A DNA stretch of 64,000 bases from contig OZ076414.1 in NCBI GenBank assembly GCA_964187785.1, positions 29,946,001 to 30,010,000 of the forward strand, read 5' to 3'. How positions within the stretch are numbered: position 1 is the stretch's first letter; every line of letters begins with the position of its first letter. Below are positions 1 through 64,000 of the stretch, in pieces. Made by a program: the position numbers and the translations under genes. A model generated the notes under the pieces. It saw nothing but the letters and a program-made list of their open reading frames with translations. It did no database searches and was not told the origin of the DNA. This DNA is from Amphiscolops sp. MND2022. Its lineage: Eukaryota.

Positions 1-534
1 CTGGATAAAGTTTGTTTTCGAAACTAGGAAATCCTTTTATTGTTCGGCCATATGTTATGTAATCAAATGGACAGGCAATGTTGTCATGGCACCTTTTAAC
101 TTCTTTTTAAATCAGACGTTTTGACTTCTGTTGGTAAATCACAATGAGACAAGGAGTTTCACATTCACATGGCATTCAAGAAACAAAATTTCAGCATCGC
201 AAAAAACCCAGATGTCGATACAATCCTTCGATTTGCTTAGCTGTGATCAACAGTCTATACAGGATCCTGTATAACCCGTTGATCACAGCTAAGCAAAGCG
301 AAGCGTTACACGTCATAGCAAATTACACGTTCACTAGTTGTAGTCTAGACGTGGTGCAAACTGGTATACAAAGATCATAATCTCGAGGAGGTACTAAACT
401 AACACCGACAACTTAACAATGAAATTACAAAAAAATGAAAGTCAATTTCTTGGACAAAATATTTTTCAATCACGAGAACGTCAACATGGAAAAAACATGA
501 AAAACGTTTGCCCACCCAAGTTGAACTCCTGGAT

Positions 535-734
535 NNNNNNNNNNNNNNNNNNNNNNNNNNNNNNNNNNNNNNNNNNNNNNNNNNNNNNNNNNNNNNNNNN
601 NNNNNNNNNNNNNNNNNNNNNNNNNNNNNNNNNNNNNNNNNNNNNNNNNNNNNNNNNNNNNNNNNNNNNNNNNNNNNNNNNNNNNNNNNNNNNNNNNNNN
701 NNNNNNNNNNNNNNNNNNNNNNNNNNNNNNNNNN
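535..734. other. Assembly gap (200 N)
   Basis: Run of N from 535 to 734. Confidence 0.99.
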
Positions 735-829
735 ATTGATGACTTTCACGGTCTCACATATGATTTTGTGATTTTTATGTTTATAACATGATCATGCATG
801 CCCGGGTTGACCTTCTTCCTAGCATATTG

Positions 830-915
830 GCTGTCTTGGCAAGATCTTGCCAAATTCTTACCACATCTTGGCAACCATGGATCCAATGGCAAAATTCTTA
901 AGATCTTACTAAGAT
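830..915. repeat. AAGATCTT-rich interspersed repeat fragment
   Basis: Clustered (C)AAGATCTT(G/A) motifs. The same motif cluster occurs at 1675-1815 and inside each 1.66-kb array unit. Confidence 0.5.
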
Positions 916-1674
916 AATACATTGTTCCAAAATCGTATCTTATCACGATGGACAAAACTCCGAGATTATTTAAAAAAAACAATATACCTTCGGTACAAGC
1001 AGCCGAGACTCAATCTGAAGGTTCATTCCACCCAACAACGACTATTTCTACTCGTTTTCAAGTACAAATTGTTTCAACCTGCTGAAAAAAAGTTTGCATG
1101 CAAAACTGTGCGAAAAATTACGATAACGTATTCTTGCTTCCGAAATTCTCACGAGAATCCTAAAAACTCCTCACCTGTTTAAGACAGAAATGCGAATGCA
1201 CGAAATGAAAGGTCATTTCAGGGGCTTTTCAAAACTTGTATATCACCACTCCTGTCGATTCGAGAGACGGAGAAAAATGCTCCAAAACGTCCAGAGCCAC
1301 TATCGGAAAAATACACAGGAAACACCAAAAAATCCGCAAACTTTTGTAAAATCATATCTCCAGCTTTCTTTGAGCTTATTTCAGCAGCCTTATTACTGCT
1401 AGAAACGGCGGTCATTGCCCCAGTTTCGGTAATGATTCACCTCGAGGCTTTTCTGACCCCGTTGATGGCGACAGTTTGCAATGGAAAGAACATGATAACC
1501 AGTGCCTCCCTGAATAAACAGCATAAGGACTCTTAAATCAACTTTTATACATTGGTAACAGAAAGTTGTCATGTCTAACAATGTAAATCAGTATAGATGT
1601 TGATTTCGTTTCAGATTTGTTCTGGCCAAAAAGGATTTTACAATAAAATTTTTCTTGGGAACACGGCTCTCTTG

Positions 1675-1815
1675 ATAAGATCTTACCATGGCAAAATGAA
1701 TACCATCGCAAGATCTTGACAAGATCTTAGCCAAGATTGTTCTAAGATCTTGCCGAGATCTTGTCAAGATCTTACTAAGATATCCATGGAGGGTCTGGGT
1801 GATCTTGATCTGGCT
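1675..1815. repeat. AAGATCTT-rich interspersed repeat fragment
   Basis: About 7 copies of an AAGATCTT-like core at ~11-bp spacing (caagatcttgacaagatcttagccaag...). Confidence 0.55.
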
Positions 1816-2054
1816 TAAATCGCACGTAAAACCTTCAAACAACAGGGCTTCAAAAACCTTCTAGTACTGTAGAGGTAGAAGCACTTCATCAAGTTGCTTT
1901 GACCTTCGGTATCAACAATGCATACTTTGAAGATCTTGGGGAACTATATTCTTCTTCTGTTCAGAGTTTCCAGTGAACAGTTTAATGCGTGCGCATATAT
2001 TTAATGTGTCTTGGAACAGTGGATGAACCTCAAAAATGCAGATCATCATCCTGA

Positions 2055-2104
2055 AGAAAGAGAAAGAGAGAGCGAGAGAGTGAGAGAGAGAGAAAGAGAA
2101 AGAG
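2055..2104. repeat. Imperfect (GA)n microsatellite
   Basis: gaaagagaaagagagagcgagagagtgagagagagagaaagagaaa. Confidence 0.8.
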
Positions 2105-2576
2105 CGCATTGAAACAATACAGATTTTCCAGTGAAACGCATACACAATATTGCTGTTCATGACTTTTATTTTAAAAATCCTTGTAAAGAAGCCCCTGTTT
2201 GAAACACGGTGCCAGACTGCTGGAAGATTTTTCTCTGAGACACAATATTGTTTTGCAGATGTCTATTGAAGAGATACAGTAGGCTACCAAAAGTTCACGC
2301 ACAACAATCTCTCTTCGATCAAAGCTGTGAACACCGGATACCATCATTGAAGTTTCTTCTGGAAAGACTTCGGAACCGATCCGTCAGATTGAAATAACTA
2401 TTTATGGTCATAGACGTTTTGAAAATTGATTTCTCCATCGCTGATGTCCTTCATGGAGCCTGTTATCAGTCGGCGTTTTCGAAAAAAAAGTGCCCGAATC
2501 CTACAATGGGTAATTTTGCCAATGGTCCACTTTTTTGTTACCTTGTTGTCTCATGTATATCGGAAAGGCTCTGCAC

Positions 2577-2779
2577 TGTTATACGGTTCATCCGTCAATC
2601 AAGAAACTGACCTTTACCGAACTTCGGTCATAGACATACCTGCCATACTGTTTACAAACATTAGATGTAAAACTGATACATCACTTTATGTTACTTTGAT
2701 ATAGCATACGCTTGAGTATAGAAGAGATAAAATTTTAGAAAACCTTGTTCTTTTCATAGTATTAGTTAGAAATACAACA
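2577..2779 (+). repeat. Gypsy 5' LTR
   Basis: TGTT...AACA, directly followed by the PBS; matches 8974-9176. Confidence 0.93.
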
Positions 2780-2797
2780 TGGCGCAGTAAGCAAGAT
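2780..2797 (+). promoter_or_regulatory. Primer-binding site, tRNA-Ser-like
   Basis: TGGCGCAGT immediately after the LTR, complementary to a tRNA 3' end with a G discriminator (Ser-type). The isoacceptor is inferred. Confidence 0.7.
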
Positions 2798-2829
2798 TTT
2801 AAAACAAACCGAAAATTTTAACTGGAACC

Positions 2830-5800
2830 ATGGCAAAAAAGAATACTGTACCGAACCTAGAAACAAAAGCATCGGACGGGAATCAAATACTCACCCCGAG
2901 ACAATGGCTGGAGAGGTTCCGGCAGTTTACTAAACGGGAACACAAGATCGACATCACACCACTAGTAAAGGGATAAGATATCACGGAAACCGGGTGGACC
3001 GCCGAAAAAGAAGCAAACATTCAAGAAGATTTTATCTGGGGAGTGGGACCGGAAGCACTATACCAGATAACCCGGGCTGAGTATAAAACGGAACCGGATA
3101 ACATCAAAATCAAAGACCTTATCCGGTTATATACCGAACACTACCTCCCGAAACGTAATACATACCATAACAGAGGAAATTTCTTCTGAGCAAAGCAATC
3201 GGAAAACGAAACACCCAATGAATTCTGGAGACGACTTATCGAGATAGAAAAAGAATGTAATTTCGGTACCATATCAGCCGAAGAACTACTAATATCCAAG
3301 TACATGACGGCGATTACAGACAAGAACTTACGAGACAAACTAATGAAAGAAAAAACACTAAAGATGAAGAAAACTATTGAAATGATCAAACGAAAAACCT
3401 ACTAAAGGAAAAACAAGAAAAACACAATACCAGAAGCCCTGATCACAACGAAAGAAAAACAAATAATCAAAGAAGAACCAATACAAAGAATGGAAAAACT
3501 CGGTACCAGGCCGAAAACAAGAATAACAGAAAACCGACCATGCAGATTTTGCAAGCACCAAACTGGAGCCCAATACACAAGGGTCCCGCACAAGTATCAA
3601 ACTGCAACAACTGCGGAAAGAACGGACACTACGCACGGGTATGCAAGCAAAGATTAAAGAACAACCAAACGGTGAGAAAACTTACCGAAGAAGAAACAGA
3701 ACCGAATGAATCGATGAGCGAATCCGATGAGAGCATATACCACATAGAAGAAATAAAGAATTTTGTAGAACAACAGAAACACTACACAGCAAAAATAAAA
3801 ACAAACGGAACACCAAAAGAATTTGTTATCGACACCGGATCTCCAGTAACAAAAATGCCACTAGACGAACAAATAATGACGACGACCGAAATCCAGAAAA
3901 TAACGAACCTATACCAAGACGTAAACAAAAATGAAGTAAAATTCCGGGGGAAGAGACTGATAGACATGGAATACCAAAGTAACAAACAAAATATGGAAAT
4001 ACTAATTACCGAAAGAACGGATGTAACACCATTATTGAATATGGACTGGATGAAAAAATTCAAGCTAGCAATTGGGGGAATACAACTAACCGAAACCAAC
4101 TAATCGGAAAAAAAAGAAAGTAATCAACAAACTTCCGGACCTGTTCGAGAACAACCGAACAATAAAAGATACCGAAATAAAGATACAACTGAAACCCGGA
4201 CATTAACCGGTTAAACAAAAAGCTAAACCGATTCCACTACACCTACAAGAAGACGTAGGATGAGAACTTGAAAAACTAATAAAAGCAGGACATCTAGAAA
4301 AAATAAACAATGTGGATGAAGACTGTTTTGTATCACCGGTAGTGATAACAGTGAAGAACAACAAATCAGTGAAAATAGCACTGGATTTCCGAAAACTAAA
4401 TGATAGCTGTATTAAACAGAGACCACATATGCTGAACACGGAAGAATTGTGAAATCAACTTTCGGTAGAAATTACACGGGACAGAACACTACAACTATTC
4501 TATTAAAAATTGATTTAGATTACGCATACGGACAATTGAAACTATCCGAGGAAACAAGCCGACAATGCGTCTTTGCAATTACCGGAGCAAAATTTAGCGG
4601 ATACTACAGATTTAAAAAAGGGTTCTGCGGACTTGCCGACATTCCCACAATCTTTCAAGAAGAAATTGACCGAACATTAGAATACAGCACACTGGCATGG
4701 CTAGACGATATAATAGTAGTAATCCGCGGAAATAAACAAGAACACGGCAAGAAACTATTTGACGTATTATCTAAACTCGAAAAAGCCGGATACCGGGCAA
4801 GTAAAAGAAAATCCGAATTCTTCTTATTGCGGACAAAATGGCCGGGACACGAAATCGACGAAAACGGAATAAAACCAAATGAAGAGAAAGTTGAAGCGAT
4901 ACAAAAGTTGAAGTCACCGAACAATACAAAAGAATTGAAATCATTTCTCGGCGCAATACAATACTTAGCAAAATTTCTACCGAAACTATCGGAAAAGACA
5001 GACAGACTGAGAAAATTGTTGAAAAAGAACGAACCATGGATCTGGGGAGAAGAACAAGAAAAAGATTTCAAACAAATAAAACAGATGTTGACCGACAAAC
5101 CATGTCTAGCATACTACGCAAGAGACAAGTGTAACATGGTAACAACGGACGCGAGCAAAACCGGACTCAGTATAACACTCTGACAAAAACAAGATAACGG
5201 AGAAATAAAACTCATCGCATTCGATAGTAGATATATAAATGATACCGAAAAGAACTATTAAATCGGTGAATTCGAACTATTAGCAAAAGTTTGGGGGCTC
5301 GAAAAATTCTGATTTTATTTGTACGGAAAGAATGTACATTTATTTACAGATCACCAAGCACTGGAACCTTTAAAACGAAACCGGAGCAACCACTAATATA
5401 GCGCAAGACTAACGAGATGGCTAGACCGGTTAGCACAGTTTGACATCGCAGTTCAACATATTGCCGGTAGAAATTTAAAACTTACCGACTATCTCTTAGT
5501 AGAAATCCGGTAGAGGGAGCACCAACAGAAAGCAAATACGACGAAGATTATGTCATTAACATAATAACCGAACCTGCGAAATTGAACGCAAAATACGGTT
5601 CATTATACGACAGTCAATCAGAATGCAACAAACAAGACACCGAGATAAAGCAAAATCCATCCGAGAACAAAAATGAGCAAAGCAACGACCAATCACATCA
5701 AAATAGAACAATCCAGAACAAATGCCACGTAAACAAAACTAACAACAGCGATAGTACTACATCCGGGCAGTCCGAAATTAGCACCGCAGAGACAAGTTCA

Positions 5801-8800
5801 AACACAAAAAGTGAAGAAAACATCGACGACGAGAAAATTACCCGAGAAAATCTGTACCACTGGGGGGCAACCCGGAAATAATGGAGATAATTAGAAGACG
5901 AAATAAAAGCCCCAAAACACGACGTCTAGTCGAAAAAAGAGAAGCCTTAGCAAAACCCGGAACTATGCGGAGACGGTACGACACACAATCGCAAAGAATG
6001 ATATTCACACCGTCAAGACCGAACAAAAGAAGCCGCGAAATCGCGGAGATTGACGCCGAGCTCACACAAAGAGCAAACCGAATCCGTGGAGATACCGGCC
6101 AATACAAGTTGAAGAAGAAGAAGTACCGGAGGCACCGAAAGAAGGAGAATTGCAAGCCGAACAAAATACGGTAGACACCGAGGAAGACAGTGTGATAACG
6201 CGGGGAGACAATTTGCCAATTGTCGATCTAAGCAAATATCACACAGATGGCAAAGAAGCCCACTACATCCAGATTAACCACATAGTGGGAAGAATTACCG
6301 AAAACAAAAAACTGACTGAAGAGAACATAAAAAAAGCAAATTTCATGCTCGATCTGAAAACTCTCATCTCAAAAAGGGCAATTGATTCGGAAGTGGCACG
6401 AGTCCGAGCCAGTATGAGAAGAGAAGAAAAAGATACCGCACCGGAAGGTTACAGACCGGTTTTTGACAAACTTTCAATTCGGTGGGGTTCAGTCTTTGTA
6501 GACGACCAAATTGCCGTTCCAATTGACTTACCAAGAAAAATAATTGAGATCTTACACTTCGGTCACTCCGGAACAACCAAGATGTTATCGGATGCGAAGA
6601 TCTTTTGGTGGGCGGAAATTCGGAAAGATATCGAACAAAAAGTAAAGGACTGCACAGCCTGCTTAGCTACCGGTAAGAACCTACATATCAAATTCCAAAA
6701 AACCAGTACCGAAAATTAGAAAACTATCCGAACCCGGACAGAAATTACAAAAGTATTTTACTGGAAAATTACATAACAAAAATTTGAACGGAAAACCTCA
6801 AATATTAATCGCAATAGATCGGTTCAGCAAATGGCCGACGGCAAAATTTTGCAAAACGTCGGACACAAAAGAAAGCATTAGCAGGGACCGGAAAAATAGT
6901 CTTTTTCCTATAATCAACCTATAATCAACTATTTCAACTATATCGCTGATAGACTGTAAATCAACTATGCATATTTAACGATGCGTATTGACTTGTTTGT
7001 TCATTTTCAGACATAATGCCTCCCGTTAGGAGTCAAGCTGCCACGCTGAGCAAATATTGCGCATTGAGTGAATGTTATAAAATAGTTAATGGGACTGTTT
7101 TATATTGTAAGGCATGCGAATCTAATGTTTCTCATTATCAAAATCTCATGTTACTCAACATTTACTCAATCTCATGTTACTCAAAAACGCAGTTACATCT
7201 CAGAAATGCAGAACTGACAAGGACAAAAGTGCAAACTTCTATTCAGTATCCCTCTGATAACCGGTCTCACCGCTGTGCTGCCGCACTTGTTAAAGCTAGT
7301 CTCCCTTTGAACAAACTTGAGAAGTCCGAATTTAGAAAATTTATTGAAGGCAAAGTTGGCTACAAACTGCCCTCCGAGAGTTCGCTGAGGAAAACCTATC
7401 TATTCGGTAATTCAGAAGAACCCAGATTTACAGTATTTGAGAGAAAATTTGGCATCACTTTTATATGCGCCCATTACTTCGTGCGAAATCGAGCGACTGT
7501 TTAGTGTAATGAAGGTAAAAGAGGTGAACTCAGCGAACATTTCCTCCGAAAGTCTTCAAAAATTGTTATGCATCCGATTGATTTAATTAAACTGTTTAAA
7601 TCAACTTTTTCATGTTTTTAATCAACTATATAGTCAACTATAATGTATTTTATATCAGCTATTTTTCCGGTTCCTGGTCATTAGTTTCCTATCAAATCAA
7701 TTTAACTTATACGGAATTCCAGAAAAAATAAATCCCATAAAGGCTAGCATTCATTTCAACCGAATACAAAGACTTTTGTAAATCCCGAAACAGAAGTACA
7801 ATACTACCCACCGCGATTGCACACCAGAAACGGAATAGTTGAAAGAGCAATAGAAACAATGAAAAACTTACTATTAGCTAATATGGAAGACGGTAACAAC
7901 TTAACCGAAAGCGTAAATAGAGCGTTAAGAGTAATGCGGTTCACAATACACATGGGATTAAAGAAAACGCCATTCGAACTTCATCAAGGTCGTAAACCGA
8001 GAACGGAGTTAACCAATATAATGAAAGACGGCAAATAATTTCTGTCAAATTGGTCAGAACTATCTATTTCAGCACCAAATCGGCCCAAAATACCGAAATA
8101 TGTCGGAAGGGACGCTGACGGGGAAATTACCAATCCCATGGTGATGGCCCGAACAAAAACCGAAGAACGGCAACTGGCTGCGGAGACAAAGTCACCGAAG
8201 AAGAGAAACTCGGTTAGATATCCATTTAAACTTTTTGAAAAAAGACACAACCGAAAATCTTTAAAAGGGAGATTCCAATCAAAAATACAAACCGCAATAA
8301 GCGGAACTGAGAACACCGTAGAAACAGATACGGCGAAAATAATACACCGAAAATCTATTTCGGATCCACTGTTTCAGAGCGAGAAATGACACGGAAGAGA
8401 ATCGGCACCCACAGTCTCTACCGAAATAACATCGAAGAACCGACATTGCCTACGAGGACTTGACGGCAAATACGGAAAATGGGAAAACATCCTAAGGGAC
8501 ATCCTAAATGGAAAACTACGGATAGTACAAAACAAAAAACTAACCGAGACTGAAACTGAAGATGAAGATTATGACGATGATGATGAAGAAGAGATGCCGC
8601 AAGAAGCCGGAAAAACTTACGACACATCGGAAAGAGGGGGACGATACGCCCCGATACGGACAGACCCCGAAAACGACGCAATACAAATCCACACAGACGG
8701 AGAAATGCCTCATGCTGAGAATATAGACAATAATCATAGGCGGTCAAACCGAAATACAAATAGACCGAATAGAAACGGTAGCATATACTATAAAAGAAAT

Positions 8801-8812
8801 TTCTGGGTATAA
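2830..8812 (+). pseudogene. Gypsy gag-pol with stops and frameshifts
   Basis: Zinc knuckle CNNCGKNGHYARVC; protease FVIDTGS; RT (DLDYAYGQL, WLDD); RNase H (TTDASKTG, FTDHQAL); integrase (H..GHSG...C-TA-C, NGIVERAI). Confidence 0.92.
6882..7676 (+). mobile_element. Internally deleted hAT-type DNA transposon inserted in the Gypsy integrase
   Basis: 18-bp TIRs CAGGGACCGGAAAAATAG / CTATTTTTCCGGTTCCTG (1 mismatch); 8-bp TSD agcattag/gtcattag. Remnant ORF 7016-7504 has a BED-like YCKAC motif and LVKASLPLNKLE...LPSESSLRKTYL (CGGBP1-like hAT transposase). Confidence 0.85.
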
Positions 8813-8973
8813 AAAATTTGTTGTGTTACAGGTCAAATTTGGAACCGAACAAAAGGCACACCAAAGCCAATACCGGGAGACATACAAAATGCCTCAAGAC
8901 GTCTTACCAAGCAACATGACGTTACCCACCACATCATCCAGCTTCTGAAGAATCCCAGAGAGAGAAGGGGGAA

Positions 8974-9176
8974 TATTATACGGTTCATCCGTCAATCAAG
9001 AACCTGACCTTTACCGAACTTCGGTCATAGACATCACAGCCATACTGTTTACAAACATTAGATGTAAAACTGATACATCATTTTATGTTACTTTGATATA
9101 GCATACGCTTGAGTATAGAAGAGATATAATTTTAGAAAACCTGGTTCTTTTCATAGTATTAGTTAGAAAGACAACA
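8974..9176 (+). repeat. Gypsy 3' LTR
   Basis: Copy of 2577-2779 with the initial TG mutated to TA; preceded by PPT agagagagaagggggaa. Confidence 0.93.
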
Positions 9177-9619
9177 TGGACAACATGCAATTTCACTTTC
9201 GCAAACATCTAATTTTTCCTTGCATTTCTAAATTAATGAGACTCTTTTCGGACAATCTATCTTTGGTTATTAAATATTCTTAATACATTCGAATTCTCAC
9301 TGCAACTTTTATAAGTATAACAGTCAATTATAAAGTATGAAGTCTGTTACTATTTGAAACTTTTTCCTCCCCTAAAGATGAGAAAAAGTAGTAGTAAATC
9401 AAGTTGAGTTGATAGACCTTAATCCAAGGAAGACCTGAGTTCGATAGAAACTGAGGAACCTGCACAAGATTAAACTATTAGTAATTTGGTAAAAAATCAG
9501 TAAAACTATCACAAGTCAGAATCGTAAGCCTAGCACTAGACGCAACAAAGACCGCAAAAACTCAAGAAGTCAGTTCAGTCCAAGACTCTAAGAAACTAAA
9601 CGCCCGAGGAACGTTGCTG

Positions 9620-9899
9620 GAAAAATTGACCTTTCGGGGATTCTTCAAAATTGTCCTGTATTGTACTTTCGGTCTGTAAGTGCTACAAATATCGTGTAAG
9701 AAGCCATCAAATCCAACTTTCAAGTTGCCTCGCAAAATAAGTACGAGAGTATTTGGTTGCAACCAAATACTCTCGTACTTATTTTGCGAGGCAACTTGAA
9801 AGTTGGATTTGATGGCTTTTTACACGATATTTGTAGCACTTACAGACCGAAAGTACAATACAGGACAATTTTGAAGAATCTCCGAAAGGACAATTTTTC
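9620..9899. repeat. 280-bp spacerless palindrome flanked by a 5-bp direct repeat (foldback-like element)
   Basis: Centre ggttg|caacc at 9759/9760; 140-bp arms with 3 mismatches seen; tgctg at 9615-9619 and at 9900-9904. Confidence 0.9.
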
Positions 9900-10139
9900 T
9901 GCTGCCTAGAACTTGTTTTTTTCTGAAAAACGATTTCACTAAACACGATTATCCTTAATTTCCACGGGTAGTGATGATAATTACCATCTGTTTGTTATGT
10001 TAACATAACAAGAAAAGACAAGTTACAATATCCGGAACGTAGAAAGTCATTAGGACGTAACGTGAGTTCCCGAGGTTCCACGCAAAAGGCATCATTCTGC
10101 GTCGCTTCGCAAGCTAGCTAGAATAAAGTACGTAAAAAT

Positions 10140-11600
10140 TGAAGTTGCCGGATTTTTTGTTTAATACGAGAAAACAAAAACTTTGGGTATTTAAAAAAAA
10201 TTTCATCACTTTTTCCACGGCCTTTTCTTTCAATGTCGTTGTCTTCAAAAATTCCAGATCATTCCCCATTCTTTTGTCTGACGAAATTTTGCTCGTTCGA
10301 AGTTTCTTTAGACGGCAACTTGCTGTTACATAGCGTGATGAGCTGGTTTAATTATAGACGACACCTCAGCTACGGAAAAATGTCTCAAAAAGTGGATCTT
10401 TGCTTCATTTTTTCATTGTTTCAATCTCTTTGATTAAACTAGAACGACATTAGCAGCATACGTCAAAGTCACCACCAATTAATATAGTAACAATAGAATC
10501 AAGAACACAATAACAGTTAAGCAATACAAATTCTTGGTGGCAAAACATATCTCTTGTTCCCGTTTGTCTTCTTTTCATGCAACAAACCCCAATGAAACCT
10601 CTCAGACAGAGTCCAAATAAGCTCCAGTTAATCGAAATCCTGAAAAAAAGCAAGAGTCAGAAAACTTTTCCTAAAGTAGCTTTTTCCGGTGGTGTACTGG
10701 ACTCTACATTTACGTATTGCTACGCGGAACACAAAATTATGAATAATTTTCGAAGGATTTTTGTCAATGAACTTGCTTTCAAGGTTCTGCCAGGTTTCTC
10801 AAAAATATACAGAAAAGTTATCAAAGTGAAGATTCCTACCAGCGTCAATGAAATTTCTGTGATTCTTCTTAACGTCCAAAACGGGGTTGTTAGTGCTTTG
10901 TAACTAGGTTGAATAGTTTGGAAATCCGACCCGTTACCTACTTTCCGGACTAAATTGCTGAAAAACAATCTCCAAAACTTCATACAAAAGTACATCATGT
11001 CTTTCTGTTATGGTTCAGTACACAAATTAACCCAACCCCATCTTATGTCTTCATGTGAAATTTCATCGAAGAATTCTCCAGTGTACCGAGGGAAAGATTC
11101 AGAACCAAGCGGATACGGTTACCTGTATAACAACGACAATACTGAGATTGACAAGTCCAAGGGGTCTATTGCCAGCTGTGGGGTCTTCCGTCAGTCCGAG
11201 CATCGTTAGAACCCCTTCCCTCAAGAAGGCCACTGCTATCATCACCAAGGACACGAACATCACACTAACTTGATCCTTCTCCTCTTATCGAGCATGACTC
11301 AGAAGGTCGACCCTTGTGGAAATTGCAAACTTGTTCTGATTATTCTAAAAACAAATATTCCACTAAGTTTCTCAATGAAAACCATTCATTTTTACCGGAA
11401 CAGGTTTCTCATCCGAAATACTTGAGAAATGAAAGCAGCTTACCTGGGAGGACTTAGTTAGGGAACAATGGGAATTTTTTGCGTGTGTGAAAAAATAAGG
11501 TTTTATTTTTTTGTCTTGGAGCTTCAGTTAAGGCGACATTTGAAGTCAATCGTGACTATACCATACGCTCTGGTAATAGGAAAAAAACATTGGAAGTATC
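10140..11600 (+). pseudogene. Possible decayed 5'/ORF1 region of the adjacent LINE
   Basis: Fragmentary coding-like sequence just upstream of the APE domain, with a DPCGNC Cys pair near 11305. No firm domain call. Confidence 0.3.
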
Positions 11601-14290
11601 AAACTTCTACATTGTTTGCTCAGAACCCGGAAAGTATTGGAACAGAAAATGATTTTTCATCCGTTTTAGGGCTCAATATCCGATGTTTAGATTTGATTTC
11701 GAAGACCTTTTGGTACTAATAGAAACTTTGACACTTAACCCTGATATAATGGCAATTACAGAATCTTGGATGACAGAAAATGATCCTTTGGAAGAATTTC
11801 AAATCGATGGATACCAGCCCATTGTTTCGAATCCTCGTAAAGAATAAAAACGGCGATCAGGCGGGGTTGCTTTTTATATCAAAGAGGGAATAAAATATGA
11901 GCCAATAGAAGCTTCCATTGATATTAAGTGCCATTTAATCAAAGTGAAACACGACCACGATGTAGTCAACGTTTTTTGTGTTATCTATCGTCCTGATACG
12001 TTCAGGCTGACAACAATTTTACCAAAAATCGAGGAGCTTCTGTTTTTCCTAAAATCACTCAGCCATGAAAGTTTTATTTTCGGTGACTTCAACATAAACA
12101 CAACAATCACTGATACTATAAAAGTCAATTATGAAAATCTTCTCAATTCATAAGACTGCGAAATACAGAATACTCTACCAACTAGAGTTACACCAACAAC
12201 GAAAAAATGTTTAGATCACTGGATTGCGGGGGATGAGCTGTGCACGCAAGCGATTGAAACAACTTCAAGTGATCATTTCACTGTTGCAGCATCATTTCCT
12301 CTTACTTCTCGTAAATCGTACAAATGAAGAACTTGAAAGGCGATAATGCATTGAATTTTCTCTTGCTACTCGATCAAGATCAAAAGCTTAAAACAATTCA
12401 ATCAACATTATGCACTAAAATGCGAGCGCAGATGGTGTGCGAAAAAAAGTAATTGAATGTATCGATGTTTGCACCGGACAAAGAAGTTGTCAATAAAAAG
12501 AAAATCGAACTCATGAATTTTCAACGAAATTAAAAACGCGAGAGTTCAACACGATTTCCGCTTCCAAAAACAGGTTGAAAATCCAAACTCTAAAACTCAT
12601 ATCGAGTATAAAAATCAACGTAATGTAGTAACCCAATAAACACGATTTGCATATAGGGAAGCTAATTTCAAAAAATTAGGTCCTAATCCAATTCCATAAC
12701 ATATTTACCGGTCATTGAAATCATAAAACTTCAACAATAATGCAACAGCATGGCACTGCTTTGCATGATCTTGACCATTTGAATAACTACATTGTGTCTG
12801 TTGATCAAATTCTGTCATCAAAGTTACCTATAATTTAGAACAATGCTGGAATGCTGGAATGGCTATTAATAAGGAAATCATGTTCGTGTATCGCACTGAT
12901 GAGTTCGAAAATTCGAAAATAATTAAGAACATGAAAAATAAGAAAAGTACTGTTGAAGATGGGATAAGTAATGAGATGTTAAAGTGTAACCCCCCCATAA
13001 TGGAACCTCGTATTGCAACATTGTTCAACAACTGTTTTGAAGAAGGGATTTTTCCCGATTGCTTCAAAACAGCTAAAGTATTACCATTATGTAAAAAGGG
13101 TGATCGCAAAGTCCCTGGAAATTACAGACCAATCAGCTTTTTAGGTTCATTGAGCAAAATTTTTGAAAAATTGTTGCACAAAAGAAAAATTTTTGTGAGA
13201 AACTTTGTGAGAAACAAAAGAGAAACTTTGTGAGTCATTTAACCTTCAGTTTTTCAAACGTCAGGCGTCAATTTGTTTATCACAATTGGAGAACAACATC
13301 AAAACGACTGATTAATACGGGTGTCCCTCAAGGATCTGAGTTTGGGCCATTACTTTTTCTTCTATGCATGAATGATCTACCGACTGGCATTGAAGAAAGT
13401 CAAGTAAACTTTTTTGCTGATGATACAAGTCTCTTGGAAAGTGGGAAGAAAGGCGAATTTTTATTGCAACCAGATGTTGAAAGAATATCAAACTGGTTCG
13501 TTAGTAACAAGTTATTCATCAATGTCGGGAAATGATACATTATTTCATTTGGCAATGGAGTTCCTAAAGAGTCTCATCTTTTGGAGAAACTTTTGACCTA
13601 TAAAATGTCATGCAAATACTTAGGACTGCATCTAGATGGATGGTTGAGATTTTGCGATACATAGATTATGTTGTTAAAAAACCCAATAAGTTTTGTGGCC
13701 TAATTAATAGATAACGAGAGCAATACACTAGGTCCTCGCTTTTGATATTCTATATTTCGTTTGCCAAGTCTGTCGTAAGCTATGCTTTAATATTATATAG
13801 AACTGCTGCTAAAACCAATCTAATGAAAGTTGAAAATGCTCAACACAGAAATTTTAGAGCCATTTTTCAGTCGAAAATTCAATTTCCCTAGCAATATCTG
13901 GTACGAAAGCAAAATCCAGACTGTATTCGAAGTGTATATATCGGAATTGAACAAAGAGATGCTCAAACAGATTAGATTGGAGTCTCCTGTACAATTTTTC
14001 ACGCCACATACATACAGAGAGTCCCATTCACACAACCCTCGGGGCTCAAGAAACAATATTCCCTCGAACTATTATAGGACAGTCGTCAAGCGTAAATGTC
14101 TTGAAATTCTTTCGGAAAAATTAGAATTACTTGTTGATCTTGGATTTTATACCGCAAATTTTATTGAAGATGACTAAATCAGAAATGAAGTCATATGTTG
14201 ACAGCGTTAGTCTATTGTACGTACGTGACAACGGAGAGGTATTATCTTTATTTTTTGAATACGGGATTGTATATATTTGATATGAGAATG
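11600..14290 (+). mobile_element. Decayed CR1/L2-group non-LTR retrotransposon (APE + RT)
   Basis: APE motifs GLNIRCL, AITESW, GGVAFYI, IFGDFNIN, TRVT, SDH. RT motifs DGISN, NYRPISFLGSLSKIFEKL, GVPQGS..GPLLFL..MNDL, FADDT. The RT segment normally containing QxGFR/DLxKAFD is deleted near 13200-13250. Confidence 0.88.
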
Positions 14291-14479
14291 ATCATGATAA
14301 AATCTTTGAACTGTTTTCTGTAAATAGAAAACAAATGCTTCTAGGGTTTTCTGTATTCATCCACTTATCGGGTTCTAAGGGCATCGACTGCTTTTTTCCT
14401 GTCCTGATTGAATACGTTGTAGTTTCATTCATACAAAAGTCATCTTGATTTTTTATGTATCTTGTATGTCCAATCAAAT

Positions 14480-14975
14480 TGACTGTTCCGTTCTGTTCGA
14501 AGGTGAAATACGAAACCATTTCAAAGCGGAAGGGTCCCTCCTCTCTCCACTTTTTTCGACACTATGGACCTTTCCCCTTTTTTGGCTTTGTGATACAATT
14601 TTTCTAAAAGATTTTTTTGTCTCCAAAGGGTCCCCTTTCACAATTTTGATATATTTCAAAAAAATCGATATTTAAAAACTCCAAAAAGTACCCTCTTTAA
14701 GATTTCCGACAATATGTGACTTACCGGAGACTTTTTTGACGTTTTTTTCTTTGTTTTTTGTTTTTTTTTCGAGATGTTTTCTGTGGAGCAAGGTGGGTTT
14801 TTCGCTGCTTCCAGTTAAGGAAAAGGTGCTTTTGGAGTCTTATGCGTGTCCCTTCGGGTATATTTTTGCTCCGTAAAATTCATGAAGTTTTAAGAATAGT
14901 GTCTTTTTGTATAATTAAAACACATTTATGTTTTCGAACATTGGAGGGGCACCGACTTGAACGTTCCCGCCTTGT
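14480..14975 (+). mobile_element. Partial HINE-like element, family C
   Basis: AAGGGTCCCC body motifs; degenerate tail ggcaccgacttgaacgttcccgccttg resembling the family C tail. Confidence 0.5.
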
Positions 14976-15079
14976 TTTTCCAAAACTTGCAATGTTACGA
15001 ATTATTGTTCAAACTAAAAAGTATCACCCATAGAATTCAACGGACGTAAATTCAGTATCATGCAATCTGTATTTGAAGA

Positions 15080-16700
15080 GATGTTTGGACTTTTTTTGGT
15101 TGAACACGAAGACTCCACAATGACCCAACAATGACGCCAAAAACATTTTTTAACGTTTTTTTGCAACTTTTGTCAAATTATGCAACAACTTCGGTGGCTT
15201 CAAAAGTAAAAAAAACCCTCAACAGCAAATTATGTGTCGTCCAAATAGCGTTTGTGTAGAACAAAAAGCAGCTTTCCAACAGAAAAAATCCTCAAATTGT
15301 GACCAAAAATAACAAAAGATCCTAAATTTTCTGATTTTCCAAGCATTTTACAGCAATTTTCGTCAAACTTTCGACAGACTTGGATTATTGAGACTCGTGG
15401 CAAAAACTTTGAAAACGTCCAAAAAAAGCATTCGTTGTCCACTGCATTTTTGTGAAAAGATGCACGCATCCGTTTGCCAGAAAAAAGCCTCGAACTGACC
15501 CGGAAAAAAATACAAAAAGGTTCCAGTTAATGTCGTTTTTAACTGAATGTGTTAAATTTTGTAAACGTTTCATGTGTGAGAGGATTCGAAGCAATCGCAG
15601 AAAGTTTTAGCAATGCAGTGCTTTTTTCAGAAGAAATTCACAGTGTTTTGCATCAAAAACACTTCACATTGACTAAAAAGAGACAAAATGAAAAAGTTTT
15701 TGTTTTTTGTTCAACGTTTTTCAAGTAAGTTTTGTTAGCTTTCAAAACGATTTCCTTTTTTTGGCGTTGAAAACACTCAGAAAAAATTGAAATGTTCTGA
15801 AGTAATTTTTCGAGATGTTCTCATGAAATTCTTTATTTCGAATTTCTTCAATTTTATTTCAAATGAGTGAGAAACATCGAATTGGTCACTTATAAAGATT
15901 TTTTGTGCAGTTTTTGACAAATTTTCGTGAATTTCAAGGTTAATTAGGCTTCAAACAAAGTTTCTATCCAATCTGTACGCCATTCATTGGAAAATTGAGT
16001 TTTTCAGGATGAACAGTATCACAGACTGACCAAAGCAGTTTAAAATTCGAAAACTTTCAAAACTGACAAATTCTTTTAGCAACTTTTGTGAAGTTAGCTT
16101 GTGGTAGAAGATTGAAAACATTCAACACTGAACCAACGCTGAACCAAATCGACTCTTGGGGGAAAATGCAGCTTCATCCAACAAAAATTAATCAAAATGA
16201 CCCCAAATAAGTCAAAAGTATCAAAATTTTCTGATTTCTGATAGTTTTAGTGAATTTATTTGATTTTAGAAAACTTTGGTGAGTTCAAAGATTCAAAAAG
16301 ATCCAGATGATACAATGACGTTTGCAGCACGCTTTTACAAAAGGAGTTTGCAGGTTTAATTTTAAAAAATCCCCAGAATGACCCAAAAATGCCACAAAAA
16401 TACAAGTTGTTCAAGTTGTTGACGTTTTTGGAGCTTTTTTCTCGAACTTTCTTGAACAGACGTTCAACAACTCAAAACAACAACTAGACCGGTGTGTATT
16501 AGTCAATTCTTAGGGTTTGAAAAGTTCTTGTTAGAATCAGGAACGAAAACACCGCAAAGACAAAAGTGACAAGAAACCTTGTTTTTTTTTCTTTTTTGTA
16601 CTAAATATTGTTCAATTCACGAATATTTGTAGAAAAGGACTCTGCTTGTTGAAACATTAGGCTGTCCAAAACGCTACTCGGAAGAGAAAACGATGAAGTT
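15080..16700. repeat. Highly degenerate ~180-bp periodic tract
   Basis: TGACC/TGAC(A/T)AA motif at 15121, 15300, 15496, 15670, 16027, 16198, 16379 and 16567 (mean ~181 bp per unit), each followed by a T-rich AA(C/A)TTTT(C)GT block. Confidence 0.55.
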
Positions 16701-16923
16701 CTTAGACTTTGAAAACAAACAGTAAAACAAACGAAGTTTCTCGTTTATTGATCACATGGTCCCAATTTCGCACGTTTTTCGAAAGCATTTTCTTAATTCG
16801 AAAATACTTAGCCTCAGGCTTCAAACATATAGCTACCAGTACGGGTTTCAGAAATGCACCGCTGCAAGGAGGATTTAAAATTTTCACAAAAAATCCTCAA
16901 AAACGTAAGTTTCTTTTTTTCGA

Positions 16924-19900
16924 TTTTTGGGGCACGAGCTTTGCGAGATGCCCATATGGTGACGTTTTTGGGGCACGAGCTTTGCGAGATGCCCATATGG
17001 TGACGTTTTTTTGAGGCTTCGAGCGAGCGAAGCGAAGCGACGAAGTCTCTATTGTTCCGCGTTTACTAGCGTTTTGGTTTTTTTTTCGCGTGACATACCC
17101 TCTGCATTTGTATTAATTGAAGGCTATTTTCTCAGAGCCTATTTTTCCGCGACCATCCAAACTTTCCAAAAAGAAACGCAACTTGATGCTCTTTCTAACC
17201 GTGTAAAAACTTTCCGAAAATTTTCCACCGGCGCGATTTTATTAGCTTCGAAAGCGCGAAATTTTCGAAAATTTTTAGGGTTTTTGTCGATTTTGCTATT
17301 TTTCTTTTCGCAAACCACAGCGAATTGGCCCGATGTAGGTACTAACCGACGTAAAACGATGTTTTCTTTAATTTGGTGAAAGTTTTTTTATCCTAGAATT
17401 ATTGGGCTTTGCGAAAATGACCATTAAAAATAGGAAAAATTTTCGGTTTTCTTGCGTAAAAAATTTCTCAACCTATTTTCAAGTAGCAATCAGTTCTAAT
17501 CCAAGCAGTGGTGTTTCTACTCGATAACAGGTCTGCTTAGCTGCCCAAAGTTAGAAATTGGAAAGTCACAACGTTTACGTCGCACAGATAGAGACAAAAA
17601 AGTTTTCAAATTTTTTGAATTTTTGATAAATTGCTCTCTTTATTCAATTTTGTAAAAGTTTTGGCCTATTTTCTCGGAGCCTAATACTTCGAGACCATCC
17701 AAAAACTCAACAAATTGTTGGAACTGAATTTGTTGGTGAAGATTTAAATGTTGTTGGATTTTTGGGCAGTGAGAAAATAGCGATTCAATATCGAAAATTT
17801 TTTTGGAAAATAATTTTTTTTCGAAAATTTTGGAGCTTTCACTAATTTTGCTCATTTCTACATTACAAACAACGTCGACCCGGCATAAAATACGTCCTAT
17901 CCGACTTCTTTCACATGTTTAAAGTTTCAATGTGCTACATTTTTTGGTGGTTGAGAAAATGGCGATTGAAATTCTGAAAATTTACATTTTTTCCCAATTT
18001 TTTTCAAGCTTTTTTCTGTTAATAGTTCTTTTCATTTTTGATTTTTTGGCCGTTTTCTCACAAGGGATTGCTTCAAGACGATTCGAAAAACAGCAATATT
18101 TTGTTCTTTTGCAGTTTTTCCAGAAATTTTTGGCCGGTGCGTATTTATAACGAAATACGAAAACCGCAAATTTTTATTTTTTTTTGCAGACTTTGCTGCT
18201 TTCCTGTAATCAAACCACTTGGAACCGCGGCAGTGTAGGAACTGACCGTCATTCAGGACTGTGATATTAGCCTGGATAAAAGAAATCATTGATACGCGAA
18301 TTTGCCGTCGAAAAAACTGCGATTGAAAATTCTTCCGGAAATAGTTTATGAGCCGATTTTTACTAGTTATCGGTTCAATGGGATCTCATATCATTTCCGC
18401 TCAAACCATATAGTCCTAAGACTGTAGGCGAAAAGCTCGGAGCAATTAGATGCATGCGGAATGTACTCGAATAGACGAGATAAATGCGCTGTGGAACGTC
18501 TTTCTACGCAAATTTGGGATTTTTCTCAAACAATTAAACTTCATACATTAAAGGTCGTTCGTGGTGCGGGCCTTCTGATTCTTTTCGAGTAATACTCGGA
18601 TCGCAATCAGTAAAACGAGAAAACCACCCACAGGTTGTTAAAGGTGCGGGCCTACTATTCTGTGAGGAATAGTGAAACGAGAAAACCGGTTTATGAGCAC
18701 ATTACGAGGTAACGTCCAAAATTAGCATTTGGTTCGACTGTTATTAGATTATCTCTTATTCAAATGTTAAATCGGTTATTCAAATTCCTGTTTTTTCGTG
18801 GATTGATTAGTTATTGATGATGTGGTTGTTTGAAGCGTAAAACCGCGAAAATTCCGTTCTTAACGTATTCTATCCAGTGAATATCTGCACAGAAGGTATT
18901 ATGCACTACCGCAATATTCCTGAGAGATTTGATGTCATATGCAACGATTAAATCAAGACAACACTAAGTTATATTCACACCTCGCTGTGCAATGATATTC
19001 AACTACGTTGTATTGAAAACAAAAATGATTTCGGATATTTTCGTGATTTTGCCCCATTCGCAAATTTTAACAGGTTATTCATGCTCTGGAATACGTTTCC
19101 AACGGTGCCGACTGATGCTGGAAGGTTGTTTGATGCACAATTCAGCTAATTTTTAGAACTGAAAGTATACTTGCTAGTGATGGCACATATCAACCGTCCT
19201 ATTGATAACTAGGGCAGCCCTTCCTTTTATATAGTGGTAAAGGCCGAAAAAGTTAAGCTTCATAGGATTAATACCCGCAATTTTTTTCAATTTCATTGTA
19301 TTTTGAGCATTCTCGTGCCGTATATAACCTTAGCTATTCGTCATAGCTAATAACTTGGTAATATGGTTCAAATGCACATGATGATAGTCAATTATGGCTG
19401 CGGGACCTGTCGCTCGAAGCCGTGCGCAAATTCCTTTGCGACTATGTTTTTTTTTTCGCAGATTTCGTGACATGTGCCAATTTTTCAAACTTATGAAGCA
19501 AATTTCTTTAAACCCACACTAGATGCGGACACCATGTTTTCGCTAAAAGTTGCGCAGGATCCTAGGCTACATTTTCGCCGAAAAAAATTTTCGAAAAAAA
19601 TTCGGCTTCATGGGTTTTTTTCAAAAGAATTTTTGAAAAAACGCTATTTTTGACTATTTTTCATCTTTGATCCCCTATAGCTCAGAACTGAGACCAAATA
19701 CAGGGTCCGTGGTTTTGAAAATTGAACAAGCTTTTCATAGGCTACATTTTGGCCTAAAAATGACGTCAAAATTTTTTTTACATACTTGGTGTTTTTGGAC
19801 AAAAAAGAATGCAAAAAATTTTTCGAAAAATTTTTTCTCATTCGTAGCTCATATTTCTCAAAACTGATAAAAGATACAGAACCCGTTCTCTTTCGAGAGG

Positions 19901-22684
19901 AACAACATAGATATAGGCTACTTTTTGGACAAACAAAGTTACCGTCATCAAGTATGACGCCTTCGTTTTTCTGCCGAAAAAACATCAATTTTTTTCAATA
20001 AAATTTCTGGGTTCTTTTTTATTTGAGCTCGTATATCTCATGACCGAAAACCAAACATGGCGTTCATGGTTTCGTTAATTTTACGAGGCCTATGTAGGCT
20101 ACGTTTTAGGATAAAAGCGAAGTCGATTTTTTTTCGCTCTGGATTTTTTTAGCAAATTAATTATTGAAAAATTTTTTCTGCATTTTTTCCATTTTTTTCC
20201 AATTTGTAGCTGATTTTTCTAAGAACTGAAAATAGATACGAAAACCATTGTCCCTCACAAAGTGAGGCAAGTATGTAGGCTTTTGTTTGTACTATCAAAG
20301 TTTCCGTCATGAAGTATGACGCCTTCGGGTTTCTGCCAAAAATACATTTTTTCATTTTTCTCAAAAAAAAATTTCCTTCATCTTTTTAGTTCTTTCATCA
20401 AAATATCTTCATCTGAGACTGGATAAGTTCACAAGGTTGTGAGCCCTGGAACACAAAGAATTTGTAACAATATCTGCAGACCATTGAACGTTTCTGCTCG
20501 TGCCCAAGCGCGACATGCCGTCGCGCCTATGTTTTTTTTCGCAGATTTCGTGACATGTGCCAATTTTTCAAACTTATGAAGCAAATTTCTTTAAACCCAC
20601 ACTAGATGCGGACACCATGTTTTCGCTAAAAGTTGCGCAGGATCCTAGGCTACATTTTCGCCGAAAAAAATTTTCGAAAAAATTCGGCTTCATGGGTTTT
20701 TTTCAAAAGAATTTTTGAAAAAACGCTATTTTTGACTATTTTTCATCTTTGATCCCCTATAGCTCAGAACTGAGACCAAATACAGGGTCCGTGGTTTTGA
20801 AAATTGAACAAGCTTTTCATAGGCTACATTTTGGCCTAAAAATGACGTCAAAATTTTTTTACATACTTGGTGTTTTTGGACAAAAAAATAATGCAAAAAA
20901 TTTTTCGAAAAATTTTTTCTCATTCGTAGCTCATATTTCTCAAAACTGATAAAAGATACAGAACCCGTTCTCTTTCGAGAGGAACAACATAGATATAGGC
21001 TACTTTTTGGACAAACAAAGTTACCGTCATCAAGTATGACGCCTTCGTTTTTCTGCCGAAAAAACATCAATTTTTTTCAATAAAATTTCTGGGTTCTTTT
21101 TTATTTGAGCTCGTATATCTCATGACCAAAAACCAAACATGGCGTTCATGGTTTCGTTAATTTTACGAGGCCTATGTAGGCTACGTTTTAGGATAAAAGC
21201 GAAGTCGATTTTTTTTCGCTCTGGATTTTTTTAGCAAATTAATTATTGAAAAATTTTTTCTGCATTTTTTCCATTTTTTTCCAATTTGTAGCTGATTTTT
21301 CTAAGAACTGAAAATAGATACGAAAACCATTGTCCCTCACAAAGTGAGGCAAGTATGTAGGCTTTTGTTTGTACTATCAAAGTTTCCGTCATGAAGTATG
21401 ACGCCTTCGGGTTTCTGCCAAAAATACATTTTTTCATTTTTCTCAAAAAAAAATTTCCTTCATCTTTTTAGTTCTTTCATCAAAATATCTTCATCTGAGA
21501 CTGGATAAGTTCACAAGGTTGTGAGCCCTGGAACACAAAGAATTTGTAACAACATCTGCAGACCATTGAACGTTTCTGCTCGTGCCCAAGCGCGACATGC
21601 CGTCGCGCCTATGTTTTTTTTCGCAGATTTCGTGACATGTGCCAATTTTTCAAACTTGTGAGGCAAATTTCTCAAAACCCAGAACAGATACGGACACCAT
21701 GTTTTCGCTAGAAGTTGCGCAGGATCCTCGGCTACATTTTCGCCGAAAAAAAGTTTCCAAAAAAATTCGGCTTCATGGGTTTTTTCCAAAGAATTTTTGA
21801 AAAAACGCAAATTTTGACTATTTTTTTTTATTTTTGATTACCTCTATCTCAGAACTGAGACCGAATACAGGATCCATGGTTTCGTAAATTGTACAAGCGT
21901 TTTATAGGCTACATTTTGGTTAAAAAATGACGTCAAAATTGTTTTTCATACTTGGTGTTTTTGGGCAAAGAAGAGGACAAAAAAAGTTTCGAAAATTTTT
22001 TTCTCATTCGTAGCTCATATTTCTCAAAACTGATAAATATACAGAAACCGTTCTCTTTCGAGAAGAAGAGCATAGCTATAAGCTACTTTTTGGACCAACA
22101 AAGTTACCGTCATCAAGTATGACGCCTTCGTTTTTCTGCCAAAAAACTTAATTTTTTTCAAAAAAATTTCTTGGTTCTTTTTTACTTGAGCTCGTATATA
22201 TCTTGTGACCGAGCCCAAATATGGGGTTCATGGTTTCGTTAATTTTAGGCTACGTTTTAGGCTAGAAGTGATGTCGAAATTTTTTTCGCTCTGAATAGTT
22301 TTTAGCAAATAAAGTAATGAAAAAACTTTTCTGAATTTTTTCCATTTTTTTCCAATTTGTAGCTGATTTTTCACAGAACTGAAAATAGATACGAAAACCA
22401 TTCTCCCTCACAAAATGAGGCAAGTATGTAAGCTACTTTTTGTACCATCAAGATTTCCGTCATGAAGTACGACGCCTTCGGGTTTTTGCCAAAAATACAT
22501 TTTTTCAATTTTCTCAAAAAAAGTTTTCCTTCATCTTTTTAGTTCTTTCATCAAAATATCTTCATCTGAGACCGGATATGTTCACAAGGTTGTGGGCCCT
22601 GGAACACAAAGAAATTGTAACACCTTCTGCAGACCATTGAACGTTTCTGCTCGTGCCCAAGCGCGACATGCCGTTGCGCCTATG
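16924..22684 (+). mobile_element. Nested Helentron-associated (HINE/DINE-1-like) elements, family A: 2 heads and 3 bodies/tails
   Basis: Identical 41-bp heads (16924-16964, 16965-17005) with T-tract + GGGCACGAGC + partial inverted repeat. Tails GCTCGTGCCC-aa-hairpin gcgcgac/gtcgcgc-CTATG-T tract end at 20531, 21613 and 22684. Confidence 0.75.
17013..19446 (+). mobile_element. HINE-like element, family B, nested in the T-tract after the family A heads
   Basis: Head gaggcttcg-agcgagcgaagcgaagcga-cgaagtctc, with subTIR GGCTTCGAGCG at 17015-17025. Tail CGCTCGAAGCC (19411-19421) + hairpin cgcaaa/tttgcg + actatg + T10. Confidence 0.7.
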
Positions 22685-22689
22685 TTTTC
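19442..22689. repeat. Three tandem ~1.08-kb units, each built from ~180-bp monomers
   Basis: Unit starts (CTATG) at 19442, 20527, 21609 and 22680. TAGGCT motif at 19563, 19738, 19914, 20095, 20276 and 20646. Units 1 and 2 are near-identical; unit 3 is clearly diverged. Confidence 0.95.
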
Positions 22690-24408
22690 ATAACTACCCA
22701 TGCAGTACGCATTTCAAAGTAAAGTGTTGAAGTTTTCCAGGTAGAATGAGCGCGGAAATACCCTTGAGTCCAAAAGTGTTTGACGTTTTTTGTACATTTT
22801 GTGTAAATTTTTCGAGCTACTTCGTAGGTTAGAATGGTGTGACTTCATCCATAGACTCAATCCTTATCCAGAAGGCGACATTAAAGACATACTTATATTT
22901 CCTTGTTTTAAAAGCGCGTCAAAATATTCCAAATGAGTAGAAATTATCAGTTTTTTCAATTATTGAACTTTTTAGTTACTTGTATGTGTAGATACATAAA
23001 AAATTTGGTAGGATAGGAACTGCTTTTCACTTACTACAACAACAATACAATTCGGTACTTTTGAGAGTATTCTCAATTTTTAAATAGCATTAGCTACTTT
23101 TGGGCCTTAACTTCATTTCGTAGTACAACAATTTGGGGCAGAAATGATCATGTTGGTCAGCGGGCGTCTTGTTAATAGTGGATCTCAAATAAAACACCAA
23201 GGTCCCAGAAAAACAAAAGAAGGTGTTAAAAAACTTCAGTTTTCAACTTTCCTAAATATCAGAGACTGTAATCATTTTTGGTTCCATAATACAAACTACT
23301 CACGCAAAAATGATCCATGCTTATAGGCTTCAAACAACTTGCAAAAAAAACACTTGGAAAAAGCTACTCTGCTTCCCAAAATATGTCTATTGGCCAAAAC
23401 GCTTCACGATGTGCAGTGACACTGCAGTATTTATGGTAGCGTACTCGAACACGACTCTTTTGGTGAAAATGAACACCGTCTAGCCTCAATCAGTGGTTGG
23501 ACAAAAAAAGTAACATACTTATCAAACTAAATATGACAGAAATATTCCAAGTTGGTGCCCTGTAAATTTACAGGTCTCAAAACGCGTAAAATCTCCTGAA
23601 ATTATTAAACTGCATTTGAATATCTGACAATTCTCACAGTGCCGAAAATACACCTGGGGCTAAAAAGATCCTGTTTGCTAATGCCCCCAACCTACTGCCA
23701 GAAAATTTATCTGTTCCCCAAAATTTTACCACAGAATATCCATCTACACAGAAATAGATTGGCCATATTAAAAAGTTTGCACGATGTTGTGAACAGAAAA
23801 AGTTTTTTCACTTACGCTGCATGAACAACCTGAGTGTAAGAATATTGATTACACCAGTAGCTTTAACTATTCGTGAGAATAGCTCCACTACAACTCAACT
23901 AAAACCGTAGGTACGTACCATGCACGAGACAAGGACTGGCTGAGTATCTACATAAATTTTTATTAACTCCGAAGAAGAGACGAATCAACCTAATCGAAGG
24001 CGGCGGGGGTAAGTGTGACAAGGAAATCACAATCTTTACAACTTTGCTATTTTACTGTCTTTCAGGGGGTTTGTTTCGCTACTCTTGAGCAGTTTTAGGG
24101 TGTCTTTTCGCTGATGAAAAGAAGCAGGTTGAACTTTAATTGAAACGCCACAAATGAATACGTCAATTAATAGACACAAATACAATTTCACAATTGCGAA
24201 TAATAGAGTGAATACTATGGTAACATCGACAATAGCGGAGAATAACACGTGAAATTAGGAGGCATATAACACAAGACAAGAAAACAATAAACAAGGGTTT
24301 CAGCAAGGTTTAGTTGTGTATCCGTGAGGATGAATGTGATATTGAAGATATCGAGAGAATCAACTCGCCGCAAAACCGCTATCGGTCTTGGAGTGAAAAC
24401 AAAGTCCA

Positions 24409-24579
24409 TGTATTCTCAGCCCACTTAGGCAAATCCGTGTATTGTAAGATCACTTAGGCTAATCCGTGTATTCTAAGCCCACTTAGTCAGATGCGTGTAT
24501 TCTAAGCACACTTAGGCAAATCCATGTATTCTAAGCCCACGTAGGCAAATCCGTGTATTTTAAACCCACTTAGGCAATT
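24409..24579. repeat. 29-bp minisatellite, 6 copies
   Basis: Consensus tgtattctaagcccacttaggcaaatccg, contiguous, no spacers. Confidence 0.92.
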
Positions 24580-26821
24580 TTACATGTAATACAATGCAAC
24601 AGACGTCCACCTTACTCCAGGGTCAAAATCAGTAGTAGGGGATGGCGGGGTAGCAATATATCAGGCTGCTTCAGGTTGTTAGGCTGAAGGCACGGGCTAA
24701 CAGGCCAAACGAAGTAAATCTGCAATTTCGATAGTCCGGTGTCTGACGCGGGATGCTATCAGACTCAAAGCAGCAAACCGTTCTCTAGATTTCAACTCAC
24801 TTTGTGTGTCGCTAAAAAGACGCACACATCGGCCAAAGTAACCTTTTCGGCGGTTTAGTCATATCAAAAATCAATTTTGGTCATCTTTCATTTTTGGGGG
24901 CCTGACTAAGTGTTCAGCAAAACAATTTTTCCTACTTCGGTACTAAAGGTTCGTCAGAGTTACTTTTTCCCAGCACGACTCAGTCCTGGTTCCACCTTCT
25001 TGTCAATCATGACGAGTGGTTTTACTTCGTTTTCAATAGAATTTAAGGGGAGGTGTTATTGACTCAATTTTTCCCACTTGTAAGCACGAATTGAACTTCG
25101 GCTTACTGATTGACATTTGTACTTTTTGTCAGGTCGTTTTTGCACACGGCTCCTGACAACCCTCTTCAGCAAAATATGGCTCAAGGAAATTATTTCCAAC
25201 ACTTTACAATAATCTAAAAGGCTATTTTAATTCATACTCTAAAAAGTCGATTTTCGAGTTTCACATTTGAAGGGCAAAAACTAGATGTTTTGATCACGGG
25301 GGTTACAAGTACATCAATTGAAAGTACAATGAAAGGGCTACAAAAGCTCGCGACAAGGCCAAATTTCTATTTCGACATTTTCATAGTAAAAAACGCCCTT
25401 AAAATTTGGTAGTCAAAAATCACATAACAACTTTTGCACAAATCTCAACTTTGGAGGGTCCGTACTCTGTCAATTCGAAAGAAGCCGCCCGAGCTATTAG
25501 AAGTATTTTGCACTTTAGATGAAGTCTCTAGCTTGTTTCAACAACATTTGGTGACGCTTTTTCTGAAAGGGGTCATTTTTCGATTTCTGGTGACCTGACC
25601 ACCAATTTTAGATGTCAATATCTCAACACCGGGTCATTTTTCGGAGAAAACGTTTAAGCTAAAAGCTGTGCGTCAGACATGGTGCGTCTACGCTGAAGGT
25701 TTCAGCTCGATATCGCCCGAAACGTGCAGGGGAGGTTAGAATTTTGGTGAGTCGATTTCACAACTGACAACACAAATTCTCATCTTCCAAATCTTGGAGG
25801 TTCCTCGCTAGCGCGCCGCAGCACTCTATTTTTTTATTTCTTTCACTCGTCCACTTCAATTCTCAAGTACGCTGCGAAGGAGGTGGCTATTGTGCGCTAT
25901 TGTTCTAAGCGATAACCCGCGAAAAAGGGCTAATTAGGCTATTTTAGGGCCTTTTTTAACGTTTCGCTGGGTCAATTCTCAAACACTATTGATTTTTTTC
26001 CATTTACCACAAGATAGGACATTCATTTATTTTTGATTTAGGTCATATCCGAACTAATCCGGACATCTGTAGCGATCACAGGAATTTTTAAAGGAAACTC
26101 ATTTTTGGAGAATCATAAGAAATTTTAAAACAACTAAATTTCAAAGCTTCCCCCAAACATGTTCTCGTTGTTGCACGGAGCTCATATTCTCTACTTCAGC
26201 TCTCCTCTGGACGCGCTGTCGAATGCAGAAAACAATTTGTTGATATCTTTTTTCCTTGTCGAGAAATCACGTTTAGACTTTTACTCTGTATTAAGAGAGG
26301 AGATTATTCCAATGTGTGCGGCGGCCGTTTTCTAAATACCTATGCGTACAGCCACTCACTGCGCGTTCTCATTTTCATTCCTTTCGCTTTCTGCCACGCT
26401 TTGATGAGTGGTATTCATTTGCTCATACCGCACACTGCGGAGTTTCACTCTCGCTTACCCGCAAGTACATTTTTAACATAGCAATTTGATTACATTTCTG
26501 TTCACGGTACATTATGACTTGTAGAGTAATTTGTGTTGAAACTCGTTCCTCAAAATATCCTAATCGTTTACTCAACACGTAGTTAGGTCAAAAAAGGACC
26601 TTTACGTGGTTTAATTTTGCTTATATTCGCAATAGGTATCGAGAAATTCAATGTTAAAGTTTAGTTCAGATTAGAATTTTCTTACATAGGTTTAGGTGGT
26701 GGAGGCGGTGTTACTGCATTAATACGTTGTGCGGCCGCTTCAAAGCAGCTACGAATGGTTATTCTGATTGTCAACGGGACTAAAGACAGGTCTCCCCTCT
26801 ACTTTTGGAAGCATAAAAAAT

Positions 26822-27017
26822 TTGTGGTTTAGTGCGACACTCGAACCCACGATCTCCTTCTTCTCAGACCCCAGAAAATGCGGGTTAACCTCTCGGCCAA
26901 GAAGTTGAACAAATGAACAAAAAAAATGGACCGATCGCGTTAAACTGACGAAAAAAAAACAAAAAAATAAGCCACTGTAGGAGTCGTGCTTTTTCTTCGA
27001 AAACGCCGACTAAAAAA
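26822..27017 (-). mobile_element. Family C HINE head followed by a tRNA-derived A/B-box segment
   Basis: Minus strand: ttttttAGTCGGCG-ttttcgaagaaaaa-gcacgact head, then A-box TGGCCGAGAGGTTAA (26885-26899) and B-box GGTTCGAG (26840-26847). Confidence 0.6.
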
Positions 27018-27758
27018 GACCCTTTGTTGAAATGAAATTTTTTGCCATTTTTACGGAAAAAATGATTTAATTTCATTTTGAAAACAAACAACAGTTGAAC
27101 CCTGATTAAATGTGAACCGCCACCTCCTTCCTAGCAAGGCGTTGTATGATTCGGATATAACGTCAAAATAACGCACGTTATTTGGTGCGTTTTTTCGATG
27201 TACACGATTCAGTTGTTCCAGGAAAAAGTTTTGAATTTTTTCCGTAGATAACGAAAACTAATAAAACCTGACCATTAAGACAACTCTTTTGCTAGAAAGC
27301 ATCAGATATTCTTAATACTGTTTTTATTTTTAATTACACCTTTTTTATAAAATTTTCATGAAACTCAATTACAAGCCCTTTTTAAGGTTAGTAGAAGTGC
27401 ATTCATTTGTGATTAATTTTGCACCTTTTACTGCGTAGATTCGTTCTCGAGCGTTTAGATCAAACAATTAAAACTAACATTTGGAGACTAGTTCTCACTG
27501 CTAATATTTAATAGGAGGAGATTGATAAACCGAAGAACCCAATTTGATTGAACTTTCAGAAGCACGTGACTAAAAGAACAAGAGTAAAACATGAGACAGA
27601 GAATAGAACCAACAATTGCCATATTGAAAGACAAATTTCGACACATGCACGAATAAACAAGGTTCTTTTCTGTTCAACCACCAATTTGATTTGGAAATAA
27701 GTGAAACTATAAATATGGCTAAAATGACTAAAAACCAAATTAAAATCTTCAATTCTAT

Positions 27759-27991
27759 TGTTGCGTCGCAATAGGATCGAATTAAAAGTTTTATTTCGAC
27801 AAATATTCTCTTTGCTATCTCGAATTATTGAGTCATGATTTGTTCATGAATTTTAATGAATTGTTAAAATATTTGCGGGATTAATTTTTAGCTGATGATT
27901 CATTGTTGTTTCTCTTTCAGTTTAATTCACACTGACATCTCTTTGAAACTAACTTTTTCGAGATATAGAGACTGAAATCTATATTTCTTTA
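27759..27991 (+). repeat. BEL 5' LTR (TG...TA)
   Basis: Apparently identical to 36541-36773; ends TTTCTTTA directly before the PBS. Confidence 0.96.
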
Positions 27992-28614
27992 TGGTGGCCA
28001 TAGAGAGGCATCGTTGGGGTCTCTGATCATACTCACAACTGAGTCGTGCACTTCCTTCATCTGGGAGCGACTGTTCCAGTACTGGTAGTTCGTCGTCTCC
28101 CCTTCTTTCGTGATTTTCTCTTTCACGTCCAACAACCTGAGTTGAAGTTGGTTCAGCATGGTCATGCACCCATTGCCACCCACGGCAAAGACCCCCGTGA
28201 GGTCACCTCCCCTGGCGGCCGAGGTCAAGTAGAGGTCAGATGACTCAGCCAGCACAGGGGCAGCCGCGTTCCTGAACTTCTCCTCGAGGATAAGACACTT
28301 GACTTTGTTTTCGACCAACTGCTTCAGCTTGTTGCCCAGTGTCTTCAGTCGCGTCTGTCTGTTGTGGTACAAGTTCATATTTTCCACAGTCTGCGAGGCT
28401 CGCCGCTCTACTTCGTTCAATCGACTCAACAGAAGCTGCAGATGGTCCTTGAGTTCGGCAACGTCGTGGTTCTGATGGGATGTGATGGAGCATTTGTAGC
28501 AGATAGAAGTGAGACAGTTGGGGCTGTAGCAGAACAACTCCAGCTTCTTCTTGTGTTCGAAACAGCTCTGACTCTCTTCTATCTCCTTCTGTCGCAGCTT
28601 CTCTATTATCTGTG
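27989..28614 (-). CDS. Antisense TRIM-like B-box2 + coiled-coil exon inside the BEL leader
   Basis: Stop-free frame from ~28636 to 27989. Motif CFEHKKKLELFCYSPNCLTSICYKCSITSHQNH fits the B-box type 2 spacing and is followed by a heptad-rich helix. No ATG before the B-box. Poly-T/CTAAT/ttatag|cacag acceptor at 28615-28617 or 28610-28612. Confidence 0.75.
27992..28008 (+). promoter_or_regulatory. BEL primer-binding site (tRNA-Ile-like TGGTGGCC)
   Basis: TGGTGGCCATAGAGAGG abuts the 5' LTR. The tRNA identity is inferred from a GGCC acceptor stem with an A discriminator. Confidence 0.65.
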
Positions 28615-28844
28615 CTATAAAATTAGATATTTTGAGCTAGCAAGTCTTTGAAAAAAAAAAAATCAATTCCAGTCACAGTATTGAAATTTTCCGAACACGT
28701 TAAAACAAAAACTTTCGAGTGGTTGAATAGTAAAAAAAAAAACCACACGTTTTAGAAAATTCTCGAGTAGTTCAATTTGTGTTGTAAAAAGTGTTGTAAA
28801 AAAAAAAACTATCAGAAATTTTTGTATCGCATATCCTTGTTTCA

Positions 28845-29474
28845 ATGTCAAAAAAAAAAACACGCATGGTATTCATCTTAGCCGCTAGTTCTTTACACCA
28901 TGCTCTCGAAACCTTAACCCGCGAAGAACAAGAACAATTTAAAGAAAAAACCTATACAATCCCGGGCCTAAGTCTTAATCCGAACACGAAAAACCCCAAA
29001 AAGATTGTTCAAAATTTACTTTCGAAAGATCTGAAAGATAAAAAAGACATTGTAATTTGGCACGATGTATTGAACAATAGTATTTCGAAACATGATAGCA
29101 ACAATTTCCGTGCTTTATCAGTGTTAGATCTAATTATAACTTTGAAAAATCTTCAAGACAAGCTTTGTGCTCTGGTGTATTGCCAACGTAACCGCACTCC
29201 GTACATTTTCGAAGAATTGAAAGTTTTGCAAGCTGATCATGACATCAATGTGTTCAGTATCGTCAAAGATTTCATATCCGTGAAAAAACAAAAAGATCCC
29301 GAGATTCTTAAACAATTCAAGGCGTTGCATCAGAGCCCAGAGCTTGAGCTGAAGAATTTGGATTTTGTTCTCCGTAAAGAGAATCATCTCTCAGCAATAA
29401 CTGATAAAAGCCGCCCCAAACGACCAAGTAAGCGTGCCCGTAACGCTACTAAGAGAGCCGCTGCCTCATTTTAG
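28845..29474 (+). CDS. 209-aa accessory ORF, SGNH-hydrolase/esterase-like, with a basic C-terminal tail
   Basis: ATG-initiated intact ORF. Candidate SGNH blocks: FILAASSLHH (S), TIPGLS (G), IVIWHDVLNNSI (N), KALHQS (H). C-terminal KSRPKRPSKRAR. The ORF is solid; the fold call is by eye. Confidence 0.65.
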   Translation: MSKKKTRMVFILAASSLHHALETLTREEQEQFKEKTYTIPGLSLNPNTKNPKKIVQNLLSKDLKDKKDIVIWHDVLNNSISKHDSNNFRALSVLDLIITLKNLQDKLCALVYCQRNRTPYIFEELKVLQADHDINVFSIVKDFISVKKQKDPEILKQFKALHQSPELELKNLDFVLRKENHLSAITDKSRPKRPSKRARNATKRAAASF

Positions 29475-29900
29475 TCTCAGTAGGTAACCCACCACCGCTT
29501 CTTTCAGCTGTTGAGACAGTGTCCGAACTTCACTGATCGGTTGAAGTTTCTTCAGCTCTTCCTCCCATTTTCAGAGTTGTGTCCAGTCTTGACTGACTGG
29601 TTGATACTCTGACAAAACGTTTCGTCCCTCACCCGCACCACCGTCAACTGAGACCGCGTTTCTTCAACGCGACTTTGAGTTCATCGTGTTCCGTCCTCGT
29701 AGTCTGTGACTACTTTTAACTAAAAAAAAAACAATTCACCGGTTTTTTTTTGCTGAAGCACTGTACAAACACAGTGTTGTCACCGAAAAACAACGTTGTT
29801 TCTACTACCGAACTTTTTCATGAACTGTGTCCAAACTTAATTGTTTGGTTGACGTCTGAAAAAGTACAAACGCCCACCGATCCCCAATTTTTACAACGTC

Positions 29901-32900
29901 ATGTCTGACCCTATTCACGAGAAGGTGCAAAAGTTGTACGACAGTCGCGCGAAAGCCGAAGCCGACTTGAATAGATATCAAAACGACGTGACAGAAGCAG
30001 TAAATAATGCCGACAGACGCGTTCGCGTCGAACGGTTGGTCACTTCTTGCGAAGAGGCTATGACAAAAGCTTTCGCTAAGAACGAACAGCTACTCGAGCT
30101 TGCCAAGAAAACCAACGACCCGGCAACTGCAACAGCGGACTTAGAAAAATGGTTGAACGTCACGAGCATACAAAACGATGAAATTTTGAGACGTGCAAGG
30201 GAATATATCGATCGATGTCCCAAAACAGATAATTCTTCTCAAACTTCAGTCAAAGCTGCCACCGTGAAGACCAAGTCTAGCAAAGCTTCAAGCAGCAAAG
30301 TTTCGAAAACCTCAAGTCAGCGACAACGTGATTTGCTTATTGCCAAACACAAACGAGAAGAAGTTGAAAGGCAAAACGAAGCTGCTTTACGACTGGCTAA
30401 GCAAAAGCAAGAACTGGAACTAGAACAACTGCAAGAAGAGAACCGCAAACGACTTGCAGAAGCGCATCTAGTTGAACTTGAACTTCAAGATGACCCATCC
30501 GAAGCTAACGAGGAAGCTCATGAAACTCTTTCGCGGTTGAGCAGAACAACGGACGCTAGCGAAACACGCCGAGTTAGCGACTGGGTTAACAACTCGCCAA
30601 ATGTTCCTGCAACTAATCCAGAGACGGAAACCTTGGTAACTGCAAGTCTTGCGACTCCAATTAATAACCCAACTGTTTCGATACCATTCCAGCAACCTCC
30701 GATCAATGTTTCTCAGCCGTCTTTTGCACCAGGTGATGTGAACGAAACACACATGACAGTACATTTGCCGACAACTACCGCTCCAACAATGAGTTTGAAT
30801 CACACTCCTACAGTACAAATTCAGACTCCTCCATCGACAGCGCAAATCGTTGGAAACATTGTACCCTCAACATCGGCTGTCATAAGACAACAACCAGGTC
30901 AACAGACAACCGTCCCGAATCAAATTGGAAGTTTTGGTGCACACGTTTTACCGCCTCAACCGACAACACGGATGCCCACGTTCACAATGCCGGTGAACCA
31001 CATCCTCCCCAACTTGTCCGCATGGACCTTCCCGAACCCGGCCGTTACCACCGCACCGATTCCAACAACAATTCTACCCCCGACACAGCCGACGGCACCT
31101 ACCTTCATGCCGTTTCCTCACACGCCAACTCGTCCCGCTTCGACCGTACCCATTACCGCTGGTGGAACTGTTTATTATGTACCACCAGCAACCGTTACAA
31201 CGCCAATTGTGTACAGTACAGTAGCACAACCTACGACTTCTCTTAGTCCAACAGCCGCTACATTTGTGCCAGCCGGAACATCAACAACTATGCAACCAAG
31301 TACAACCGGATTCACGATACAAGATCTGGCCCTGTTGTTAGCTTCAACGAAGAAAGACCATTTGCCGGAGTGGAAACTAGCGCAATATGACGGCGACCCA
31401 ATTCAATGGTATGAATGGTTTGGCCAGTTCAAAAGTGCCATAGACTCAGCCCCACTCACAGATGACGTCAAGTTAACGTACCTCAAGACTCTTGTTACAG
31501 GCAAAGCAAAGACTGCTATCGCTGAATTTGCTTACTGCGGAGCGATGTATAGAGACGCCCTAAAGACACTAGAACGGAAGTTTGGACAGCCACAGGCTGT
31601 AGTAACTGCTTATCTGGAAAAGTTGGCAAACTTTCCACCTGTGAAGATGCACAACAGCGAGAGCATCATCAGTTACTCAGCGACAATCTGTTCTCTAGTT
31701 GGGGTCTTCCGATCGCTAAACTACGTCCAAGATCTGTCGAGTGCTTCACTGCTCGGCCAAGCGGTTCAAAAGCTTCCCCCGAACTTGAAAGAAGGATGGT
31801 CAATGCATACAGTGAAGCGGGATTTGAACCGACCGACTCTGATTGACTTCAATGATTGGCTGAAGGACAAAGCTGAAGCTCACGAGAGGATGAAAGCTGC
31901 TACTAGAAAACCAAAAGTTGAAGAAACTCCGACCGGAAACGTAACGAAAACCAAGACCAATTCTAAAGTGTTCGCTGCAACAACAACTTCCACTAAAAAT
32001 ACCATCGCAACCAAGCCGTCAACCCAGAAATTCCAAGTTAATTGTGTAGTTTGCAAAGATAAGCACCCGTTGTGGCGATGTCTAGTGTTCAGAAAGAAGA
32101 CTCCAACAGAACGAGCGAAAGTTGTTGCCGAGAACAAACTTTGTTTCTCATGCTTTAATGGACAACACTCTTTCCGCAATTGCCCACAACCTCGCAAATG
32201 CACCAAAGATGGCTGTGGAAGTACGCACAACACTTTGCTACATGGTGCAGAGAAGATTTTCCCGAGAAAATCTGAATCTGAGAAAGCGGGCAATGGTGAA
32301 GCAACTACTTGTAGCGTAACAACAGCGACCCAAAGGAAAAACGAGAAAAACGAAGTCACTTCATGCCTCCCTTCCGTCTCTGACGTAAAAGGATTGTTAC
32401 AAATAACGGAAGTGGAATTGCAAACTTCTGAGAAATCTGACAAGGTCTTAGTTTTGTGCGACTCAGCATGTAGTCATTCTTGGATTTCCTCTGAACTAGC
32501 TCGCAAACTTGACGTGCACGGCACGCCGACCAAATTGACTGTACACGGAATTAACTCCAATAAGGTTGTTGACACTCAAATGGTCGAGCTCAAGTTGACA
32601 CCGGTTCATTCGGGTGGCTCTTGCTCCTCCTTTACTGTCAAACCTTATGTGCGAGATCAAATGACTATTGGAAATGATGTAATTGACGTAGATGATTTGA
32701 AGACTCGCTATCCACACTTAGAACCAATCGCTCTTAGCAAGTACAGCTACAAAGATGTGAAAATGATTCTTGGTCAGGACGCCTTCCACGCTATCCGCCC
32801 ACTGGAGTATTTCGAATCCGACCGCCGAAATACCCCAGTTGCCGTCCGTTTACCGTTGGGCTGGGTACTGAGTGGACCTCTTCCGTCGACCACGGGTCTG

Positions 32901-35900
32901 TTTTCGACATGCTTTAAAGCTGTTACACAACAAGAACACGATTGTACACTCTCTGACCGACTCCGAAGCTGGTACGACATTGAGTCGTACGGCGCATACA
33001 AACAAGTGGATTCCCGTTCCGCAACCGACGCGAGAGCGACAAAGATACTTGATGAAACAACATACCACGATGGGTCCCGATACCAAGTGGGTAAGTTGTG
33101 GGCCGACGACGAAAGTTGTTTACCGAACAATTATTTTTCTGCACTTATTCAACTGAAATCGCTAGAGCGCCGTCTTCAAAAAGATGGTGATTTGAAAGCC
33201 AGTTACACGAAAACAATTAACGACGATTTCTCGAAAGGCTATATTGTTCAAGTGGACAAAACTGATTGTTTTAAAGTAGACCAGCCCCGGGAATGGTATT
33301 TACCGCACCATCCGGTCGTACATCCTCACAAACCTGGCAAAGTCCGTAGGGTTCTTAATGGTGCCGCAAAATTTCATGGTCAATCCTTGAACAGTGCTCT
33401 TCTAGCAGGACCAGATTTGCTGCAGAGCCTAATCCACATTCTTTTCCGTTTCCGTCAATATCCTTTTGCTGTATCTGCAGACATCGAAGGAATGTTTCTC
33501 CAAGTTGGAGTTATCCCACGTGACAGACCATCACTTCGATTTTTGTGGCGGGAGCACCCAGCAGCTGAGGTTGCTGTTTTCGAGTATGTTCGGCATATCT
33601 TCGGCTCTAAAGATTCGCCAACATGCGCTAACTACGCTCTGAAACGAACTGCCACAGATAACCAAGCCAACTTCCCAGATGCAGCACGAAGCGTTCATAA
33701 CAACTTTTACATGGACGATTACCTCGAATCAAGTCCAACAGCTATCGAAGCCTCAAACAAAGCGAAGGATCTTGTTAAAATGCTTGCTTTGGGAGAGTTT
33801 AAACTGACAAAGTTCGTGTCTAATGTACCAAGCATCCCCATCGAAGTAGATCCGAACAGCGACACCAGAACCACAGAAGAGAAAGAGATTCCGACTGCGG
33901 AGAAATTCTCGCACGTTCTTGGAATGAAATGGAATCACTCAACAGACACCCTAGTTGTTAGCAGAGGAACAAGTCCAAACACCGACCGAAAAGTCACTCA
34001 AAGGGTTGTTCTGAGTTTGGTATCCGCTGTATACGACCCAATTGGTCTCGTCGCGCCGTTCACCATCAAAGCGCGCCTGCTTTTGAAAGACATTTGGAGG
34101 CTCAGTGGCCAGCAGTGGGACGACAACTTGCCAGACGATATTGTAACAAAGTTCTTGGAATGGAGCAAAGAGTTGTCAAGTTTGAATGAAATTACCATAC
34201 CAAGAAGCTACTTCTGTCAAACGGTTGAAACAATTGAGCTGCACGTGTTTGGTGATAGCTCACAAGATGCTTTCGGCGCAGTCGCTTTCTTGCGAGGAAA
34301 ACTAGTAAATGACCACGATGTTGTGACACAGCTGGCTTTCGTCTTTGGAAAAGCAAGAGTGGCTCCTATGAAGGCACTAACTGTTCCAAAGTTGGAGCTA
34401 CAAGCCGCATTACTTGCAGCACGACTTCGCGCCGAAGTCCTCCGTGCACTGTCTTTGAAGATAGACAGAACTTTCATGTGGAGCGATAGTTCAACTGTGC
34501 TTCAGTGGTTAACTTCTTTGGAAAAGCAACCTACCTTTGTTGCGAACCGAGTATGCGAGATTCTAGAATTAACAACTGTCGATGAGTGGCACTACGTCCC
34601 TACAGCTCACAATCCGGCTGATGCGGGCACACGTGGAATGTCTGCAACTGATCTTTTGAACAGTTGTTGGCTGACAGGACCAGACTTTCTAAAAACATCC
34701 GACTTCCCTTTCAAACTCCCAGAAGAATTTGATCAAAAAGTGAAGCTCAACAAAGGCGCTGATTCCAATAAAGTTATCGAAACCAAAGAACATCAGTGTA
34801 CTACAATCACCGCAACAGTAACCGAAATTGCAACAACTTTCAAATGGCAGAAGTACAGTTCGTACGAGAAGCTTCTGCGCATTGTGGCTTACATGTTGCG
34901 ACTTCTTCCCAAGAACGAATCCAAGCGCACTGACACTGGATTTATTACAGACCCAACTGAACTCGACAATGCCCAACAGAGATTGTTCCATCTGGTACAA
35001 CTCGAGTCTTTTAACACCGAAAGGAAATGCTTGTTGAAGTCACTCCCCCTCAGCAAGTCTTCTAAAATTGTTGAATTTTCCCCTTTCATTGGACCTAATG
35101 GTTTACTGCGAGCTTCTGGTCGCACAAAACAGCTAGATGTTGCCTCGTTTGACATGAAACACCCAATTTTACTGGACAGCCGTCACCCCGCCGTACGCTT
35201 GTACTTAGAACAACTCCACGAAACGCATTGTCATCAGGGTGTCGACTACTTGAGGGCGTTGGTGCAGCAACAGTTCGCCATCGTCAAACTTAGAACCGCC
35301 CTGAGGTCAATTGTTTCCAACTGTGTCACTTGCCGCAAACGTCGAGCGGAAACCATCAACCCGATAATGTCAGATCTCCCTCGAGAAAGACTGGCGTTTA
35401 AAGCGCGTCCATTTACGAACACCGGAATTGATTATTTTGGTCCGTTTTACGTAGCGGTGAAAAGATCAACCGAAAAACGATGGGGATTCCTGTTCACCTG
35501 CTTAACTACCAGAGCTGTCCATTTTGAAGTTGTTCCGTCAATGGACACTAGTAGCTGTGTCATGGGAATCGAAAGATTCGCTGCCCGTCGGGGCGTCCCA
35601 TCAGTTTTGTGGTCTGACAATGGAACCAACTTTATCGCCAGCGAAAAGGAGTTGCTACAAAACGTGTCAGCGTGGAATCAACAGATTCTGTCTGAAGCTT
35701 TGGTCAAAAAACAGATACATTGGAAATTCAATCCCCCCAGTGCTCCTCACCACGGAGGTGTCTGGGAACGAATTGTCAGAAGCTTCAAACACGTCTTTTA
35801 CGCAATCCTTGGAAACCGTCGCCTAACTGACGAGATACTAACAACTACCTTCTGTCTAGTAGAGCAGAGTCTCAACTCTCGTCCACTGGTACCCGTTAGC

Positions 35901-36320
35901 TCTGACGCTACAGATTTGGACGCATTAACTCCAAATCATTTCCTATTGGGAACCGCGAGTTCCACATTGCCATCGCACGAAAGAGCCGACGTAGACCACA
36001 GGAAACGCTACGCACGAGCGCAAGCGTACTCAGATGCAATTTGGGACCGTTGGTTAAAAGATTACGTTCCGTCGCTTAACCGCCGTACAAAGTGGTCTGC
36101 CCAATCAGATCGAGACTTGAAGACCGGAGATCTTGTCTGGATCGTCGAGCCCACGAGTCCACGAGGACATTATCCACTTGCACGTGTGGTTAAGTTGAAC
36201 TACGGACCCGACTCAGTCGCCCGCTCTGCAGAACTGAAGACAACAACAGGAAACCTGGTTCGACCCATCGTCAAACTTGCACCCGTTCTCCCGCCCTCTG
36301 TTTCTCCCGATTGCCAATAA
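29901..36320 (+). CDS. BEL/Pao Gag-Pol polyprotein (2139 aa)
   Basis: DUF1759-like Gag; three Cys/His knuckles (CVVCKDKHPLWRC, CFSCFNGQHSFRNC, CTKDGCGSTHNTLLH); protease LCDSACSHS; RT YMDD; RNase H HVFGDSSQ; integrase DYFGP/SDNGTNF/WER; DUF5641-like tail. Confidence 0.98.
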   Translation: MSDPIHEKVQKLYDSRAKAEADLNRYQNDVTEAVNNADRRVRVERLVTSCEEAMTKAFAKNEQLLELAKKTNDPATATADLEKWLNVTSIQNDEILRRAREYIDRCPKTDNSSQTSVKAATVKTKSSKASSSKVSKTSSQRQRDLLIAKHKREEVERQNEAALRLAKQKQELELEQLQEENRKRLAEAHLVELELQDDPSEANEEAHETLSRLSRTTDASETRRVSDWVNNSPNVPATNPETETLVTASLATPINNPTVSIPFQQPPINVSQPSFAPGDVNETHMTVHLPTTTAPTMSLNHTPTVQIQTPPSTAQIVGNIVPSTSAVIRQQPGQQTTVPNQIGSFGAHVLPPQPTTRMPTFTMPVNHILPNLSAWTFPNPAVTTAPIPTTILPPTQPTAPTFMPFPHTPTRPASTVPITAGGTVYYVPPATVTTPIVYSTVAQPTTSLSPTAATFVPAGTSTTMQPSTTGFTIQDLALLLASTKKDHLPEWKLAQYDGDPIQWYEWFGQFKSAIDSAPLTDDVKLTYLKTLVTGKAKTAIAEFAYCGAMYRDALKTLERKFGQPQAVVTAYLEKLANFPPVKMHNSESIISYSATICSLVGVFRSLNYVQDLSSASLLGQAVQKLPPNLKEGWSMHTVKRDLNRPTLIDFNDWLKDKAEAHERMKAATRKPKVEETPTGNVTKTKTNSKVFAATTTSTKNTIATKPSTQKFQVNCVVCKDKHPLWRCLVFRKKTPTERAKVVAENKLCFSCFNGQHSFRNCPQPRKCTKDGCGSTHNTLLHGAEKIFPRKSESEKAGNGEATTCSVTTATQRKNEKNEVTSCLPSVSDVKGLLQITEVELQTSEKSDKVLVLCDSACSHSWISSELARKLDVHGTPTKLTVHGINSNKVVDTQMVELKLTPVHSGGSCSSFTVKPYVRDQMTIGNDVIDVDDLKTRYPHLEPIALSKYSYKDVKMILGQDAFHAIRPLEYFESDRRNTPVAVRLPLGWVLSGPLPSTTGLFSTCFKAVTQQEHDCTLSDRLRSWYDIESYGAYKQVDSRSATDARATKILDETTYHDGSRYQVGKLWADDESCLPNNYFSALIQLKSLERRLQKDGDLKASYTKTINDDFSKGYIVQVDKTDCFKVDQPREWYLPHHPVVHPHKPGKVRRVLNGAAKFHGQSLNSALLAGPDLLQSLIHILFRFRQYPFAVSADIEGMFLQVGVIPRDRPSLRFLWREHPAAEVAVFEYVRHIFGSKDSPTCANYALKRTATDNQANFPDAARSVHNNFYMDDYLESSPTAIEASNKAKDLVKMLALGEFKLTKFVSNVPSIPIEVDPNSDTRTTEEKEIPTAEKFSHVLGMKWNHSTDTLVVSRGTSPNTDRKVTQRVVLSLVSAVYDPIGLVAPFTIKARLLLKDIWRLSGQQWDDNLPDDIVTKFLEWSKELSSLNEITIPRSYFCQTVETIELHVFGDSSQDAFGAVAFLRGKLVNDHDVVTQLAFVFGKARVAPMKALTVPKLELQAALLAARLRAEVLRALSLKIDRTFMWSDSSTVLQWLTSLEKQPTFVANRVCEILELTTVDEWHYVPTAHNPADAGTRGMSATDLLNSCWLTGPDFLKTSDFPFKLPEEFDQKVKLNKGADSNKVIETKEHQCTTITATVTEIATTFKWQKYSSYEKLLRIVAYMLRLLPKNESKRTDTGFITDPTELDNAQQRLFHLVQLESFNTERKCLLKSLPLSKSSKIVEFSPFIGPNGLLRASGRTKQLDVASFDMKHPILLDSRHPAVRLYLEQLHETHCHQGVDYLRALVQQQFAIVKLRTALRSIVSNCVTCRKRRAETINPIMSDLPRERLAFKARPFTNTGIDYFGPFYVAVKRSTEKRWGFLFTCLTTRAVHFEVVPSMDTSSCVMGIERFAARRGVPSVLWSDNGTNFIASEKELLQNVSAWNQQILSEALVKKQIHWKFNPPSAPHHGGVWERIVRSFKHVFYAILGNRRLTDEILTTTFCLVEQSLNSRPLVPVSSDATDLDALTPNHFLLGTASSTLPSHERADVDHRKRYARAQAYSDAIWDRWLKDYVPSLNRRTKWSAQSDRDLKTGDLVWIVEPTSPRGHYPLARVVKLNYGPDSVARSAELKTTTGNLVRPIVKLAPVLPPSVSPDCQ

Positions 36321-36540
36321 TCTTGATTGTTTCGTTTTGTTTGTTCCTCTCGTAACCCTACTTATCAAAGAATACCATGTAACATGTAAACCATTTTCTG
36401 AAAAAAAAAATTCATGTAAACCGTTTTTCGAAAAAAAAAATCATTTAAACCGTTTTCCAAAAAAAAAAAAACTTTCCCATGTAACCTTTATCATATTCAG
36501 GTCTAACGTTTTGCATTCATATCTTCTTGGGCCCGGAGGA

Positions 36541-36773
36541 TGTTGCGTCGCAATAGGATCGAATTAAAAGTTTTATTTCGACAAATATTCTCTTTGCTAT
36601 CTCGAATTATTGAGTCATGATTTGTTCATGAATTTTAATGAATTGTTAAAATATTTGCGGGATTAATTTTTAGCTGATGATTCATTGTTGTTTCTCTTTC
36701 AGTTTAATTCACACTGACATCTCTTTGAAACTAACTTTTTCGAGATATAGAGACTGAAATCTATATTTCTTTA
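36541..36773 (+). repeat. BEL 3' LTR
   Basis: Follows PPT gggcccggagga and is followed by TSD tctat, after which the array unit resumes. Confidence 0.96.
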
Positions 36774-39700
36774 TCTATATTTAGTTTGAAGGACACAGTT
36801 TAGGATTCAGATATACACTTAGTTTAAACTATTTCCACCAATGAAGTCATGATTAGGAAATCAACCGCTTCAATTTTCGAATCACAGAAAAGAGTTGAAC
36901 CTTAATGTAATCACTATCAAACTGGCGAAAAATATTTTGTTCAAGCGATGATACATTACTATAGAAGTTTACTTCTTGTTATGCAAAAAAAATACTTTTT
37001 CAATTATACCAGTTTGAAGAACTGTTTAAACTTTTATTTCGAAACATTTAATTGTGGTGGAAAAACAGAAAGGAGATTACACCAGATTTACTAGAAATTC
37101 TAGTTGTTTGAAAGAAAAGGAAGCGAAACCAGTACGCCAGCTGCTACTTCAGGGAACAACCTTTTAGCCAAAAGAGTTTTTTTAGGACATTTTCCTACGC
37201 CCAAAAAATTAGCCATATTTTTGAAGTCATTGGGAAATGATGATGTCTGTAGCTGTAGTTGATAGTGTGAATATATGTTACATCATTGAAAAACAACAAA
37301 AAAATTCCGTTAGAGATTTAGACGTTGAGAAAAATCAAAACTATTTCACTAGGTACAAATTGGCCTTGTCGCAAGTTTCTTAGTCGGCGCTTTTCTTGAA
37401 AAGAGTCGACTATAGTCATGGCTTTTCGCAATTGTTATTTAAAAATTTTTTTCGATACACCCGAACTGACCAAAAAATTTCTATAAAAAGTTCAACAAAT
37501 TTTTAAATTGCCCCTGTTGGCCCGGGAAATTTTTTCCGGATGCTGCAGAAGAGAACACTATGACTTTTTGAAGTCCTTTTGCTGTTTTTGAGACTTAGAT
37601 ATGGCGCTTACTTGGGCCGGTCCCGGCTTGCTTGGTTACTATTTTTGAAGCAATTTTGGAAAAACATTATTCGGAGGTAATCTTCTGCAAAACAACTATC
37701 AATCAAAAAAATTAACATCTGGAAAATCGAAGATGAGGTTGTAGCCATCGTGTGAGGATACATTTGTTGTTTCGTTTCCCCCTAATTAACATAGTCGTGT
37801 TTCAAAGCGGCCTACAAACTTCTCATGTGAAAACTCTTGTCTTGAAATTTTCGATAAGAATCTTACAATTTCGTGGAACCCTTAGTAAGAATCTTGGCAA
37901 GATTCAAATCAAGAGCGCCAAGGATATATACAATCTTGCAAGAACTTGCCAAGAGTTTCGAGAGAAAAACTAGCAAAAGTGAATGAAAACAAGCAAAAAC
38001 CCACGCCTACTTCGACTTGATCAGTGTACCAATCAAGGTACCAACCACGCTGTTCGCGCTACCAACCAAGCTATCATGTTCTGAATTTCAATATTTTGTG
38101 TTGTCTTGTATCCAATACTTCAAAGATTGATAGTTAGGCGGTAGTGCTCAAACAGTTAAAACTAACATTTTGGAAACTAGTTCTCACTGCTAATAATTAA
38201 ACGAAGAAGATTGATGAACCGATGAACCCAATTTGATTGGACTTTCAGAAGCACGTGACTAAAAAAACAAGAGTAAAACATGAGACTGAAGTAGAATAAA
38301 ACCAACAATTGCCATATTGAAAAACAAATTCCGACACATGAACGATTAAACAAAGTTCTTTTCTGTTCAACCACCAATTTGCTTTGGAAAAAGGTGAAAC
38401 TATAAATATGGCTGATATGACCAAAAACCAAAATAAAATCTTCAATTTTATGTTTAGTTTCAAGGTCACAGTTTAGGATCCAGATATACACTTAGTTTAA
38501 ACTATGTCCACCTATGAAGTCATGACTAGGAAATCAACAGCTTCATTTTTCGAATCACAAAAAAAGTTCAATCTCAATGTAATCACTATCAAACTGGCGA
38601 AAAATATTTAGTTCAAACGATGATACATTACAACAGAAGTTTACTTCTTGTTATGCAAAAAATTTTACTTTTTAATTATACCAATTTGAAGAACTGTTTA
38701 AACTTTTATTTCATAACATTTGATTGTGGTGGAAAACCAGAAAGGAGATACACCATATTTACTGGAAATTCTAGTTATTTGAAAGAAAAGGAAGTGAAAC
38801 CAGTAACCCAGCTGCTACTTCAGAGATTAACCTTTTAGCAAAAAGAGTATTTTTTAGGAATTTTTCCTACACCCAAACAATTAGCGATAATTTTGAAGTC
38901 ATTGGGAAATGATGATGTCTGTAGCTGTAGTTGATAGTGTGAATATATGTTACATCATTGAAAAACAACAAAAAATTTCCGTTAGAGATTTAGACGTTGA
39001 GAAAAATCAAAACTATTTCACTAGGTACAAATTTGGCTTGTCGCAAGTTTCTTAGTCGGCGCTTTTCTTGAAAAGAGTTGACTATAGTCATGGCTTTTCG
39101 CAATTGTTTTTTAAAATTTTGTTTCGATACACCTGAAGTGACCAAAACAATTCTACAAAAAGTTCAACAAAATTTTTAAATTGCCCCTGTTGGCCCGGGA
39201 AATTTTTTTCGGGTGCTGTTGAAAAGAATACTTTGACACTTTGAAGTCCTTTTGCTGTTTTTGAGACTTAGATATGGCGCCTACTTGGGCCAGTCCCGGC
39301 TTGTTTGGTTACATTTTTTGAAGCAATTTTGGAAAAACATTATTCGGAGGTAATCTTCTGCAAAACAACTATCAATCAAAAAGTAATACAACTGGAAAAT
39401 CGAAGATGAGGTTGTAGCCATCGTGTGACGTTACATTCGTAGTTTCGTTTAACCCTAATTAACCTAGTCGTGTTTCAAAGTAGCCTACAAACTTCCCAGT
39501 GAGAAAACTCTTGAAATTCTCGATAAGAGTCCTAAAATTTCTTGAAACCCTTGGTAAGAATCTTGGCAAGAATCATATCAAGAGCGCCAATGATATGTAC
39601 AATCTTGCAAGATCTTGCCAAGCGTTTCAAGAGAAAAGCTGGGAAAAGTGAATGAAAACAAACAAAAACCCACACAAACTATCAAGGTACCTACCACGCT

Positions 39701-40699
39701 CTTCGCGCTACCAACCAAGCTATCATGTTCTGAATTTCAATATTTTGTGTTGTCTTGCATCCAATACTTCAAAGAATGATAGTTAGGTGGCAGTGCTCAA
39801 ACAGTAAAAACTAACATTTTGGAGACTAGTCTCACTGCTAATAATTAAACAAAGAAGATTGATGAACCGATGAACCCAATTTGATTGGACTTTCAGAAGC
39901 ACGTGACTCAAAGAACAAGAGTGAAACATGAGACTGAAGTAGAATAAAACCAACAATTGCCATATTGAAAAACAATTCCGACACATGAACGATTAAACAA
40001 GGTTCTTTTCTGTTCAACCACCAATTTGCTTTGGAAAAAGGTGAAACTATAAAAATGGCTAAAATGACCAAAAACCAAAGTAAAATTTTCAATTCTATGT
40101 TTAGTTTCGAGGTCACAGTTTAGGATCCAGATATTCACTTAGTTTAAACTATTTCCACCAATGAAGTCATGACTAGGAAATCAACAGCTTCAATTTTCGA
40201 ATCACAAAAAAGAGTTGAACCTCAATGTAATCACTATCAAACTGACGAAAAATATTTTGTTCAAACGATGATACATTACTATAGAAGTTTACTTCTTATC
40301 ATGCAAAAAATTTTACTTTTTGATTATACCAGTTTGAAGAACTGTTTAACTTTTATTTCAAAACTTTGATTGTGGTGGAAAAACAGAAAGGAGATTACAC
40401 CATATTTACTGGAAGTTCTAGTTATTTGAAAGAAAAGGAAGTAAAATCATTACCCCAGCTGCTACTTCAGGGAACAACTTTTCAGCAAAAAGAGTATTTT
40501 TTAGGAATTTTGCCTACTCCCAAACAATTAGCAATAATTGTGAAGTTATTGGGAAATGATGATGTCTCCAGTTGTAGTTGATAGTGTGAATATATGTTAC
40601 ATCATTGAAAACAACAAAAAACTTCCGTTGGGGATTTAGACGTTGAGAAAAATCAAAACTATTTTACCAGATTGAAGTTTGGCTCGTCGCAAATTTCTA

Positions 40700-40950
40700 A
40701 GTCGGCGCTTTTCCTGCAAAGAGCCGACTATAGTCATGGCCTTCCGTGAGTGTTTTTAAATTTTGTTTTTCGATACACCTGAAGTGACCAAAATATTTCT
40801 ACAAAAAGTTCAACAAAATTTTAAAGTGCCCCTGTTGGCCCGGAAAAATTTTTTTGGGTGCTGTAGAAGAGAATACTTTGACACTTTGAAGTCCTTTTGC
40901 TGTTTTTGAGACTTAGATATGGCGCCTAAGTGGGCCAGTCCCGGCTTGTT
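40700..40950 (+). mobile_element. Short family C HINE embedded in the 1.66-kb unit (one of 6 equivalent copies)
   Basis: Head AGTCGGCGC-ttttcctgcaaa-gagccgactatag; tail tttgagacttagatatggcgccta..gggccagtcccggc. Equivalents near 37381, 39053, 42360, 44030 and 45683. Confidence 0.6.
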
Positions 40951-43900
40951 TGGTTACACTTTTTGAAGCAATTGTGGTAAGTAATTATTCGGAGGTAACC
41001 TTCTGCACAACCTCTATCCATCAAAAAGTGAAAACAACTGGAAAATCGAAGATGAGGTTAAAGCTGTGACGTTACATTCGTAGTTTCGTTTAACCCTAAT
41101 TAACCTAGTCGTGTTTCAAAGTAGCCTACAAACTTCCCAGTGAGAAAACTCTTGAAATTCTCGATAAAAGTCCTACAATTTCTTGAAACCCTTAGTAAGA
41201 ATCTTGGCAAGAATCATATCAAGAGCGCCAATGATATGTACAATCTTGCAAGATCTTGCCAAGCGTTTCAAGAGAAAAGCTGGGAAAAGTGAATGAAAAC
41301 AAACAAAAACCCACACAAACTTCGACTTGATCAGTGTACCTATCAAGGTACCTACCACGCTCTTCGCGCTACCAACCAAGCTATCATGTTCTGAATTTCA
41401 ATATTTTGTGTTGTCTTGCATCCAATACTTCAAAGAATGATAGTTAGGTGGTAGTGCTCAAACAGTTAAAACTAACATTTTGGAGACTAGTCTCACTGCT
41501 AATAATTAAACGAAGAAGATTGATGAACCGATGAACCCAATTTGATTGGACTTTCAGAAGCACGTGACTCAAAGAACAAGAGTGAAACATGAGACTGAAG
41601 TAGAATAAAACCAACAATTGCCATATTGAAAAACAATTCCGACACATGAACGATTAAACAAGGTTCTTTTCTGTTCAACCACCAATTTGCTTTGGAAAAA
41701 GGTGAAACTATAAAAATGGCTAAAATGACCAAAAACAAAGTAAAATTTTCAATTCTTTGTTTAGTTTCGAGGTCACAGTTTAGGATCCAGATATACACTT
41801 AGTTTAAACTATTTCCACCAATGAAGTCATGACTAGGAAATCAACAGCTTCAATTTTCGAATCACAAAAAAGAGTTGAACCTCAATGTAATCACTATCAA
41901 ACTGGCGGAAAATATTTTGTTCAAACGATAATACATTACTATAGAAGTTTACTTCTTATTATGCAAAAAATTTTACTTTTTAATTAGACCAGTTTGAAGA
42001 ACTGCTTAAACTTTTATTTCAAAACATTTGATTGTGGTGGAAAAACAGAAAGGAGATTACACCATATTTACTGGAAATTCTAGTTATTTGAAAGAAAAGG
42101 AAGTAAAACCAGTACCCCAGCTGCTACTTCAGGGAACAACCTTTTAGCAAAAAGAGTATTTTTAGGAATTTTGCCTACTCCCAAACAATTAGCGATAATT
42201 TTGAAGTTATTGGGAAATGATGATGTCTCTAGTTGTAGTTGATAGTGTGAATATATGTTACATCATTGAAAACAACAAAAAATTTCCGTTGGGGATTTAG
42301 ACGTTGAGAAAAATCAAAACTATTTTACCAGATTGAAGTTTGGCTCGTCGCAAATTTCTAAGTCGGCGCTTTTCCTGCAAAGAGCCGACTATAGTCATGG
42401 CCTTCCGTGAGTGTTTTTAAATTTTGTTTTTCGATACACCTGAAGTGACCAAAATAATTCTACAAAAAGTTCAACAAAATTTTAAAGTGCACGTTTTGAT
42501 CCGGAAAAATTTTTTCGGGTGCTGTAGAAGAGAATACTTTGACACTTTGAAGTCCTTTTGCTGTTTTTGAGACTTAGATATGGCGCCTACTTGGGCCAGT
42601 CCCGGCTTGTTTGGTTACACTTTTGGAAGCAATTGTGGTAAGTAATTATTCGGAGGTAACCTTCTGCACAACATCTATCCATCAAAACGTTATACAACTG
42701 GAAAATCGAAGATGAGGTTGAAGCCATCGTGTGACATTACATTCGTTGTTTCGTTTAACCCTAATTAACCTAGTCGTGTTTCAAAGTAGCCTACAAACTT
42801 CCCAGTGAGAAAACTCTTGAAATTCTCGATAAGAGTCCTAAAATTTCTTGAAACCCTTGGTAAGAATCTTGGCAAGAATCATATCAAGAGCGCCAATGAT
42901 ATGTACAATCTTGCAAGATCTTGCCAAGCGTTTCAAGAGAAAAGCTGGGAAAAGTGAATGAAAACAAACAAAGACCCACACAAACTTCGACTTGATCAGT
43001 GTACCTATCAAGGTACCTACCAAGCTCTTCGCGCTACCAACCAAGCTATCATGTTCTGAATTTCAATATTTCCTGTTGTCTTGCATCCAATACTTCAAAG
43101 AATGATAGTTAGGTGGCAGTGCTCAAACAGTTAAAACTAATATTTTGGAGACTAGTCTCACTGCTAATAATTAAACGAAGAAGATTGATGAACCGATGAA
43201 GCCAATTTGATTGGACATTCAGTAGCACGTGACTCAAAGAACAAGAGTGAAACATGAGACTGAAGTAGAATAAAACCAACAATTGCCATATTGAAAAACA
43301 AATTCCGACACGTGAACGATTAAACAAGGTTCTTTTCTGTTCAACCACCAATTTGCTTTGGAAAAAGGTGAAACTATAAAAATGGCTAAAATGACCAAAA
43401 ACCAAAGTAAAATTTTCAATTCTATGTTTAGTTTTGAGGTCACAGTTTAGGATCCAGATATACACTTAGTTTAAACTATTTCCACCAATGAAGTCATGAC
43501 TAGGAAATCAACAGCTTCAATTTTCGAATCACAAAAAAGAGTTGAACCTCAATGTAATCACTATCAAACTGGCGAAAAATATTTTGTTTAAACGATGATA
43601 CATTACTATAGAAGTTTACTTCTTATTAGGCAAAAAATTTTACTTTTTAATTATACCAGTTTGAAGATCTGTTTAAACTTTTATTTCAAAATAATTGTTT
43701 GTGGTGGAAAAACAGAAAGGAGATTACACCAGATTTGCTGGAAATTCTAGTTATTTGAAAGAAAAGGAAGTGAAACCGGTACCCCAGCTGCTACTTCAGG
43801 GAACAACCTTTTAGCAAAAAAAGTATTTTTTTAGGAATTTTGCCTACTCCCAAACAATTACCGATAATTTTGAAGTTATTGGGAAATGATGATGTCTCTA

Positions 43901-46539
43901 GTTGTAGTTGATAGTGTGAATATATGTTACATCATTGAAAACAACAAAAAATTTCCGTTGGGGATTTAGACGTTGAGAAAAATCAAATTTATTTTACCAG
44001 ATTGAAGTTTGGCTCGTCGCAAATTTCTAAGTCGGCGCTTCTCCTGCGAAGAGCCGACTATAGTCATGGCCTTCCGTGAGTGTTTTTGAATTTTGTTTTT
44101 CGATACACCTGAAGTGACCAAAATAATTCTACAAAAAGTTCAACAAATTTTTAAAGTGCCCCTGTTGGCCCGGGAAGTTTTTTTCGGGTGCTGTTGAAGA
44201 GAATACTTTGACACTTTGAAGTCCTTTTGCAGTTTTTGAGACTTAGATATGGCGCCTACTTGGGCCGGTCCCGGCTTGCTTGGTTACATTTTTTGAAGCA
44301 ATTTTGGAAAAACATTTTTCGGAGGTAATCTTCTGCAAAACAACTATCAATCAAAAAGTTATACAACTGGAAAATCGAAGATGAGGTTGAAGCCATCGTG
44401 TGACGTTACATTCGTAGTTTCGTTTAACCCTAATTAACCTAGTCGTGTTTCAAAGTAGCCTACAAACTTCCCAGTGAGAAAACTCTTGAAATTATCGATA
44501 AGAGTCCTACAATTTCTTGAAACCCTTGGTAAGAATCTTGGCAAGAATCATATCAAGAGCGCCAATGATATGTACAATCTTGCAAGATCTTGCCAAGAGT
44601 TTCAAGAAAAAAGCTGGGAAAAGTGAATGAAAACAAACAAAAACCCACACAAACTTCGACTTGATCAGTGTACCTATCAAGGTACCTACCACGCTCTTCG
44701 CGCTACCAACCAAGCTATCTTGTTTTGGATTTCAAAATTTTGTGTTGTCTTGTATCCAATACTTCAAAGAATGATAGTTAGGTGGTAGTGCTCAAACAGT
44801 TTCAACTAACTTTTTGGAGACTATTTCTCACTGCTAATACTCAAATGAAGAAGATTGATGAACCGATGAACCCAATTTGATTGGACTTTCAGAAGCTCGT
44901 GACTAAAAAACAAGAGTAAAACATGAGACTGAAGTAGAATAAAACCAACAATTGCCATATTGAAAAACAAATTCCGACACATGAACGATTAAACAAAGTT
45001 CTTTTCTGTTCAACCACCAATTTGCTTTGGAAATAAGTGATACTATAAATATGGCTAAAATGACTGAAAACCAAATCAAAATCTTCAATTCTATATTTAA
45101 TTTCAAGGTCACAGTTTAGGAACCAGATATAAACTTAGTTTAAACAGTCATGACTAGGGAATTAACAGCTTCAGTTTTCGAATCACAAAAAAAAGAGTTG
45201 AACTTTAAGTATTCAGTATCAAAATGGCGAAATATATTTTGTTCAAACGATGAAACATTACTATAGAAGTTTACTTCTTGTTATGCCAAAAGTTTTACTT
45301 TTTAATTATACCAATTGAAGAACTGTTTAAACTTTTATTTCAAAATAATTGTTTGTGGTGGAAAAACAGAAAGGAGATTACACCAGATTTGCTGGAAGTT
45401 CTAGTTATTTAAAAGAAAAGGAAGCGAAACCAGTACGCCAGCTGCTACTTCAGGGAACAACATTTTAGCCAAAAGACTATTTTTTAGGAGTTTTTCCTAC
45501 CCCCAAACAATTAGCAATATTTTTGAAGTCATTGGGAAATGATGATGTCTGTAGCTGTAGTTCATAGTGTGAATATATGTTACATCATTGAAAAAGAACA
45601 AAAAATTTCCGTTAGAGATTTAGACGTTGAGAAAAATCAAAACTATTTCACTAAAAACGGATTTGGCTCGTCGCAAATTTCTAAGTCGGCGCTTTTCTTT
45701 CAAAGAGCCGACTACAGTCATGGCCTTTCGTGAGTGTTTTTAAAAATATTTTTTTTCGATACACCTGAAGTGACCAAAATATTTCTACAAAAAGTTCCAC
45801 AAAATATTAAATTGCCCCGTGTTGGCCCGGGACAATTTTTTCGGGTGCTGTTGAAGAGAATACTTTGACACTTTGAAGTCCTTTTGCAGTTTTTGAGACT
45901 TAGATATGGCGCCTACTTGGGCCGGTCCCGGCTTGCTTGGTTACGTTTTTTGAAGCAATTTTGGAAAAACATTATTCGGAGGTAATCTTCTGCAAAACAA
46001 CTATCAATCAAAAAGTTAAACATCTGGAAAATCGAAGATGAGGTTGTAGCCATCGTGTGAGGTTACATTTGTAGTTTCGTTTAACCCTAATTAACCTAGT
46101 CGTGTTTCAAAGCTGCCTACAAACTTCCCAGTGAGAAAACTCTTGAATTTCTCGATAATTGATTTGATTACACGATAATTCACTCTTGATTATTCAATTA
46201 CTCACTGGTTGAGTGATGTTACCAGAAAATAAGTGTGCATTAGAACCAAAAATTGGCCATTCAAATTCCGGGACGCCATCCCAGTCGTAAAATCTCCGTA
46301 AAATCATTCAACCAAATTACAACTTCATATCGAAGATTATTTAATTGTGCCAACTGGCAAAAAAGTAGACGATTTTAAGATTGTTCTTATTAGTCGGTGA
46401 ATTTCAGTAGACAATGAGCGCGACTAATACAATGGCAACTTTTTTTCCTTTTTTTCGTCAGATAACAGAATGTATGCGTAGCGACAACTTTTACAGAACT
46501 ACTAAGCTACTAGACCGGCGAGCTGGAACGCATCTAAGT

Positions 46540-46910
46540 TAGTGCAAAGGGTCCCCCTTTCGTTTATTCCATTTTTAACGTAAGATACAAAACTGGGCGA
46601 GACAATTGGCCCCCTTCCAATTTTTTTGACACTGTGCAACTTTTTTGATTTTTTTTGTCCCCAAAGGGTCCCCTTTCGCTTTTATTGAAGTTTCCCCTCG
46701 TAATATCCGGAGTAAAGCCCTGTATCCGAACTTTTGACGTTTTATCTGAACTATATTACGTTTTAGTAAGGAGGAGGCTGAATAATCGAAAATAGGAGAC
46801 TGTCATGAAAACGTCCTCATGACATGTTCTAAAAAGACCCATGTTCTAAAAACTGCGCTTTTTGAGCCTTACATATAGCGCCAACTTCAGACGTTCACGT
46901 CTGCTTCAGT
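46540..46910 (+). mobile_element. Partial family C HINE
   Basis: AAAGGGTCCCC body motifs; tail tttgagccttacatatagcgccaactt + hairpin cagacg-ttca-cgtctg (46888-46903). Confidence 0.6.
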
Positions 46911-47324
46911 TTGTACAACATTTCATTACTCGTTTCATACATACCGAAAAAGTAGCACATTTTGTCTCTGACGTTGTCCAGACCCACTACACAACACACT
47001 TTGTTTTATTCGCACAAATAGGGTACAAAAAGATTTTTTTGACTTGACGATTTTCAGCACTTTTCATAGCTAGAATGTGCATCGCGGCACAGCTGGGGAT
47101 GCGACAGTTCTCGGTTTCAGAGGGAGTTTCCAAAGCGAGCAGAAAGTGCGAGATGGATCGTATGGAAGTTGATATGGGGTAATGTAAGAGGGATCGATAC
47201 TTCTATTTGTACGAAAACCACAAGATTCTATCTTATTCTGTTTCTGCTCATTGATTAAATAGATGAAAGTTTCATTTTTACGTAATCATTTCTTTGGGTT
47301 CTTTCATGAAAATTCAAGTGACTC

Positions 47325-47434
47325 GTTGACCAACGAATTATTTTAACCCACGTTTTATGGATGCAATTTTATGTAACGATCGTTACATAAAATTACATCC
47401 ATAATACGTGGATCAAAATAATTCGTTGGTCAAC
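47325..47434. repeat. 110-bp spacerless palindrome
   Basis: Centre cga|tcg at 47379/47380; 55-bp arms with 4 mismatches. Confidence 0.9.
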
Positions 47435-47943
47435 TGCAATTCCCACAAGTTTCAACAACCCAAACACAAAGACATTACCTCATCATTGAATCTACTACAT
47501 TAGACGTTAACTGATTAGAAAACTGTCACGGTGATAATTTTCAAATACTGTTTTTCGTTCCATTTTGTTCTAGTTTTCACTTGTTCTATAAATGTTAGGG
47601 TTTGCAAATGTGATGTTCTGCAAAAGCATGCAAGACTTCGCATGATTAAATCTAAAATGAGCGAGTTTCTTCAGATCTTCAATCTATTGAACTTATCAGT
47701 TATAATTCTCGGCAGGACTTATCATGTGTACTAACATTATGACGCCCATTATATCAGAAAACTTTCTCGAGATTGTCTACAAAACTAAGGCAACTTTGTT
47801 TACTTCCAAAACACCATGACGCCAAACTCAAGTTGAGGAATTGAATATAACCTGTTAACACAGACTGATTCTTGATTTATTATATTCGAGTTTCTATTCC
47901 TGATTGTCGAACAGCTTCGAATTTGCGTCTTCAATTCAAAAAC

Positions 47944-49560
47944 ATGATTTTGCGACCCCAATTTGCTTTAATTTGGGCTCTTTTGTCATTGAATGCTTGT
48001 TTTTGTGCTGGAAGTGGGTTAAAAGCGCAAATCCAGGGCCGACTTTGGCCCAAGCCTCAGGTACAAACATCGAGTTCTACGACGTTTCAACTAAGTCCGG
48101 ACTTTCAAATAAAATATAACGGCCCATATTGTGAAATAATCGAGAAATGCATCCAGCGACACTTCGCACCCATCATGGGCAATGGACGATTTACGCACAA
48201 ACTCGGAGATGCCAGTGATACAGTTCTGCGAACCTTGGAAGTTTCCGTTGCCAGTGGTTGTTCCAGCGATTATCCGCATTCAGACATGGATGAATCGTAT
48301 CATCTGGAAGTAACCTCTGGCACCAGTATTTTGAACAGTTCGGAAGTCTGGGGTGCTTTGCGAGGAATCGAGACATTCACTCAGTTGGTTCACACTGACA
48401 CCAACACGTTGACAAGAGTTGTGATGAAAACTTCTGTAACCGATTACCCAAGGTTCAAGTTCCGGGCATTCATGATTGACACAGCCAGACATTATCTGGA
48501 CATGGATACCATTCTGACCCATCTGGATGCGATGGAAGCAACTAAGTACAATGTATTGCACTGGCATCTAGTGGATGACCAGAGTTTTCCTTACCAGAGT
48601 GAAGTCTACCCGGACCTGAGTGGGAAGGGCGCTTACAACCCAGTGACGCATATCTACACACCTGGAGATATCCACATGGTCATTGAAAACGCCAGACTTC
48701 GAGGGATCCGAGTCATGCCAGAGTTCGATACTCCCGGACACACCTTATCATGGGGCAAGGGATACCCCTCGATTTTGAGTCAGTGTATAGACGGAGAGGG
48801 TAAGATAACTTATACAGGGCCTTTGGAACCTAGGTTTAATGCAACCTATGACTTTGTGAATACACTTTTCACAGAAGTAGATCAAACCTTTCCTGATGAT
48901 GCTTTGTTTCTTGGAGGTGACGAAGTATCTTTCTCATGCTGGGAAAGCAACCAAGTTTACCAAGACTTCATCAAAGCCAATAACTTGGATGGTTACGCTG
49001 GCTTGGAAAGCTTCTACATCCAGAAACTTCTGGAACTTGTCAAAGACTTGCCGAACAAAAGGACCTCAATTGTATGGCAGGAAGTTTTCGACAACGGATT
49101 GAAAATAACCCCGGAAACGATTGTTGATGTCTGGAAAGGTGGCGACTATCAGGCAGAACTGGCTCGTGTCACTGCCAAAGGTTTCGATACTATCCTCTCA
49201 GCCCCTTGGTACCTGAATTACATAAGTTATGGCGAAGATTGGAAGAAATACTACCAAGTTGAGCCGACTGATTTCGTCGGGTCTGATGAACAGAAAGACA
49301 GGGTTGTGGGCTGTGAGGCTTGCATGTGGGGCGAATATGTTGACCCGACAAACTTTCTACCAAGAACTTGGCCGAGAGCCGCGACTGTTGCCGAACGAGC
49401 CTGGAGCAGCAAGGACACGACTGATCTCTCGGACGCATTTGATCGGCTGCACGAGTTCAGATGCAAACTGCTCAAGCGAGGAATTCCAGCGGAGCCACTG
49501 CGCCCTGGTTTTTGCGATGAGGAATGGAGAAACAAACCAGTTGGAGTCAATGAGCTCTGA
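47944..49560 (+). CDS. Beta-hexosaminidase (GH20, HEXA/HEXB-like), single exon, 538 aa with signal peptide
   Basis: Hydrophobic N-terminus; LWPKPQ, WGALRG.ETF.QL, IDTARHY, HWHLVDDQSFP, PEFDTPGH, GGDE and GCEACMWGEYVD...WPRA...ERAWS. The alpha/beta subunit cannot be assigned. Confidence 0.95.
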   Translation: MILRPQFALIWALLSLNACFCAGSGLKAQIQGRLWPKPQVQTSSSTTFQLSPDFQIKYNGPYCEIIEKCIQRHFAPIMGNGRFTHKLGDASDTVLRTLEVSVASGCSSDYPHSDMDESYHLEVTSGTSILNSSEVWGALRGIETFTQLVHTDTNTLTRVVMKTSVTDYPRFKFRAFMIDTARHYLDMDTILTHLDAMEATKYNVLHWHLVDDQSFPYQSEVYPDLSGKGAYNPVTHIYTPGDIHMVIENARLRGIRVMPEFDTPGHTLSWGKGYPSILSQCIDGEGKITYTGPLEPRFNATYDFVNTLFTEVDQTFPDDALFLGGDEVSFSCWESNQVYQDFIKANNLDGYAGLESFYIQKLLELVKDLPNKRTSIVWQEVFDNGLKITPETIVDVWKGGDYQAELARVTAKGFDTILSAPWYLNYISYGEDWKKYYQVEPTDFVGSDEQKDRVVGCEACMWGEYVDPTNFLPRTWPRAATVAERAWSSKDTTDLSDAFDRLHEFRCKLLKRGIPAEPLRPGFCDEEWRNKPVGVNEL

Positions 49561-49808
49561 AACTGCCTCGAGGTTGACTTCCACTAATTTGTGATCTCAA
49601 CTTGAAACAATGAACCGCACTATGATTGGATAGAAACACACTTTGCAAGAGAATTGATGCGATTGATTTACGATTTTATTGATCCAACTAGTTACTTAAT
49701 TCAAAAACGTCTGAAAGTTCACAACTTAAACAAACGATAAGCTTCATGAAAAAAGTTCTAGGATATTTTGCTCAATCATTTCTTCCAAACATAGATATTA
49801 GGCCATAT

Positions 49809-50008
49809 NNNNNNNNNNNNNNNNNNNNNNNNNNNNNNNNNNNNNNNNNNNNNNNNNNNNNNNNNNNNNNNNNNNNNNNNNNNNNNNNNNNNNNNNNNNN
49901 NNNNNNNNNNNNNNNNNNNNNNNNNNNNNNNNNNNNNNNNNNNNNNNNNNNNNNNNNNNNNNNNNNNNNNNNNNNNNNNNNNNNNNNNNNNNNNNNNNNN
50001 NNNNNNNN
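49809..50008. other. Assembly gap (200 N)
   Basis: Run of N from 49809 to 50008. Confidence 0.99.
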
Positions 50009-50009
50009 C

Positions 50010-52500
50010 TCACCATTGTCGCCGTAACCATAAGAGTTAGAGGAACACATGATATGGGTATTTGCCCGGGACAGGCGCCCATGACCATGAGCTCATTTTG
50101 CCTCTTTCGGGTAAAAACTGTCCCGTCAGAGGAGGATTCCGCTTCTTGTGAAGTGCTCGCCGGCCTGATCCAGTCTGTAATTGCTATCAGTAGTGCGCAT
50201 TACGCTTTTTCTTCGAAATCAACACTTAGATAGCCTTTAAAAAATGCAAGTGGTGGAAAGGAAAAATCAAGTTTTATCGAAGTTACACAGGAGATTGAAA
50301 TGAGTAGCTCACGAGCTGTCACAACAAGAGAATACGAAAATTACTACATAATTAGCACTTTTGAGGCAGCAATTAGCCGGGGACACAAGCACGGATGCTT
50401 GGTCAAGCTAATTGACTCATTTTTGGTAATCACAGCGTCTTGTAACGCTTCGCTGGAGAAAGCACTGGTTAGAACAAAGTCCAGTTCGTTTTGGCAGAAA
50501 TTTGAGTCTTTCTCTGACAGTGGCCGTGTTTTTTCTGCAATCTTCTCGTTCGGTCGGGGTCTCTTTCGAGTCTCTTGCTCAAATCCTCTTCAATTCCGTG
50601 GACAGGTACTTGAATAAAGACACGCTGCCGTCTGGCGGAATATGACTCTTTAGTAGAGGAGATATAGTCCCTTGAACGAAATTTTCATCGAAATTTTCGA
50701 AATTGTACACTCGATAGGTAATCGCTACATACACTCCCCGGGGTCTAGTCTTGACGTCCCCGTCAAGTGTGGGTTGGCGTCATTGAGTCTGTACCCAGAG
50801 TCATCTGTGTCCCACTGAGGAGGTAGAGTGCACATCAAGTAGCGCTGGACGGTTCGTTGGGACATCGTCAAGTTGGCTTCGTGGAAGTGTTTTTGACCCA
50901 GTGTTGCTGCATTTTGATCAAATCAACACAACTTTGTATACAAATCTTATACGGCAAGGTCATTGCTTTTTGTAGCCTGTCGTGAGCAATTCAGGCGTTA
51001 AAATTTCTTTTCGGCCATTCAAAAAAAAGTTTTTTATTTGCGTTAGTGTTAAAACTTGTTTTAAGGTCAACGACCATCACATGACTGTTCGAAACATATT
51101 TTCCGAAGCTCGGGAGCTTCGCACTGCTTGGCGTTTGATAAAAGTTCTTTTGGTAAGCAGTTGCCATAAAATCAATTAATTAGTACGGTCAATTTAAAAT
51201 TTCTTTTGCGAGACTTATTCTCGATCCTATCAGGCAGCTCAAGAAAAACAATGGTCGAGGTTCATCAATCTTTTTATTCTATTCATTTCTCATCTCTCCT
51301 CCTTGTTTCCTTTTCCTTTATCTTTTCTTTTATCTTTTTCGACAGTGGCAACAGTATAAACAATAACTAGCAACTAAAAGGGTGTAATAGCACCGAAAAT
51401 TTAGAGCACGGAGTGCGCACAGCGCATCTACGTGTAGCATAAAGTAGCATGAAAAAGCACTAACTGCAAACACAAATTGCAAATTGAATATTGCATCTAA
51501 CTAAGGCAAGGCAAGGACGCAGTTTCATGGTTGGGTTGCCGGTCCCAAAACGGAATGACAAGGAAGATGAAGCCCGGGGCTTCATCTCCACTTGGAGATT
51601 TTTACCCATGACCAATTGGCATTTCTATAATCGAAGCTTAGCAACAACAGAGATTGAAACCACGAGATTTCGCAAAATTTTATCTAGCATAAGACTATTG
51701 AAGTTGGAAATTGAATGACGACAAAGTTAGTTCTGTTTTACTGGGTGGCAGAGGAGTGACGCGCTCTGGGGGAAACGTCTGCCTTTGGTTGCAGTTCAGA
51801 CAGAGATCCTCTTCGCGTATTTCCTCCTCGCAGGACTGGCTTTGGTTCTGCGCTGGCAGTTTCATGGGTCCTAGGAGCTGTGTTTGAGTCACCAGGGCCA
51901 TTTTCTGCGGCTACGGAGTTGATGCCTCTGGCGAATGTTCTTGCGCTGCATTGGCTGAGCGCTAACATTGGCAGAACTTGTGGTTGATGTGGAGATTGGG
52001 ATCTGTACATCCAGTCTACTAGCATTAAACAAGTGCGGTAGATCCAGCGGTCTATTGCGGGTGGCAATGGGTCGTTTCTGTTTCGCACTGAGTTTCGGGC
52101 GTAGATCAGGTCGGCCCCAGAGCCCGCAGGCTCTGGACCAGTTGTCCTTATTCGCATGCTCTATGATTTGCCTAGAGGCTTCCCATTCGGGTCGAGGGGA
52201 TCACTTAGCAATTCCATGACGTGGTAGCAAGTCTCCGCTGGCATGTCGCTTCCTATAGTGACCCTCGCCTCTGGATTCCAAACAGGCATTGTCAGTGGGG
52301 GGATGATCAAACCTTTTAGCGTCCTTGGCGCTCCTCCAGGGTTCTTGACATCCACACGCCAAGTTTGTAGTGGTCGCGATAAGCATACTGCTCATCAAAG
52401 CCCCTTCTCGACCATACTGATTGGCTTGGCCCGGATATAATGTTGTATGACTCGGTCTTCTATTGGGTGTAATGTCTGCTTTGGGCGTAACGTCCGGACA
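50010..52500 (-). pseudogene. Possible decayed retroelement gag-like remnant
   Basis: GC-richer coding-like blocks (50010-50930, 51730-52500) with broken frames and a partial knuckle-like LCLNCNQ. No RT or IN motif seen. Confidence 0.3.
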
Positions 52501-52868
52501 CAGAAAAATGGTCTTCTTATGGTCTTATGTGCAATTTTATGTGCAAATTAGGTGTCTCTTAAAAACAACCAAAATGCTAATAGCATTTTAAGAGCACAAA
52601 AAATTTTATGCGTTTGGTTTTTTGGTTTACCTACTAGGTGAACCATAAAAAACGTCTAGACATCCTTACCGGTCAAAATGTTCTCTCATCTGATGTGTCA
52701 AAATTTTTTCGCAATCGAATGTGTGAAAGAAACGTTGTCAATTTCAATAATTAACCAGCTGAATTTCAGCGTTGAAAGTTGTATTGTGGTCAAATTTTTG
52801 GCGTTTCGAGAGCACAAAAATTTTTATGCGTTTCGTTTTCTGGTTTACCTACTAAGTGAACCATAAAC

Positions 52869-53395
52869 AAGCCGAGAACGGCCAAAGTCGGCGCCATATC
52901 TAAGGCTCAAAATTTAAAAGAGGGACCCTTCGGGCTTTGTGAAAGTCCAGCTGGTTGCAAAAAATTTGAAAAAAATTGAAGGGGGGACCCTTTGGAGACA
53001 TCAAAAAATTTCCAAAAAAAAAATTTTAATGAGATTTTTGAACAGTGTCACAGTGCCGAAAAATGTAAAAGGGGGACCCTTTGCGATTTTTTGACATCCA
53101 TTGTGTTGTAAAATATCGAAACAAATGAAGGGGGGACCCTCTGGTGCAATCCAAAACACTTCAAAAAAAGTGCTGAAAAAAGTGGGGCTAAGGTGTGTTT
53201 TCGAGGTTGTGGACGTCTGTTTTGTTTTTTCTTTTCGTTTTGGACGCGCTTCTGAGGTTGGAGTTGTTGAGGTTTGAAGTTGTTGAAGTTTGAGGTTGTT
53301 GAACAAATGAACAAAAAAGTGGAACTTTCGTGTCTAAAAAAACTACCCACTGTAATAGTCGGGCACATTTTCTACTAAAATGCGCCGACTAAAAA
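52869..53395 (-). mobile_element. Complete family C HINE (DINE-1-like architecture)
   Basis: Minus strand: T-tract + subTIR AGTCGGCGC (53382-53390) + partial inverted repeat; simple-repeat block (53260-53310); GGGTCCCC body; reverse subTIR (52886-52894) + hairpin gccg/cggc (52871-52882). Confidence 0.7.
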
Positions 53396-53734
53396 CTGAA
53401 CATGAAAATGTTTGAGTTCTCAAAGTTTCAAACAAATAAAAAACACGTGTCAACAAATATTTCAAATCAACTTTGAACGCTGCCGTCAATCATTCGAAAT
53501 ACTATCTTTTGTTCGAAGCAAAGAACTCTCACACTTTAAAATAGAAAACAAAATGACTGGTCAAGACGTCTAGACAATTTCAGATCATCCTAGTTCGAAT
53601 TATATTTAATTGGAGATGTCATTACGCAATAAGAGCTTTGATCAAATTGATTGACAGAAAAATTGAAAGATTTTCAGTATCTTGTTTACAAATAGTTCGA
53701 TTTTTTTGAAGACACAAACTTTTATGCGCTTCCT

Positions 53735-54180
53735 TTTTTAGTCGGCGCTTTTCGAAGAAAAACGCAGACTATAGTAGTGACTTCTTTTTTTAAGACCAAC
53801 GAACTGACAGATTTTATAAAGAGTTATAAATAGCTGAGCTGACTTCACTGCACTAACAGTAACTGCAACGCTAGCTATCACTGCTGGCACTTGACATAGA
53901 GGTTAATTAAGCTTTTTGAGGTCTGCCAAGCAGAAGGACGTGGGTTCGAGTCCCGTCCTTGATCAAATTTTTTTGTGCAGGTTTTTCCGGCTTTGTGAGA
54001 CTTTTTTCGCAAATTTTTTTAATGTCTCCAAAGGGTCCACCCTTCATTTTTTTTCTATTTTGCATAAGAATGGATGTTCAAAACCTCCCAAACGGCCCCT
54101 TCTACAATTTTTCGGCACTATTCGACTTACCGGAGACCAAAAAATTTCGAGAAAAAAAATTTAAAAAAATTCGGATATTT
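53735..54180 (+). mobile_element. Family C HINE with a tRNA-derived A/B-box segment (tail missing)
   Basis: Head ttttttAGTCGGCGC...gactatag at 53735; A-box-like tgacatagaggttaa (53892); B-box GGTTCGAGTCC (53943) inside stem aaggacg/cgtcctt; then the GGGTCC body. Confidence 0.6.
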
Positions 54181-55779
54181 TAAAAATTTTTTATGGTTCA
54201 CCTGGTAGACGCCTTTCTAGACCCTTTGACAAGTCGTTTCGTTCTCGTTTCGTTCTCACTTTCAATTGGTGGAACCTCTCTCGCTTCTAAATGAACAAGA
54301 TGCTGAATCGAATGACAGCGGCGTTCAAAGTTGACTTGAAATGTTTGTTCACAAATATTTCAGATTTTGGAAGCTCGAAAATTTTACGCGTCGAAACAGA
54401 CAAATTCGCACATCAGAAATGTGGACGAAAAGTCTGATCAAGATGTCTAGGTCTTCTTCTGAAGTTCGGATCATTCTTTGTTGAAGATTGGATGATTACG
54501 TAAAAAGAGGATGATTGACAGAGAACGTGAAAGATTGTCAGTGTCTTGTTGACAAATACTACGATTTTGAAGTTTGACTTTTTGTGCGTTCCGTTTTATT
54601 GGTTCACATAGTAGTAAGTTCGAATACGCGTTGTCTTCAAGTTCAAAATCTCATTTTGGTATTCTGTGATCAGATTAACCCTAATTAGCATCGCGGTACG
54701 TTTTTGCACCACTTACGATCTGCAAACTTCTAAAGGCAATAGCCCACCGTATGGTAAAGAGAACTCTTGATAAGGATTTTCAGACATAACTACATAGCAT
54801 TGCACGCATTTTCACGGATTGTTGACTTGATGTCTCCAAAATCAAGAAAACGGGACCTAAAAACTCAAAAAAATTAACGCAAAATTTCCGTTTCTCCTGT
54901 TTTCTCCTGTGGCCACTTTATAATACTGGGAACAAGATTAGGTCAAAGAGGCCCTAGCATTTTTTGAAACAAGCTGAACTGCAGTCAAAGACACCACGTG
55001 TGCAAAGTTTTGGCGCCAAGTCCGGTGCCAGTGCGCTAGCGGGCCCCCATCCCAACAATTAAATTATTAAAATGAAAGCCATGATTAACTTCTTTCGAAC
55101 GCGCTAAAAATCGTTTGTCGGACTTGAATAGTTTTGGAGAAATTGCGGTTTAAAGTTTAAGCACTAGATTTTGGGATGCATCCAGAAAATTCCACCTCCA
55201 TTCCGGGTTAAACACCAATTTTATTCTACCTCTGCTGGTAGGCAATTAAAGATCCAAGCATTTTCTTATTTTAAGTGTTCCTTTTTTTCAGGTTACATTT
55301 ACGTAAAACCGATGGTGCCTATTCATACAGCCGATTTTTATTACCTGTTACAGCTAATATGTATGGAACTTGATTTATTTGAAGAAGTTAGCATATTTGT
55401 TGTATGGCTTGGTCGCTTCGCTACCTTCGCTCCCTTCGCCAAGTAGCAACATTGGGGACTACTGGCCATATGGCACGTCGCTCTGCTTCGCTTCGCTTCT
55501 GCATTTAGGGCACTAAGAGTATGTGAACATAGCTGAAGACGTTATAATAATGATTCCGACAAAATCTGAGACGCGTTTTTCGCTTAGTGAATTCAATTCG
55601 ATTTGAAATTTCAGCCAATCAGATTGCAGCATAAACAAATATTCTGCTGTTTGGTAATTCCCCAAACAGATAATCAGATCTCTGCTGAGTCATATTTCAG
55701 ATCTCAATCTTTTGCTCCGTTAAAACTCACAAAGGTTTGAAATATTAAATCTAATGAGAGTCTGTGAAAATTTCTAACA

Positions 55780-56873
55780 TCATTTCGATGGTGCAAGAGT
55801 TGATTTCAATGCCTTGTGCAGACAGAGAGAAGAAACAATTTCAACCCCTAAACCTTCATAGTCCGTATGTTCTAATTGGGTTACAACGTGCATCCAATCT
55901 TCTTCTGTTGTCTCGGCATCTCCGAAAATACAATTCCAGGCGACCTCATCTTTGTCCCCATTCCCTGACACTTCTGTTTCCCCTTCATTGCGCAATATGG
56001 GAGAGTTAAAGTCGAGACATTTCAAAAATTCGCCCAAAACCGAAACGTCGATTTCCTTAACAAGCAACAGAGCAACTTGCCCGCAAGGCAACAAAACTTT
56101 GTTGGTACCTGGATATTTTTGAGCCGACAGGGCTTTTGCTAGTTTCACTGAGGGTACTGACATTAGTAAGTCTACGTAATCTTCTTTCCCAAAGCAAGCA
56201 GTTTCCTGGGCGAAAGATATTGCAGCGGGAATATCGCCTCTGAAAGCCATGCACCTAATTGCGTCATTGTACAACCCAAGTCTCATGTATATCTCTTCAG
56301 CAACCACCGTTCCATGGATCTTCGAATGTTTGTCACAAGCTAAAAGATCCGCGATGTCTTTTGAAGACTTTAACCACCCGTTATGAAACCATTGGTACAC
56401 GAGTTTATCTTCGCCTGCTTTCATCACAGCTCGCACGAATGCTGAACTCATTTCTTCATTGGGCAGCCGAGAAGAAAGAAACTCGGAACTCAATGATGTC
56501 ATGTAAGCCTTAGCGTAATGATACACAGCCATCGTTTCGGGTTCAGAGTTGTCAACTTCTTTGAATTTCCGAAATGTTTCAACATTACGTAATACACCTT
56601 TCGGGCTTCGTGAAGCGTGCCAAGCAGCCTGTTCATACCTCTTTTCGTCAAAAAGAATATGAAAGTGTTCGATATGCTCGATCATGCTCGAAGCTTCGTT
56701 GTTATCTAGGTCGGAAAGTTCTTCAGAAAGAGAGCCCTGAATTGACTGTTTGAAAGCATTTACAAGCGAGTCGTAAACATGCGCGGCAATTGTTTTTCCA
56801 ATTGGTTCGTTGGCAAGGTAATTTTTGGTCGCTTCATTTGCAACTGAAACTAGTTGAAACTCCTTTTGCAGGT
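55780..56873 (-). CDS. CLHC1: CLHC1 exon 4 (clathrin heavy-chain linker-like region)
   Basis: Acceptor tttcag|ac; FDEKRYEQAAWHASRSPKGVLRNVETFRKFK resembles the CLHC1 LGEYEKAA..AANSP..ILRN..T..FK segment; stop at 55780. Confidence 0.85.
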
Positions 56874-57308
56874 CTGAAACAACAAAAAAACCCTTCTACG
56901 AGAGAAAAAAAATCGAAAACTTGATTTGAAAAACTTTTTGCTTAATATACAAAAAATCTTGAAACGATTTGCTTGAAATTTTGGCGAAACTTCTCGGTGA
57001 TAAACTGAAGAGACGAGAAAAGGCGAATATAATGCAACCTTGTTGCACGAACGTTCAACAAATTCATAAGGCAACCTACGAATTCGTAGAAATTATTTTC
57101 ATTACTAAAACGAGTTCAAACAATCTCTCTGATAAGTTACCACTGGTTGAACGACCGACAACGATGACATTCAATGTTTTTTCCGACTTGGACTTTGTAA
57201 AATTTTGGAATGATCTTGAGATTTTCACTTAAACTTTCACATGATGTAGGGATTAAGTAAAATGAAATAATTCATTTTCATCAAGCAAAATTCCATTAAC
57301 TAACTAAC

Positions 57309-57837
57309 CATTATAAGTGCTTTCGAGAACAGCTTTCTGCTCTGCTGTTTTGGAATATTCCCTCCAAATAGCCTCATGCTCATCTTTTGAAATGAATTTA
57401 GTCTTCTGTGCTTCTTTCAAGACATCCAATTGCGAAGTTAAACCCCTTAACGTTTCCTGTAGTTTCTCCACATCAAACGTATCTTCCAGTTTCATTTTCT
57501 GTAGCAACGGTTTCGCTGATTTTCTAGGCGATGGATGCACTGCTTCCAATTTTTCGGCACTGTGCGACGCAAACAATCTGGATCCAAATGCATACTCATC
57601 CGGTGAGTTTCTGGCACTGTGCATTTGCTGCTCCAGTTGAAACAACTCGTCTTTCAATTTGTGATTCTGGATTCTTAATTTTTGGACATTGTCTTCCAGT
57701 TGATCGCCCCGCTTGCGCAAATTAGCCAGAGTGGCTGGTCTGGCAGCCACGTGCTTGAGCTTGTTTGACAGCATTACTGAGTTTGAGCTATCTTGTTCCA
57801 GAGTCTGGATGTAGTCGTCGTAGGAAGTTTTGATGGC
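57309..57837 (-). CDS. CLHC1: CLHC1 exon 3 (coiled-coil)
   Basis: tttttcag|GCC ... G|gttagt; phases fit both neighbours; IKTSYDDYIQTL...KLKHVAARPATL...RKRGDQLE resembles the CLHC1 N-terminal region. Confidence 0.85.
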
Positions 57838-58390
57838 CTGAAAAAGTAGAAAAAATGACTCAGTTTCCAAAATATTTTTCAATAATTTTAAACTCAACTT
57901 AACAGTATTTTCAAACATAAGGAAAACCCGATGTCATTGAAATCCCATTTTGTCATTATGTCGATGTAAACTCTCAGTAATTACCATTCAATTAATTCAG
58001 TTGAACTTTTCAAAAAATAATAGAATTAAATTAACGTCAAAAACGCCAATATCGCGACAAACATTGTGAATGATTGAATGTTGACCTTTGAAAGAAGATG
58101 GCAAATTCTTGTTGGCTTTTATTGGAAAGGTTTCCGTATTCTGAAAAAACTTAGTAAGTGGAAATTTGGGCATTCAATTTGAATCCATTTGGAAAAAGCC
58201 AACCTATCGGGTTATCACTGTCGATCAATAAATAAAACAACTTGAATTTTGAGCAACCCAAAATTTATGGAACACTGTGGCGAAAATATTCCCTCCTTTT
58301 CCCCTTTTTCGTCCCAATTAATTCTTCAATTAAACGCAAACTTTTGTTCAAAACACAAATCATAAACGTCATATAATGACGATGAATTAC

Positions 58391-58602
58391 CTTGAAAACA
58401 TCCCGGTACGACTTAGACTCCTCAATGACGTCATCGAAGGCCAGTTTCATGATTCTGTATTTCTGTGAGCTCTTGAGGTCATCCGGGAGGTCACTGCTGT
58501 CGACCTCGTTGACCTCTACTTGTGCTTGCTTCAGAATCTGCTCGGCCGCCTGTTTGTGCAGCAGGTCAGGAGGGTCTGGAGGTGGGAAGTTGAAGGGGAT
58601 CC
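58391..58602 (-). CDS. CLHC1: CLHC1 exon 2 (TSNAXIP1_N-like)
   Basis: ttttctgtag|GG ... AAG|gtaatt; KYRIMKLAFDDVIEESKSYRDVFK. Confidence 0.8.
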
Positions 58603-59154
58603 CTACAGAAAAAAAACTAATTTTCCATCGAAGTAGATTTGAAAACCACATACAGTAGCGTTCTGGAATAAAGCTACTCCATTGCTTAAAATTTTTCAAG
58701 TTTCTTTGTGTAGTTGAAAGCTACAGTGACGTCACAAATACCAAAATTTTCAGCTACGAAATCTTGGAAAATCTTCAAAACTACCAAATTTGAAATATGA
58801 CAAAATGTGTTCAAAATTACACTTTTTAAAAGTTTCAAGATGTTGAATTTTTGTATATAACAAAAGTATGTGTATGTAATTACATAAGATGTTGGCTTTA
58901 TATCCTTTTGTTTCAGGTTTTCTTCTTGAAAACCCCCTTTTGAGAAAAAAATTTGCACTTACTACTCATGGAATTAGGTTCACAATTGCATTGAACCTAT
59001 TCAATTCCTAGCTTTTCCAATGATTTTGAACGACACAACACTGTAGTGCCCCAACTATTGCTAGTTTCTGTGCAGCAAATTAATTTCAACTGAGTAATCA
59101 TTAAATACACAAAGTGATTTCTTGACCTCAATGAACAAAAAACATGATATGTAC

Positions 59155-59197
59155 CTGTATGTTTCTTGTGCTGATTTTTGGTAACGGAAGATGACAT
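59155..59197 (-). CDS. CLHC1: CLHC1 probable exon 1 (MSSSVTKNQHKKHT-G)
   Basis: ATG at 59197; donor G|gtacat at 59154 in phase 1, matching exon 2. The joined CDS is 1878 nt (625 aa). Confidence 0.6.
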
Positions 59198-61499
59198 TTC
59201 TGGAAGATTGATTGAAGAAATTCAGCACCGAAAATATCCTTCTAGAGTTGCATATAACATTCATGCATGCAGCGCAGTTTCACATGGTGTGTGTGTGTGT
59301 GTGTGCGTTAAAAGAATGATGGTTAAACTAGCATTGAGAACACCTGCGCGGAGAATTAAAATGAAACGTGCGTTTATTCGTCATCAAAATAGTATAACCA
59401 CATTCTTCGATTTTGAATATAAAATACTCTCACACGTTCAAACAAATTCCTTCCAGGAAGACCTGAGATTTTGACGACTCGCAGTGAAGGATTGATAAGC
59501 AAAATAACCAATTCGTTAAGTCTTAAAGCCTTAAGTCTCCTGAAGAGCATTCAATTTTAAAAGCACCAGTTTCGGTTTTATACTGAACCAATCTCCAATC
59601 GATGGGCGATGGTCGATAGTCTAACAGTTTTTCCATGAAAAAGTGTTATCGGAATTGGAGATTATTTGCATGTAACAAAGATCAAAAATCTTTTAAAATA
59701 TTAAAACAATCCTTGATTCTTTTGCAAGTTTATGAACTTTGATGCGTGCAATAATTTTCTAATCCCGATTGCATTTTTAAGATACAGTGAATGTTTTTTG
59801 CATAATTTCCTAAATGTTTTTTTTCATATTTTTGATGGTTTATTTTTTAGTATACTGACAACGGTCTAAATCAAACAAGAGATCATATTTTCAATTTGTC
59901 TAAGCAATCGGCCGATGCCGGGTACTCTAACTTTACTTGCATCTTAATTTAGTAAAAACAGGCAATAAATATTTCTTGGATGTTATACACATTTTCAGTT
60001 TCCTTAGCGACAACAAAATTTTGTTTTCCAAGGTATATTCTTTAATCGTTTTTTGCTGAAGTTACGGTAACTCAGTGTCCCAAAAATTACCTGTAAAATT
60101 TATTTATCGAGCACAAGAAATTCCAAATATTTCCAAACGCCTAATTATTATTAAAAAACGTTAAGGTATTTTTCAGCTTGTCAATCACTCAAATTGACAA
60201 CTACCGCTCGAATTCCATTAACATCACGCATCAAAAAGGCTATTTTTTGACACGTTTTTAGATACCTTCGAAGGTCTTGAAGCGATGTCTTAGAGTCATT
60301 GATTACGTAATGGGGGGGTTCAATATCAAATGATTGACAGTTGCATTTCTGAGGTTGCATGTGGTGTTGGAGAACAAAATGCCACTTGAAGATTGGCAAA
60401 ACTTTACGCGTTTTGTTTTTTTTTGTGACATGACTGGTGAATCAAAAACAGAAGGCTCAGAAAAACCTGTCTTCAAAATTGCAATATTTGTAAATAAAGC
60501 CCTGAATGTCTTTCATTTTTCTCAATCATTCAAAAAGAAGGTTTTGTTACGGAATCACCTCTTCAACTGAGGATTGTTCAAAATCTTGCCAAACAATTTT
60601 AGCTTCCGAAAAAAAGCTGCCAGTTTGAAAGATTGCAAAGCTGAAATGCAACGTTCAAAAATGTTCTGGAACGTTCGCGGACATATACTAGAATTTTCCA
60701 GAGCTTGAAAAGATTTATGCGTTCCTTTTCCCAAAACACATGGACTGTAAAAAAACGGTACACGTAAGAATTTTGCAAAAAATTTGACAATGTAAACTTT
60801 GGTCAACAAGATTTTCATTTTCTCACTTGTCAATCATTTAGAACACATCATTTTTAAGGACAACATCAGATGGATTTAACAGATACATCGAACTCAAACA
60901 AAAAACTGCCATTGAAACTCGCTTTTTAACACTAGCATTTTGGAAAAACGTTTCACACTTTTTGATTGACGCTCGAAGCCTGTTTCAGACCAGACTCACA
61001 CTTGGTTCATGACGCATTTTGATTTTTCATCTGCTCATACTGGGTTCTTGATTCCAGGGAAACCTTATAAGTGTACCCTGTTTTGCGGGTAATCCGGCAC
61101 TAACAGTTTTGGACGTACTAGAGCGCTCGTATTAACAACTCTTTCTACCCAGCTCTGAAAAGCACATTTCAGCATGTCAATCATTCGAAATGAAAGCATC
61201 GAATAGGATTCATATATCCAAAAGAGGAATGACTTGAGAGGTACCTATGTTACGAAAGACACTAAATCATTCTTCGAAACGTCATTTTCTAAAAAAACAT
61301 GCACATTGCTATATTATGCGGATATAACAAACGGAATTCGGATATAAACAAAATATTTATCGCCGGACAATGAATTCAATCAACTTGAGTAATCTTTCAA
61401 AATGAAATACGAGAAGCTCAAGAGCTACTTAGAGTTTCTTACTAAAATTGCGGGTCTGTGTTTTGTCCGGCGGAGTTTAATGTCAGCTAGACAGAATGG

Positions 61500-61923
61500 T
61501 CTTCGGATTACCCTAAAAATGAATTGATTAGTTATCCCGGTTCTTTTTCCCGACCAGATGGGGCAATAACGTGATGATTTCAAAATTTCAAATATTGAAC
61601 AGGAATCGACGACCGAAGAAGCTAGTCTCCCCAGTGTGATTGAAATCCCAACCCCAAAGGCAATGTGTACACAAAACTGCCGCTGAAAACTTTTAAACTA
61701 ACATTGATCAAGTGTTAATGTGTTGAACTTAACTGGAAATCCAAACAATGTAAAGTTCTTTTTAGTTAACTAGCCATTATGTATCTTTTTGGAGCTAGTC
61801 GTTATCATTGTATTTAACCTGTTAAAATGTTTGTGAGTACCAGTACACCAAGGCGCTATTTTGAATTCATTGAAGTACATTTGTACATTGTTCCCCCTTT
61901 ACCTCCTATTCTAGCGAGGGGAG
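61500..61923 (+). mobile_element. 3' internal remnant and PPT of an upstream Gypsy copy
   Basis: Purine tract agcgaggggag (61913-61923) directly before the LTR TGTG; upstream coding-like tail and AT-rich UTR. Confidence 0.5.
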
Positions 61924-64000
61924 TGTGATAGAGCACTTGTTGTGCACTAGATAAAACAAAAGTGTGAAAATAAATAATTACTTTATTTATTAACAACCTG
62001 TCAAAATATGCAAAAATGTCAAAGGAAAACAATCCGCCAATTCAGACAGTTACGCCATACAATACAGTTTCTCACACTACACCTTATCTCTTCTTACTAG
62101 CTTCATTCTTCAGTTCAGCTAGTCTATAACAAGGCGCTGCGCGCGCTGATGAAGACCATTCAAACTTTCCCCTACCAGGATTGAATTATTCCTGGCAGGA
62201 TGCCGAAAAACCCCCCGGATATGACTGGGAACAGTGGATTCAACTGTTTGAAGTCGCAACGTTGGCGAGACATTCAATTTCAGCTTCCGAAGTGCTAAAG
62301 GAGGCTGACCAACAAAACTCACGTGCGGCAGCTTTGATGGGTAATCTGGAAGAAATCCCTGCAATATGGAAAGTCGTTAGTTTGCTCTACATCTCGAATG
62401 GCAAAAATGCAAGAAAAATGCTGATGGACAAGTTTCCACAAATAAAAATCCTACTGATCGAACTTCGGAAGCTGATGTAAAACTGCACTGAATGTTTCCA
62501 AATGCGACGTAACCGGACCCTCGATCTCCACATGTTCCTTTCGCGAAAACAAAAACCGTAGGAGTCGATAAACCCATTCTGGAATGCATTAAATGGGCTC
62601 GCGGTCAAATGTTATTTCGGCGAATAAACAGAAACCCTAGTTCACGACATTTTCGTACTGAATATGGCGATTAAACAAGTGCAAGAAAATTCTGCATTGA
62701 ACCCAAAGAGACGCCAGCTGAAGCGTTACAATTCGCGATAGCTTTTGAGGATGGGCTAAAACGCCAAAAATCATACGGTTAAATTAATCAAGAGCCCAAA
62801 GTAAAAGAAGAACCAATTTGTGCAGTTAGCAGCAGCAATCCGAGAGAGTGCTGGAGATGCGGTGCGGCGAATTTTACCCTAGATCTTTTGAAACGGTGCA
62901 AGGCACCTGAAGCAATGTGCAACTTCTGCGGGCGAAAAGGCCATTTGGAACGGACGTGCGATCAAAAGAAAAAATACACTGACCAGAAGAATGGCAAACT
63001 CAGAGGATTTGGCAATCGAGTGCAGTTCGTAGATCAGGAGGAAATCGATGACGAAGACGAAGACGAAGACAAAGACGTCTACATGGTGCTGAATGTCGAG
63101 GGAGGACGTAATGAAGCAAAACCATTTTATATGGAAGGATTCATTAATGGCAACCGATTCAAAACCATGATAGATACGGGATACCCTGTAACAATCTTCG
63201 CCTTAGATGAAATAAAAACAATCATGAAGAAGGAAAAATTGCCAGTGCGACAGATGATAGAAGGAGAGCGATACGTGGATTTCAATGGAAAACCACTGCG
63301 ACTGCTGGGATATGTCTTTTGCGAAATGCAAGTGAACGATAGCTACAATAAAAAGGCGAGAATCCTAATTGCTAGAAGCGGAACGAAGTCGATAATTGGC
63401 AGAGAATGGCTAACAACACTGCGATACAAGCTGGAACTGCAAACCGGTGAGTTAGATATAAATTCTATAGAAAAGATCAGCGAACTAATTGTAGAAACTA
63501 GGCAATTAGTCACCGAATTCCCAGAGCTATTCAAAAGACAGGGTAAAGTAAACAGTAAACAACTACAAAATAAAAAATATTTTGAAGTCAGAAGTGAAAG
63601 TAAGTCAGCAAAAGGGGAGACGATTTCCAATCCAACTGCAAAAACCAGTGGATAACGTAATAAGCCGGCTGCGAAAAATGATCATATTGACCGTTCAGTG
63701 AAAACTGCCTTAGACGCCCGAGCACTGAACCAAGCGATCGATAAAGATAAACATCAAATGCCCAATTTGGACAAATATATTAGATATGGTCGCGGAAAAA
63801 TTGGATACTAAAGAATGCGTGGTTTTCATCAATAGATATGACTTATGCATACAACCAGGTCCCCTTTCATCATTTAACCGCAAAACAATTTTCAGATAAT
63901 TGGTGGAGAGTCCACGGGAACATATCAATTTGTGACAGGTTTTTACGGTCTGTCGGTTATGCCGACAGAATTTTAAAAAGTGATGGATAGTTTATAGGCG
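61924..64000 (+). mobile_element. Decayed Ty3/Gypsy element (LTR, PBS, gag, PR, start of RT), truncated by the window end
   Basis: LTR 61924-62131 (TGTGATAG...CTATAACA); PBS-like aGGCGCTGCG at 62132; gag PPGYDWEQW; knuckle CNFCGRKGHLERTC; protease MIDTG; RT ALDARALN, DMTYAYNQ. Confidence 0.9.

Follow-up and report, generated by a model that had tools for sequence, protein, structure and literature searches.

Between positions 16924 and 22689 of the window, which is the whole stretch of 64,000 nucleotides analysed here, two families of elements named A and B lie one inside the other. A complete element A starts with T5 and a 36-nt hairpin head in which the 5' subTIR lies; a run of T8-9 and a body of ~1.07 kb follow, and the 3' subTIR, a hairpin and CTATG close it. 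The parts of the stretch are the following.

16924..16928, + strand: T5 leader of the outer element A, at the 5' junction with the unique flank; exactly T5 precedes GGGGCACGAGC in most solo A copies, whatever the flank
16929..16964, + strand: A head 1 (outer element), with the 5' subTIR GGGCACGAGC at 16930-16939
16943-16953, + strand: partial inverted repeat of A head 1, GCGAGATGCCC; the spacer of the head is ATATGGTGACG
16965..17005, + strand: T5, then the head of the inner A element (A head 2), a 100% match to head 1, with a 41-bp period
17006..17012, + strand: T7, the left part of the head-2 T-run and leader of B; A-head-to-B-head junctions genome-wide have T5-T10 (n=56)
17013..19446, + strand: B element, 2,434 bp, non-coding, with head, T-run, body, 3' subTIR, hairpin and CTATG
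17015-17025, + strand: 5' subTIR GGCTTCGAGCG in the 65-nt hairpin head of B, with its exact complement at 19411-19421
17078-17086, + strand: B's own T9 run, between B head and B body
19411-19421, + strand: 3' subTIR of B, followed by hairpin and CTATG
19447..19456, + strand: T10, the remainder of the head-2 T-run between B tail and A body, as judged from empty and filled A copies
19457..20531, + strand: A body and tail, unit 1; in the tail the subTIR is at 20496-20505, the hairpin at 20508-20526 and CTATG at 20527-20531
20532..21613, + strand: T8 and A body and tail, unit 2 (body 20540-21613), 99.7% identical to unit 1
21614..22684, + strand: T8 and A body and tail, unit 3 (body 21622-22684), 90.3% identical to units 1 and 2; the body of the outer, older element
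22685..22688, + strand: T4 of the original target, with unique flank beyond

These parts agree with what the sequence-only reading had described, namely two identical heads, a second-family element with a subTIR pair of its own, three A bodies each closing with GCTCGTGCCC, aa, a hairpin, CTATG and Ts, and the same hairpin-plus-CTATG ending in both families. The heads form two 41-bp units of T5 plus the 36-nt head (16924-17005). None of the head, B or tail motifs was present in 100 shuffles of the window, and copies of B elsewhere are 98-99% identical to the one found here. Within 16924-22689 there is no match to Rfam and no open reading frame of note, only short low-complexity ones, and no relevant coding remnants were found in the array or in the flanks of the loci. 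The 5.8-kb stretch is a "Russian doll" nest of protein-less rolling-circle transposons.

Regarding the class of these elements, their ends are of the Helentron type that had been claimed for them, with subTIRs, a 3' hairpin and insertion in T-runs; the label is supported by structural criteria and is given by structure only, because no Rep-helicase-endonuclease element with the ends of A or B was linked to them. For a HINE, subTIRs of about 11-15 bp near both ends are expected; the pairs here are perfect, of 10 bp in A (11 bp counting the neighbouring G/C) and 11 bp in B, and in three solo copies (L018, L028 and L029) a compensatory change is seen, where the head GGGCTCGAGC pairs with the tail GCTCGAGCCC. 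The 3' hairpin of A has a GC-rich stem of 7 bp, stops 5 nt before the end of the element and folds as DNA at -10 kcal/mol (z = -3.4); that of B has a stem of 6-7 bp. The head of B folds with a 9-bp outer stem, and the fold energies of the A and B heads are no better than those of shuffles. A canonical Helitron (HLE1, with 5' TC, 3' CTRR after the hairpin and insertion between A and T) was rejected, the ends here being T-run plus GGGG/GAGG and CTATG, with T flanks and subTIRs. Helitron Rep matches number at least 150 in the genome, many of them in open frames of ~2,376 aa. At C2:23.74 Mb and C3:19.98 Mb, Rep frames follow B heads at a distance of 10-11 kb; in a test by exact B-tail coordinates no tail delimits these frames.

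DINE-1/HINE elements are the non-autonomous partners of Helentrons (Thomas, Vadnagara & Pritham 2014, PMC4067079), a group named 'HLE2' in HELIANO (PMC11417382). Like A and B, they have subTIRs of 10-11 bp with the 5' one 1-2 nt from the end and a partial inverted repeat 3 nt on, which A shows in the form of the short DINE-1-type inverted repeat 3 nt past its 5' subTIR. They likewise carry a hairpin a few nt short of their 3' end, enter T-runs with Ts in varying number and without duplicating the target, and are non-coding with decayed internal repeats (PMC4067079). A and B have no coding capacity, as is the case for HINEs; as to central repeats, an internal period of ~178/360 bp is weak and TRF makes no call. 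What is unlike DINE-1/HINE is that here a conserved T-run of 8-10 nt parts a short detachable "head" from the body and serves as a landing site, and no such nesting is described in the searched text of that study (PMC4067079).

Heads and tails also co-occur as units elsewhere. Plain copies of head, T-run, body and tail with unique flanks were found at 17 of the 28 sampled A loci; the sampling of loci by the genome search may favour arrays. The solo A and B copies with unique flanks have only Ts at both junctions (~38 solo junctions), no copy has a target duplication beyond Ts, and the flanks in the window duplicate nothing else, so the claim that target-site duplications are lacking holds. Comparison of empty sites, here paralogous copies, was equally consistent, as uninterrupted copies represent the empty sites of nested ones: when the flanks of B are joined, they match across uninterrupted A copies with 85-94% identity and across a D copy with 93.7%. 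That D copy has T8CT9 in its empty form and T8CT6[B]T5 once B is in place. A plain satellite or tandem duplication was rejected in view of the 1,641 dispersed candidates, the many complete solo copies and the fact that unit 3 is nearer to copies elsewhere than to its neighbours.

The evidence that carries the interpretation is genome-wide: the same T-run is occupied at hundreds of loci and by at least four families, A, B, C and D, which share this preferred landing position in themselves and in each other. For A, exact junctions number 309 from head to body, 207 from head to head (with T5 in 84 of the first 100 listed) and 209 from A tail to A body; for B in A, there are 56 from A head to B head and 38 from B tail to A body; for B, there are 302 uninterrupted, 32 head-to-head and 35 tail-to-body, while the controls gave 0 in each case. 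These counts are ~75-360 times (roughly 100-fold) those expected, as random choice of long T-runs, with a T-run density taken from 58 kb only, predicts 0.2-1.3. At loci with a doubled B head the matching B-tail-to-B-body junction is present in 22 of 28 (odds ratio 122, p 1e-21). Where B sits inside B, the more Ts lie on one side, the fewer lie on the other (rho -0.91, n=21), a relation that the splitting of a single T-run predicts; the two counts add up to 13.1±1.2, compared with 8-11 in the uninterrupted run. The hosts of B are scattered over the A tree, therefore the B insertions are independent events.

Such a site preference places n heads in front of n bodies whose order mirrors that of the heads. 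One instance is L059+L004, which reads C[A[A[B]]], that is, a C head, an A head of the TTT subtype, an A head of the GGA subtype, B, the 1.6-kb variant body, the 1.07-kb body and the C body; L043 obeys the same logic, and in L019+L061 the last tail matches the outermost head (CTCGAG type). Nest depth reaches up to four. These loci lend support to the order head1[head2[B]body2,body2']body1 put forward for the window, where two heads stand against three bodies and the heads are identical, so that the window alone gives no proof of pairing and the assignment of head to body is taken from the other loci. With a local duplication of units 1 and 2 and an insertion of B added to a nest of two A elements, this reading of a Helitron2/Helentron structural type, HINE/DINE-1-like, is the one we regard as highly probable.

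The three bodies differ in age. Units 1 and 2 are separated by 3 substitutions and 4 homopolymer-length differences, and in the tree of A copies they are sisters on a private branch of 0.019; because of this shared branch and their 99.7% identity we ascribe them to local duplication, probably by unequal exchange rather than by headless or alternative-end transposition. Unit 3 falls within the old radiation of the tree and is nearer to copies elsewhere (93%) than to units 1 and 2 (90%). The tree fits its description as the outer, older copy and that of the other two as a recent duplication. At L023 branch lengths gave no information on the age of inner and outer bodies. It is very unlikely that the assembler wrote one unit twice and that the locus in truth reads head, head, [B], body, body, as a nest two deep: besides the identity of the two units, it has in its favour that the contigs at hand collapse all copies, but the units do differ at the positions just given, the same pattern of two heads and three bodies occurs at C2:9.88 Mb, and larger body arrays exist. 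The read evidence for the number of units consists of short Logan contigs of one sample, in which repeats collapse; the flank contig ends inside head 1, and one contig, at single-copy depth, is specific to unit 3.

Two other histories of the array have to be weighed. The array, or most of it, might have formed elsewhere and arrived as a composite out of a deeper nest, by a start at an inner head or read-through of an inner tail; such end bypass would give two heads with three bodies and needs no local duplication. Unequal numbers do exist, with two heads and one body at L058 and one head and two bodies at C1:12047571 and C1:24523995, and Chellapan et al. (2016, PMC5148889) put forward the same route for Helitron2 elements of Fusarium that have two 5' termini. 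Nevertheless units 1 and 2 share their private branch with no sampled copy nearer than ~3%, and no second such composite appears among the best genome matches, which is weak evidence since only 37 of 1,641 candidates were scored; on balance we hold composite arrival to be improbable.

The other history involves no nesting: a single A whose 41-bp head module and 1.08-kb module of T-run, body and tail underwent duplication independently of each other before B entered. The cause would be slippage between the flanking T-runs, unequal exchange between them, or aberrant replication of the rolling-circle kind. The identity of the two heads and the near-identity of units 1 and 2 would fit it, one-head body-only arrays and a head-only run are present elsewhere, and Helitron arrays have been attributed to rolling-circle amplification (Xiong, Dooner & Du 2016, as far as reported in PMC12628747). 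However, unit 3 differs by 10% and falls elsewhere in the A tree, stacked heads of differing subtypes and families at other loci mirror their bodies, heads and bodies are doubled at the same loci, and module duplication offers no account of B, C and D at the same position, all of which makes it a quite unlikely history for this locus.

That modules can amplify without nesting follows from those arrays, which on exact-pattern coordinates alone have at least 12 units and one head at C1:14.98-15.00 Mb, at least 17 units at C4:70.33-70.35 Mb and, in the head-only run at C10:57.24 Mb, at least 9 heads. The near-equality of 207 and 209 among the A junctions is partly coincidental. The proposition that the look of a 1.08-kb satellite results from self-targeted transposition stands for the nesting, though nesting is not the sole amplifier. 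The T-run just 3' of the 5' hairpin head is a strong landing site genome-wide, by which tandem bodies and in turn satellite-like arrays can be produced.

For the locus itself, we return to the nest of two A elements and propose the following order of events. An old A copy (head 1 and unit 3) would have lain in unique DNA at a T-run; another A copy (head 2 and unit 1 or 2) would then have entered precisely at the boundary where head 1 ends and its T-run starts; the inner body-tail module would have been duplicated locally into units 1 and 2; and the young 2.4-kb B would at last have entered the T-run behind head 2. Tandem bodies laid down by nesting may serve as substrates for later growth in copy number. 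With regard to the cause of the hotspot, our best guess, at slightly less than even odds, is that resident heads recruit the RepHel transposase or serve as its loading site, and that it then takes the first T-run encountered as its target. Somewhat more speculatively, the elements may "home" to each other, the resident 5' head being a landing pad for RepHel and the family its own safe harbour and generator of tandem bodies, where nests grow into kilobase satellites. The same cut could also free circles of body sequence that lack a head, and these would account for the arrays made of bodies only. A target consisting of any hairpin followed by a T-run found no support, as the 40 nt upstream of 38 solo sites fold at -1.81 kcal/mol compared with -1.92 in 800 controls (p 0.76). 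This lack of raised hairpin potential also speaks against the main reading, and so does at least one B copy, L055, which sits in a T-run within a D body and not behind a head.

To our knowledge, the choice of target by Helitron2/Helentron-type elements is described only as "between two Ts". A position used ~100-fold above chance by several families, beside their own 5' recognition hairpin, hence provides a testable handle on target choice and cutting by RepHel.

The nearest precedent is the report on Fusarium FoHeli elements (Helitron2-like), which have multiple 5' termini, with 5' pieces of 31-85 nt repeated before one element, and for which the authors proposed self-insertion near the 5' end and a subsequent transposition that starts at the leftmost 5' terminus (Chellapan et al. 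2016, PMC5148889). There the nest is mostly inferred from few cases, usually with several 5' ends and a single 3' end, whereas here we see full nests with all bodies in mirror order, four families, empty sites, a split T-run and enrichment; such nesting also accounts for the puzzling "multiple 5' termini" of other genomes. Tandem arrays of truncated Helitrons, to the extent that PMC12628747 relates the work of Xiong, Dooner & Du (2016), are alike in being arrays of Helitron parts and a source of satellite-like DNA; in those, a single 3' end accompanies many 5' ends, and circle replication was the explanation given, while here heads form one stack and bodies another, in mirror order, an arrangement that could not arise from concatemers, and in the body-only arrays of this genome a single 5' end goes with many 3' ends. 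Double insertion of transposons has also been found to seed satellites (McGurk & Barbash 2018, PMC5932611), where, as here, a preference for an insertion site leads to tandem copies expandable by unequal exchange. In that case the hotspots belong to the host, and the products are head-to-tail dimers whose junctions carry target duplications, whereas the hotspot here is inside the element itself, so that a nest results in which bodies, not whole elements, are in tandem; it is a direct path from transposition to kilobase tandem arrays, that is, to the birth of satellites. For annotators it is also a caution that stacked heads and tandem bodies form one set. As a side observation, the flanks of the loci hold LTR-retrotransposon genes, one of which is split by B at L051.

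The nest is built from two families, A and B, of protein-less HINE/DINE-1-like elements of the Helitron2/Helentron structural type, in which a head (the 5' hairpin piece with the 5' subTIR) is followed by a T-run, a body and a tail (3' subTIR, hairpin and CTATG).

Parts of the nest
16924-17005: a 41-bp unit (T5, then a 36-nt A head) in two identical copies that carry heads 1 and 2; direct reading and repeat tools
after 17005, before 17013: T7 between head 2 and B; direct reading of 16500-23200
17013-19446: element B, 2,434 bp, starting GA+GGCTTCGAGCG
after 19446: T10 separating the B tail from the first A body; direct reading
19457-20531, 20540-21613 and 21622-22684: A bodies of units 1, 2 and 3 (units of about 1.08 kb, T8 between them)
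after 22684: T4 after unit 3, unique DNA beyond; direct reading

By direct reading, B ends with the exact complement of the 11-mer GGCTTCGAGCG, then a hairpin and CTATG, and every A unit terminates in GCTCGTGCCC-aa-hairpin-CTATG, where GCTCGTGCCC is complementary to the head's GGGCACGAGC. The A tail hairpin is stable when folded as DNA (z -3.4) and head folds are weak; shuffled sequence gave 0 occurrences of the head, subTIR and tail motifs. Between units 1 and 2 there are 3 substitutions and some homopolymer indels; unit 3 is 90.3% identical to each of them. The nest region has no N stretches, no meaningful ORF in the ORF scan and 0 matches in the Rfam search. It is flanked by GTAAGT and ...CCCATGCAG (window 16896-16923 and 22685-22710), about 45 nt apart without the insert, and the first element may have inserted into a short intron of the host. 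At window 24400-24577 a 29-bp unit is tandemly repeated 6.1 times (83% matches).

The assembly (1.07 Gb) was searched with unit 2, which gave 1,641 candidate places, and with B, which gave 1,015; the B copies are 98-99% identical and B is therefore young. The sequence-only reading had called for solo head+body+tail copies elsewhere and for junctions free of TSDs, and both were found: plain head+T8-9+body+tail copies stand in unique DNA at 17 of 28 A loci, each taken with 1.5-kb flanks, and these show T5 (mode) ahead of the head, 1-8 Ts behind CTATG and no duplication at the junctions apart from Ts. At the remaining A loci the body lies behind another A tail (5/28), behind a B tail (5/28) or is truncated (1/28). 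The subTIR pairing is conserved, since in 3 solo copies a head with GGGCTCGAGC goes with a compensating GCTCGAGCCC in the tail. Such features define HINE/DINE-1-type (PMC4067079) and HLE2-type (PMC11417382) elements, to which A and B belong by structure; the window elements are new, but within a known class. In the search for an autonomous partner, at least 150 Helitron Rep matches were found in the genome, many within open frames of ~2,376 aa, and a coordinate comparison of the exact B tail with the Rep frames gave no linking result. At least 15 Rep matches cluster within 3 Mb at G000:C1:73.48-76.46 Mb, with open frames of ~2,370-2,386 aa, and are candidate intact giant RepHel genes. At L051:484-5397 (-), B interrupts an LTR retrotransposon pol gene, separating its integrase from its RT-RNase H part.

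Four lines of evidence, namely empty sites, mirror order, junction counts and the split T-run, show that the nesting is genuine and recurs. For the first, the comparison of empty sites that the earlier reading had proposed, 200 nt from each side of B copies were joined and matched to the genome; the joined flanks align without a break to plain A copies (85-94% identity, more than 20 loci each), and one also bridges a copy of D, a fourth HINE-like family (L045 vs L007, 93.7%), whose site is T8CT9 when empty and T8CT6[B]T5 when filled. An uninterrupted D copy is also present in the window:

53349-53394, - strand: family D; T-run, hairpin AGTCGGCGC...GCCCGACT, ATTACAGT+6 nt, T7, body

The D T-run position is occupied by B or A in L026, L037, L039, L045, L046, L050 and L056, and by family C in L009 and L034. 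Regarding mirror order, L009 reads D[C[A]] and L034 reads D[C-like[B]]. In L059+L004 the order is C-head, A head with TTT loop, A head with GGA loop, B, 1.6-kb variant A body, 1.07-kb standard A body and C-body; GGA-loop heads are likewise paired with 1.4-1.6-kb variant bodies in L017 and L048, and L043 shows the pattern again. In L019+L061, a stack of four different heads, the outermost, of CTCGAG type, pairs with the final tail of GCTCGAG type. Module duplication or concatemers, as a source of nests, are unable to yield different subtypes in mirror order.

Exact junction patterns, whole genome, complete totals; reversed-pattern controls all 0
A head to own body: 309
A head to A head: 207
A tail to A body: 209
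A head to B head: 56
B tail to A body: 38
B head to own body: 302
B head to B head: 32
B tail to B body: 35

Almost half of intact A heads therefore precede another element's head. Where the B head is doubled, the matching exact tail-to-body junction lies downstream in 22 of 28 loci (odds ratio 122, p 1e-21), and in three further loci (L039, L044, L050) it is present with a mutated tail. Among B-in-B nests (n=21) the Ts ahead of the inner head fall in number as those behind the inner tail rise (rho -0.91), with a sum of 13.1±1.2, against 8-11 in uninterrupted copies; a single T-run is cut at a variable point, and the insert brings about 4 Ts of its own. Inserts in A hosts stand at the T-run's left edge: T5 separates the two heads in 84 of the first 100 junctions listed, and the full 8-9 Ts remain behind the inner tail.

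Outside the nest the window (58 kb) has T/A runs of at least 8 at a density of 533 per Mb, which extrapolates to ~569,000 genome-wide, and the ~572 A-head T-runs make up 0.1% of these. With such runs as targets, the expected and observed nests are 0.34 and 56 for B in A, 0.2 and 32 for B in B, and 0.6 and 207 for A in A; the excess over chance is ~75-360-fold, taking T-runs of 8 or 9 and longer as targets, with a genome search that may favour arrays. Solo insertions suggest that shorter runs are targets too, which would make the excess still greater. B was at neither of the two other T8 runs within the A body in any of 29 B loci sampled. A caveat to the hotspot is L055, where B lies in a T-run within a D body. 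The B hosts are spread across the A tree, and the B insertions are therefore independent hits on old copies, not one spreading composite.

The T-run immediately following a resident 5' head is shown to take up complete elements in the same orientation. A general preference for targets of the form "hairpin then T-run" was not supported by a hairpin test upstream of solo insertion sites. In the reading we prefer, resident heads would be where the transposase binds or loads, and the first T-run would serve as its target; we infer this as the reason for the hotspot. Transposase recruitment to heads would also explain insertions 3 Ts behind resident tails, where CTATG, 3-9 Ts and a new head follow one another (L013/L057, L017, L028, L043, L008, L038), often with an element differing in subtype from the resident; the resident 3' end would be a second, weaker hotspot. 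The closest published precedent is the duplicated 5' termini (31-85 nt) of Fusarium Helitron2 elements, with their self-insertion hypothesis (PMC5148889). Double insertion of transposons has been described as a satellite seed (PMC5932611), and PMC12628747 reports scrambled Helentron/satellite loci in oyster and attributes Helitron tandem arrays to rolling-circle amplification (Xiong 2016, cited therein). A cross-family integration hotspot behind a 5' head with complete mirror-ordered nests was not found in our literature search, an absence that is no proof.

For the history of the window nest, a tree of 32 A bodies places units 1 and 2 as sisters (100/100), 0.003 apart on a private branch of 0.019, with the next-closest A copies at ~0.033, and puts unit 3, on a terminal branch of 0.05, within an old star-shaped radiation. 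This fits the earlier proposals that the third body is the outer, older copy and that the other two are a recent duplication. In the simplest history, an old A copy (head 1 and unit 3) would have received behind head 1 a second A copy (head 2 and one unit), whose body-tail module would have duplicated locally once ~2% aged, before B inserted recently behind head 2. The pattern is not unique, as C2:9.88 Mb also has two heads with three bodies. Short contigs from four runs of one sample, in which repeats collapse, were aligned to 16800-22790 (5,991 letters): the unique-flank contig stops within head 1, B-internal contigs have a word depth ~80-300x that of the flank, and a contig specific to unit 3 is at single-copy depth.

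Satellite-like body-tail arrays with a period of ~1,064-1,080 bp and at most one or two heads are found at G000:C1:14983395-15000354 (-) (at least 12 A tail-to-body junctions, 1,064-bp period, single head), G000:C4:70328573-70353980 (-) (at least 17) and G000:C3:32626471-32633763 (-) (at least 7). At G000:C10:57240090-57240412 (-), at least 9 A heads with a 42-bp period come from either head-module slippage or very deep nesting. Unequal loci also occur, with 2 heads and 1 body in L058 and 1 head and 2 bodies in two B loci. Body-tail and head modules therefore also multiply independently, and the near-equality of 207 and 209 is only partly due to nesting. Possible routes are unequal exchange, headless circles or, as suggested for Fusarium (PMC5148889), initiation and termination at alternative ends within a nest. 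On an unplaced contig, an A-head-to-B junction is found three times in identical form, each time with the matching B-tail junction, at a spacing of exactly 45,154 bp (G000:C1406:24751, 69905, 115059 (+)), which is a large tandem segmental duplication.

Follow-up and report, generated by a model that had tools for sequence, protein, structure and literature searches.

An antisense copy of a spliced host TRIM mRNA next to the primer-binding site of a very young BEL/Pao retrotransposon in an acoel genome

Within a 64,000-nt stretch of the Amphiscolops sp. MND2022 genome (GCA_964187785.1, OZ076414.1:29946001-30010000; hereafter the window), a BEL/Pao retrotransposon at positions 27759-36773 carries a piece of a host gene in its leader. 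The element is complete and very young, and the segment that directly follows its primer-binding site (PBS) is an antisense retrocopy, about 600 nt long, of a spliced host mRNA. This capture is real, recent, mRNA-derived, and transposition-competent. We present below the evidence for the element, for the parent gene, and for the route by which the copy may have entered, and weigh whether the cargo does anything for the element that carries it.

The element is bounded by two long terminal repeats (LTRs) of 233 nt on the plus strand, the 5′ LTR (27759-27991, TGTTGCG...CTTTA) and the 3′ LTR (36541-36773), which are 100% identical. Outside them lie the two copies of a 5-bp target-site duplication, TCTAT (27754-27758 and 36774-36778), and the uninterrupted site is found in neighboring satellite units. 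Directly after the 5′ LTR comes the 19-nt PBS, TGGTGGCCATAGAGAGGCA (27992-28010, plus strand), the last 5 nt of which (28006-28010) form a microhomology with the host mRNA. We assign this sequence as the PBS because it is common to three diverged sister families with otherwise unrelated leaders; including that of the window, it is found in four families (L007, L015, and the reversed element of L017 being the others), with one mismatch in L017. The window and 14 loci contain no tRNA gene with which to confirm it. Beyond the cargo, and again on the plus strand, follow an A-rich remainder of the leader (28613-28844), an ORF of 209 aa (ORF1, 28845-29474), an intact gag-pol ORF of 2139 aa (29901-36320, from translation and Pfam), and a polypurine-rich tract, GGGCCCGGAGGA (36529-36540), which precedes the 3′ LTR and is the same in L007. 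ORF1 is conserved in the sister families, at 85-89% nucleotide identity in L007 and L015, and has no Pfam family match, only a sub-threshold one to PNMA (E 0.04). In gag-pol, a single frame holds the Pfam domains DUF1759, Peptidase_A17, Integrase_H2C2, and DUF5641; RVT_1, which is on record for relatives, stayed below reporting at E 0.1 in the Pfam scan of the window copy. The identical LTR pair, the target duplication, and the one intact gag-pol ORF agree with the description of a young BEL/Pao element given by the first-pass annotation of this DNA. BLAST detected no further copy of the LTR, the cargo, or the leader inside the window, each matching only itself.

The surroundings of the element are repetitive. 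It sits inside one unit of a tandem array with a 1.67-kb unit (at least five units, 60-99% alike, at 36775-45100 and 27460-27758), the other units of which give the empty target site. A second tandem repeat (unit of ~1.08 kb, three copies) and a 29-nt minisatellite (six copies) lie upstream of the element (20000-22600 and 24380-24605), and two runs of 200 N are located far from it (535-734 and 49809-50008).

On the minus strand, from 28636 to 27992, translation gives an open frame of 215 codons, whose stop (27989-27991) lies at the edge of the LTR. The frame ends in five codons that are the PBS of the element in reverse, so that the cargo proper occupies 28011-28612. From the sequence alone, the first-pass annotation had described here a stop-free frame of about 216 codons with the motif C-x2-H-x7-C-x4-C-x4-C-x2-C-x4-H-x2-H and a long heptad helix, devoid of RING, SPRY, and NHL domains and of any ATG before the B-box, in a segment richer in GC than its flanks. 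All of these points were recovered. The motif is exact in the minus-strand translation, none of the three domains is encoded in the frame, no ATG lies between the upstream stop and the B-box, and the GC content is 0.54-0.55 against 0.28-0.39 in the flanks. For an N-terminal RING in particular, none is found in the frame, which is closed 22 codons ahead of the first B-box cysteine. The profile scan on which the B-box call had been staked returned Pfam zf-B_box at 27.9 bits, above the gathering score of 24.1 (E 2.6e-6), and places the domain at 28454-28576. Furthermore, sequence matches of the cargo in the PDB are the B-boxes of TRIM29, Midline-2, TIF1-beta, TRIM39, and TRIM3. Across 28 sequences, the zinc ligands C19, H22, C30, C40, C43, H48, and H51 are invariant, and the remaining ligand, C35, occurs in at least 90%.

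An AlphaFold2 model of the cargo, built with 28 relatives in the alignment (mean pLDDT 80.6), starts with a small zinc-finger fold and continues into a single helix of 78 residues (56-133, pLDDT >90), the predicted counterpart of the heptad helix, followed by shorter back-folding helices at residues 149-174 and 184-199. The best PDB matches of this model in Foldseek are all TRIM B-box/coiled-coil structures (TRIM5alpha, KAP1, and TRIM72), with weak E values of 2e-3 and up, and the B-box superposes on solved B-boxes with an rmsd of 1.1-1.5 Å. As modeled, the cargo is a B-box type 2 joined to a long coiled-coil helix with back-folding helices.

The host assembly was taken from ENA analysis ERZ25074608, of which locus L010 equals the window over 12 kb, flanks included. 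The search for the parent suggested by the first-pass annotation located the gene in this same assembly, on contig ctg185640. There, PIG-L and IFRD are followed first by an unrelated BEL/Pao element and then by the gene itself, of which a RING exon, the three exons homologous to the cargo, and additional exons with counterparts among the ORFs of the orthologue on L002 come in this order. This position after PIG-L and IFRD is a synteny common to three other acoel loci. Protein searches with the cargo returned only four close relatives, all of RING-B-box-coiled-coil type and encoded by genes after PIG-L and IFRD at four loci. The IFRD protein puts the organisms among the acoels, since its identity to the best named matches is 57% for Symsagittifera roscoffensis and 55% for Convolutriloba macropyga, against 28% for a tardigrade, which comes next. 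Pfam matches to RING and B-box are present in the orthologues P0001 and P0004. A PDB sequence search pairs a downstream ORF of the orthologue on L002 with the NHL domains of TRIM3 and TRIM2 (E 7e-6 to 6e-5), and this ORF is 96% identical to a host exon at the parent locus. Pfam itself gave only weak WD40-type matches for the C-terminal domain of the parent, and searches with two intermediate ORFs were without match. By its sequence, then, the parent appears to be a TRIM-NHL-type rather than a SPRY-type gene, as seen in separate exons from the RING to an NHL-like exon; as such, it would not be a SPRY-type capsid sensor like TRIM5.

Several features of the parent locus and its counterparts are recorded here in their own right. 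The intron positions of the gene vary between species (L001 10001-10468, L002 1507-2388): RING and B-box share one ORF in L001, at a place where the host has a 2.4-kb intron, and no exon B or C was detected in L001 over the following 10 kb. The BEL/Pao element that separates the RING exon of the parent from IFRD (L012 11606-20189, on ctg185640) lies in the orientation of the gene and has an ORF of 2142 aa, LTRs of 1057 nt that are 99.8% alike, and a PBS different from that of the cargo-bearing family; it shares with that family only short stretches at 69-77% identity and is without link to the capture. Near the orthologous locus of a Symsagittifera-like assembly, an ORF of 175 aa (L003 16553-17080) gives a weak Pfam signal for Monjiviricetes_fusion and is possibly a fragment of an endogenous virus.

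Aligned to the parent, the cargo resolves into three minus-strand blocks. Positions 28448-28612 correspond to exon A without its first 6 nt, encoding the B-box (98.2% identical), positions 28137-28447 to all 311 nt of exon B, encoding coiled coil (97.5%), and positions 28011-28136 to the first part of exon C, encoding the end of the coiled coil (96.6%), with an exact B/C junction. These blocks are three HSPs (96.6-98.2% identity) that follow the exon order A, B, C of the parent, and the overall identity to the parent exons is 98%. The homology begins downstream of the RING exon, at a point 6 nt into exon A. Both intervening introns (~710 and ~330 nt, GT..AG) are absent from the cargo and the exon joins are exact to the base, the parent exons having been joined as predicted, unaltered, for this test of the splice model. 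The cargo must therefore come from a processed mRNA. The capture of a host TRIM exon proposed in the first-pass annotation is in this way confirmed as to the capture, with a parent in the same genome, and revised as to the single exon, since three consecutive exons were taken up in spliced form.

The distribution of the cargo was then followed through ERZ25074608 using an exact match to a side ORF inside the cargo as a tag. The tag is present on four contigs, each time beside the same gag-pol. These four copies (the window, L008, L009, which is the same as L006, and L011) are 99.4-99.9% alike, the other three being 99.4-99.6% identical to the window's copy over the full 9 kb, have differing flanks and their own 5-bp duplications (TCTAT in the window; CTTGG, GACGA, and GAAGC in the other three), and have LTR pairs that differ by 0-1 nt. 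Pairwise substitutions within the family amount to 0.04-0.28%. Confinement of the cargo to one copy, or frameshifts in its sisters, had been named beforehand as observations that would speak against the decoy idea; instead, four independent insertions carry it, with neither gaps nor new stops in any of the four. The gag-pol ORF is whole in three of them and interrupted once in L008. The possibility that the cargo is a chimeric join of the assembly or a random frame can be set aside as practically nil. It is a general possibility only, the window's N runs being far from the element, and is refuted by the recurrence of the structure on four contigs, with their ~92-113x coverage, distinct flanks, and duplications, and by the 98% identity to a syntenic host gene; the Pfam match above the gathering score also speaks against it.

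A fifth copy, L014 (ctg185729), is 99.3% identical; one large internal deletion has taken out its leader, cargo included, together with the beginning of gag-pol. We considered L014 as the pre-capture state and rejected it, as its cargo is missing through this deletion only. The non-coding edge of the deletion adjoins the PBS, and the locus also contains rearranged LTR pieces. No close family member free of cargo was found, the 90% protein cluster being made up of the cargo group (99.8-100%) and of mosaics without cargo (~91%); no older cargo-bearing relics were found either. The mosaics, plus-strand elements of L016 and L017, are 88-89% identical to the window element in central pol and 65-78% in gag and at the ends, a pattern suggestive of recombination among BEL/Pao families; their ORFs are split into several parts.

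More distant relatives place the cargo in a variable part of the element. L007 and L015, at ~80% nucleotide identity, have the PBS and everything from ORF1 onwards in common with the window element, and the same holds for the PBS and ORF1-onward sequence of an older, reversed element in L017. Between these two landmarks, the three hold 640-880 nt of sequence unrelated mutually and to the cargo (L007 2066-2946; L015 3248-3890; L017 13075-13752, in a minus-strand element). The L017 insert has an exon-like GC content of 0.52 and a frame of 132 codons antisense to the element. None of the three inserts has a Pfam match or a match among the fetched loci; they may be further captures. Such unrelated content in the slot of the sister families favors the view of the cargo as a tolerated passenger. 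From 28608 on, the window is 76% identical to the leader of the L017 relative, which has no TRIM cargo.

The two ends of the cargo offer an indication of how it was acquired. Next to the PBS, the sequence of the parent mRNA is TGCCTGTCAACTGGCCA and that of the PBS complement TGCCTCTCTATGGCCA, with agreement at 14 of 17 positions and one gap; the cargo begins at the base right after this PBS-like match. The microhomology proper is TGCCT, plus two more positions after a mismatch. In the 939 nt of parent exons, no better match to the PBS complement exists, and 3% of shuffles reach the same quality. At the leader side, a second microhomology, ATCTG (28608-28612), is found both in the antisense of exon A and in the leader of the cargo-less L017 relative, whose homology to the window starts exactly at 28608.

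In LTR elements, plus-strand strong-stop DNA ends in the PBS sequence and must anneal to the PBS complement on minus-strand DNA. An antisense copy flush with the PBS therefore points to this plus-strand transfer and not to a switch during minus-strand synthesis. In the scheme we propose, the 3′ end (PBS) of plus-strand strong-stop DNA would have annealed to the PBS-like stretch of a co-packaged host mRNA and been extended along it through exons C, B, and A, leaving an antisense copy flush with the PBS. Synthesis would then have switched back to the element leader at the 5-nt match ATCTG. The resulting chimera would have kept its LTRs, PBS, polypurine tract, and gag-pol, and with them the ability to copy itself and spread. 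The mis-annealing step is inferred from this geometry alone. Two observations tell against it: the PBS-like match is only modestly significant, and in mRNA sense the cargo starts 6 nt from the border of exon A, a coincidence that the model does not explain. On balance, we regard LTR-mediated retrocopying by strong-stop mis-annealing, with the cargo now most likely a passenger in a tolerant leader, as the probable account.

The comparison of cargo and parent bears on whether the copy is coding. Over 202 codons, there are 12 differences, nine synonymous and three non-synonymous (dS 0.073, dN 0.006, omega 0.086). Neutrality of this divergence is rejected (P = 1e-4), as is a model that combines a drifting cargo lineage, contributing half the divergence, with a constrained parent (P ~0.004). 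Ten of the differences are common to all four copies, eight of these being synonymous, and the changes that followed the split of the copies (one synonymous, two non-synonymous) look neutral. Judged from P0001, the cargo has the derived state at two of the three amino-acid replacements, one of them a Leu to Pro in a helix. Polarization with the nearest orthologue, L001, in which only exon A is alignable, assigns one synonymous change to each side. The intact frame is itself uninformative, because it stays open in 56-74% of trials after 6-12 random substitutions.

The low omega may be read in either of two ways: coding selection on the cargo, or differences that mostly predate the capture, the mRNA having come from a divergent allele, an unassembled paralogue, or a sibling species. 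Divergence before capture fits the very young age of the family, the failure to find older cargo-bearing relics, and the neutral-looking changes after the copies split. A pure passenger, for its part, needs an mRNA from a divergent allele, paralogue, or sibling species outside the assembly. The low dN/dS is the sole result that leans, at the level of sequence comparison, toward a role for the protein.

Expression signals were examined with the same question in mind. The poly-T tract, CTAAT, and ttatag|cacag pointed out in the first-pass annotation are present on the minus strand, but as ordinary leader sequence also found in the L017 relative that lacks the cargo, and not as an antisense acceptor acquired with it. 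Similarly, the antisense AATAAA is there (TTTATT at 27790-27795), but as a signal it does not stand out from chance in an LTR of 28% GC; the hexamer TTTATT has a frequency of 0.8 per kb in the window. Nothing in the sequence calls for expression of the cargo.

It seems unlikely to us that the cargo is kept by selection, be it as a RING-less protein made from an antisense transcript and poisoning a host TRIM-NHL dimer, or as a built-in antisense RNA. The protein version, which the first-pass annotation favored, we hold to be very unlikely. It would have an antisense spliced transcript yield a B-box/coiled-coil protein without RING and NHL domains that dimerizes with the host TRIM-NHL protein and blocks it. 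B-box plus coiled coil is the self-association module of TRIM proteins (TRIM5, KAP1, and others), and the cargo is predicted to cover exactly the B-box and the full coiled-coil hairpin. The frame is intact in all four copies, its omega against the parent is the low one given above, and an AG after a T-rich tract lies within 6 nt of the acceptor position of the parent's own exon. Nevertheless, an upstream exon would be required, as there is no ATG ahead of the B-box; the acceptor-like motif is the inherited leader just described, and the poly(A) signal is at chance level. The neutral-looking post-split changes and the cargo-derived replacements, with a proline in the helix, do not favor a maintained protein, and the parent, of NHL type, is not a known capsid sensor.

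An effect at the RNA level, in which the sense transcript of the element pairs with the host TRIM-NHL mRNA or feeds small RNAs against it, would be suggested by analogy and appears to us quite unlikely. Some TRIM-NHL proteins (NHL-2, Mei-P26, TRIM71, and TRIM32) work with Argonaute pathways. Every full-length element RNA would include 600 nt antisense to the host gene at 98% identity to its exons, with no need for an extra promoter, and there is precedent (PMC13534243) for elements that captured host silencing genes and target them through small RNAs. Against this, nothing ties the parent gene to silencing, the excess of synonymous changes is not predicted by such a role, and the unrelated sequences in the sister slots fit a tolerant slot better than a targeted capture. 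If selection did keep the cargo in either form, an active acoel BEL/Pao element would be armed with a piece of a host regulator, and the PBS-adjacent slot would be a recurrent entry point, sister families holding other, partly GC-rich inserts.

Irrespective of function, the case is an unusually clean record of mRNA pick-up, with the parent, the spliced copy, both junctions, and the daughter insertions in one genome. The step it would imply is the second strand transfer of reverse transcription, whereas gene capture is usually ascribed to another step. Moreover, the element being autonomous, a host protein-interaction module is copied around the genome, and new genes, antisense regulation of the parent, or interference with the parent may arise from this material. 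Our literature search found no report of TRIM or B-box cargo in retrotransposons, which need not mean that none exists.

Known systems resemble the cargo in part. Short TRIM5 isoforms without SPRY act as dominant negatives; they are host-encoded, keep the RING, and are expressed. Truncated TRIM isoforms resemble the cargo in pairing a B-box2 with a coiled coil and in lacking the C-terminal domain that binds the target, whereas the cargo is also without RING and start codon and derives from a parent of apparent NHL type. Among LTR elements, additional coding-like sequence in an otherwise standard element is not new: plant Ty3/gypsy elements carry antisense ORFs, and the cargo is comparable to these in that respect. 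LTR elements of bdelloid rotifers have varied ORF3s (PMC5408684). Such extra or antisense ORFs are complete, have start codons, and are conserved across diverged families, whereas the cargo is a fragment of very recent origin, with 98% identity to its parent, and is found in one young family.

A closer analogy is provided by the Drosophila telomeric elements, which captured nxf2 (TART), piwi, and aubergine, with an anti-silencing role (PMC13534243). As in TART-nxf2, a host-gene fragment highly similar to the host gene is found in all active copies of the family, which leaves room for cross-talk between their RNAs. The Drosophila cases differ in that they concern non-LTR elements and known piRNA-pathway genes and that small RNAs were measured, whereas the present case is known from DNA.

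The nearest relation is to LTR-mediated retroposition as described by Tan et al. 2016 (PMC5131818), in which partial mRNA copies are found inside LTR elements, including BEL/Pao, with a median microsimilarity of 6 bp and secondary transposition. As in those retrocopies, among them the BEL/Pao cases BATUMI and BEL18_AG, the copy is partial, intron-free, and located between LTRs. Microsimilarity is present at both switch points (5 + 5 nt here, against the median of 6 bp), and the chimera transposed further. The published retrocopies replace part of the ORFs and are non-autonomous, whereas here gag-pol is whole and only the leader is changed; also unlike them, the cargo is antisense and abuts the PBS. 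The case is a variant of microsimilarity-driven LTR-mediated retroposition, set apart from the published cases by the autonomy of the chimera and the antisense orientation of the copy.
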